Source: an uncultured Chitinophaga sp. (GTDB taxonomy: Bacteria > Bacteroidota > Bacteroidia > Chitinophagales > CAIOSU01). From it: a stretch of DNA of 32,355 bases. The stretch lies in contig CAYYZT010000001.1 of the NCBI GenBank assembly GCA_964476015.1, positions 1-32,355 of the forward strand, written 5' to 3'. The notes under the pieces are model-generated. The model was not told where the DNA came from and ran no database searches. It worked only from the letters and a program-made list of their open reading frames with translations. Both the position numbers and the translations under genes were made by a program. Below are positions 1 through 32,355 of the stretch, one piece after another (within the stretch, counting starts at the first letter, position 1; every line of letters starts with the position of its first letter).

Positions 1-234
1 GTCATCTTTAACGGAATAATAAACACCATAAGGAAACGTAAAAACTAAAATTTTGCGGATGCCCTATTCAACATGCCGCCCGGAATTAGGTTGATTCGAT
101 AGTTGGTCAAAAGCCACCAATAAATGTTCGTAGAAATCATCCCCTAGCCCTGTAAGTTGTTCCTCGTACCAATCATAGGCGGCCATAGCATCCTCCGAGG
201 CATCGTCAGTAAGTAAGACTTGATAAGCGGACAT
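1..234 (-). pseudogene. ParE/RelE-family toxin, interrupted by an in-frame TAG (64-66) and running off the left edge
   Basis: My own minus-strand translation from the ATG at 234 gives MSAYQVLLTDDASEDAMAAYDWYEEQLTGLGDDFYEHLLVAFDQLSNQPNSGRHVE*GIRKILVFTFPYGVYYSVKDD. The layout is typical of ParE (Y..Y....GLG..F ... FPY.I.Y). The reading frame continues unchanged after the TAG. The ORF is missing from the supplied track because it is under 60 aa. Confidence 0.6.
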
Positions 235-235
235 A

Positions 236-472
236 TTAGCTGGCGCGGCGTTTCGCCATCCGCTCTTTAAACTCGTCCACGGTTATAGTCTTTACCGTAC
301 CGGCATCGATACCCTCATCCAAAGCTTTCATACTTATCATAACTTTAGGGTCATCTTGAAATGATGGCAAGGCACCACGCTCTTCAAGCTCTTGGTAGAT
401 AGCTAACTCCCAAAGATGTAATTCATTGGTGCTATAAGGGGCAATTTGCTGTTTGATGTCTTTGACTGTCAT
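236..472 (-). CDS. Small protein, putative antitoxin partner of the ParE-like gene
   Basis: A 78-aa ORF whose stop (236-238) lies 1 nt before the toxin ATG (234), which is classic antitoxin-toxin spacing. I do not recognise a family motif. Confidence 0.5.
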   Translation of the reverse strand: MTVKDIKQQIAPYSTNELHLWELAIYQELEERGALPSFQDDPKVMISMKALDEGIDAGTVKTITVDEFKERMAKRRAS

Positions 473-538
473 ACTTTAAAGATACAACGATTTAGGTGTT
501 GCAGTCAAGTATGTAACGTTAATAACAACTCTATTGTT

Positions 539-1051
539 TCACTCCTCCAGTAAGTCGATAAAGCAATTGTCATTACTATCAAAAAATGATGGGTCTGATT
601 CCATTTTTGCCCTAATTTTATCTAATCCTCCATTTGCATATTCCTCTAGTAATTTTCTTAGGGACAATATTTCTTTTTCAATCTCTGTTTCTTCCAATTT
701 TTCCAACTCATTAAAATCAATATCTGATTTAGCTAACAATGCCATAATAACATAGTCAGCAAGATCATTAGGCTGCCAAAATTTAATTTCCATGAACTTT
801 TCTTTTTTGGCATTTTTACTAAAGGGAACTCTATAGTCGTTTTTTAATCCTAATAGAGCTGCATACATGTATATCTCATATTTAGTCGAAAAAAATTTCC
901 CCTGTTCCCATGCAGTTTCATCAGATGCAGTTCCCGCCCTTCCCCCCTGGCCAAGAGTAACCTTAGTAATTAAGCTCTCGTGTATGGCATCATATTCCGG
1001 TGCTCGATCTTTGATTCGTTTAAGCAGTTCCATATTAATTGAGTGATTCAA
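539..1051 (-). CDS. Small helical protein, last gene of the PT-associated restriction-like module (possibly the 'Dnd system-associated protein 4' type)
   Basis: A 170-aa ORF that overlaps the stop of the upstream ATPase. An alternative ATG at 1033 would leave a 1-nt gap instead. The family assignment rests on memory of size and context only and has not been verified. Confidence 0.5.
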   Translation of the reverse strand: MNHSINMELLKRIKDRAPEYDAIHESLITKVTLGQGGRAGTASDETAWEQGKFFSTKYEIYMYAALLGLKNDYRVPFSKNAKKEKFMEIKFWQPNDLADYVIMALLAKSDIDFNELEKLEETEIEKEILSLRKLLEEYANGGLDKIRAKMESDPSFFDSNDNCFIDLLEE

Positions 1052-3218
1052 TTTTTGTAGATAGATTACTCCGATTAATTCTATCGTTTTCTAAGATAGA
1101 TGGGGTAATAGTGTATACTTTCCCAACTTTTATATCAGGATTTTTCAATAGTTCGTTTCTAAGTTCCTGATTTTTGTAAAACTCTTTACTCATAATAATG
1201 CTTTGCCTGTATACCTTACTAACCGTTTTACAAAAACCAAGTGTGTAATCTTCCCCAAATACAGATGTAGGAGCATCTGTAATGAGCGTATAAATCTCAC
1301 CCGAATTTCCTTTTGCAGAGATAATGGCCATTATAGCGGATAGCTTAACAAGAATTAGATTGCTAGTATTTAAGCCAAGCAACGGATTGCCATTACTATC
1401 AATGATTTCAGGCATGTAATTTCCGTTGGGCAGCTTTCGCAACTTAATTTTTCCTCTTGTTGATTTATTGCCCGAAGTCATAGCTTGATAATGGATATTC
1501 GCTTCTTGCTCCAATTGAGCTATAAGGTTGTTGAATACCCTATCCCGGGTGGTTTTCGATATTACTTTAAAATCTTGTGTTACATCTCTCTTTTCAACTA
1601 ACCAGCTAGGTAACTCTCCAGTAACTAAATCTTTGAATTGATCGTTAATCCCTGCGAGAAGATTTTCAAAATTCTCTATTTCCTGAGATACCAGGTTCAA
1701 GTCGTCTTTGAAATCCTTTGCATTTTTGTACTGTATCGAATATTCATTCAAAATATTTTGAGCTTGTTCGCTTGTCAGTAGGGTGTCTGTAAGTAATTTC
1801 TGGATGTCCGATTCGACATTTTCAATTTCTCTATTTGCTTCCCGCACTTTTCCCTGTAAATCACTACGCCTTATCAAAGTTTCACTTATATCATCAGCAA
1901 TTTCTGCAATTCGGTTACTCAAGGATAATCCATTCTGATATAGGCGCTTAAAGTCATCAGAAAAATCCTGAGATGTCCTTGTGGTTTCTTTTCCGTTTTT
2001 TTTCTTTGATGTATCGCGATTAAGAAGTTCTTTAATTTTCAACCACGCTTCAGTATCTTTTTTTGCCTCACGATCACAAACCAAACAACGCTCTTTATCA
2101 AGCATCCATTCCACATAATTTGGTTCAGGTACATTTATTGGCAACCGTGTTTGAAGATTTGTTGCTACCTCATCTTCAATATCTTTTCTTGCCTTATCTT
2201 CAGCTGCACTCTGCAGCTTCCTTTTCTCATAATCTGAGAATTTCTGAGCGTAGTTTTTTTGTAAATCTTCTGTCCCTCTTAAGACCCATTTGTTACGAAA
2301 CATTTTGCGATGAAAACTCACCTGCTCGCTTTTTAGTGATTGGTTGAGAGCAGCTAGATTGTTTAAAAGGCCTCTTTTACGTTCTTGCAAAACACTAACT
2401 TTTTGTGCATCTGCCTGTTTATTTAGGAGTTCCTCGCATCGTGATTCCGCTCTTGATAAGTTATCGTTGATTTCCGTTTCTTCTTTTTTTCGTTCCTGTA
2501 TTCTTTTTTCCAGTTCACATTTACGAGCTTCCAATTGGGTGCTTTTAACAGAGTCTTTACTCAATCTTGTAATTTCCCGCTGGTACTCGTTACTTGCTGT
2601 TCCCGCCGCTGCTTCGGCGATTTTGATAATGGCATCGTAACGGGAGATGTTAGACAGTACATCAACTGCTTTTGTAAGCGTATCTTGTTTATTAAAATCT
2701 ATGATGGATTCAACTTGTTCACCCTGAAACCAGAGATAATCTTTAATTTTAGAAGGAAGTATACTATTAAGGATTGCCCTTTTTCTATCTTCATCTGTTA
2801 TCATTTTAGCATTAAGATAGGACAATTCTTTTTCCATTATGGTAAATTCTCCATCATTATCTTCCTGAACATTACCATCTGTAACTGAAATAGAATAGCG
2901 CCTTTCCAAAATGTACATGTTATCCCGCTCCAAATTGTGAAAGGTAATTTTTACGGATGTGGTAACCTTATCATTAACAGTTTCGGATTTTGCTTTGTCG
3001 GAAATCAGCTTTGATTTCACAATTTTTGTGGCCTGGAACTCCTTCTTTTCAGAAACGAAAACTTGGTCATACATTACCCAATAAAAAGCATCATACAATT
3101 TTGATTTTCCGTAACCATTATCACCAATAATTACGTTAATGCCTTCAGAAAATTCAATACAATTACCTTTTCCGGCATAGCACATAAAGTTATCCAGCTC
3201 TATCTTTTTGATAATCAT
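1035..3218 (-). CDS. DndD/SMC/Rad50-like ABC ATPase with a long coiled coil
   Basis: There is an N-terminal Walker A (VIIGDNGYGKSKLYDAF). A long charged, heptad-like middle region contains CLVCDR (CxxC) near its centre. A C-terminal Walker-B-like motif (YTLITDAPTSVFGEDY) resembles the D-T/A-P motif of DndD. Confidence 0.75.
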   Translation of the reverse strand: MIIKKIELDNFMCYAGKGNCIEFSEGINVIIGDNGYGKSKLYDAFYWVMYDQVFVSEKKEFQATKIVKSKLISDKAKSETVNDKVTTSVKITFHNLERDNMYILERRYSISVTDGNVQEDNDGEFTIMEKELSYLNAKMITDEDRKRAILNSILPSKIKDYLWFQGEQVESIIDFNKQDTLTKAVDVLSNISRYDAIIKIAEAAAGTASNEYQREITRLSKDSVKSTQLEARKCELEKRIQERKKEETEINDNLSRAESRCEELLNKQADAQKVSVLQERKRGLLNNLAALNQSLKSEQVSFHRKMFRNKWVLRGTEDLQKNYAQKFSDYEKRKLQSAAEDKARKDIEDEVATNLQTRLPINVPEPNYVEWMLDKERCLVCDREAKKDTEAWLKIKELLNRDTSKKKNGKETTRTSQDFSDDFKRLYQNGLSLSNRIAEIADDISETLIRRSDLQGKVREANREIENVESDIQKLLTDTLLTSEQAQNILNEYSIQYKNAKDFKDDLNLVSQEIENFENLLAGINDQFKDLVTGELPSWLVEKRDVTQDFKVISKTTRDRVFNNLIAQLEQEANIHYQAMTSGNKSTRGKIKLRKLPNGNYMPEIIDSNGNPLLGLNTSNLILVKLSAIMAIISAKGNSGEIYTLITDAPTSVFGEDYTLGFCKTVSKVYRQSIIMSKEFYKNQELRNELLKNPDIKVGKVYTITPSILENDRINRSNLSTKIESLN

Positions 3219-3220
3219 AA

Positions 3221-3439
3221 TCAGCCTTCTTTGTTGAGACTTTGGTTAATCTTTCTAATAATTACAGTTTCGCCCTCACCATCAATGTTTCCTACAATTG
3301 CAATTTTAATTACCTCTAGAAGTTTTGAATTTGTAGAGTGATGAAAATTTAGCTCCTGTGCTTTTTCTTGAGTGATGTAATTTTTTTCAGTTAGGAGCGG
3401 GTCTTCCAAAAATGTTTTGTAAAATTCATCTTTTGTCAT
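3221..3439 (-). CDS. Hypothetical 72-aa protein, translationally coupled between the helicase and the ATPase
   Basis: Its ATG overlaps the helicase stop (ATGA at 3436-3439). Its stop lies 2 nt before the ATPase start. It has the same strand and composition as its neighbours. Confidence 0.55.
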   Translation of the reverse strand: MTKDEFYKTFLEDPLLTEKNYITQEKAQELNFHHSTNSKLLEVIKIAIVGNIDGEGETVIIRKINQSLNKEG

Positions 3440-5676
3440 GTGGTAGCAAGTTCAGATTGGATAGTATAGATGTTAAGATTGTAGTAATTACAAACAATTT
3501 CAAACTTATCCTCAGTAAAATAAGGATTTTTTGCAAGTGAAGCAAAATACATAACCCGCTCTAGTTCTTTTTTCACAAGCGACTTTTCTAAAGTATAAGT
3601 TTCCGTCCCTTCTATTGCTCCTTCATAATCAGGAATTACTACTAAATCATGTATAGTGGCATATCTCTTAGCAGGATGTTTACGTAAAATTCTTCCCCGT
3701 CTTTGGATAAACTGCCTAGGGTTTCCCGTGCTACTACAAAAAATGGCTGTTTCTGCTCGAGGAATATCAACTCCTTCATCTAAACACTTCATTGAGGCAA
3801 TTACATCAATACTCCCGCTTTGAAATTGGGTTAAGATTTCGTCCCTATCTTTCATTCCGCTGGTGAACTGATTTACCAAAATACTTTCATCTATTTTCGC
3901 AATTTCTCGTGTATATTGGTTTATTAGTCGGACGTTATCTGTTATAGGTTCCCCATCATCTTCTAGTATTTCAAACGTTTCTCCTTCAGGAACATAAACA
4001 AAAGTATACTTCAGGTCGCCTTTCTTTTTAAACTGTTCTTTTAAAATCTCTATCGTAGCTGGGAGTTTGTTTGCGGCTTTATGAATTATTCTCTTTCTCT
4101 TTAACAATAAGCGCTCAATAATGGAGTCTTTGTCGGGATTTGAATTCCCGTATAGGTATAATTTAGCAAGTTGATTACTTATTTCGGTATATTCTGCCAT
4201 TTCATCCGTCGTAAGTTTTATAATATGCGGATAATAATCATATTGGCACAACACCTTTTCATGAATAGCCTTTTCCATAGGGAAGGAATAGGTATATGGC
4301 TCTTTATCTAAGAAGAACTTTTCCATTTCGGCTGTACCTTCTGGATCATAAACCCTCTTAGGCGTTGCGGATAGGCCAATCCTTTTATCTGGATTAAACT
4401 CAGTTAGCTTACTGGCCACTGTCGGTGAAGCCAGATTGTGTCCCTCATCGGCAATAAAAATTGTGTCTATTGGTAGATTTCTAACTACGCTTTGAAATTT
4501 ATCCTTAACAAAGGAAGCATAGGTACTTATAAGAATAAACGAAACAGGGATTCTTTTCGCAGTAGAAATTAAAGTAGTTACATCGGCCTGCCAGTCAACT
4601 TTTGATGATATTTTATAAACTTCCTTAAAATTAAATGATTTCACTTCCCTTTCCCATTGTTCTACCAAAGTAATTGTCGGAACAAGGATCAGTGCATGAT
4701 AAATATCATTTCCATTTCGCCTATACTCATTCAACAAACAATTCAGTGAAGTAATCGTTTTACCAGTTCCGGTGGCCATTGCAAAGATTCCTTTATAACC
4801 ATTTTCTACCCAATTGATGTAGGCTTCCTTCTGATATTCCCTTGGACCTTCAATGTAAGGAAATCTGGGATTTCTTCTAATTTTATCTAAATCGTTATGC
4901 AGCTTAACTATGGTTTGCTTTAAGCGTTTGTTACCAACTAGGCTCATTTTCTTATTCAACAACTCCTCTTCATCCACAATCAATTCATCCAGGTCTTTAT
5001 TCCCGAACTTATCTCTAATAGCAATCTCTATTTCACTTGCTGATAGATACTCAACCTCTTTATCCTTTTCGGCAAAGTAATCATCGATAACCCTTAATTG
5101 CTTCTTTATGAGCTTGTTCGACCTGCCATTCTCCCAGCTCAAAAAGGCTTCTAACTCTTCAAGGTTTTCTGATAGACCATACAAGGTGAAATTGCAAGAA
5201 CCCTTATATGCCACAAAATTTTCACCGTCACTGAAAACACCTGACTTGTAATGTGCTATCCCATCGCTGTTCTTCGGCTTAATTACCTTTATCTCTATGC
5301 GCTTTTCCGCTATCAAGTATGCTAAACACTCAAAGAAGTGCCGATCATACTCATCGAGCACTTTCCCTAGAGCTTCAATGTCCGTCAAATCAAATACTCG
5401 GTTAATATTTGCTGCATTTTCGCCTTTTTCAAATGCATCCTTGTCGTTTTTGGAAAGAAATTGGTTGATAACGATTCGCATTTTACCCCCATTGCTTATG
5501 AATTTGGCAAAGCCTATGGATAAAAGGTTAATAGCGGCCGAACTGAAATAACCTAGTAGTAAGTGGAATTGTGTACTATTGGCCAAGCCGTCCAAATAAA
5601 ATTGCAAAGGCTCATTCTCAGTTCTATTCTTGTAATCTCTATCTTCTGACCATTGACAGTTTCTAAGCATGCCCAA
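3436..5676 (-). CDS. PLD-family nuclease domain fused to an SF2 (ResIII/DEAD-like) helicase
   Basis: The PLD HxK(x4)D...GSxN motif is present (GIAHYKSGVFSDGENFVAYKGSCNFT). Helicase motifs are I (AMATGTGKT), II (FIADEGHNL), III (LSATP) and VI (QRRGRILR). Confidence 0.85.
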   Translation of the reverse strand: MGMLRNCQWSEDRDYKNRTENEPLQFYLDGLANSTQFHLLLGYFSSAAINLLSIGFAKFISNGGKMRIVINQFLSKNDKDAFEKGENAANINRVFDLTDIEALGKVLDEYDRHFFECLAYLIAEKRIEIKVIKPKNSDGIAHYKSGVFSDGENFVAYKGSCNFTLYGLSENLEELEAFLSWENGRSNKLIKKQLRVIDDYFAEKDKEVEYLSASEIEIAIRDKFGNKDLDELIVDEEELLNKKMSLVGNKRLKQTIVKLHNDLDKIRRNPRFPYIEGPREYQKEAYINWVENGYKGIFAMATGTGKTITSLNCLLNEYRRNGNDIYHALILVPTITLVEQWEREVKSFNFKEVYKISSKVDWQADVTTLISTAKRIPVSFILISTYASFVKDKFQSVVRNLPIDTIFIADEGHNLASPTVASKLTEFNPDKRIGLSATPKRVYDPEGTAEMEKFFLDKEPYTYSFPMEKAIHEKVLCQYDYYPHIIKLTTDEMAEYTEISNQLAKLYLYGNSNPDKDSIIERLLLKRKRIIHKAANKLPATIEILKEQFKKKGDLKYTFVYVPEGETFEILEDDGEPITDNVRLINQYTREIAKIDESILVNQFTSGMKDRDEILTQFQSGSIDVIASMKCLDEGVDIPRAETAIFCSSTGNPRQFIQRRGRILRKHPAKRYATIHDLVVIPDYEGAIEGTETYTLEKSLVKKELERVMYFASLAKNPYFTEDKFEIVCNYYNLNIYTIQSELATT

Positions 5677-6817
5677 GATTTGGTTGAGTTAATTTTGAAA
5701 TGGCTTCAATGACGGTTTCTATATCTTTTTGTGTAGTAAACCTTCCCAAGGAAAACCTTAGCGATGCAAATGCATCATCATCGTTTAATCCCATTGCAAG
5801 AAGCACATGAGAGGGTTCAATTACAGCCGCTGTGCATGCGGAACCATTAGACACTGCTATATTTCTCATTCTCCCTATCATTACATTGGCATCAAATCCT
5901 CTAAAGCAGATATTGCTTACGTTATACAGTCTTTTCTCAGTACTGCCGTTTATAAAGGTATTGGGAATCTTGAGCAGTTCGCTTTCCAACTCATCTCGTA
6001 AAATAGCAATTCGTCCCGCGTCTTGATGCATTTCTTGCTGTGCTATTTCACATGCTGCTCCTAATGCAATAACCCCTGGAGCATTCAGTGTTCCACTTCG
6101 TAAACCTTTCTCGTGCCCCCCTCCATGTGTATATGTAGGAAGCTTTAGATTTCGCCTTATATACAAAGCTCCTATGCCTTTAGGTCCATACATTTTATGA
6201 CCACTCAGGCATAAAACATCAATTCCAAGTGCATCGACATCAATTTCTACTTTTCCTACTGATTGGGTCGCATCAGTAACAAACAATGTCCCCACCTCAT
6301 GGGCAATGGAAGCAATTTCTTTAATAGGTTGTAATACTCCGGTTTCATTGTTTACATGCATAATACAAACTAGAATTGTGTCATGACGTAAAGCATTTCG
6401 AAGCTCATCCAAACAAACTAATCCATTCCCTTGAACTGATAAGTAAGTGACTTCATACCCTTTGGTCTCAAGATGCTTACAGGTATCAAGCACTGCGTGA
6501 TGTTCTGTTGAGCATGTAACAATATGTTTGCCTTTTGTGGCATAACTTTCTACAATTCCCTTTAAAGCAATATTAAGTGCTTCTGTGGAGCCACTAGTAA
6601 ATATAATTTCGCCTTCATCTACTCCAATCAGATTAGCAACCCGCGTCCTTGCGGTTTTAATTGCTTCATTAATAATGGAACCGAAGTGATGAGTGCTACT
6701 AGGGTTCGCAAAACTTTCTTTTAGGTATGGAAGCATTGCATCCAACACTCGATTATCTATAGGAGTGGTGGCGTTATAATCAAGGTATATAACTCCGTTA
6801 TTTGTTAACATGAACAA
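5663..6817 (-). CDS. sspA: Cysteine desulfurase (NifS/IscS class V aminotransferase), SspA/DndA-like
   Basis: The N-terminus is NifS-like (IYLDYNATTP). The PLP-lysine motif LSGHKMYGPKG is present. The catalytic-cysteine loop is SNGSACTA. The gene sits in an operon with sspBCD. Confidence 0.85.
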   Translation of the reverse strand: MFMLTNNGVIYLDYNATTPIDNRVLDAMLPYLKESFANPSSTHHFGSIINEAIKTARTRVANLIGVDEGEIIFTSGSTEALNIALKGIVESYATKGKHIVTCSTEHHAVLDTCKHLETKGYEVTYLSVQGNGLVCLDELRNALRHDTILVCIMHVNNETGVLQPIKEIASIAHEVGTLFVTDATQSVGKVEIDVDALGIDVLCLSGHKMYGPKGIGALYIRRNLKLPTYTHGGGHEKGLRSGTLNAPGVIALGAACEIAQQEMHQDAGRIAILRDELESELLKIPNTFINGSTEKRLYNVSNICFRGFDANVMIGRMRNIAVSNGSACTAAVIEPSHVLLAMGLNDDDAFASLRFSLGRFTTQKDIETVIEAISKLTQPNLGHA

Positions 6818-7205
6818 GAGAAAATTTCTTCAGAAACTCTATACCATCTGAAATATTATTTACTACAACTCCAGAGGGCTTATACAGTATTTTGAAATAC
6901 CTAGCAAAAGTTGGTTCTTCCAACGACCTTTCATCAACGAGAATAATCGTTTTGTTCAATGAATATGCTACACCTAATTCAAAAGCTAGACCATAACCTG
7001 ATGGGTTGGATGCTTCCATAAAACCAAAGAAAATATCGCATTCCTTTATAAAGTGAATATCCCAAGTCGTATAAAATTCAGAATGCTCAAGGCCGTGCTC
7101 TCTTGGGTTAAAGAAAACAAATTGATTATCAAGCTGCTCAATAATGTTCGATTGCCAGTTACTTTTAAAACCTCCGGATAAAAAAACTTTAGACTTATAG
7201 CTCAT
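6798..7205 (-). CDS. Nucleoside 2-deoxyribosyltransferase-like (NDT/SLOG-type Rossmannoid) protein
   Basis: The start was trimmed to MSYKSKVFLSGG (ATG at 7205). The motif SGYGLAFELGVAYSLNKTIILV matches the D/S-G-x-x-x-E-x-G-x-A core of NDT-family proteins, including the catalytic Glu. The N-terminal strand and Gly loop is VFLSGGF. Confidence 0.6.
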   Translation of the reverse strand: MSYKSKVFLSGGFKSNWQSNIIEQLDNQFVFFNPREHGLEHSEFYTTWDIHFIKECDIFFGFMEASNPSGYGLAFELGVAYSLNKTIILVDERSLEEPTFARYFKILYKPSGVVVNNISDGIEFLKKFSLVHVNK

Positions 7206-7911
7206 GCTTGAGTTGTTTTGCAGTATATATTGAAAATGGCAACCCAATAGCTATCGCATAAAATCTATCACGGGTCTGCCTTAAAAAGATGTAACTTAAA
7301 ATCAAACACACATAAACTATAAGATGCGGTGTAGTTGTTTTAAAAACTGGCAATAAATAGGAACTAAAAATTGTAAAAAACAATCCCAATATTCCTATAA
7401 TGAAAGAAATATTCCCTGTATGATTTGACAGTTCAGACCTAAACATAAATCCATATATTTTCTGGTCGTGCTCTGGGATAAAACTCATCGCAATACTTCT
7501 TAGATCCCTAATACTTGCTGTCTCTAGATTATCTATTAGTTCTTTTCCCTTAAGCGCATTTGCCAACAATTTCTTTGAAAGTGAAAAAGCTTTCCGTGAT
7601 GCAACCTGTTTTTCAATTTTTTTTGTATAGGAATCCTTTCCCAAAATATGTTCCTTTAATAAACCAAAGCCGTAAACCACGTGGCCAAGCAAGTATGATA
7701 TAGATATAAATATGAAAATGTAAAAGTCACTTGTGTTTGCACCAAGTGATGGAGTAATAAAATAAGTTGGCTCAATAAAAACTGAGAGTAGGATCAGAAT
7801 ATAACTTCCGGGCAATAAATATCCAATGATATCCCAAATAAATTCTTTAAAGGAATCAAAAAAGCCTTTTATGCTTTCCATACAAGTCTTTTTAAATAAA
7901 ACACGAGGCAC
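7195..7911 (-). CDS. Multi-pass membrane protein of unknown function
   Basis: The ORF is 238 aa, or 228 aa from MESIKG at 7881. Hydrophobic helices flank a charged central segment: IIGYLLPGSYILILLSVFI, FYIFIFISISYLLGHVVYGF, ISFIIGILGLFFTIFSSYLL and LIVYVCLILSYIF. It overlaps both neighbouring genes. Confidence 0.6.
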   Translation of the reverse strand: MPRVLFKKTCMESIKGFFDSFKEFIWDIIGYLLPGSYILILLSVFIEPTYFITPSLGANTSDFYIFIFISISYLLGHVVYGFGLLKEHILGKDSYTKKIEKQVASRKAFSLSKKLLANALKGKELIDNLETASIRDLRSIAMSFIPEHDQKIYGFMFRSELSNHTGNISFIIGILGLFFTIFSSYLLPVFKTTTPHLIVYVCLILSYIFLRQTRDRFYAIAIGLPFSIYTAKQLKHEL

Positions 7912-8998
7912 AACCTACACTATCATCTTCACCCAAAATATCAATTAAATATTGAGATTGGCTTTTAATCTTCTTTCTTTCCATTTTTTTTAAGTATTCA
8001 CTTTTAATTTTTTCCATTCGTGCGGGCTGAATCAATTCTTCCAAACTTTCTCCTTGGCCCCAAGTATAACCATCTTTTTCGTATTGCATAGCTTTTTTAT
8101 ACAACTCTGGGTGCTGTTCATAAAGCCATACCCATTCTATTTTTTGCTGGAAGAAGCAAAAATAGCATCCCGAGCGGCTTCTGGCATATTGCCCGATCTT
8201 ACCATTTACATCAAAGTCTAGTTGTTTATAGTAAGCGGGAACGCCAACCCCACTCTCTTCCAAAATCCTGAAAATATCACTCTTTACCAGGATATCTTCA
8301 TTGTCTAAAAGAGGGAATGAAGCCTCCTTGGCCAAAGGATACTCAGTGCCTTTCAGATACCCAAAAACCAAATGATTAAAGGCTTTTACATCAAGATCAA
8401 GCAATAAATTCAGCTTTTGAGTTTGGGTGAATGAAGGCTCGATTTTTTTTGAAATGGTCTCTATCGCTTTATCCTGCCATCTACCGAAATCAATATTGTC
8501 TGCGATTGATCGAATAAGCTCTATACTTTGATTTGAAATTACCTTTGCAATCACATCCTCACTCCAAATATTTCGCCTAAAAGGAAAAATTGACTGGATG
8601 TTTTTCTTGGTTGAAATGTAACCTTCTCTTTCTTCATCACCTCTTATTCCAACATAGGAAATTACTGGGTTGGCTCCAACGTATTTCTCAAATGGGTCAA
8701 GTTTTAATTTTTTAGTACACCATCTTGAATTTGAGGAAGGAAGAAACCCGCCATACATTTTCAAAAAATGGTCAAATGGATCTTCCGAACTGTTTTCTGC
8801 AGCTTGCAATAAGTTTATCTTAATGCCTAAATAAACTTCTAGATTTTTTATGAGTTGGTATGTTTCATCCAGTTCTTTTCCTGTATCGCAAGAATAAAAC
8901 TCCATATCCAATAAGGGATACTTGGCCTTCATATAGATAGCTAATGCGGCACTATCCTTACCACCGGAAATACCTAATACATGCCTTACAGTATTCAT
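7892..8998 (-). CDS. sspD: PAPS-reductase/PP-loop ATP pyrophosphatase, SspD/DndC-like
   Basis: The PP-loop motif is VLGISGGKDSAAL. Cysteine clusters are present (RSGCYFCFF and C-terminal CASCFI). There is a 4-nt overlap with sspC. Confidence 0.8.
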   Translation of the reverse strand: MNTVRHVLGISGGKDSAALAIYMKAKYPLLDMEFYSCDTGKELDETYQLIKNLEVYLGIKINLLQAAENSSEDPFDHFLKMYGGFLPSSNSRWCTKKLKLDPFEKYVGANPVISYVGIRGDEEREGYISTKKNIQSIFPFRRNIWSEDVIAKVISNQSIELIRSIADNIDFGRWQDKAIETISKKIEPSFTQTQKLNLLLDLDVKAFNHLVFGYLKGTEYPLAKEASFPLLDNEDILVKSDIFRILEESGVGVPAYYKQLDFDVNGKIGQYARSRSGCYFCFFQQKIEWVWLYEQHPELYKKAMQYEKDGYTWGQGESLEELIQPARMEKIKSEYLKKMERKKIKSQSQYLIDILGEDDSVGCASCFI

Positions 8999-11900
8999 TG
9001 CAATAATTCTTTTAATAGGTTTACCACTGCCGCAATATTTGAAGTTCTGTTATTGCCAAGTTTCTTTTTCAAGGCAATTTTGATTTCCTCAATTTCGTGG
9101 TTCTTGTACTTTGGTATTCTTACAATTTTAGGGTCAATATTACTGAAAAACGCATCTATTTTCACCCCTATTATTTCTTCACTGCTTTCATCAATGTCGT
9201 CTTTTGAAAGGTTAGTAAGGCTATCCAATTCCAATATCATTGCCTTAAACTTTCCATATAACAATATCTCATCTTCATCCGTAAACACTTCGAGCGTCTT
9301 TCCGACAGTAGCCTGTGCTATGGAGTTGAGCCATGCCCTTTTGTCATCAAGCGCAGAATCAAGGCGTTGTATAAAGGTCTTTTGGTTAGCTAGAAGTAAA
9401 TGTTTTTGTAGGGTAGAAAAGCGATTTTGCAGGAGTTCTTTGTAATCTTCAAAATCAAGAGTTTTTCCGATAAATTCGTTACAGATAAACTCTTCAAATC
9501 TCTTAATTAACTCATCATAAGCCGTGCGCAGCTCTCGAACCGCACTTTGAATACTTACTGTATAACTCTGTAATTTCGACCGGTCTTGTAACAATACATT
9601 AAGCGAGGTGCCCAATGCATTAGGAAACGCCTCAAAAAACGTTTTCTCGGGGTCTTTACTGGTTGCTATTGCCTGACGAATTTTTAACGCAGCTGGAGAA
9701 AGACGTCTCGTTTGTTTGGTATATTCTGGCAATTGCTTGTAAAAAACCACGAATGGTTTTATCGTCTCAATAAATGATGTATTATCGAACTTTATCTCAG
9801 CGGATTGGTTAAGAAAGGCCCTATAGCTGTTGAAAATGTCCAGCTTTACGCCATCAATATCAAAGGCTTTAATTGAGAATTGATGAGGATACTTAGCAAT
9901 CAATTCCAAGTTTTCCTCTGACAGGTATGGTATATAACCATCTTCATTAAACATGGCGAAGTCATCTCGCTTCAGGAAAAGAAAGGTCGGCACCCAAAAA
10001 TCAATTAATCCTTGCTTTAATTTGAAGGGGCGTTTATTCAAAATCTTAACGAACTCAGAAATATGTTTCTGCTCAAACTTTGCGCTGCATATAAATTTTT
10101 CAGATATACTCCATAGCCTGAAAAACGAGGAGTTCTTATTGACCGCAACATTCGATGCATTGTCTCTAACAGGGGTTATGCCATTCTCTTTCAATAATGA
10201 AAGATAAATGGTTTTCTCAGGCGGGAACTTGGTTTCTTCAAATCCCAAATTTTCTTTGTCCCAACTATTAACCAATGCCTTAAAATAGTTTTTCTTGGCA
10301 GTATGAATTGAAGGGGAGATGCGGTGTTTGTTGACCAGTTCATTTTTGAAAACTGGGGTGGCACTATATACCAGCTCACAAACCTGGGAAAGGAGCTTAT
10401 TGAAGTCTTTCTTTTCGGCGATTACCTTTTTCTCACCCTTGAAAAACCATTGCACATCCTGACTGTCGGTGTAAATGCTGTCGGAAATGTAATGATTAAG
10501 CAACCGAATTTGGGAATCGATGATATTTTCCAGTTCCCTCTTTGCAACCCTATCCTCTTTATTCTCTTCGGTAACCTTTTGGATCTTTTCAATTTCGAAC
10601 AAGAGGTTTTTTATGTCTGCAGAATTTTTGAAGAAACAATATATAACTGCTTCCTTCTGATTTTTTGACACCTCCTGTATGTCGTCTACAGTAAGCTTAC
10701 CATTAAAAACAAGGTTGATAAAACCATCGATGTCACCGAGTGGGGCTTCCATGGTGATGGGATATTCTGAGATTTTAAATTCGAAATATCTAGGTGTGCC
10801 TTTCTCATAAGAAGATAGTTTGGCAAATACCGGAGCGAACTGAAAGTATCTGTTCAGTAGCGTGGTTATGTCGCTAACTTCTGAAATTTTATTCCCCGCT
10901 TCAATTAGGGCCGTTTGGATATCTAAATCCGTTCCTTCGAATAGAATATAACGCTGGCTATGAGAGCGAAAACGAATGATGCTTTTATCTTCAAGACTCT
11001 TTAAGATATAAGGGCTATCGTGGATGCCACAAGCAAACTTGAGGTAATTGCTAAGGAATTGTTTATCAATTATGGAGCCTGTGGGTGAAAAAACATTCAA
11101 TAAACCTATGGTTTTTACTGCTTTGATGTGGTCGTTTATTAAGGAGGTAAATGTTCTTTCAATGTTTTCTATTGCAGACCGAATAGAGCTCCATGCCGAA
11201 AAATCAGGATTGTATTTGGAGGTAAGGAATGAATAGTAGTTAAAGTTTAGGTAATCATAAACACAGCCTAGGTTGAAGAAGGGATTTTCCTGTTTATTAT
11301 ATCTTGTCAGGCCGGTATGGTCGGTTGATTCTAAAAAAGTAAATAGTGATCTTTCATTTTGTCCATAGCGCTGTAGAGCAAGCGTAAGGGTAGTTGCAGC
11401 AAGAACATCCAATGGAAAGAGCTTGATAGCAATCTCATTTAAATAATTACTATTGATGTTGAATGCTTTTGCTGAAATCGCAAGCTGTAGGCATCTCTCA
11501 ATAGCGGAGGCAGAAGGTTTAACTTCGAGATTGGAGGAAACATGTTCGGATGCCAAAAACAGAAGCTGCTCGACGGGTTCGTTAAAAGTGATTTCGCGAA
11601 AACGCCCTTTTACCTTTGTCCATTCTTGCTTCTGTGTGCCACTTAGAGAATAAGCATAGGATTCAAAACTTTGATGAACCGTAGTAATTAATACGATATT
11701 ATGCTTCGGGTTGTTACAGAACTCAGCCAATTGCTGGACGAAATACAACTCATTTTCAGGATTGTGCTTGCTTGCATATTCTAAGAACTTGCCAAATTCG
11801 TCTATGAATAAAAAGAGAATACTGTTGTCTTTTCCTAGAGCGTGATACCTGTTAAAAACTCCCGAAAAGACATTCTCCTGCCTGTTCTTCTGTGTCTCTA

Positions 11901-12213
11901 CATCAAACATGTCAGCAAACTGCTCCTCGATTGAGGAATATGAGCCAACCACCTTTATGAATTCAATTTTAGGGTCAGCCATAAAGTTTGGCTCAAAATA
12001 TCGCTTCCTTCCTAAGAGACTTTGTTCCAACGCTAATAAAAAAGAAGACTTACCCGTTCCGTATGTGCCCACAATACTGAACGAACGAATTCCCTTCTTG
12101 AAATCGTTAACTATCTGGCTTACTACCTGCCCTGCATTGGGGGTCGGGATATAGTGGAAATCCCTTTCGGCATCTCTAAGGATATTAACCGATGTGGAAT
12201 AATTATTTGCCAT
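8995..12213 (-). CDS. sspC: Large P-loop ATPase, SspC-like
   Basis: Walker A is IVGTYGTGKSSFLLAL and Walker B is ILFLFIDEFGKF. The gene lies between the DUF4007-like and PAPS-reductase genes, as in ssp clusters. I do not recognise the roughly 850 aa beyond the ATPase domain. Confidence 0.7.
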   Translation of the reverse strand: MANNYSTSVNILRDAERDFHYIPTPNAGQVVSQIVNDFKKGIRSFSIVGTYGTGKSSFLLALEQSLLGRKRYFEPNFMADPKIEFIKVVGSYSSIEEQFADMFDVETQKNRQENVFSGVFNRYHALGKDNSILFLFIDEFGKFLEYASKHNPENELYFVQQLAEFCNNPKHNIVLITTVHQSFESYAYSLSGTQKQEWTKVKGRFREITFNEPVEQLLFLASEHVSSNLEVKPSASAIERCLQLAISAKAFNINSNYLNEIAIKLFPLDVLAATTLTLALQRYGQNERSLFTFLESTDHTGLTRYNKQENPFFNLGCVYDYLNFNYYSFLTSKYNPDFSAWSSIRSAIENIERTFTSLINDHIKAVKTIGLLNVFSPTGSIIDKQFLSNYLKFACGIHDSPYILKSLEDKSIIRFRSHSQRYILFEGTDLDIQTALIEAGNKISEVSDITTLLNRYFQFAPVFAKLSSYEKGTPRYFEFKISEYPITMEAPLGDIDGFINLVFNGKLTVDDIQEVSKNQKEAVIYCFFKNSADIKNLLFEIEKIQKVTEENKEDRVAKRELENIIDSQIRLLNHYISDSIYTDSQDVQWFFKGEKKVIAEKKDFNKLLSQVCELVYSATPVFKNELVNKHRISPSIHTAKKNYFKALVNSWDKENLGFEETKFPPEKTIYLSLLKENGITPVRDNASNVAVNKNSSFFRLWSISEKFICSAKFEQKHISEFVKILNKRPFKLKQGLIDFWVPTFLFLKRDDFAMFNEDGYIPYLSEENLELIAKYPHQFSIKAFDIDGVKLDIFNSYRAFLNQSAEIKFDNTSFIETIKPFVVFYKQLPEYTKQTRRLSPAALKIRQAIATSKDPEKTFFEAFPNALGTSLNVLLQDRSKLQSYTVSIQSAVRELRTAYDELIKRFEEFICNEFIGKTLDFEDYKELLQNRFSTLQKHLLLANQKTFIQRLDSALDDKRAWLNSIAQATVGKTLEVFTDEDEILLYGKFKAMILELDSLTNLSKDDIDESSEEIIGVKIDAFFSNIDPKIVRIPKYKNHEIEEIKIALKKKLGNNRTSNIAAVVNLLKELLQ

Positions 12214-13099
12214 AGTATTCGTCGAGGATTAAGTATGCGTTTGGCTTGTTCTTGAACTGTAATTCCTTTATACCTGCATGGTCAGTGAACGTTATCCCAC
12301 TATTTTTTTGCACAACTTCATTGATTTTATTAACTAAGCCTATGCGGTTGAGGGCAAATATTGATCCTGGACTATTCGAGTCAAACTCTAAAGAATTCAA
12401 ACTAATGGAATTGCTATAGCTGGGATTATCTAAAATGGAATAAAGTATAACTACTGCCGGTAGGTTATCTCTTTCATTATTTTCAATCTGGAATTGCTCA
12501 TCCTTACCTTTTCCGATTGTTTTAAGTAGGTTTATTTCGGACAAAATTCCCGAGAAACTATCTTCCACGTCATTACTTTGATTGTCGGCCTTGTAAGTGT
12601 TTACAAACACATTAAAATCCTTTGCAACAGTATTTTCATTGAAACTGATTTCAGCATCAGACTCTTGTAGCCTTTTCAGATAATTCAAAAAGGTTTCTCT
12701 CGTAAAAAATAGTTTCTCCTTCCTGAATTCGTTAAAGACAATACTATAAATAGACGCTAATTCGGTTTTGACAAGCTGATAATGTAACAACCACAAACTT
12801 GCTTCATCTTCTAAATAAGGATCATAGCCCACTTCTTCGTCAAATAACCTTTTTCCAAATTCTGTAGGGATGTCCTTATTGTTGATAATATTAAATGCCT
12901 TCATCCAATATCGAATAGCTGCTACCATATTCTTTCCAACACCTAGCTTTACAACAGCATCTTCATCATTAAAAGACTTTTGCTCTTGTACATAATCATA
13001 TCCCTTTTTGAGCCAAAGTTGACGACATTGAAAAGAATCGTGGCCCGAGAATGTATATTTAAGTATATCTAAACTCACTGTATTTATTTTACTCGTCAT
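12203..13099 (-). CDS. sspB: DUF4007-like protein, SspB-like (reported nickase of Ssp systems)
   Basis: The N-terminal motif FSGHDSFQCRQLWLKKGYDY matches the F-x-G-H-E/D-x-F...R..WL.K signature I associate with DUF4007. It is the first gene of the operon. Confidence 0.7.
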   Translation of the reverse strand: MTSKINTVSLDILKYTFSGHDSFQCRQLWLKKGYDYVQEQKSFNDEDAVVKLGVGKNMVAAIRYWMKAFNIINNKDIPTEFGKRLFDEEVGYDPYLEDEASLWLLHYQLVKTELASIYSIVFNEFRKEKLFFTRETFLNYLKRLQESDAEISFNENTVAKDFNVFVNTYKADNQSNDVEDSFSGILSEINLLKTIGKGKDEQFQIENNERDNLPAVVILYSILDNPSYSNSISLNSLEFDSNSPGSIFALNRIGLVNKINEVVQKNSGITFTDHAGIKELQFKNKPNAYLILDEYYGK

Positions 13100-13444
13100 C
13101 TTTTGATGAAACTTGTAGTTTTAAACCATTCAGAATACAAGACATAATTATAATCAAATAGTGCTTCTTTTCTAGCCATCCCGCTAGTTTACTATTGGAA
13201 TAACTATCAGAACCTGCTTCGATTTTGATAAAAAAATTAGCAGCAGAAGATAATCCTAATTAAGTAAAGTTACCAACAATGTAGCAACTTAAGTTGTCTT
13301 AAGAGTAAAACTTATAAAGATGCAGTGTTGAAAAGTAACTTCATTATTACGTCGTCTTTCCACGCGCATCAAGCTTGGCTCAATCGGTCTTCTGTTTGTC
13401 TGTTCCGCCCATGCCCAGTGAGTCACAAAGTTATTTTGTTGCTC

Positions 13445-13574
13445 GCGGGTGAAATGGATGTGCAAGAAATGCTCCTGCGGATTCCTACTTGCACACCCGC
13501 TCCCAACTAACTTTTTGGTGCCTACACAGGGCATAAGCGCTTTAGCGCATGCTCTCTTTTCTTAACACCAAAAA
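13445..13574 (+). promoter_or_regulatory. Two large stem-loops immediately upstream of the ArdC-side operon (candidate leader, ssDNA promoter or oriT-type structure)
   Basis: The first is a nested pair: GCGGGTG 13445-13451 with CACCCGC 13494-13500, and GTGCAAG 13460-13466 with CTTGCAC 13488-13494. The second is TTTTTGGTG 13512-13520 with CACCAAAAA 13566-13574, enclosing the palindromes AAGCGCTT and GCATGC. The structure ends 11 nt before the ATG at 13586. Confidence 0.35.
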
Positions 13575-13585
13575 CCCTTTCAGCC

Positions 13586-13981
13586 ATGAAAGAAAAACAG
13601 AACGGCACCCACACAGCTGCCACCCCCGCAAAGGCGGACGACAAGAAAGTAATTTCTAACGGCAGCCCTGCGCCACAGCCCCCGACCGTGGAGTTTGTGC
13701 AAGCGGACACCAAGCCCGAGGAACTGGCCAAGGAACGGCTGGCCAAAAAGGTAAAGCTTGAGACCCTCTACGAGGACATCGAGCAACTGGAGGAGGCGGT
13801 AAAGGAATTTGATTCCATCCAATCCTACGGCGAAGTGACCGTGATTATCCAGTGCGGGGGCAGCAACCGTTTTAAGACAAGCCGTCAGGACACCGTGTCC
13901 GCAGGGCTGGAAGCCCTCGGAACGAGCATCAAGGCAAAGCTTGCCCTTGCGTACCGCCAATTGGGCGATTTCCAGTTTTAA
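13586..13981 (+). CDS. Hypothetical protein (first gene of the ArdC-side operon)
   Basis: A 131-aa ORF with a plausible protein composition: a low-complexity N-terminus followed by a charged helical segment. It is co-oriented with ardC, 48 nt upstream of it. The overlapping minus-strand ORFs look like shadow ORFs. Confidence 0.55.
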   Translation: MKEKQNGTHTAATPAKADDKKVISNGSPAPQPPTVEFVQADTKPEELAKERLAKKVKLETLYEDIEQLEEAVKEFDSIQSYGEVTVIIQCGGSNRFKTSRQDTVSAGLEALGTSIKAKLALAYRQLGDFQF

Positions 13982-14029
13982 CCTATTCCATCACAGGGGG
14001 CGGGATAACCGCCCCCAAACTTCTTTGTT

Positions 14030-14932
14030 ATGGCAACGACAGTAACCAAAATAAACGTGCGGGATATTGTTTCCTCGCACATATTCGAGACGATTGAAGC
14101 CTTGCTTGCACAGGGCAATAAAATCGAATGGCAACGCCCTTGGTCGGTGGATAGCTCCATAGGCGCACCGTACAACCTCGGTACGAACCGCCCTTACTCC
14201 CGTTCCAATTTCCTGATACTGCAAATGCAGCTTATGCTGAAGGGCTACGGACACAACGCATGGCTCACCTTTAAACAGGTTCAGCAGTTCGGAGGGCATG
14301 TGCGCAAGGGCGAGAAAGGAACGCCCATTGTCTTTTTCCGAAAGACCAAGGAGGAAAAGGACGACCCGGACACGAGCGAGGCGGTAACGGAAACCAAGAG
14401 CCTTTTGAGGTATTATGTGGTGTTCAACTTCGCACAGGTGGAAGGGCTGAACATAGCACCCACCGAACAGGAAAAGCCGACCGTGAAATTTGCGACCGTG
14501 GAGGAACTGGAGCAGATGGTTCGTAACGCGGGCGCAAGCATCGAGCACATTGCCCAGGACAGGGCATATTACAACGTAACAATGGACAAGATTGTGATGC
14601 CACTATTGGAGCAGTTCCAAGGTTCGGACGGTTATTATTCTACCTTGTTCCATGAGCTTTCGCATTGGACGGGCCATGCCTCAAGGCTTAACCGTGGTTT
14701 AAACCTTACCCTTCGTAAAAAGCCAAGCCAATATGCCTACGAGGAATTGGTGGCGGAACTGGCAAGCGTGTTCCTTTCGCAGGAACTGGGCTACCAAACA
14801 GCCGAGCTTTCCCAAAACTCTGCCGTGTACCTTTCGCATTACTACGAACTGTTAAAGGAGAACAAAACCGCTTTCCTTTCCGCAGCTTGGGCAGCGGGAA
14901 GGGCTGCGGATTATCTTTTGAGGTTTAGGTAA
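14030..14932 (+). CDS. ardC: ArdC-like anti-restriction protein (N-terminal ssDNA-binding domain plus zincin metallopeptidase)
   Basis: The N-terminal hallmark motifs are WQRPW and TFKQVQQFGGHVRKGEKGTPIVFF. The C-terminal HExxH motif is LFHELSHWTGH. Confidence 0.85.
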   Translation: MATTVTKINVRDIVSSHIFETIEALLAQGNKIEWQRPWSVDSSIGAPYNLGTNRPYSRSNFLILQMQLMLKGYGHNAWLTFKQVQQFGGHVRKGEKGTPIVFFRKTKEEKDDPDTSEAVTETKSLLRYYVVFNFAQVEGLNIAPTEQEKPTVKFATVEELEQMVRNAGASIEHIAQDRAYYNVTMDKIVMPLLEQFQGSDGYYSTLFHELSHWTGHASRLNRGLNLTLRKKPSQYAYEELVAELASVFLSQELGYQTAELSQNSAVYLSHYYELLKENKTAFLSAAWAAGRAADYLLRFR

Positions 14933-14952
14933 TACAGTATCGCCCTATCCAG

Positions 14953-14985
14953 CGCCATGTCCTTGAACCGAGGGCATGGCGTTTT
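14953..14985 (+). terminator. Rho-independent terminator after ardC
   Basis: CGCCATGTCC (14953-14962) pairs with GGGCATGGCG (14972-14981), including one G-U pair. The stem is followed by TTTT. Confidence 0.7.
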
Positions 14986-14995
14986 GGTGCGCGCC

Positions 14996-15030
14996 CTTCT
15001 TTTTCTGGGTAACGCCGCCAGAAAAAGAAG
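14996..15030. repeat. Perfect 13-bp inverted repeat (hairpin)
   Basis: CTTCTTTTTCTGG (14996-15008) and CCAGAAAAAGAAG (15018-15030) are separated by a 9-nt loop. No T-tract follows on either strand. Confidence 0.6.
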
Positions 15031-15287
15031 CAAAAAGAACGACGGGGGCCTTCTCCCAATAAAAGAGCGCTCTAGGAAAAAGGCTAACCTAGAACGCTCC
15101 GGTCTCCGCACGGGAGGCTAAAAATTACAGCTAATCTTGAAATCGCCGGGCCACGCTCACGAGACTTGGAGTTCTCTTTGCAAGAAAATCCAAGACCCGT
15201 TCGCTGGCGCTTGAAAGAGTTTTACAAAATTCAGCCTTGCTAAAGCAAGACATCAGTTTTGACAACCCTTTCGTTAAAGCCAACCAT

Positions 15288-15848
15288 TTAATACCTTTTC
15301 TTTTTTTCGACAATCTTTGAAATACGCCATCCATCATCATACTTGTTAAAGGTTGCATCAACAGTAAATGTCTCTGGCACTATTCTTTTCACTTCACCAA
15401 AGGGACTAACGCTATCGAATACGACGGTGTATTCCACCAACATTTCATTCTCATTTATGGGTTTTACACCCGTTATTTCAATGAATGATTCGACACCGGA
15501 AACAACATCGACAACTTTTGCCGTTCTATCAATATAAGGCTCTGATAGCACATACTGTTTCCCCTCTTCAGTGAAATCAATGCTAACCCCTCTATTCATG
15601 CTATTTCCATAAAGCGTATATGTAAGTATCCCCTTATCCTGTAGCTTGTGATAAACGCTTGTCTCAAAGGGACTATCAACAAAGAACTTATAAGTGCGGT
15701 TACGCGGGTATCCTTGATCTTTTATGATTATTTGCTCTGCTTTCGAACGCGTTAGCTCATCGGAACATGAAGTCAAAAGAATGGTGCTCAATATGAGGAG
15801 AAGCACCGAAGTGGTTTTGTAGACTGAAATACGAAGTTGGTAGCTCAT
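15288..15848 (-). CDS. Lipoprotein, function unknown
   Basis: It has a signal peptide with a lipobox (LLILSTILLTSC). Confidence 0.65.
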   Translation of the reverse strand: MSYQLRISVYKTTSVLLLILSTILLTSCSDELTRSKAEQIIIKDQGYPRNRTYKFFVDSPFETSVYHKLQDKGILTYTLYGNSMNRGVSIDFTEEGKQYVLSEPYIDRTAKVVDVVSGVESFIEITGVKPINENEMLVEYTVVFDSVSPFGEVKRIVPETFTVDATFNKYDDGWRISKIVEKKKRY

Positions 15849-15868
15849 AAGGCAGTTTTAGAGTGAGG

Positions 15869-16417
15869 TTAATTTTTTACTTTCGGATGCCTCAGTTTTA
15901 GGTTTAGAAAGTCTCTTTCGGATATATAGGTGTATATTTTGTCGTTGAGAATAATGGTACCCCCTGTCACCTCGATGGAATCTGTTACGTCGCCTTTTAA
16001 CTCTTCATGATACTGGGCTATTATGGCGCAAAACCGCTCCATGTATCTTCTTTGCAGCACCATCATGGCATCATACTCCGATACAGTAATCTCCATCTCC
16101 GCTTTCCATTTTTGTATAAAGCCTGATAAAGCTTGTTCTTGCTCTGCTGTAAGTGCAGCCATTTCAGTTAAATATGCCTCGGGATAGATTTTGGGCTTTG
16201 ACCAAAGCTTGATTGTACCATTGCCTTTTTCCCAAATCCCGTGGTTGTTGGGTGGGAACTCGCCATAGTTGTGAGCACTATGATAATTGAGCCAAACACC
16301 ATCTTCCCTAAAGACAAACAATTTCTTGCCATTTTGATAGAAATGCTTTTGGACACGAGCATCTCCAAAGGACAACGTAAGTAATGCGACGCACAATAAC
16401 ATTATTACAGCTTTCAT
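15869..16417 (-). CDS. Secreted protein, function unknown
   Basis: It has an N-terminal signal peptide (MKAVIMLLCVALLTLSFG). Confidence 0.6.
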   Translation of the reverse strand: MKAVIMLLCVALLTLSFGDARVQKHFYQNGKKLFVFREDGVWLNYHSAHNYGEFPPNNHGIWEKGNGTIKLWSKPKIYPEAYLTEMAALTAEQEQALSGFIQKWKAEMEITVSEYDAMMVLQRRYMERFCAIIAQYHEELKGDVTDSIEVTGGTIILNDKIYTYISERDFLNLKLRHPKVKN

Positions 16418-16462
16418 GATGGAGGGCGTTTTGGTTATAGTAAAAGGCTTGTTTTTTTGCAG

Positions 16463-16666
16463 TTAATTAGTAGTTTCAGTGCATACCGCACCCATGTTTC
16501 GATAGCTTTTGACCAGCCTCTTAAACTCTTTTTTACTATACTGATCTTCGCAGAATACTTCCCAGTCCCCATATGGGAAATCACAATGGTAACAAGTATT
16601 GCTTTTAGAACATGACGAGGCCAGACCAATTAATAGTCCGAGGCTTAGAATAACAATAGGTTTCAT
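16463..16666 (-). CDS. Small lipoprotein
   Basis: It has a signal peptide and lipobox (ILSLGLLIGLASSC), and the 67-aa product is Cys-rich. Confidence 0.55.
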   Translation of the reverse strand: MKPIVILSLGLLIGLASSCSKSNTCYHCDFPYGDWEVFCEDQYSKKEFKRLVKSYRNMGAVCTETTN

Positions 16667-16713
16667 GGTAACGGGTTTAGTTGAAGAATTGAAATCAAAA
16701 TACGAAAGGTAAA

Positions 16714-16731
16714 TATAGCACTTGTGCTATA
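16714..16731. promoter_or_regulatory. Candidate operator palindrome upstream of the XRE regulator
   Basis: TATAGCAC-TT-GTGCTATA is a perfect pair of 8-bp arms, 34 nt upstream of the HTH gene start. It overlaps a TATAAT-like hexamer. Confidence 0.4.
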
Positions 16732-16764
16732 ATATTCAAATTCTTTTTTGCTCAATTTTCCTGT

Positions 16765-17016
16765 GTGGAAAACAGGAAGCTAATTTTTGATGAGGAGGGT
16801 CTGCGCTTGTTTGCCGAGACCTTGAAGACTGTAAGGAAAAGTAAAGGTGTAACCCAAGAGGAGCTTTCCAATAAATCCGGCTTGACCCTAAGCCAAATCG
16901 CACGGATAGAAACCGTGCGTATTAATCCCACCTTGAGTACCGTGTTTAGGCTTTGCCGGGCGTTGGAGATTGAACCTGTGGAGTTGTTTGAACAAGTCAC
17001 GTTAGGGGTTCGATAA
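16765..17016 (+). CDS. XRE-family helix-turn-helix transcriptional regulator
   Basis: The HTH core is GVTQEELSNKSGLTLSQIARIE, followed by NPTLSTVFRLCRALEIEP. Confidence 0.8.
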   Translation: MENRKLIFDEEGLRLFAETLKTVRKSKGVTQEELSNKSGLTLSQIARIETVRINPTLSTVFRLCRALEIEPVELFEQVTLGVR

Positions 17017-17102
17017 AATTTTCAGCCTGTTTGCAATTATTCTGAAACTTTTATTGTAAAATATTCTATTATATTTATTTGCCGCCTAAATTCCATAATT
17101 AA

Positions 17103-17948
17103 GTGAATAGTGCTATGGATTGGATATTTATTTTTACTATTTGCGCTGTGACTCTTCTGCAAACTTCTTTATTCATCTATTGGATAAGAAATAATAAAAA
17201 AGACTCAGGAAGAAGTCATTGGCCTTATTCAGTAATGATTACAACTTTAGGCATATGTGTATGTAATGTATTAACGTTTTGCGCATCGTTGTTCTTTGAT
17301 AATAACGCTAGTAATCATGCCAATTTTCAGATTGCAAATACTAAGCTTGTTGCTGGAAAAATTGCTTACAGCATACCTGACACTATGGAGCTAGGCGAAA
17401 ATTATAAAGCCACCGTTAGTATAGCACAGTCTTTAAATGATAGTATTTTACTCAAGAGTTTGGATAGCAATATTGTTTTCAAAATTGAACATATTTATGC
17501 ATCTGATGTAGTGAAAGCACACTTGGTTGATCCTACTAATGAGCGTTTTAGTATAGTTCCTCTGAGCACAGAGGAACAAGTTCTTAGTGACAGGACTAAC
17601 TCGATTTGGAATTGGAATATTCGCGCGTTAAAAGACGGTGAAAATGAGATAAGTATACGCGTAACAATAAAGTATAAAGGCGAATTGCAATCAGGTTATA
17701 AAGACATACCCATTTTTACAAAATCAATATTTGTTAAGTCATCCGCGGCTTATGTTGCAAAAAATGTGTTCTATAATTACTGGCAGTGGTTTATTTCCGT
17801 TCTTATCTTACCCCCATTAATTTGGGCAATACGGATATTATTCATGTCATTCCAAAAGAAAAATAATGGTAAGGTAGTGGTCAGAGGTTTTAGAAAAAAA
17901 CTGACATGTTTTTATAATAATATTTACCCGCTTTGCGGGGCAAGATAG
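17103..17948 (+). CDS. Membrane protein of unknown function (AT-rich cargo gene)
   Basis: Two N-terminal TM helices and one C-terminal TM helix flank a beta-rich soluble domain. The track start is GTG at 17103, and the first ATG is at 17115. The gene is visibly more AT-rich than its neighbours. Confidence 0.6.
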   Translation: MNSAMDWIFIFTICAVTLLQTSLFIYWIRNNKKDSGRSHWPYSVMITTLGICVCNVLTFCASLFFDNNASNHANFQIANTKLVAGKIAYSIPDTMELGENYKATVSIAQSLNDSILLKSLDSNIVFKIEHIYASDVVKAHLVDPTNERFSIVPLSTEEQVLSDRTNSIWNWNIRALKDGENEISIRVTIKYKGELQSGYKDIPIFTKSIFVKSSAAYVAKNVFYNYWQWFISVLILPPLIWAIRILFMSFQKKNNGKVVVRGFRKKLTCFYNNIYPLCGAR

Positions 17949-18017
17949 CTTTCGGACAGTCTTACAATTTCATTGAGACACCGAAAGCGATCTTGGCAGG
18001 AGTACCTGCACCCTTTA

Positions 18018-18170
18018 TCACTTAGATTTACGATTTTTGCACCATTTTAAAAACTGGGTTATGGCCCATCTAATAAGGTAACCCAAAATTGTGTTTATAA
18101 ATAATTTTGCTGCCCATACAGTCCAAGGATTACTAATAACCCAGCTCAGATAAAATAATAAAGTTGTCAT
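18018..18170 (-). CDS. Possible 50-aa hydrophobic peptide (not in the ORF track)
   Basis: My own translation gives MTTLLFYLSWVISNPWTVWAAKLFINTILGYLIRWAITQFLKWCKNRKSK, a single TM segment with a basic tail. It has no homology support. Confidence 0.25.
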   Translation of the reverse strand: MTTLLFYLSWVISNPWTVWAAKLFINTILGYLIRWAITQFLKWCKNRKSK

Positions 18171-18275
18171 TGTTTGTTACTTTATTATAAATATCTAGCC
18201 CTTGAGAAAAAATAGATTTGGAGTACTGTTTTTTAAGGAGAAAATTATAATTAATTGAATATCAATCCAATAAAT

Positions 18276-19124
18276 TTATCTATCTCGTTCCTTGTTAAGT
18301 CCTTGTTTTTGTTGTCTCATTATTTCTAACTGATTTAGCCGGTCGTTCTGTTTGTCTAATAGCTGTATCTGTTCTTGACTTATCCCGAGCCGTGCAAACC
18401 GCAGCTTCTTGTTTTCCTCGCCCCAGCGGATGCCGAACGGCTGACCGTTGTGGTCGTAGGTCTCAAGCTTGGCTTGCGCCAATTTTCGATAAAAGTCCTT
18501 GGACGATTCGGCAGAACGGAATAGCTGTTGCACTTTTTGCGCTAGTTCATCTTTTGTTAAGGTTATGGTTGGATTCCGCTTGCGCTTATAATATTCCCTT
18601 TCGCTATGGTTTTTCTTGCCCCAGTTTGCGAGGTCAATGTTGGTAGCTAATTCCTTATGCTGGGTGCGGACATACCCGAGCATGTGCTCATGAATGGATC
18701 TTAACGTGGCCTTATCAAGCCTCGTGGACTTGTGGCTTCTCACTTCGTTTGCGCTCACCAACAGATGCGCATGCCAATGGTTTTGCGTATGATGGGTGGC
18801 ACCGAATGCAAGTGCATTGGGATATGCTTTATCGAGGTACTCTCTGATAATGCTATCCATCGTGGCCAAGTTCATGCGCCCCCTATCCAATGGTGATACG
18901 CTCAAGATAACGTGCATAGCTATATTGCCATTGGAGCGTTTTTTGCCAAACTGTGTATAGTTTTCTTTAAACTCGTTTGTCAGTTTGTCCAGCTCTATTT
19001 CTCGCACGTTGTTGAAGTATCCCACTTTTCTATAATCCTCAATATGCCCTTTATCGGTCGCTATGTAATCAATAATAGAACCTAGCGACGACAGTCTTTT
19101 AACGGGTATCAGTTTTATAATCAT
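18276..19124 (-). CDS. Relaxase/mobilisation nuclease (MobA/VirD2-type)
   Basis: The histidine-triad region is GATHHTQNHWHAHLLVSANE. The gene lies downstream of, and overlaps, the MobC-like gene. Confidence 0.8.
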   Translation of the reverse strand: MIIKLIPVKRLSSLGSIIDYIATDKGHIEDYRKVGYFNNVREIELDKLTNEFKENYTQFGKKRSNGNIAMHVILSVSPLDRGRMNLATMDSIIREYLDKAYPNALAFGATHHTQNHWHAHLLVSANEVRSHKSTRLDKATLRSIHEHMLGYVRTQHKELATNIDLANWGKKNHSEREYYKRKRNPTITLTKDELAQKVQQLFRSAESSKDFYRKLAQAKLETYDHNGQPFGIRWGEENKKLRFARLGISQEQIQLLDKQNDRLNQLEIMRQQKQGLNKERDR

Positions 19125-19587
19125 GGTGGGTTTCGATTAGCCGTATGAGGTGTGTTTGCCTATTGGGGAATCGCATTAGGTAAGACCGCAGCAACGGTTC
19201 GATGGTTTGGTGCGATACCACCGAGTCAGCTACAAGTGCCTCCAATAGGTTTAACTGGTTTCTTAAGTACCCAAGGTCATGGTGCGTTATTGTACCGCTG
19301 GCATTGATGTGCCTCACACATTGGTTAATGTTCGTGCCGATACGCCGTATACCAAGCACCAAAGCTTGCGCTGCATCGTCCGAGAGCGTTAACGATGATG
19401 GGGTTTTGTCATTATGCGTTAGTAAATGTTTGATGTATTCCGGCAATTGCTTTTTGTGCTCTTTGGCTTTGGCATCCAGCTTTCGAGCTTCTTCTAACGA
19501 GAACGATAAATGCACCTCCCGACGGCCTGTTCGGTATCGTTGTTTGTCCTCACGCCACTTGCGCTTTTGGTCGTCCGATGCATTCAT
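19099..19587 (-). CDS. MobC-family relaxosome accessory protein
   Basis: The IGTNINQCVRHINASG motif is characteristic of MobC. The gene has a 4-nt overlap with the upstream T4CP gene. Confidence 0.7.
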   Translation of the reverse strand: MNASDDQKRKWREDKQRYRTGRREVHLSFSLEEARKLDAKAKEHKKQLPEYIKHLLTHNDKTPSSLTLSDDAAQALVLGIRRIGTNINQCVRHINASGTITHHDLGYLRNQLNLLEALVADSVVSHQTIEPLLRSYLMRFPNRQTHLIRLIETHHDYKTDTR

Positions 19588-21038
19588 AGGTCGGTATCTT
19601 GCGTAGCTGATATGTTCTTGAGGTCGAGTAACGGCACTTCCCCGATGGGTAGTTTTCGTTCGGATGGCACGGGTGGTATGCTTGCGTACCGCTTATACTC
19701 CTTATGCTTATAATAAGGTTTGAGCGGAACGATAGCAGGACGGTGGTGGCCATGTATCAAAATTGCCTGGTCAGACGGCATGCTTCGTAATTCATCCGCA
19801 GTAATCAACGGCTTGATGCGGGTAATTTCCTTTTCGTCTTTGTATTCGCGCTTACCTGCCATCGCCTCGATCCTTTGTGCTGTTTCAAGCGGCTGGTTGG
19901 TTAGGTAGAGCTTGCTATTGCAGTTGGATATGATAGTAGCGGCCTGTTCCTTATTATAGAGGTCGTACAACTGCAATTCGTTCTGGACAAGGAGGGCGAT
20001 GCCACAGCGGAATTTGCGGGCTTGCGTTACCGCCAACGGCAAGGAGTTGATCTTGTATATGCCCGCTTCGTCGAGCATCAAGAAGATGTTTTCATCGCCC
20101 TCGTCGGGCAACTCTTTCAGTATTTCTCCTATCAATGCCTCAAAAAAGAGCGAAACAAGCAGTTTGTAGTGTATTAACTCGGAAGCAGTGGTCTGTAGAT
20201 AAACTATAGTGCGTTGTTTACGAAGTGAAGCAAAATCGAACGTATCGGTGGCAGTAATGTGCTTGATATGGTCTTCGGCAAATACGATCAGCGCGGCTTT
20301 TGCCGTGGAGATAATGGAGGCACGGGTATTGTCGCTGTTGCGGTTAAAGGCCAAATATTCACTCCACGTTTCGGCATCGGCGTGGGTGCTCATGTATTTG
20401 TCCACTAGGTCAGGCTGTCCGGCAAACGTGGTAACGAGGTGCAAGAGGTTTGCCATGTTGCGATATTGTGGCTCCATTTTGTACAGGGTTTTGCCAAGAA
20501 TAATTAATAGTGCTCCTCCTTGAAGACTCCAATACGGGTCGCGAGACTCACTTCCCAAAGTCAAAATCATTAAGGTGGTAATAAACTTTGCCAAATCAAC
20601 GGCATCCTTAGGAAAGGTATTCCAGCCATCGCTTTCCTCGCCCGTTCGGTCGCTGAAATTGATAACCACGATTTCGTACCCATTATCCCTGTAATACCCG
20701 CTGGTCAGGTTGTACAATTCCTTGCTCGGGTCGAGTACCACCGGATTGCCGTTGTTGCAGAGCGAAAACAGTGAATTGCTCGCTACAGCAGTACTCTTGC
20801 CTAAACCGGAATTTGCAGCTACCAACAGATGCGAAAAACTATCACGGGTGGACAGCGTGTATGCGCCACCTACGCTAAACCCTTTGTCTTTTCTTTTTAA
20901 GATGCTGTCAGGTTTGGTAAAGGTAGCTTGGTAGCCCTCGGGCGGTTGCCAAGTCGCATAAAACAACTTGGCAACGTCAACAATAAGGGTGAAAATCGCT
21001 TCTATTATCCCAACAAGAACGTCAATGAGCGCAGTCAT
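19584..21038 (-). CDS. Type IV coupling protein (TraG/TraD/VirD4-like)
   Basis: Walker A is AANSGLGKSTAV and Walker B is IFLMLDEAG. It sits in the same operon as the relaxase. Confidence 0.8.
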   Translation of the reverse strand: MTALIDVLVGIIEAIFTLIVDVAKLFYATWQPPEGYQATFTKPDSILKRKDKGFSVGGAYTLSTRDSFSHLLVAANSGLGKSTAVASNSLFSLCNNGNPVVLDPSKELYNLTSGYYRDNGYEIVVINFSDRTGEESDGWNTFPKDAVDLAKFITTLMILTLGSESRDPYWSLQGGALLIILGKTLYKMEPQYRNMANLLHLVTTFAGQPDLVDKYMSTHADAETWSEYLAFNRNSDNTRASIISTAKAALIVFAEDHIKHITATDTFDFASLRKQRTIVYLQTTASELIHYKLLVSLFFEALIGEILKELPDEGDENIFLMLDEAGIYKINSLPLAVTQARKFRCGIALLVQNELQLYDLYNKEQAATIISNCNSKLYLTNQPLETAQRIEAMAGKREYKDEKEITRIKPLITADELRSMPSDQAILIHGHHRPAIVPLKPYYKHKEYKRYASIPPVPSERKLPIGEVPLLDLKNISATQDTDL

Positions 21039-21199
21039 GGCAGTACACGGGTGTTAAGGATGGCTTTGATAAAGCTGCTTGCCGCTTCGAGCACCACGGC
21101 AAATAACCGGCAGGCAGCATAGAACCCCAAAAGGAATAGATAGGCTGTTAGCTTGAGTATCTTCCAAATGAAGCGGCCGAACAGTTTTAGGGCTTCCAT
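21035..21199 (-). CDS. Unannotated 54-aa membrane peptide, translationally coupled to the T4CP gene
   Basis: My own translation gives MEALKLFGRFIWKILKLTAYLFLLGFYAACRLFAVVLEAASSFIKAILNTRVLP. Its TGA overlaps the T4CP ATG (ATGA at 21035-21038), and its ATG overlaps the end of the upstream gene. Confidence 0.45.
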   Translation of the reverse strand: MEALKLFGRFIWKILKLTAYLFLLGFYAACRLFAVVLEAASSFIKAILNTRVLP

Positions 21200-21930
21200 G
21201 GCATCAATGTTTGCGCGATGGAGAGATTGGCGGAAATATGTACCGTGGCCCCATGTTCTTCGAGTATCCCTTTGTAGAAGGCAGATATGATACTGTAGCG
21301 ATCGTTGTCCTCGGGAGATACGGGCTGATGGATAAGATACACTGTAATGCCGTTAAGGTTTGGAAGCGGGTATTTCGCTTCGAACACCTCCCTTAACAAT
21401 TCGGGCTTGTCCCGCAATTGCTGAAGCGTTTGTGATTTGTAGAAGTTGGCAAGACCGCTCAATTCCATTAGGTCGCTTTGGAGCGAGAGTGTTTTGTGTT
21501 CCGCTTTGGAGTTGGCCAAACGTGTAAGCTCTTGCATCATCGGTTCATAGATAACCGAACGCTCCCGCTTTGCGGCTTGCATGGACAAGGTGTCCAAAGT
21601 TGTTTGGATGTTGGAGTAATAACGTTTCAGTTCCCTGTTTCTATCCAGTTCATTACCCAGCAGCTCGTTTTGCAAAGCCGGCAATATAAATGCATGGGCT
21701 TGATTAAACGTCAGCTCTGTTATTGGCCGTATGGTGATTTCCTCCCTCGCATTACCATCTTGTATCGTAATACTGAGGGATTGCAACAGTTCAAAGGTTG
21801 TCGGCCTATAGTACTCCTCGGTCAAGTCAACCATATACACAAGGCTATGGCTTGGCGGGATGGTGTTGCAGCTTGCCCATATAAGGCAAGCCGCAGCGAG
21901 TATAATCAGGGTTAATGCTAGTTTTCTCAT
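21187..21930 (-). CDS. Lipoprotein, function unknown
   Basis: It has a signal peptide and lipobox (LIILAAACLIWASC). Confidence 0.6.
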   Translation of the reverse strand: MRKLALTLIILAAACLIWASCNTIPPSHSLVYMVDLTEEYYRPTTFELLQSLSITIQDGNAREEITIRPITELTFNQAHAFILPALQNELLGNELDRNRELKRYYSNIQTTLDTLSMQAAKRERSVIYEPMMQELTRLANSKAEHKTLSLQSDLMELSGLANFYKSQTLQQLRDKPELLREVFEAKYPLPNLNGITVYLIHQPVSPEDNDRYSIISAFYKGILEEHGATVHISANLSIAQTLMPWKP

Positions 21931-21952
21931 GGTCTATGGTTTTGGTTAATGG

Positions 21953-22945
21953 TTAAATAGTCTCCATTTCGGTTGACGATTTGCCCCCTTTCAGGTGAAA
22001 CTCACTTAACAGGGTACGCTTCATCAGGTCACGCTGTGCATCTAATTGGGTCAGCTTATCGTTTTGGTATTTGTTGATGTCTTCCAGATCGTCAACGATT
22101 TCGGAATATTCCTTTTCCGCTTTTTGCATATCCTGTTGCAGTTTCTGGGCCTCCTTATTCAGTCTGTCAATCTCCTTTTGGATATTGTCACGGCGCAGCT
22201 TTTCGTCAATCTGGCGTTGGGTGGGCAGATAAGTTGCCGAAATGTATATGGCAAGGGCAAAGAAGAAACTGTTCCAAATAGCCCACAGGAATGGGTTGGC
22301 TACAACGCCGCCCTCGGCTCCATAGAACGCCAGCCTAAATAGGCCGAGTACAAAGAAGAACACGGCACCGCCAAGGATTCCGGCCAAAAGCCATATCCAT
22401 TTTTTACGGTTTGTAGTTGCTTCCCGTACTTTTTTGCCAATGATATGCGCACCAAGGGCCAACGCGGCAACGGTAACAACGGCGACAATGATCGCAAAAA
22501 ACAAGTTCGACACCACAACCTGGAAAGAACGGAAGTTCAGTAGCGCGTCAGTGGCACAGATCACACAGATAGCCGCTATCCATTTGTTGCGCTGGTTCCA
22601 CGGGTAATCTAGCTTGATGCGCTTAACATCAATAAGCAACGGCTTAAGCTCCTGTTGAATTTTCTCATACCGTTCATGAAATGCATGGCGCAAGTCTTCC
22701 ATCCTGAACTGCTCCACTAACGCACGGAATTCGGTTATATGGGTACCGAGCCAAAGTTTGACCCTAGCTTTCAGCTCACTGAAATAGGCATCGGCCTGTT
22801 CCATTAATGGTGCCGTGGATAAACCTTTCTGTTGAGCGGTTAGGCTCACATCGCTTAGGAACCGATTTTGTTCGGTAGCGATTTCGGCATTGAAAGAAGC
22901 TTCTTTTTCTTCTTTGCCGATTTTCTTTGATGTTCTTGTTTTCAT
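21953..22945 (-). CDS. Membrane protein with flanking coiled coils, function unknown
   Basis: Four central TM helices are present (for example LFFAIIVAVVTVAALALGAHIIG and WIWLLAGILGGAVFFFVLGLF). Charged helical regions lie at both termini. Confidence 0.6.
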   Translation of the reverse strand: MKTRTSKKIGKEEKEASFNAEIATEQNRFLSDVSLTAQQKGLSTAPLMEQADAYFSELKARVKLWLGTHITEFRALVEQFRMEDLRHAFHERYEKIQQELKPLLIDVKRIKLDYPWNQRNKWIAAICVICATDALLNFRSFQVVVSNLFFAIIVAVVTVAALALGAHIIGKKVREATTNRKKWIWLLAGILGGAVFFFVLGLFRLAFYGAEGGVVANPFLWAIWNSFFFALAIYISATYLPTQRQIDEKLRRDNIQKEIDRLNKEAQKLQQDMQKAEKEYSEIVDDLEDINKYQNDKLTQLDAQRDLMKRTLLSEFHLKGGKSSTEMETI

Positions 22946-22978
22946 TGTACTGAGTTTTGGTTAACTGATTTGTAATAA

Positions 22979-23188
22979 TTATTTAGGCGCTACGTCGCTG
23001 TCATCGCAGAAGTGTTTTTTGAGAAGGCCGCCAAGCTTTATATGTCTTTGGTCGCTTGGGTAGTATCCGTGCTGCTCATAAAAGCTGGCTGCTGTTTCCG
23101 TTGCATCAGGAGCAGGTAGGTTTTGTGCAGAAGAATGGTGTAGTTCTTCCTGCAATTTTTCAGGTGTTGTTATGGGCTTGGGTTCCAT
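22979..23188 (-). CDS. Hypothetical 69-aa protein (first ORF of the mob-side operon)
   Basis: The call rests only on the ORF itself, which is co-oriented with the next gene and 33 nt from it. Confidence 0.4.
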   Translation of the reverse strand: MEPKPITTPEKLQEELHHSSAQNLPAPDATETAASFYEQHGYYPSDQRHIKLGGLLKKHFCDDSDVAPK

Positions 23189-23603
23189 GGCACATTATTC
23201 TAGTAATGAATGATATTGGCTGCTAGGCTTTGCCTTAGCGTTTTCCAGTTTGAACAGAGGGAACGGTAATGATGAGATAGAGCCAATAAGATACTTGCTC
23301 GGTAAGTGAGGCTAATTGTGCTCGGCTTGTGCAGATAACCAGCGTACTGGGGATATGTAGCGTGGAGGCAGCTAAAAGGATAGCGATATATGCCATAGTA
23401 TATGGCAAGGTACTAGCACACACCGTTGACTTGCAATTATTTGCAATATGTGCTATAGTATTCGATAAGTTAAGCGTTGCGTTATCTACGCCATTTCTAC
23501 GCTTTGTTACAGCACTTTTACAGGTATTCCGCATTGCGGAATCAATACTCCAGTTGGAGACATCCTGTTTTCTTAGGGAAACAGTCATAATAAATTGTGT
23601 TGG

Positions 23604-23657
23604 GCCGCAGATGGGAGAATCCTGAGAAAATTCTTAATCCTGTCTGCGGCTTTTTTT
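23604..23657 (+). terminator. Strong intrinsic terminator with no convincing upstream gene
   Basis: GCCGCAGA (23604-23611) pairs with TCTGCGGC (23643-23650), with an inner helix of GAGAAT and ATTCTT. The hairpin is followed by T7 (23651-23657). There is no T-tract on the opposite strand. Confidence 0.6.
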
Positions 23658-23874
23658 ATATGACCACAGTCTGAGGCGGGTTAACAATGCAAATATATTA
23701 GGCTGTTAATCAAGTGTATAAAAATTATATAGGTTACTTATTTCTAAATTTCAACCCAGTAATTGTATGCATTTAAGTGGTAATTGTTGGAGAATTACCA
23801 AAGGAAGTTTTAATGCTTTTCAAGTAATTCCTAAGTAATTTCCCGAAAAACAATACTTGGAAGATTTTTGTATG

Positions 23875-23882
23875 TATGTTTG
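23875..23882 (+). promoter_or_regulatory. Bacteroidota -7 promoter box (TAnnTTTG)
   Basis: TATGTTTG lies 29 nt upstream of the ATG at 23911. I found no clean -33 TTTG at the consensus spacing. Confidence 0.4.
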
Positions 23883-23910
23883 CAAAAACACCTACCTAAT
23901 TTAATTACTA

Positions 23911-25296
23911 ATGTCACTTACTGTTTTAGAAAGCAAAGAGTTGGTACAACTATGCAAGGAAGTTTTTGATGAATTAGTTAATAGGCTTTTGCCAGTATTG
24001 ACTAGTTATGCAAGTGCCAATAACGTCGAGGCTCCTTCAGGAAAAACCAATATTTTATTTGCAAAGGATGCAAGTCACGGCTATAAGGAATTAATCCGAT
24101 ACTGGGCATGGGACATCGAAAAAAGCAATGGAACGACACTGTCTAGGTATCCTAATTTTCGCAAATATTATGAGTTAGAGTATGACCCCAAAGATCCTAC
24201 CATAGTACTGCTTGAAAAAAGGTATGTAATGCTATTGGAGTATTTAGTCCCAATGGGTGATACACTACAACAATGGGTAAAGCAAAATTTTCAGCAATCA
24301 ATTGTTCAAAAGCAGTTGCAGCTTTGGAATGAGAATGCACTGGAATTGGTTAGCACACTTTATGAAGGCTGCATTTATTCAATTGAACCGCCGCATATAC
24401 GTCCAAAGTGGTATGAATTTGTATCGTATAAGCATGACTCCAAGTTAAAAGAAGTCAATTTGTACATACTGAGGAATCTAAAAGATTCTGCGAATGGGGA
24501 GTTGAACCGAATTGAATCGGTGAGCAAACCCGTTTTCGATGGTGATTGCTGCATCTTAAACTTTAATTATCGCTTAGAAAACAAAAGAATAGTACAACGG
24601 CATCAGTTTGAACTTAACAATGGTGAATATCCTGATTTTTCATTGATTAGCGTAATACGAGGAACTTACCAAGGCACATCTCGAGGTAACAGGCTTGTAG
24701 TCGGACTTTCGATTGCAAAACGTTTAAATTTCTCCAATGACGCCGAGTTGGTAGCTTATAAAGAAACAATAGGAAATCGTTTTACTCCCGATGAGGAAAT
24801 TTCAAAAATTCTCGCTCTTCTACAGCCTCAGATAAGGATTACAGATAAAACCGTCCCTACCTTAACAAGAATTTCAGAAATAACTCACGTCAAAGATGCT
24901 CTTAAGCTGAAGCCTGGATCTTATTACTTATTGACTTTTGACACAAGTCGGAAATACTACGCACTAACGTTAAATATCTCTGACAACCTAATTGCTACAA
25001 TTAACAACGATATTGAGATAACAGCGAGAATAAGATATGCTTTTAACCGCTATATCCATTTAACTATTATTGATAAGCATTTTACTGAAACTACAGTAAT
25101 TCAGTTCCCCTTAAATTACAATGAAACTCCTCAGGGCCATTTCCTACATACAGGCGACTTATTGCCAAAGACCGGGGAGATTTTTATTGTAAATGAAAGG
25201 TGGATTAATCCAAAGAAGATTGCAACTGAAATAGAGGTTACGAATGAAATGCCTAAAACAGTAAGTGAAAGACTTCAAGAATTCGGGCTAATGTAA
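23911..25296 (+). CDS. Hypothetical 461-aa protein with no recognisable motifs (AT-rich cargo)
   Basis: It is a long uninterrupted ORF with its own promoter-like box. Confidence 0.65.
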   Translation: MSLTVLESKELVQLCKEVFDELVNRLLPVLTSYASANNVEAPSGKTNILFAKDASHGYKELIRYWAWDIEKSNGTTLSRYPNFRKYYELEYDPKDPTIVLLEKRYVMLLEYLVPMGDTLQQWVKQNFQQSIVQKQLQLWNENALELVSTLYEGCIYSIEPPHIRPKWYEFVSYKHDSKLKEVNLYILRNLKDSANGELNRIESVSKPVFDGDCCILNFNYRLENKRIVQRHQFELNNGEYPDFSLISVIRGTYQGTSRGNRLVVGLSIAKRLNFSNDAELVAYKETIGNRFTPDEEISKILALLQPQIRITDKTVPTLTRISEITHVKDALKLKPGSYYLLTFDTSRKYYALTLNISDNLIATINNDIEITARIRYAFNRYIHLTIIDKHFTETTVIQFPLNYNETPQGHFLHTGDLLPKTGEIFIVNERWINPKKIATEIEVTNEMPKTVSERLQEFGLM

Positions 25297-25303
25297 ATTT
25301 TTA

Positions 25304-25498
25304 CTAATTATTAAGTAATGATTTGGGCACAACTTCCTTTGGCTCAACTACCAAATAGCTGATGTTTGGGTTTTGGAATAGTTGTAAATACATCTTTCCG
25401 CCCTCTTTGATTTTAATGATCCCTATTTTGTGAAATAGTTTCTTTACCCGGCCATCATGATTGAACTCCTGTTTACTAAGTACGTTGAATAGCTGCAT
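25304..25498 (-). CDS. Hypothetical 64-aa protein
   Basis: The call rests only on the ORF. It is convergent with the 461-aa gene, with a 7-nt gap between them. Confidence 0.35.
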   Translation of the reverse strand: MQLFNVLSKQEFNHDGRVKKLFHKIGIIKIKEGGKMYLQLFQNPNISYLVVEPKEVVPKSLLNN

Positions 25499-25515
25499 AT
25501 TTTATGCTTTTTTAA

Positions 25516-25743
25516 TTACGGTTAATACGGTCTGAAAGGCGACGACTATGTATTTCGACAATACATGATTGCAATTGCGGGTAGAAAAGCGACACCATCG
25601 CACTAGGTATATCTTTTGCGACATTTGGTATGGTTTTCAAATGGGCTTATAAGGCCCATAACTCAGCAACTGCATGGTAACTGTCCGAGATTAATGGGCT
25701 TTTAATTTAAGCCGCCTTTCAGACCCGCATAGTATAACCGTAA
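25516..25743. other. Roughly 230-nt structured element closed by a 22-bp long-range helix (candidate ncRNA or recombination/regulatory DNA structure)
   Basis: TTACGGTTA (25516-25524) pairs with TAACCGTAA (25735-25743). GGTCTGAAAGGCG (25529-25541) pairs with CGCCTTTCAGACC (25713-25725). Internal hairpins are 25548-25566 (a 7-bp stem) and 25641-25659 (an 8-bp stem). AATGGGCTT is repeated at 25640 and 25693. Confidence 0.45.
25676..25687. repeat. Left copy of the inverted repeat flanking the integrase gene
   Basis: GGTAACTGTCCG is the exact reverse complement of 26729-26740. Confidence 0.55.
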
Positions 25744-25749
25744 AGGTTT

Positions 25750-26688
25750 TCATTGCAAGCCTTGCCTGTGGATTTCGTAATAACTGGATTTAATCTTTTT
25801 TAATCTTCGGTTTTCTGGTAGAAATGCCTGCTGCAGACGTAACTGCTCCTGTGGGTTAAGCCTGGTGTAATGGTGCGTGGATTCCATGGAAACATGGCCA
25901 AGGGCAATCTGTATATTTTCCCTTGTGCCGCCATGTGCAAGGATGTAGTGGCCGCGCCCGTGCCTGAAGCTATGAGGGTTCATTTTTACGCCCAACTCAT
26001 TACCAATTTCCTTGCACCATCGCTGCACCGTGCGGCTTGTAAGCCGGGTACGCTTACCGTTCTTAATTCCCTGCGGTGTTTGGAAAAGTTCAGGAGCTTG
26101 ATTTAAACATACTCTGATACCGAGGTATTTTATCAGTAGCTTGTGGCATGCCTCATTCCAAACCACAATACGTAGTCGTTTGCTCTTAAGCGACCTGATG
26201 AGCATGTGCCGTTCTTTCAGGTTTATATCCGTAATATTGGTAGCGAGCGATTCCCCTATACGCATGCCAGTATTCCAAAGCAAATTGAAAATTACCTTTT
26301 GCGTGAGTTGGTAGTAATTGTCCTCACTTAAGTAATCGTCTATCAGATCGAACATTTCAGGAGTGATTACGTTGGGCTGCTTTTCGGCAATCTTCCGTGG
26401 GCCGTTTATAAGCTCGTAAGCGACTTCCGTTTCCCTTTTCGCATACCAATACTTGAAGAACCCGCGCAAGCTGTGTGCTTTGTTTTGCCTCGTCTTTGGG
26501 CTGTGGGTTTCAGCAATAGCGATTAGATAATCATCTATGTCATCATTGGTTGCATCTTTCAGGTCTTCCTTTTTTAGGTGCTGAAAGAATTGGCGCACAT
26601 CGCGCTCATAGGTATAGCAGGTTTTTTCTGCCAGATTTTCGGCACGCTTAATAGTAATATAGCGTGCCAGTGCAGTTTCAAATAGCAT
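25750..26688 (-). CDS. Tyrosine recombinase/integrase (XerC/D-like phage integrase family)
   Basis: Catalytic signature motifs are NTGMRIGESLA (Arg I), HSFRHGRGHYIL (H-x-x-R) and LGHVSMESTHHYTRL (His/Tyr). An N-terminal SAM-like core-binding region is also present. Confidence 0.85.
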   Translation of the reverse strand: MLFETALARYITIKRAENLAEKTCYTYERDVRQFFQHLKKEDLKDATNDDIDDYLIAIAETHSPKTRQNKAHSLRGFFKYWYAKRETEVAYELINGPRKIAEKQPNVITPEMFDLIDDYLSEDNYYQLTQKVIFNLLWNTGMRIGESLATNITDINLKERHMLIRSLKSKRLRIVVWNEACHKLLIKYLGIRVCLNQAPELFQTPQGIKNGKRTRLTSRTVQRWCKEIGNELGVKMNPHSFRHGRGHYILAHGGTRENIQIALGHVSMESTHHYTRLNPQEQLRLQQAFLPENRRLKKIKSSYYEIHRQGLQ

Positions 26689-26728
26689 AATGGCTGTAAT
26701 ACAAGCCGCCCGTTTGGCTTGTGTGTCC

Positions 26729-26740
26729 CGGACAGTTACC
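26729..26740. repeat. Right copy of the inverted repeat flanking the integrase gene
   Basis: CGGACAGTTACC is the exact reverse complement of 25676-25687. Confidence 0.55.
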
Positions 26741-26823
26741 TAATAATACTATAGCACACAAATTGTAAAATTGTATTATCATAATTATGATTACATAATC
26801 ATAAAATATATGTTATAAACATA

Positions 26824-28185
26824 TTATTTTGATAATATTCTTTTTATCGAAGTAAAAAATGAAGTATTCATTTGTTCCTTGTGAATTTTATAAAGAAGTA
26901 TTGAAGCAACTAGATTGAAAAACAAGGCCAAGGCATTTAATACATAAATAACGTTAAAGGCTTCAAACAACAAAAATATATGTTTGCTGCTTATTGGAAA
27001 AATAAAATAAACAATAATAAACCACAAAAGAGAGAAAACTAAACCTCCCAATCTAGTTAATCTAGCATAAGGATTTTCTTTTATGGCTCCTAGACTTACT
27101 TTATAAAATAGAGTTAATGATAAAGTAATAAATATGGCTATAAAATGAATTTCTGGCAGAATTATAGTATTAATTGGAAATGCTTCTTTAATAGTGCTTA
27201 ACCTTGTGGCATCTAAGCCGTAAGCAAAAAACATCGATAAAAGAAATGCGAACAAAACATTATTGACTATTGGATGGATTTCATTTTGGATCCCAAAGTG
27301 AAACTTTAGATCCTTAACTTTATCTTCCAATTTTACTAATTTAAATTTCCCATCCTCTGGTCTGTAGTAGTGACGTTCTTCAATTCCTTTTTCAATCCAT
27401 TCTTTAATATACTTTGCACTATTAGTTTCTAACGATTGAAAAGGATTATCCTTAAATGACTCTTTAGCATTATCGTCCTTAGAAATCTCTGCATACATAT
27501 TTTTTGCGGTATAGGAATAAGGCATTATAAAGTAAATGGAATTATCCAAGCATTCCAAGCAGGAGAAATCATCAAAAGCAATAGCAAATTCAAGTTTATC
27601 AAATTTTTCCTTTGCTTTAACCTCTACTACTGAAAAGTTTATCAATTCAATTGAATCCAATAAATTATTATCCTCGGGTTGTACGCGATATTCAAGAGAT
27701 GAGTCATTCTTACTGATATCTCTTGCATCTATTATTTTGGCAATTGTAGGTGCTTGAGTAGCATCTGATATGTCTTGTACTAGCAAATAGTTGCTGCTTA
27801 CAATTACGTCCTCAGTATATTCTTTCTGAAAGACATCAATATATGCTGCACGAAACTCATTGCTATTATTGAGCACATCGGTTTTCTCTCCCCAAACAGC
27901 TTTCCAAGGAACTATCTCGTTCTTAAAGGTAGAGTTTTTGTTGAAATGCTTAAAATCATATTTTTTATCGCTTTCAAGCTTCGTTTTTATTTGTATGCTA
28001 TAATCTTGTTTTAATTTAACTTTTTTTCTACTATCCTGCTTATCTCTTGCCCCAACAACAATTGCATTATATATGTACAGCGTTTTTAAATCGTTTTCCC
28101 AAAAGACAACGCAATAAAGTTTTCTTACCGTTATTACCGGATATGAATGTTTATTAGCATTTACTATTTCAAGGGTTAATCTCAA
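26824..28185 (-). CDS. Unknown N-terminal domain (about 300 aa) plus a C-terminal 4-TM domain; candidate membrane effector
   Basis: C-terminal hydrophobic helices are VLFAFLLSMFFAYGL, IHFIAIFITLSLTLFY, LGGLVFSLLWFIIVYFIFPI and VIYVLNALALFFNLVASILLY. Its ATG overlaps the methyltransferase stop by 4 nt. Confidence 0.65.
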   Translation of the reverse strand: MRLTLEIVNANKHSYPVITVRKLYCVVFWENDLKTLYIYNAIVVGARDKQDSRKKVKLKQDYSIQIKTKLESDKKYDFKHFNKNSTFKNEIVPWKAVWGEKTDVLNNSNEFRAAYIDVFQKEYTEDVIVSSNYLLVQDISDATQAPTIAKIIDARDISKNDSSLEYRVQPEDNNLLDSIELINFSVVEVKAKEKFDKLEFAIAFDDFSCLECLDNSIYFIMPYSYTAKNMYAEISKDDNAKESFKDNPFQSLETNSAKYIKEWIEKGIEERHYYRPEDGKFKLVKLEDKVKDLKFHFGIQNEIHPIVNNVLFAFLLSMFFAYGLDATRLSTIKEAFPINTIILPEIHFIAIFITLSLTLFYKVSLGAIKENPYARLTRLGGLVFSLLWFIIVYFIFPISSKHIFLLFEAFNVIYVLNALALFFNLVASILLYKIHKEQMNTSFFTSIKRILSK

Positions 28186-28973
28186 TGTGGTTCCTTTTGG
28201 GTACTTGCAATTATATTTAACAATAAAGGTTCGCGCGGATTCATTGCGCCCAACTGCATATTCAGCTTACTTAAAGTATTCTTTTTTTTCTCAACAAGAC
28301 CAATTGTAATCACTTTTGTATCATAAACATAAAATCCTTGTTGTTCCATGTAAGCGATTAATACACTTTTACTCCAACAAAATGAATAACCTTCAAACTG
28401 ATGCCTATCTTTATTGTGAAAGATAGTCTTTGTAGAATCTAGAGAATCTTTTCTTATTTTCTCAGCCCATGTTCTTGTTGGCAAAGTAAGGAATAACACA
28501 CCATCATGACTTAATAAATTTCTAACCTTTTTCAAAAATTGTGTGGTTAAAAATGGATCGCATAATGTACTAACTATAAGATCGAATTTCCCTTTACTAT
28601 CAAAGTCAAATATAGAAGATATTTCATATCTATGAATTTTTGAATCAAATTTTTTTTTGCAAACATCAATCATTTTTGGTGATATATCCAAAACCGTTAT
28701 GTGTGCATTTGACTTAGAAAGCCAAGGTAATAATACTTCTAGACTAGAACCAGTCCCAACTCCTATATCAAGATATTTGAAGCTGGAAAGATTTTGAAAA
28801 CATTCTAGTTTTGAAAGTGATTTTAACCCCACTTTACCAGCTTCATCAAAATCTCTACATGTTTGATGTAACTCACTATCATACTCAAAGGCTATGTTTT
28901 CATAACAATACAAATTAATTTTATCTATTTCAATCAAATTGAAATCTGAATCGGAGGGAACTTTTTTAATCAT
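28182..28973 (-). CDS. Class I SAM-dependent methyltransferase
   Basis: Motif I is YLDIGVGTGSSLE, the acidic post-I motif is VLDISPKMIDV, and later motifs include FDLIVSTLCDPF. It has a 4-nt overlap with the Nudix gene. Confidence 0.75.
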   Translation of the reverse strand: MIKKVPSDSDFNLIEIDKINLYCYENIAFEYDSELHQTCRDFDEAGKVGLKSLSKLECFQNLSSFKYLDIGVGTGSSLEVLLPWLSKSNAHITVLDISPKMIDVCKKKFDSKIHRYEISSIFDFDSKGKFDLIVSTLCDPFLTTQFLKKVRNLLSHDGVLFLTLPTRTWAEKIRKDSLDSTKTIFHNKDRHQFEGYSFCWSKSVLIAYMEQQGFYVYDTKVITIGLVEKKKNTLSKLNMQLGAMNPREPLLLNIIASTQKEPH

Positions 28974-29428
28974 AGATTCAAATATTTCTCTTTGGTTAAA
29001 TTAAGCTCTTCCATAGATTCAAAATATCCTTTTATAATAGCGAGTTTGGCCCTAACAAGGTGATTATGAATTCCAGGAATACATTTCAGATGCTCTAGCT
29101 CTTTTATATCCTTTACCCAAGCATAATCTGCTATTTCGTTTGAAAGATTTAAGTTTTCATGTTTAGCTCTTACTAAAAAGGCAAGACCTACTGTAGTTTT
29201 AAATGTGTATGTATCAAGTAATACGGTTTCATCTAATATTTCTAATCCAGTCTCCTCCTTTACCTCCCTTCTGATAGTATCGATAACTGTTTCCCCTAGT
29301 TCAACTTTTCCACCAGGAAATGCCCACATAGAGGGAAAATTCTCTTCATCAGAGCCTCTTGCAATTAACAGGAATTTGCTATCGTACTCTATTAAAAAAG
29401 TAATTGTCAAATTAGGATGCTGCATCAT
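28970..29428 (-). CDS. Nudix hydrolase
   Basis: The Nudix box GX5EX7REVXEEXGU matches perfectly: G-KVELG-E-TVIDTIR-REVKEETGL. Confidence 0.85.
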   Translation of the reverse strand: MMQHPNLTITFLIEYDSKFLLIARGSDEENFPSMWAFPGGKVELGETVIDTIRREVKEETGLEILDETVLLDTYTFKTTVGLAFLVRAKHENLNLSNEIADYAWVKDIKELEHLKCIPGIHNHLVRAKLAIIKGYFESMEELNLTKEKYLNL

Positions 29429-29430
29429 AT

Positions 29431-30432
29431 CTAATTAAAGTAGCCTTTTAACACTTCAAGAGCTTGGTCGGAATCCATTTCCTCTGTCAAATCAAAGATT
29501 GAAATTTCCTTTCCCTCATGCGTAATAGTAGCATTATTGGTGATTAACTCAAAATCTTTTTGAAACTGCTTAGATAATGCTTTCCCAAACTGAAAACTTT
29601 CAGATTCAAGGACTCCATTGGATACGGAAAAATTTGAATTATACCTTTGCAATTCAACTAGTGCTTCAATCGGACCAGCGGATAGATGGACCCCATTCAT
29701 ACCTTGTGAAATTTCATTAAGCCCAAGAATATCCTTATTATCAAACAAAAATCGTCTGATACTTCCAACGTTTGCTTTTGCAGGGTTGGTTGCTCCAATT
29801 AAATTTTGCCTAGCAAATTTCCAAGTGGTGTCTCCAATTAGAGTAAAGGTAATAATAGACCTACCCTTTTCTATGAAATGTTTTAATTGTCGTGGATGGA
29901 ATCCATTGAGTACATAACTTTCTATCCCGTCAATCTTTATTAGTTCACAATATGTTCCTCCTCCTAGTTTAACATTACTCAGATTTTGCCATATATAGTC
30001 TAAAGAAAATGCGTTCAGCTCTTTATTCTCCGACAAGAACTCAATCCCTCCAACGCATTTGGTTTCATTAATATCCTTACCATAAATTTCTCTGAACTTT
30101 TCTTTTGCTTGTTCAGAAATGGCCTGTGGTCCACTGCTTGCAATTTTGTTGATTACGCCATAATGCTGGGCAATAATATTGTATTTTTCCAAATACTGTG
30201 CAGAGAGAATATTCACAGACTGAATTTGCAAACCAGCTTCACTAACTTTTCCAAGAATTTCCTCTAATATTCCTTTAAAGTTAATTCCTTGATTTTCTAT
30301 TGTTAGTTCTGGTTTGATAAAAAACAAGAATTGGTTTCTTCCCGTTAGTTCAGTTGCAGATTCATACACTACTTTCCTAAGTTCTTGGTTCTTATTGAAA
30401 TCTTTTAACGCGTCTAAAATTTTTTCTTTCAT
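29431..30432 (-). CDS. Divergent nucleoside-diphosphate-kinase-fold protein with a large insertion and a C-terminal extension
   Basis: Several segments align to canonical NDK. FLFFIKPE corresponds to F..IKP. LIGATNPAKANVGSIRRFLF corresponds to LGATNP....GT.R.D. MNGVHLSAGP corresponds to N..HGSD with the catalytic His retained. An insert of roughly 90 aa separates the two halves. Confidence 0.6.
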   Translation of the reverse strand: MKEKILDALKDFNKNQELRKVVYESATELTGRNQFLFFIKPELTIENQGINFKGILEEILGKVSEAGLQIQSVNILSAQYLEKYNIIAQHYGVINKIASSGPQAISEQAKEKFREIYGKDINETKCVGGIEFLSENKELNAFSLDYIWQNLSNVKLGGGTYCELIKIDGIESYVLNGFHPRQLKHFIEKGRSIITFTLIGDTTWKFARQNLIGATNPAKANVGSIRRFLFDNKDILGLNEISQGMNGVHLSAGPIEALVELQRYNSNFSVSNGVLESESFQFGKALSKQFQKDFELITNNATITHEGKEISIFDLTEEMDSDQALEVLKGYFN

Positions 30433-30519
30433 TGTAAAGTTTTAGGTAAATACCATCTATTTGCGTTAGCGAAGATAAGAATCTTAACTTTTCATTCCCG
30501 CTGTTAAGGAGAAATAATA

Positions 30520-31341
30520 TTGAGACTTTGTTTGAGAACCATTAAGATTGATGGCAATGAACCAACGGTATTGGTTGTTAAATTCAAACATGCAGGTTAT
30601 TTCTTTACCTTTACTTGCAAGTCTAATCGTTTTGCTATGACAAGTTGGAGTCTAGAAAAAGAGCTTCTAAATTTAACCGAACAGAAAGATGTTAGGTCCG
30701 CATTAATTGATTTAGATATAATCAATGAAGATGGAGGAGAAGCACACGTTACTTCGCAAACTATAGATTGGGAGCGCTCAGGAAGTGAAGTTTATACTTA
30801 CAGATTTAATGTCCGTCAGGATAATAAATCCGTGGATTGCATTATTAAGGCTTGTGTGGCTTTTTCACCTACGGGAACTTTGGACAACATATTAAATAGT
30901 TGGATTAATAAGCGAACTTTGTTGAACAATTACGACATTTCTTCTCCTAAGCTTTTCGGTTATGGTAAAGGTATAATTATAGAAGAGTTCATCCCTTTTG
31001 ATCTCCAGGAGATTTTAATTCAGAATAATGGCCTCTCAAGCATCCTTAGCCAGCTAGCCTTATATGCTGGGATTATAGCGCATTTAGGTTTTAAGCCCAT
31101 AGATGCTTTTAAAGATTTACGTTCTCGAGGAAGTGACGTAGTGGTAATCGATTTCGGAGAAGATTTAGGCATGCAAGGAGAAATGAATAAGGAAAGTGTA
31201 AGAAATGTTTTTGAAGATTTACTAGCTTACCTCAACGAAAGCGGGGCTTTATTAGAGGAAAAAGATACGAGCAAGATGAAAGGTTTGTTTGATATGGTAT
31301 GCAAGCTTCCCCCACGTCAAGCACCAACTCGTTTCAACTAG
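30520..31341 (+). CDS. Protein-kinase-like fold protein (atypical kinase)
   Basis: Kinase-like motifs are VDCIIKAC (a VAIK-like Lys), IIIEEFIPF (hinge-like) and VVVIDFGEDLG (a DFG motif). The track start is TTG at 30520, and the first ATG is at 30637 (MTSWS...). It is divergent from the NDK-like operon. Confidence 0.5.
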   Translation: MRLCLRTIKIDGNEPTVLVVKFKHAGYFFTFTCKSNRFAMTSWSLEKELLNLTEQKDVRSALIDLDIINEDGGEAHVTSQTIDWERSGSEVYTYRFNVRQDNKSVDCIIKACVAFSPTGTLDNILNSWINKRTLLNNYDISSPKLFGYGKGIIIEEFIPFDLQEILIQNNGLSSILSQLALYAGIIAHLGFKPIDAFKDLRSRGSDVVVIDFGEDLGMQGEMNKESVRNVFEDLLAYLNESGALLEEKDTSKMKGLFDMVCKLPPRQAPTRFN

Positions 31342-31380
31342 TTTAAAAATGTTGTTTGACACAAACTCAAAGCTTTATTT

Positions 31381-31401
31381 TTTTCTGCAAATTTTCTGCA
31401 A
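31381..31401. repeat. Tandem 10-nt direct repeat next to the tRNA 3' flank
   Basis: TTTTCTGCAA (31381-31390) is followed by a single A and then TTTTCTGCAA again (31392-31401). Confidence 0.6.
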
Positions 31402-31414
31402 GACACAAATAAAA

Positions 31415-31440
31415 AAGGGTTCCAGTTGCCTGAAACCCTT
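31415..31440 (-). terminator. Rho-independent terminator following tRNA-Val
   Basis: AAGGGTT (31415-31421) pairs with AACCCTT (31434-31440). On the minus strand the hairpin is followed by a T-run (the complement of the A-run at 31409-31414, whose next two A's, 31415-31416, pair within the stem). Confidence 0.6.
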
Positions 31441-31441
31441 G

Positions 31442-31516
31442 TGGGCGCTGCAGGATTCGAACCTGCGACCCTCTGCTTGTAAGGCAGATGCTCTGAACCA
31501 ACTGAGCTAAGCGCCC
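31442..31516 (-). tRNA. tRNA-Val: tRNA-Val (anticodon UAC)
   Basis: I folded the 75-nt cloverleaf by hand. The acceptor stem is GGGCGCT/AGCGCCC with discriminator A. The D stem is GCTC/GAGC. The anticodon stem is TCTGC/GCAGA with loop CTTACAA. The T arm is GCAGG-TTCGAAT-CCTGC. CCA is not encoded. Confidence 0.9.
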
Positions 31517-31548
31517 CTTACGTCAACCGCACTGTGCGTTTGGGACAG

Positions 31549-31556
31549 CAAATGTA
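31549..31556 (-). promoter_or_regulatory. Bacteroidota -7 promoter box (TAnnTTTG) for tRNA-Val
   Basis: The minus strand reads TACATTTG, 33-40 nt upstream of the tRNA 5' end. A partial -33 element (TTG) lies 20 nt further upstream. Confidence 0.45.
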
Positions 31557-31684
31557 GATGCTTTCCCAATATTTTCCAACTTTTAGAACGAAAAAAGCGA
31601 TTATTTTTTGGGTATTTTTTCAGCAACCATCACCTTCGTTTTTAAACTCCTCAATATCAAGGATTTTAAGTGCTTCCATTACAA

Positions 31685-32080
31685 CTATCTAATAAATCTA
31701 GCACGCTCTTCGGGGCTGGGTAGTCGGCAGTTTTCCATTTTGCCGAACCAACGGTAGCGGTTGCGGGCCACCAAATCATAAATCCAGTTGCGTAAGAAAG
31801 GAGGTACGATGATAAATACATAAAATATGGGCCATAGGCCAGCCATCTGTTTGGCTATCCGCAAGGCGGCCGTGGAGCGGGTATAAATCTTATCCTCTTC
31901 GATTAAGACCACCGAAGTGTACTCTTCGGCATTTAACCCAGCCTTAGTGAGCCTGTCTTTGGCAAAATCGGATTGCAGGGCGGCAAATTTGAAACGGAAC
32001 TTCGGATCCCGGTCCATTACGAAATTGACCGAGGCATTGCAAAAGTTGCACACGCCGTCGAACAGGATAATGCGTTCCAT
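31685..32080 (-). CDS. Thiol-disulfide oxidoreductase, DCC family (DUF393)
   Basis: The N-terminal motif is ILFDGVCNFCNASVNFV (CxxC). It has a C-terminal membrane-like segment and a 1-nt overlap (TAATG) with the upstream gene. Confidence 0.75.
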   Translation of the reverse strand: MERIILFDGVCNFCNASVNFVMDRDPKFRFKFAALQSDFAKDRLTKAGLNAEEYTSVVLIEEDKIYTRSTAALRIAKQMAGLWPIFYVFIIVPPFLRNWIYDLVARNRYRWFGKMENCRLPSPEERARFIR

Positions 32081-32355
32081 TACATTTTGATAAAACGGGC
32101 CGAACCCACAAACGCTCCCTTCGCATCGGTTACCTGCACAATGTACATGCCCGCTTGCAACAATTGGGTGGCAACACCATTGCGTACATTGGTTTCTTCC
32201 AAAAGCAGCCTGCCCGAAATATCGATTACGCGCACGGTGTACTCTTGCCCATCGGCTGGCAAATCCAAAAACAACCTATCAGTAGCCGGATTGGGGTACA
32301 CCTTTACGTTGGCAATGCTGTTGCGCTTTACAGGCTCTACAATACCCGTTAGCGG
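32080..32355 (-). CDS. C-terminal part of a T9SS (Por) sorting-domain protein; partial, N-terminus lies beyond the window
   Basis: YPNPATDRLFLDL...YTVRVIDISGRLL...GMYIVQV...ARFIK is the typical T9SS type A C-terminal domain. The reading frame stays open to the window edge. Confidence 0.7.
   Translation of the reverse strand, partial: PLTGIVEPVKRNSIANVKVYPNPATDRLFLDLPADGQEYTVRVIDISGRLLLEETNVRNGVATQLLQAGMYIVQVTDAKGAFVGSARFIKM

What the first reader, a model, noticed from the sequence alone, without database searches (positions are those of the whole stretch)
6798..7911. Two-gene insert (multi-TM protein + nucleoside 2-deoxyribosyltransferase-like protein) inside the ssp phosphorothioation operon
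Seen in the sequence:
- Two extra genes sit between sspD and sspA and overlap their neighbours at both ends.
- One is a 228-238-aa protein with about four hydrophobic helices around a charged loop.
- The other is a protein of roughly 135 aa with an NDT-type core (VFLSGGF and SGYGLAFELGVAYSLNKTIILV).

Established knowledge:
- As I recall them, Ssp systems consist of SspABCD plus SspE or SspFGH. Neither a membrane protein nor an NDT-like protein is part of them.
- NDT/SLOG/TIR-like Rossmannoid domains recur in conflict systems as nucleotide sensors or nucleotide-cleaving effectors, often paired with TM effectors.

Inference:
The pair could be one of three things. It could be an embedded independent two-gene defence module, a new accessory or regulatory arm of the PT system, or a base- or nucleoside-exchanging activity linked to DNA modification.
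Basis: partly seen in the sequence, partly recalled or inferred. Interest (0 to 1): 0.65.

Follow-up and report, generated by a model that had tools for sequence, protein, structure and literature searches.

The report
Membrane-anchored nucleotide glycosidase add-on of Ssp
Two small genes inside a DNA-phosphorothioation (Ssp) defence operon encode the two halves of one membrane-tethered enzyme of the nucleoside-deoxyribosyltransferase family; it was found only next to Ssp genes, in several phyla, and I found no description of it as part of these systems.

Summary
A 228-aa four-helix membrane protein (7195-7881, minus strand) and a 135-aa NDT-fold protein (6798-7205) lie between sspD and sspA.

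New here: the two are one functional unit. In Gammaproteobacteria and Desulfobacterota they are fused into a single 360-400-aa protein, and 57 of the top 150 family clusters are that long.

All 37 genomic contexts examined lie in SspBCD loci. The restriction partner alongside varies: Pbe-like, SspE, SspFGH and others.

The unit is rare and optional. Only 2 of about 70 close SspD relatives in metagenomes carry it, and 1 of 71 SspD-bearing plasmids. It sits in a slot after sspD that elsewhere holds other accessory cassettes.

The enzyme domain faces the cytoplasm. It keeps the Glu nucleophile (148/148) and the Asp acid (145/150) of DNPH1, MilB and NDT.

Best reading: an Ssp-dedicated, stackable accessory that cleaves the N-glycosidic bond of a nucleotide-like substrate at the membrane, probably as an extra defence output. 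Substrate and trigger are unknown.

It is not an independent module. It matches no PADLOC model, and no searched paper mentions it. I class it as a new variant of a known system.

The parts
12203..13099 (-). sspB (DUF4007 protein, 298 aa), first gene of the operon
   Evidence: Pfam DUF4007 E 7e-83; PADLOC SspB E 7e-124
8995..12213 (-). sspC (BrxC-like P-loop ATPase, 1072 aa)
   Evidence: PADLOC SspC 1629 bits over the full length
7892..8998 (-). sspD (PAPS-reductase-like ATP pyrophosphatase, long 368-aa form with a Cys-rich C-terminus)
   Evidence: Pfam PAPS_reduct; PADLOC SspD E 8.5e-95
7195..7881 (-). Membrane subunit, 228 aa. Four TM helices, N-in/C-in, with a conserved cytoplasmic helical loop of about 75 aa (motifs KEFxWDxxGYLxPG, RxxRxxxMSxxPExDxKxYxFxFR, RxRFY...LPFS).
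   Evidence: No Pfam, NCBIfam, PADLOC or PHROG hit. 105 homologues. Model pLDDT 88. No significant fold match in PDB or BFVD. Positive-inside analysis. Homologous to the N-terminal 224 aa of the fused proteins.
6798..7205 (-). NDT-superfamily N-glycosidase-like subunit, 135 aa. Predicted catalytic residues: F8 (Tyr in most of the family), D49, S69, E76.
   Evidence: PF15891 36.9 bits. Model pLDDT 82. Foldseek best hits BcmB, NDT, DNPH1, MilB. hhalign to rat Rcl pairs D49/D69, S69/S87, E76/E93. Conservation across 150 clusters.
5663..6817 (-). sspA (cysteine desulfurase; likely start ATG 6811)
   Evidence: Aminotran_5 E 3.5e-89; PADLOC SspA E 4.8e-163
3436..5676 (-). PbeA-like PLD-helicase restriction protein (746 aa)
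   Evidence: PADLOC PbeA 1076 bits; TIGR04095 dnd_restrict_1
3221..3439 (-). 72-aa protein at the PbeB position; its cluster c13 and a separate 76-77-aa cluster c9 fill this position in related loci
   Evidence: Clusters c13 (5 loci) and c9 (8 loci); tblastn hits
1035..3218 (-). PbeC-like SMC/Rad50-type ATPase (727 aa)
   Evidence: PADLOC PbeC E 3.6e-29; AAA_23/SMC_N
539..1051 (-). dnd_assoc_4-like protein (170 aa, PbeD position)
   Evidence: TIGR04062 E 3e-11, below the curated cutoff; conserved in 13 related loci

Best explanation
The two genes encode the two subunits of one membrane-anchored enzyme. The 228-aa protein is a four-helix inner-membrane anchor, N-in/C-in, with a conserved cytoplasmic helical domain. 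The 135-aa protein is an NDT/DNPH1/MilB-type N-glycosidase that sits on the cytoplasmic face. It is covalently fused to the C-terminus of the anchor in Proteobacteria and Desulfobacterota, and is a separate polypeptide encoded by an overlapping, probably translationally coupled, gene in Bacteroidota.

The unit is a dedicated but optional accessory of SspBCD phosphorothioation modules. It is not needed for the sulfur-insertion chemistry. It is carried in the variable slot after sspD and is stacked on top of whichever PT-dependent restriction module the locus has; here that is PbeABCD-like.

The most likely mechanism uses the invariant Glu as nucleophile and the conserved Asp as general acid. 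With these the enzyme cleaves the N-glycosidic bond of a nucleotide-like substrate (dNMP, NMP or NAD+-type) close to the membrane. That would add a nucleotide-degrading output to the PT-based defence, in the way SspE and SspFGH can be stacked additively on one SspBCD.

Shown: the pair is one unit; it is exclusive to Ssp loci in every context examined; it is optional; the fold, catalytic residues and topology are as described. Inferred: catalytic activity, substrate class, the defence-effector role and any control by SspBCD or PT-DNA.
For: One unit. On the Ca. Tenderia plasmid, one 362-aa CDS after sspD matches the membrane-protein profile over residues 8-224 (hhalign probability 97%, E 4.7e-11). 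Its residues 241-362 match the NDT-like protein (43% identity, E 2e-34). It has 42 relatives, most of them full-length fusions. Of the top 150 family clusters, 57 are 300 aa or longer, and 54 of those hit the membrane-protein HMM. Where the four-helix protein is absent, another single-helix membrane protein (c11) flanks the NDT gene.

Ssp-dedicated. 25 of 25 genome loci have SspB-C-D-[TM]-NDT. So do the plasmid, 7 of 7 fused-form look-ups, L040 and L088, L118 and L119. This holds even where gene order differs: after sspA in Desulfomonilia, next to sspH in L037. No Bacteroidota-type relative was found in viral contigs.

Optional. Only 2 of about 70 loci with SspD 56-82% identical carry it. The Hymenobacter plasmid SspBCD (62% identical SspD) lacks it. 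Of 71 plasmids with an SspD-like gene, 1 carries it. IscS plus SspBCD alone makes PT in E. coli (PMC8092258).

Same slot as other cassettes. Elsewhere the slot after sspD holds SspE, GmrSD_N plus kinase, or DndB-like cassettes. The unit co-occurs with Pbe-like modules (this window), with SspE (L014, L015) and with SspFGH-like modules (L028, L033-L035). Stacking of PT-dependent effectors is documented.

Enzyme. The fold is closest to BcmB, NDT, DNPH1 and MilB. E76 is kept in 148/148 clusters, D49 in 145/150, and Tyr at position 8 in 133/140. The roles of these residues in DNPH1 are taken from PMC10483697.

Cytoplasmic orientation. Purifying selection. NDT-like N-glycosidases are known defence effectors, for example the retron Ec86 effector that depletes NAD+ (PMC13276650).
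Against: There is no biochemical or genetic data. No locus has the unit as the only candidate partner of SspBCD, so a self-sufficient effector role is unproven.

It is usually the last gene of the modification operon rather than part of the restriction operon. That would fit a modification-side role equally well.

The window's protein has Phe, not Tyr, at the position where Tyr-to-Phe costs rat DNPH1 280-fold in kcat/KM. MilB and BcmB naturally carry Phe there (from memory).

The 5'-phosphate-binding Ser (S69) is kept in only 51% of clusters, so the substrate class is uncertain. Why an enzymatic effector should be membrane-bound is unexplained.

Contexts of the roughly 75 stand-alone non-Bacteroidota clusters could not be examined.
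Confidence: 0.45

Rival explanations
1. Housekeeping or sanitising enzyme of PT metabolism. The glycosidase destroys nucleotide by-products peculiar to PT-bearing cells. Candidates are nuclease-resistant PT-linked dinucleotides or 5'-thiophosphate nucleotides released on DNA turnover, or AMP from the SspD reaction. This would prevent their re-use or accumulation, and the membrane part might help disposal.
For: The unit follows the modification genes (sspBCD or sspA), not any particular restriction module. Its closest solved relatives, DNPH1 and MilB/BcmB, hydrolyse non-canonical nucleoside monophosphates. It is always accompanied by another candidate restriction module.
Against: Nearly all close SspBCD relatives do without it (about 68 of 70). 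A general by-product problem of PT would not be solved so rarely. Its slot is otherwise filled by defence-type cassettes. A membrane anchor is not expected for a soluble-metabolite hydrolase.
Confidence: 0.2
2. Ligand-gated membrane effector. The NDT-like domain is a sensor for a nucleotide-like signal, and its binding opens or oligomerises the four-helix part to depolarise the membrane. This would be abortive infection of the kind done by CBASS, Pycsar and type III CRISPR TM effectors.
For: The architecture, N-terminal TM helices plus a C-terminal cytoplasmic Rossmannoid domain, mirrors those effectors. The NDT gene is always paired with some membrane protein, either the four-helix protein or c11.
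Against: The catalytic Glu is invariant and the Asp is 97% conserved over 150 diverse clusters, which argues for catalysis rather than mere binding. No cyclase, TIR or other signal-making gene is conserved in the loci. There is no PADLOC match. The membrane part has a large conserved cytoplasmic domain rather than a minimal pore former.
Confidence: 0.1
3. DNA-directed activity tied to the Ssp reaction. The glycosidase acts on DNA itself. It might remove or exchange the base of the 5'-phosphorylated nucleotide at an SspB-made nick, or a base next to the PT site. The result would be either a further modification of host DNA or irreparable lesions in foreign DNA entering at the membrane.
For: The strict dependence on SspBCD across phyla and gene orders (37 of 37 contexts). 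The DNPH1-type site recognises a 5'-phospho-deoxyribonucleotide. The membrane is where incoming DNA appears. Tyr at position 8, typical of 2'-deoxy-specific enzymes, is the family consensus.
Against: No NDT-fold enzyme is known to me to act on polymeric DNA. No DNA-binding domain is present. The proposal is pure inference.
Confidence: 0.1
4. Essential or efficiency-boosting subunit of this particular SspBCD lineage, for example by tethering the modification complex to the membrane or controlling modification frequency as DndB does for Dnd.
For: It is the last gene of the sspBCD operon and overlaps its neighbours. Its divergence tracks that of SspD (r about 0.77-0.79).
Against: SspBCD operons 76-82% identical to this one lack it. 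PbeA tracks SspD just as well (r 0.84), so co-divergence is not diagnostic. Catalytic residues would not need to be conserved for a tether.
Confidence: 0.08
5. Independent two-gene defence module that merely landed inside the ssp operon.
For: Defence islands mix systems. The slot after sspD collects diverse cassettes.
Against: The unit was never seen away from SspBCD in 37 contexts from Bacteroidota, Ignavibacteriota, Gamma- and Betaproteobacteria and Desulfobacterota, including rearranged loci. Only one plasmid of 72,556 carries it, and that plasmid carries Ssp.
Confidence: 0.03

Closest known systems
DNPH1/Rcl (2'-deoxynucleoside 5'-phosphate N-hydrolase) and the CMP/hmCMP N-glycosidases MilB and BcmB
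   Same: Same Rossmann-like NDT fold. They are the best PDB matches by sequence (4jen, E 3.7e-6) and by structure (4jen, DNPH1, MilB, TM-score 0.6-0.7). The Asp acid, the phosphate-binding Ser and the Glu nucleophile align.
   Different: Only 12-24% identity. Those enzymes are soluble housekeeping or antibiotic-pathway enzymes. This one is membrane-tethered and found only in Ssp loci. The window's protein has Phe where DNPH1 has Tyr. The Ser is not conserved across the family.
Classical nucleoside 2'-deoxyribosyltransferases (PF05014)
   Same: Fold and the motif around the Glu nucleophile (G..E.G.A...K.I).
   Different: It scores just under the PF05014 gathering score (28.6 against 28.8) and fits PF15891 better. 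No evidence for base exchange. It lacks the extra C-terminal elements of the hexameric NDTs.
NDT-like effector of retron Ec86/Eco1, and TIR or SIR2 NADase effectors
   Same: An N-glycosidase of the same superfamily used as a defence output (PMC13276650). TIR domains appear among weaker fold hits.
   Different: No reverse transcriptase or ncRNA is nearby. No PADLOC hit. Membrane-anchored. The partner system is DNA phosphorothioation.
SspE and SspFGH, the known PT-dependent arms of Ssp
   Same: Encoded next to sspBCD, optional, patchy in distribution and stackable on one modification module.
   Different: No homology. SspE and SspFGH are NTPase, nuclease or translocase proteins acting on DNA. 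This unit is a small glycosidase on a membrane anchor, and it co-occurs with each of them instead of replacing them.
TM-plus-sensor effectors of CBASS, Pycsar and type III CRISPR
   Same: The layout: N-terminal TM helices and a C-terminal cytoplasmic Rossmannoid domain.
   Different: No signal-generating enzyme is in the locus. Catalytic residues are conserved. No sequence or fold match.
MotA/PomA/ExbB/ZorA-type stator proteins
   Same: Four TM helices with a large cytoplasmic insert between TM2 and TM3. They are the top, but insignificant, Foldseek hits.
   Different: E at least 0.3 and TM-score below 0.3. No MotB/ExbD-like partner with a conserved Asp was identified. Not a member.

Membership tests
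NDT superfamily (PF15891/PF05014; NDT, DNPH1, MilB) | Score above the Pfam gathering threshold | tested here: met
   PF15891 scores 36.9 bits against 30. PF05014 scores 28.6 against 28.8, just below.
NDT superfamily (PF15891/PF05014; NDT, DNPH1, MilB) | Rossmann-like alpha/beta fold matching solved members | tested here: met
   Model pLDDT 82, pTM 0.82. 37 PDB hits at E no more than 1e-3, nearly all NDT, DNPH1, MilB or BcmB, plus a few TIR domains.
NDT superfamily (PF15891/PF05014; NDT, DNPH1, MilB) | Glu nucleophile after the fourth strand | tested here: met
   E76 aligns with Rcl E93. It is kept in 148/148 family clusters.
NDT superfamily (PF15891/PF05014; NDT, DNPH1, MilB) | Asp general acid | tested here: met
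   D49 aligns with Rcl D69. It is kept in 145/150 clusters.
NDT superfamily (PF15891/PF05014; NDT, DNPH1, MilB) | Tyr on the first strand that hydrogen-bonds the Glu | tested here: inconclusive
   The window has Phe8. The family has Tyr in 133/140 clusters, with Phe mostly in the Bacteroidota group. The N-terminal strand was not covered by the hhalign match.
DNPH1/MilB subgroup (nucleoside 5'-monophosphate hydrolases) | Ser contacting the 5'-phosphate | tested here: inconclusive
   S69 aligns with Rcl S87 and is invariant in the Bacteroidota set. Family-wide it is Ser 51%, Gly 32%, Ala 11%.
NDT superfamily | N-glycosidase or transferase activity | not testable with these tools
   Needs an enzyme assay.
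Ssp phosphorothioation system (as a component) | Encoded with sspB, sspC and sspD | tested here: met
   37 of 37 contexts.
Ssp phosphorothioation system (as a component) | Part of the published or curated gene set (SspABCD, SspE, SspFGH) | tested here: not met
   No PADLOC model matches either protein or the fusion. No paper found links them.
Ssp phosphorothioation system (as a component) | Present in most Ssp loci | tested here: not met
   About 2 of 70 close SspD relatives. 1 of 71 plasmids with an SspD-like gene.
Ssp phosphorothioation system (as a component) | Required for PT modification or for restriction | not testable with these tools
   The published IscS-SspBCD works without it. This lineage is untested.
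Signal-activated TM effectors (CBASS, Pycsar, Thoeris type) | A signal-producing enzyme in the same locus | tested here: not met
   No cyclase, TIR or similar gene is conserved among neighbours.
Retron type II-A (NDT effector) | Adjacent reverse transcriptase and ncRNA | tested here: not met
   No reverse transcriptase in the operon. Rfam finds only a tRNA in the window.
MotA/ExbB/ZorA stator family | Significant fold or sequence match | tested here: not met
   Best Foldseek E 0.32, TM-score below 0.3. PDB profile search gives nothing.

The most novel reading that the evidence does not exclude
The membrane-anchored NDT-like enzyme is a new kind of phosphorothioation-dependent effector. Positioned at the inner face of the membrane, it is switched on through SspBCD or PT status. 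It then either strips the base from 5'-phosphorylated nucleotides at nicks in incoming DNA or rapidly destroys a nucleotide pool (dNMP or NAD+). That would give Ssp systems a non-nuclease output that can be stacked with SspE, SspFGH or Pbe.
Probability: 0.3. Interest if true: 0.8.

Novelty: new variant of a known kind. Interest (0 to 1): 0.62.

Why it matters
About 84% of sspBCD modules have no known restriction partner (PMC8092258). How PT marks are turned into defence is only partly understood.

This unit has a conserved catalytic centre, is exclusive to Ssp loci and spans several phyla. It is a concrete, testable new component. It could reveal a nucleotide-level output or upkeep step of PT systems, and it adds a membrane connection that no Ssp or Dnd model includes.

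The natural fusion gives a one-gene construct for experiments. Culturable carriers exist, including Chryseobacterium pennae, Emticicia fluvialis, Sediminibacterium goheungense DSM 28323, Mucilaginibacter galii CCM 8711 and Alloalcanivorax xenomutans.

Annotation pipelines currently label the enzyme a plain 'nucleoside 2-deoxyribosyltransferase' and the anchor 'hypothetical protein'.

Tried and rejected
- Pfam, NCBIfam, PADLOC, PHROGs, a PDB profile search and Foldseek against PDB and BFVD gave nothing significant for the membrane protein. The weak MotA/ExbB-like hits were rejected as insignificant.
- A sulfur-relay (TusBCD/DsrE-like) role for the small protein was rejected. The Pfam and fold matches are NDT-type, and the only conserved Cys (C56) is Ser or Ala in many members.
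- A metagenome scan with a broad NDT alignment (A3) failed because no stretch was conserved enough. The single scan was then spent on SspD.
- Viral contigs hold no Bacteroidota-type relative. E. coli genomes have no DNA match to the fused gene.
- No RNA-seq is available: only four metagenome DNA runs hold the region, so co-transcription could not be checked.
- Co-divergence with SspD (r about 0.78) looked like evidence for a modification-side role, but PbeA correlates as well (r 0.84). It is therefore not diagnostic.
- dS is saturated for most pairs, so dN/dS rests on a few pairs.
- Contexts of the stand-alone NDT clusters outside Bacteroidota (about 75 of the top 150) could not be looked up, because the look-up tool does not accept proteins returned by the representatives search.
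Full report
1. WHAT IS IN THE WINDOW

One minus-strand operon runs from 13099 to 539. Its genes, in order, are below.
- sspB: DUF4007 protein, 12203-13099.
- sspC: 8995-12213.
- sspD: PAPS-reductase-like, 7892-8998.
- A 228-aa membrane protein: 7195-7881.
- A 135-aa NDT-like protein: 6798-7205.
- sspA: cysteine desulfurase, 5663-6817.
- A PbeA-like PLD-helicase: 3436-5676.
- A 72-aa protein: 3221-3439.
- A PbeC-like SMC-type ATPase: 1035-3218.
- A dnd_assoc_4-like protein: 539-1051.

One correction is needed. With the start codon that 26 of 28 homologues support (ATG 7881), the membrane gene is separated from sspD by 10 nt rather than overlapping it. The other two junctions do overlap, by 11 nt and by 14-20 nt.

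Both are real genes. They have 195 and 105 homologues. dN/dS is about 0.05 for the NDT gene (one pair, synonymous sites near saturation) and 0.11-0.18 for the membrane gene. The structure models are confident, with pLDDT 82 and 88.

2. THE SMALL PROTEIN IS AN NDT-FOLD ENZYME WITH AN INTACT ACTIVE SITE

It passes the Pfam threshold for PF15891.

Its best PDB relatives by sequence are the CMP N-glycosidase BcmB (4jen, E 3.7e-6) and nucleoside deoxyribosyltransferases. By structure they are BcmB, NDTs, DNPH1/Rcl and MilB, with TM-scores of 0.6-0.7. TIR domains appear further down the list.

I aligned the family profile to rat Rcl. The alignment pairs D49 with D69, S69 with S87 and E76 with E93. 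In human DNPH1 numbering these are Asp80 (proposed general acid), Ser98 (a 5'-phosphate contact) and Glu104 (the nucleophile), according to PMC10483697.

Conservation across 150 diverse family clusters:
- Glu76: 148/148.
- Asp49: 145/150.
- First-strand aromatic: Tyr in 133/140. The window and most Bacteroidota members have Phe. From memory, MilB and BcmB also have Phe there.
- Ser69: only 51%.

I conclude that the protein is very probably a working N-glycosidase or transferase. The substrate class (deoxy or ribo, monophosphate or other) is open.

3. THE MEMBRANE PROTEIN

It has no match in Pfam, NCBIfam, PADLOC, PHROGs, the PDB (by sequence or fold) or BFVD.

The model has four long helices. 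Lys/Arg counts place the 75-aa TM2-TM3 insert and both termini in the cytoplasm.

The most conserved motifs lie in the cytoplasmic parts: KEFxWDxxGYLxPG, RxxRxxxMSxxPExDxKxYxFxFR and RxRFY..LPFS. This suggests more than a passive anchor.

4. THE TWO GENES ARE ONE UNIT

A tblastn search of plasmids found a single hit, on the Ca. Tenderia electrophaga plasmid. There, one 362-aa CDS follows sspB-sspC-sspD.

Its residues 8-224 match the membrane-protein profile (probability 97%, E 4.7e-11). Its residues 241-362 match the NDT-like protein (43% identity, E 2e-34).

Forty-two relatives, most of them full-length fusions, exist in Alloalcanivorax, Desulfuromonas, Desulfomonilia and others.

In an exhaustive profile search, 474 clusters score E no more than 1e-10. 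Of the best 150, 57 are 300 aa or longer with the NDT domain at the C-terminus. Of those, 54 hit the membrane-protein HMM, and the other three show the same N-terminal motif by eye.

The fusion puts the enzyme on the cytoplasmic C-terminus of the anchor.

In the few Bacteroidota loci without the four-helix protein, an unrelated single-helix protein (cluster c11) flanks the NDT gene. So the enzyme is always paired with a membrane protein.

5. IT IS TIED TO Ssp, BUT IS OPTIONAL AND RARE

Tied to Ssp:
- A pattern scan of one genome per species gave 25 loci, in Bacteroidota plus one Ignavibacteriae MAG. All have SspB-SspC-SspD-[TM]-NDT in the same order and strand.
- All seven look-ups of fused forms fall in Ssp loci. 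This includes layouts where the gene follows sspA on the strand opposite to sspDCB, or sits beside sspH.
- So do the most divergent membrane-protein homologue (L118) and an IS-disrupted copy (L119).
- With the plasmid and two metagenome loci, that makes 37 of 37 contexts.

Optional and rare:
- A metagenome scan seeded with SspD returned 80 loci whose SspD is 56-82% identical to the window's. Only L040 (TM plus NDT) and L088 (NDT plus c11) carry the unit, out of about 70 with enough flank.
- Operons 82% identical in SspD (L038, L039) lack it.
- A Hymenobacter plasmid SspBCD with 62% identical SspD lacks it.
- Of 71 plasmids with an SspD-like gene, one carries it.
- IscS plus SspBCD of Vibrio anguillarum alone makes PT in E. 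coli (PMC8092258).

The unit is therefore not part of the core chemistry.

6. THE SLOT AND THE COMPANY IT KEEPS

In the 80 related loci, sspD is followed by one of the following:
- sspA or pbeA directly.
- A GmrSD_N/DUF262 protein plus a protein kinase.
- A DndB-like protein plus a 176-aa protein.
- SspE (PADLOC 948 bits).
- The TM-NDT unit.

The unit co-occurs with every type of PT-dependent partner seen:
- Pbe-like modules: this window, L002-L006 and others.
- SspE: L014, L015.
- SspFGH-like triplets of about 610, 510 and 1780 aa, the last with an FtsK domain: L026, L028, L033-L035, L037.
- A helicase/HATPase/PLD set: L001, L010, L021, L030.

Its constant partner is SspBCD (or PT-DNA), not any one restriction module. 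Stacking of SspE and SspFGH on one SspBCD, with additive protection, is documented.

No locus has the unit as the only candidate partner.

Its divergence tracks that of SspD (r about 0.78). PbeA's does too (r 0.84), so this is not diagnostic.

7. INTERPRETATION

Shown:
- One membrane-anchored NDT-fold enzyme, split in some lineages and fused in others.
- Exclusive to Ssp loci in every context examined.
- Optional.
- Catalytic Glu and Asp conserved.
- Cytoplasmic orientation.

Inferred: it hydrolyses the N-glycosidic bond of a nucleotide-like substrate at the membrane, as an add-on output of PT-based defence. This is by analogy with NDT-like, TIR and SIR2 effectors such as the retron Ec86 NDT-like NADase (PMC13276650).

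Rivals:
- A sanitiser of PT-specific nucleotide by-products. Its rarity argues against this.
- A ligand-gated membrane effector. The conserved catalytic residues and the lack of a signal-making enzyme argue against this.
- A DNA-directed glycosidase or base-exchange step. This has no precedent.
- A lineage-specific modification subunit. Near-identical operons that lack the unit argue against this.
- An independent module. The 37 of 37 contexts reject this.

8. COMPARISON WITH WHAT IS KNOWN, AND NOVELTY

The enzyme is a member of the NDT superfamily and lies closest to DNPH1, MilB and BcmB. The anchor belongs to no described family.

Neither is in PADLOC. Neither appears in any paper I could search, including two large comparative-genomics studies of PT and BREX systems. 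The library lacks most subscription journals, so an earlier mention cannot be excluded.

I class it as a new variant of a known kind: an Ssp system with an undescribed accessory component.

9. CONTEXT

The Ssp-Pbe island lies next to mobile-element genes:
- An ArdC-like gene.
- A relaxase.
- MobC.
- A type IV coupling protein.
- A tyrosine integrase.
- tRNA-Val.

The Alloalcanivorax copy lies beside T4SS genes. The Tenderia copy is on a mobilisable plasmid.

Noticed in passing
L017:12470-13012, L019:10373-11083, L020:10364-10996, L021:10385-10963, L022:10474-11295, L023:10383-10940, L025:10323-10961, L088:4737-5264: A second uncharacterised family (cluster c11, 180-273 aa). It has one N-terminal TM helix plus a helical soluble part and no Pfam or PHROG hit. 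It sits right after the NDT-like gene, mostly convergent with overlapping 3' ends. In L021, L023, L025 and L088 it is present instead of the four-helix protein.
   Followed up: partly
L038-L117 (region just downstream of sspD): The position after sspD is a hotspot for alternative cassettes. It holds nothing, or GmrSD_N/DUF262 plus a protein kinase, or a DndB-like protein plus a 176-aa protein, or SspE, or the TM-NDT unit.
   Followed up: partly
window 539-5676: The restriction partner of this SspBCD is PbeABCD-like (PbeA 1076 bits, PbeC, a dnd_assoc_4-like protein and a 72-aa gene), not SspE or SspFGH. PbeA directly after sspD or sspA is the commonest layout among the 80 related metagenome loci. 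I did not check whether an Ssp-Pbe pairing has been described.
   Followed up: partly
window 13500-26700 and 31441-31516: Mobile-element genes lie beside the defence island: ArdC-N plus zincin peptidase (14030-14932), relaxase (18276-19124), MobC (19099-19587), type IV coupling protein (19584-21038) and tyrosine integrase (25750-26688). tRNA-Val is at 31441-31516. GC rises from about 0.36 to 0.46-0.53 in parts of this stretch.
   Followed up: partly
window 26824-30432 (minus strand): A four-gene run: a 453-aa protein with no Pfam hit, a SAM-dependent methyltransferase, a NUDIX hydrolase and a 333-aa protein with only a weak NDK-like hit. It may be another nucleotide-related cargo module of the element.
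   Followed up: no
L119:6839-7471: A Nitrosomonas-like Ssp locus in which the fused TM-NDT gene is cut short at 210 aa by a DDE transposase. This is an example of loss of the unit.
   Followed up: no
L023:5174-9631: Three genes are inserted between sspD and the NDT-like gene: a 354-aa DUF262-like protein (judged by eye from its motifs), a 279-aa protein and an 815-aa HATPase-type protein of cluster c15. The NDT gene therefore need not be translationally coupled to sspD.
   Followed up: no
window 8981-9445 (plus strand): A 154-aa ORF antisense to the sspC/sspD junction. Its sequence is low-complexity and Ser/Phe/Leu-rich, so it is most likely spurious.
   Followed up: no

Follow-up and report, generated by a model that had tools for sequence, protein, structure and literature searches.

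The pLS20 conjugation operon carries a zipper-type transcriptional attenuator (cATT) in its 456-nt leader, a system of Gram-positive plasmids in which a downstream segment alternatively forms an intrinsic terminator (PMC13401043). This attenuator is the closest described analogue that we found for the element considered here, a folded intergenic stretch of 228 nt between an integrase gene and a small gene. Like the cATT, the element appears to be a long structured leader that heads a mobile-element operon directly before the first small gene, its long stem is lengthened by the pairing of upstream and downstream segments, and its architecture is conserved while its sequence differs among relatives. 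The long central stem with flanking segments that extend it is present, with a closing helix that encloses nested stems in the leader fold. There is no counterpart of the alternative terminator: the inner terminator-like hairpin (25579-25601) is not conserved, and the 3' arm lacks a trailing U-tract both in the window and in the A2 subfamily of related loci. The element also differs in having a stretch complementary to the predicted transcript of the neighbouring integrase.

Other described systems share parts of this anatomy. FinP of F controls traJ as an antisense RNA and is transcribed from the strand opposite its target, and lambda sib brings about retroregulation of int by RNase III through a local hairpin. 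What is proposed here resembles both in that an RNA duplex with the mRNA of a recombinase or regulator would set the fate of that mRNA, and it resembles sib in lying 3' of int and forming in cis solely on read-through transcripts. Unlike FinP, the complementary stretch is a same-strand inverted repeat 1.0-1.3 kb away that would target the predicted extreme 5' end of the message; unlike the local sib hairpin, the structure here would be a 5'-3' bracket. At the DNA level, invertible promoters are found next to tyrosine recombinases in E. coli fimS (FimB/FimE) and the Bacteroides Tsr-type switches, where a non-coding segment of 100-300 bp likewise lies between inverted repeats, adjoining the gene of a small tyrosine recombinase and ahead of the genes under control. 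The Frpo and ssi elements are single-stranded DNA (ssDNA) promoters of plasmid leading regions in which the -35 and -10 are rebuilt within a stem (PMC11541004). Compared by anatomy, they too are folded non-coding elements of ~200-300 nt in conjugative or mobilizable DNA, upstream of small early genes and among anti-restriction and methylase genes.

The window, meaning the whole 32,355-nt stretch of DNA that was analysed, comes from an uncultured Chitinophaga sp. The region of interest is read on the minus strand and contains the following features, listed in that direction.

26741-26753, minus strand: candidate integrase promoter from sequence reading, a -10-like TATAGT (26753-26748) with a 7-nt spacer
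26726-26740, minus strand: bracketing repeat, upstream copy (GGTAACTGTCCG, running on to GGA), where transcription of the integrase is predicted to start (+1)
26701-26722, minus strand: hairpin ACAAGCC...GGCTTGT in the putative integrase 5' UTR, from sequence reading
25750-26688, minus strand: XerC/D-like tyrosine recombinase (integrase) of 312 aa, matching Pfam Phage_integrase (4.7e-24) and SAM-like N-terminal domains
25731-25758, minus strand: sigma-70-like box TTGCAA-N16-TATACT from a consensus scan, candidate leader promoter, overlapping the integrase stop codon
25713-25743, minus strand: 5' arm of the closing helix, with an outer 9 nt (25735-25743), an inner 13 nt (25713-25725) and the TATACT box in the internal loop
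near 25724, minus strand: predicted transcript start of the leader, at the first bases of the inner arm
25676-25690, minus strand: bracketing repeat, downstream copy (CGGACAGTTACC), with complementarity to the 5' end predicted for the integrase mRNA
25641-25659, minus strand: local hairpin ATGGGC-CTTATAA-GCCCAT, from folds of both strands
25608-25622, minus strand: conserved motif GTCGCAAAAGATATA, of the pattern GTCG[CT][AG]A[AC]A[GC]ATAT
25579-25601, minus strand: terminator-like hairpin GCGAT-GGT-GTCGC followed by TTTTCT, from a consensus scan
25548-25566, minus strand: hairpin presenting TTGTCGAAA, from folds of the inner 171 nt
25516-25541, minus strand: 3' arm of the closing helix, with an inner 13 nt (25529-25541) and an outer 9 nt (25516-25524)
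25304-25498, minus strand: conserved small gene encoding a beta-rich protein of 64 aa and of no known family, with homologues downstream of integrases

The best NCBIfam matches of the integrase are XerA, XerD and XerC models, all under their cut-offs, and its residues R143, K168, H239, R242, H265 and Y274 are invariant in seven homologues. Read on the minus strand, the element begins 7 nt past the integrase stop and ends 17-18 nt ahead of the ATG of the small gene. A repeat finder resolves the closing helix into two pairs of 100% complementary segments, an outer pair of 9 nt and an inner pair of 13 nt whose members lie 171 nt apart. The 228-nt stretch folds at -83.8 kcal/mol on the plus strand (z -6.97) and at -79.1 kcal/mol on the minus strand (z -7.28), and none of 200 dinucleotide shuffles was as stable on either strand. 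Stripped of its arms and folded as DNA, the inner 171 nt gives z -3.65 on the plus strand and -2.77 on the minus strand; the two strands of the window's own element fold about equally well. Every fold contains the hairpins at 25548-25566 and 25641-25659. The first-pass annotation had described the arms as pairing over 9 + 13 bp, both of these hairpins as strong, a repeated AATGGGCTT, a palindrome GCAATTGC (25571-25578) and spacings of 7 and 18 nt to the flanking genes. All of these are present, the spacings being correct on the minus strand, and its view that the element is more than a simple terminator is supported.

Two overlapping frames of 40-42 aa (25502-25624 and 25512-25640, minus strand) in the list of open reading frames fall inside the element. 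The element is single-copy in its genome and its inner content is homologous across loci, which rules out a MITE-like insertion. A blastn search with the region gave no match in plasmid records, and among 40 relatives the element as DNA has a 37-nt match alone, in the genome with the nearest homologous locus. The Rfam scan proposed at first pass returned no family for the element: with Rfam 15 at gathering thresholds, only a tRNA was found in the whole window, six homologous loci gave only a tRNA, and in 25400-26850 at E up to 5 the best score was 21 bits against a threshold of 51.

The element is part of a conserved module in which a XerC/D-like integrase, a structured gap of 160-700 nt and a gene of ~65 aa follow one another on the same strand. 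About 40 such loci, some 32-35 of them distinct, were collected from genomes and metagenomes, which bears out the conservation beside related integrases that had been proposed as a check. A metagenome scan with an integrase alignment returned 79 loci, and the small gene was then found with an HMM of the small protein. Wherever an integrase is present, the small gene lies downstream of it and is co-oriented with it. Homologues of the small protein occur in 11 of 401 genomes of the order, and a 400-genome sample of the phylum held one further genome with the small gene, in five copies; the module is thus sparse yet spans several families.

The small protein itself has no Pfam or NCBIfam match, and tblastn against plasmids and phages found none. 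Its structure model is a long beta hairpin plus one strand (pLDDT 81). The model had no match in the PDB at E up to 0.001 and its Atlas neighbours are unnamed, which leaves an SSB-like or PC4-like protein unsupported. Two copies of the small gene in one genome (L103 and L104 of genome G496) have no integrase upstream, yet each retains a TTGCA(A/C)-N17-TAGTAT box and, after it, a long-range helix with a 3' arm that stops 5-25 nt short of the ATG. The structure is accordingly assigned to the small gene, and the element looks like a 5' leader and not a free-standing integrase-associated ncRNA. The first-pass reading of a recombinase-associated structured ncRNA stands in its first half, since a structured RNA fits best, and the partner has to be changed from the recombinase to the small gene.

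The nearest homologous locus, L003, is found in a Sphingobacteriales MAG. It shares the layout, has an integrase 74% identical and a homologue of the small gene, and its arms form a perfect 15-bp pair across 164 nt. Between the window and L003, six of the 13-15 in-register pairs differ, and all six changes are compensatory and none disruptive, the kind of covariation in the helices that the first-pass annotation had suggested looking for. Among subfamilies the sequence of the long-range helix differs while complementarity is kept, and the 3' arm ends 5-70 nt before the ATG of the small gene. When the 3' arm was required to end 5-75 nt before this ATG, the long-range inverted repeat outscored no fewer than 38 of 40 shuffles in 18 of the 32 distinct loci (mean z 3.25). 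In a further parallel to the zipper attenuator, the arms in the A2 subfamily are of two kinds, P1 and a variable P2.

A contig of another organism (run X4) matches 25464-26748 at ~91% and is unlike the window on both flanks, so integrase and element travel together. None of its 44 arm bases has changed, whereas the remainder of the element differs by at least 13 substitutions and three indels. Joint movement would suit a folded attP- or attC-like substrate for the integrase, comparable to integron attC or the ssDNA attP hairpin of CTX phage, as would an imperfect long-range hairpin with an asymmetric internal loop beside a XerC/D-like recombinase. We nevertheless consider such a substrate highly improbable. 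In chromosomal islands beside tRNA-Val the element remains whole, with the integrase on one side and the small gene on the other. Neither an array of sites nor a repeated cassette site is present, the arm sequences are not conserved between relatives, and the structure persists in copies without an integrase. The tRNA-Val gene is at 31442-31516 in the window, at the island edge there and in genome G113, and directly upstream of the integrase in L003; by eye the arms bear no resemblance to its 3' end, and the tRNA-Val region shares no 13-mer with the rest of the window.

Across loci the parts of the region recur in one order: a sigma-70-like box, the 5' arm, the downstream repeat copy and a hairpin of variable sequence, then one or more GTCG[CT]A motifs (often GTCG...CGAC), a further hairpin, the 3' arm and the start codon. 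The local hairpins hold their positions with different stems. At the position equivalent to 25641-25659, for example, L003, L007, L009 and L012 have hairpins of other sequence, and the motif TTGTCGAA(A/G)ACA is retained with covarying stems in L003, L045 and L026. The terminator-like hairpin at 25579-25601 is not conserved in L003 or in the related X4 contig, and its role is therefore uncertain. Twelve of the loci listed match the pattern GTCG[CT][AG]A[AC]A[GC]ATAT, each with the motif oriented from the integrase towards the small gene, and in the A2 alignment GTCG and its partner CGAC are invariant or nearly so.

The near-invariance of GTCG[CT]A...T[AG]CGAC, which occurs two to five times per gap, brings in a different explanation, in which the gap is double-stranded regulatory or origin DNA. 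The GTCG motifs and repeats would then be operators or iterons for the small protein or for a Phage_rep_O-like winged-helix protein, and the long-range repeats would be paired looping sites. The next gene beyond the small gene has weak Phage_rep_O N-terminal matches in 27 loci (E 7.7e-06 to 2e-03, below the Pfam cut-off) and is followed by DNA methyltransferases, with RadC, ArdC and a coupling-protein-like ATPase nearby; the upstream repeat copy also overlaps the predicted +1, a typical operator position. This account of the element is unlikely. Its arms and local stems vary freely yet stay complementary, unlike protein-binding sites, the window and L003 keep the full architecture with no Rep_O-like gene, and family-wide folding goes far beyond shuffles, with an excess on the sense strand. 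An operator or iteron role for the GTCG motifs can be compatible with an RNA leader.

The promoter candidates are sigma-70-like. A sigma-70 consensus scan of the window gave a total number of sites equal to chance expectation, so the weight of the box at the end of the integrase gene comes from conservation; its TTGCAA also encodes the last two residues of the integrase. At least seven subfamilies have a TTGCxx-N16/17-TAnAnT box that precedes the 5' arm by 4-8 nt, and analogous leader boxes are found in L083, L023, L040, the 12-member A2 subfamily, L105, L106, L103 and L104. The boxes compare as follows.

Window and L003, with identical hexamers: TTGCAA-N16-TATACT
L083: TTGCAT-N16-TAGAAT
L023: TTGCAC-N17-TAGGAT
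A2 subfamily (12 sequences): TTGTTT or TTGCTT-N17-TATAAT, following the intrinsic terminator of the integrase gene
L105: TTGCAC-N17-TATAAT
L106: TTGCCT-N17-TATAAT

In the window the spacer of the box alone is paired, and the -10 sits within the internal loop of the helix. A second box, cTTGCxx/TTGnnn-N17-TA(C/T)A(C/G)T, ends 6-7 nt before the upstream repeat copy in most of 19 aligned loci; in the window's integrase promoter the -10 part alone is convincing. Since both conserved boxes end just ahead of them, both long-range partners begin at a predicted +1. The canonical Bacteroidota motif TAnnTTTG was absent from nearly all gaps and integrase-upstream regions that were scanned, which leaves the conserved sigma-70-like boxes as the only promoter candidates. 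The plus-strand TATATCTTTTG had been entertained as a TAnnTTTG promoter and was dropped, the scan of gaps having found essentially none. Sigma-70-consensus promoters are not the type known for the main sigma factor of Bacteroidota, and it is from conservation that we infer the promoter assignment of both boxes.

The upstream repeat copy makes a 12-nt perfect inverted match with 25676-25687, or one of 15 nt with one G.T. The two copies are encoded on the same strand, inverted and 1.0-1.3 kb apart, and inverted pairs of 12-19 nt that bracket the integrase gene in this way were recorded for 17 homologous loci. The best inverted matches score 12-18 and the best direct ones 8-12, and no locus has a strong direct repeat. 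The outer end of the repeat forms a conserved core, GTAACTTAA, across integrases just 30% identical, and the independent single mismatches are three G.T on the sense strand versus one A.C. In the putative 5' UTR of the integrase, different complementary stems are found at the same position in other loci (GCCC-GAAA-GGGT, GGGC-GAAA-GCCT and GCCTC-AATA-GAGGT), so the hairpin there covaries. Together the invariant GTCG and the conserved core suggest protein recognition of DNA or RNA besides pairing, and the region is likely to be a mixed RNA and DNA control region.

Inverted repeats around a short segment next to a site-specific recombinase are also the signature of an invertible element. The adjacent recombinase might invert DNA at the arms, at the bracketing repeat or at both, as in a fimS- or Bacteroides-like switch or a Hin-like segment. 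Perfect inverted repeats of 13-25 bp flank 120-300 bp beside a simple tyrosine recombinase, the core shared by such divergent integrases resembles a recombinase-binding site, and mismatches in the arms show no strand bias (15 versus 15), as expected of repeats homogenised in DNA. Inversion is nonetheless improbable, as the integrase, inner segment, GTCG motif and small gene are found in one orientation in all ~35 distinct loci, the bracketing repeat has no strong direct version in any locus, and the helix is kept in the copies without an integrase. The sole promoter-like box lies outside the would-be invertible segment or at its edge, upstream of or within the 5' arm, in contrast to a switch with its promoter inside. 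Contigs of four DNA runs show the reference orientation and contain no strand-change joints, a weak point in the case against inversion as these are Logan contigs at 3-15x coverage and rare flipping is below their reach. Among the sequencing runs listed for the region, none is of RNA.

Folding and mismatches were compared between the strands. For the last 300 nt of the gap in 32 loci, z averages -4.75 for the sense and -3.92 for the antisense strand. Once the fold energy of same-composition shuffles is subtracted, the excess of stability is greater on the sense strand in 24 of the 32, by 4.1 kcal/mol on average. Closing-arm mismatches give equal numbers of G.T and A.C on the sense strand (15 each), so the arms lack a G.U preference and their pattern equally fits a DNA-level repeat; across all helices the counts are 61 versus 46, with 342 versus 326 in shuffles. 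The single fixed orientation and the sense-strand excess in 24 of 32 loci sit poorly with the folded ssDNA or attP-like substrate that the first-pass annotation had offered as its alternative.

Good folding on both strands would fit an ssDNA element for conjugative transfer. Such an element, an Frpo-like promoter or a single-strand origin, would fold in the strand that is transferred and serve early leading-region expression or priming. The surroundings agree with transfer. A relaxase, MobC and a T4 coupling protein are present in module-bearing elements; the window carries all three and an ArdC homologue, and three other genomes have the same mob genes, with mob genes and module encoded on one strand. 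Nearby lie genes for ArdC, RadC and orphan methyltransferases, which are typical of leading regions (PMC11541004). The small gene, the integrase and the cargo all point to a candidate oriT at ~23.2-23.9 kb in the window, from which the plus strand could be the template. We hold this explanation to be very unlikely, as the helix of most subfamilies has the -35/-10-like boxes ahead of it and not inside it, so the hairpin would not rebuild a duplex promoter. Unlike in Frpo and ssi, no stem that restores both -35 and -10 as a duplex was found, and the stability excess falls on the sense strand, the would-be non-template. Bacteroidota integrative mobilizable elements with the module also carry defence and anti-defence cargo.

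We favour the reading that the element is a transcribed 5' leader, ~210-230 nt long, of the small-gene operon in an integrative mobilizable element of Bacteroidota, to which we give a probability of about one half. The anatomy of the region is conserved, its variation is compensatory, the repeats keep their positions relative to the boxes and the start codon, and the whole is linked to the small gene. From this we infer transcription of the leader, its start sites, an RNA-RNA contact and a regulatory effect. Transcription would start at the first bases of the inner arm, from the sigma-70-like promoter that overlaps the end of the integrase gene, and the 5' end of the leader RNA would pair just upstream of the start codon of the small gene. 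The domain so closed would hold several hairpins and the conserved GTCG motifs, and the closing helix may set the stability of the small-gene message, its translation or both. The predicted leader (25725 to 25485, minus strand) folds at -71.6 kcal/mol (z -5.67) with a closing helix of 15 bp. The outer 9-bp arm of the window lies upstream of the predicted start and therefore could pair in RNA solely on a transcript that reads through from the integrase.

The leader would also expose a largely unpaired stretch of 12-15 nt (25676-25690) complementary to the predicted first nucleotides of the integrase mRNA. In the predicted fold this downstream repeat copy is mostly unpaired, its probability of being unpaired being 0.62 and that of the leader as a whole 0.44; in 16 of 19 loci its accessibility exceeds the leader average. 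The exposed stretch could pair with the start of the integrase mRNA, either between two molecules (in trans) or within one read-through transcript (in cis), and such pairing would couple expression of the integrase to the early operon of the element. More tentatively, the region may thus form a two-transcript RNA circuit, in which a 12-19-nt stretch of the leader pairs with the integrase mRNA 5' end while the leader's own 5' end is locked near the start codon, with integrase and early genes coupled and both transcripts made from sigma-70-type promoters that are atypical for the phylum. We regard this circuit as possible but somewhat doubtful. In the A2 subfamily a terminator and a new promoter box separate the integrase gene from the downstream repeat, which makes a 5'-3' panhandle formed by the integrase mRNA on its own unlikely there.

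If the leader reading is correct, the element would represent an undescribed family of structured RNA with no Rfam match. The design on offer comprises a pair of conserved promoter-like boxes, two long-range pairings that start from predicted 5' ends and a conserved protein of 65 aa, and it would raise the question of which polymerase holoenzyme reads sigma-70-consensus boxes rather than TAnnTTTG. Should the repeats act as DNA instead, a recombinase gene bracketed by its own conserved repeat would be a widespread and unexplained arrangement. As an RNA leader, the element would provide a control point between integration and early genes in the integrative mobilizable elements of Bacteroidota.

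Most members of the small-protein family, whose gene lies across the structured gap from the XerC/D-like integrase, terminate in an acidic tail, ELPxI(D/E/Q) (alignment A3; e.g., L007:1501-1698), that recalls the C-terminal tips of SSB proteins. The window small protein is without this tail. The predicted fold is a beta hairpin plus one strand; it found no match in the PDB. Among named Atlas clusters DUF736 comes nearest, but its score, 0.76, is weak.

At 27 loci, the small gene is followed by a gene that weakly matches the N-terminal winged helix of Phage_rep_O, under the Pfam cut-off, and Dam-type or N6/N4 DNA methyltransferases come next after it. This Rep_O-like gene is absent from the window and from its nearest homologue, L003. 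Examples with weak Phage_rep_O matches are:
L007:1705-2154, Rep_O-like gene
L012:1724-2443, Rep_O-like gene
L036:3827-4339, Rep_O-like gene

One complete genome, G496, has five copies of the small gene (L103, L104, L105, L106, and L107). Two reside within full integrase–small gene–Rep_O-like modules, one is weak, and two have the structured leader with no integrase; upstream of these last two is a divergent open frame of 318-344 aa.

Promoters in the Bacteroidota are expected to have a TAnnTTTG box, which is missing from nearly all the gaps and integrase-upstream regions. The module has two candidate promoters, and each fits the sigma-70 consensus, TTGCxx-N16/17-TAnAnT (in the window and at L037, L047, L039, L105, and others):
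window 26726-26753, promoter candidate at the integrase-upstream repeat
window 25731-25758, promoter candidate for the leader

The coding strand of the folded element also holds two overlapping putative frames of 40-42 aa (window 25502-25640, minus strand). At one locus, an additional near-perfect inverted repeat of 27-30 nt, with copies 118 nt apart (L043:3212-3383), sits immediately 3' of the integrase stop and upstream of the usual gap architecture, perhaps as a small insertion.

A tRNA-Val(TAC) gene flanks the island in three genomes, at widely differing distances from the integrase:
L003:2641-2716, about 290 nt
window 31442-31516, 4.7 kb
L098:1449-1524, about 17 kb

The window island also encodes an ArdC-like anti-restriction homologue (14030-14923, plus strand; tblastn E 2e-29 against the L040 ArdC). 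A five-gene nucleotide-modifying cassette lies exactly in the interval from the tRNA to the integrase promoter region in the window. Because the similarity of the X4 contig, from a different organism, to the window stops 8 nt past the outer end of the upstream copy of the bracketing repeat (window 26726-26740, minus strand), the point just outside that copy looks like a hot spot for cargo insertion.
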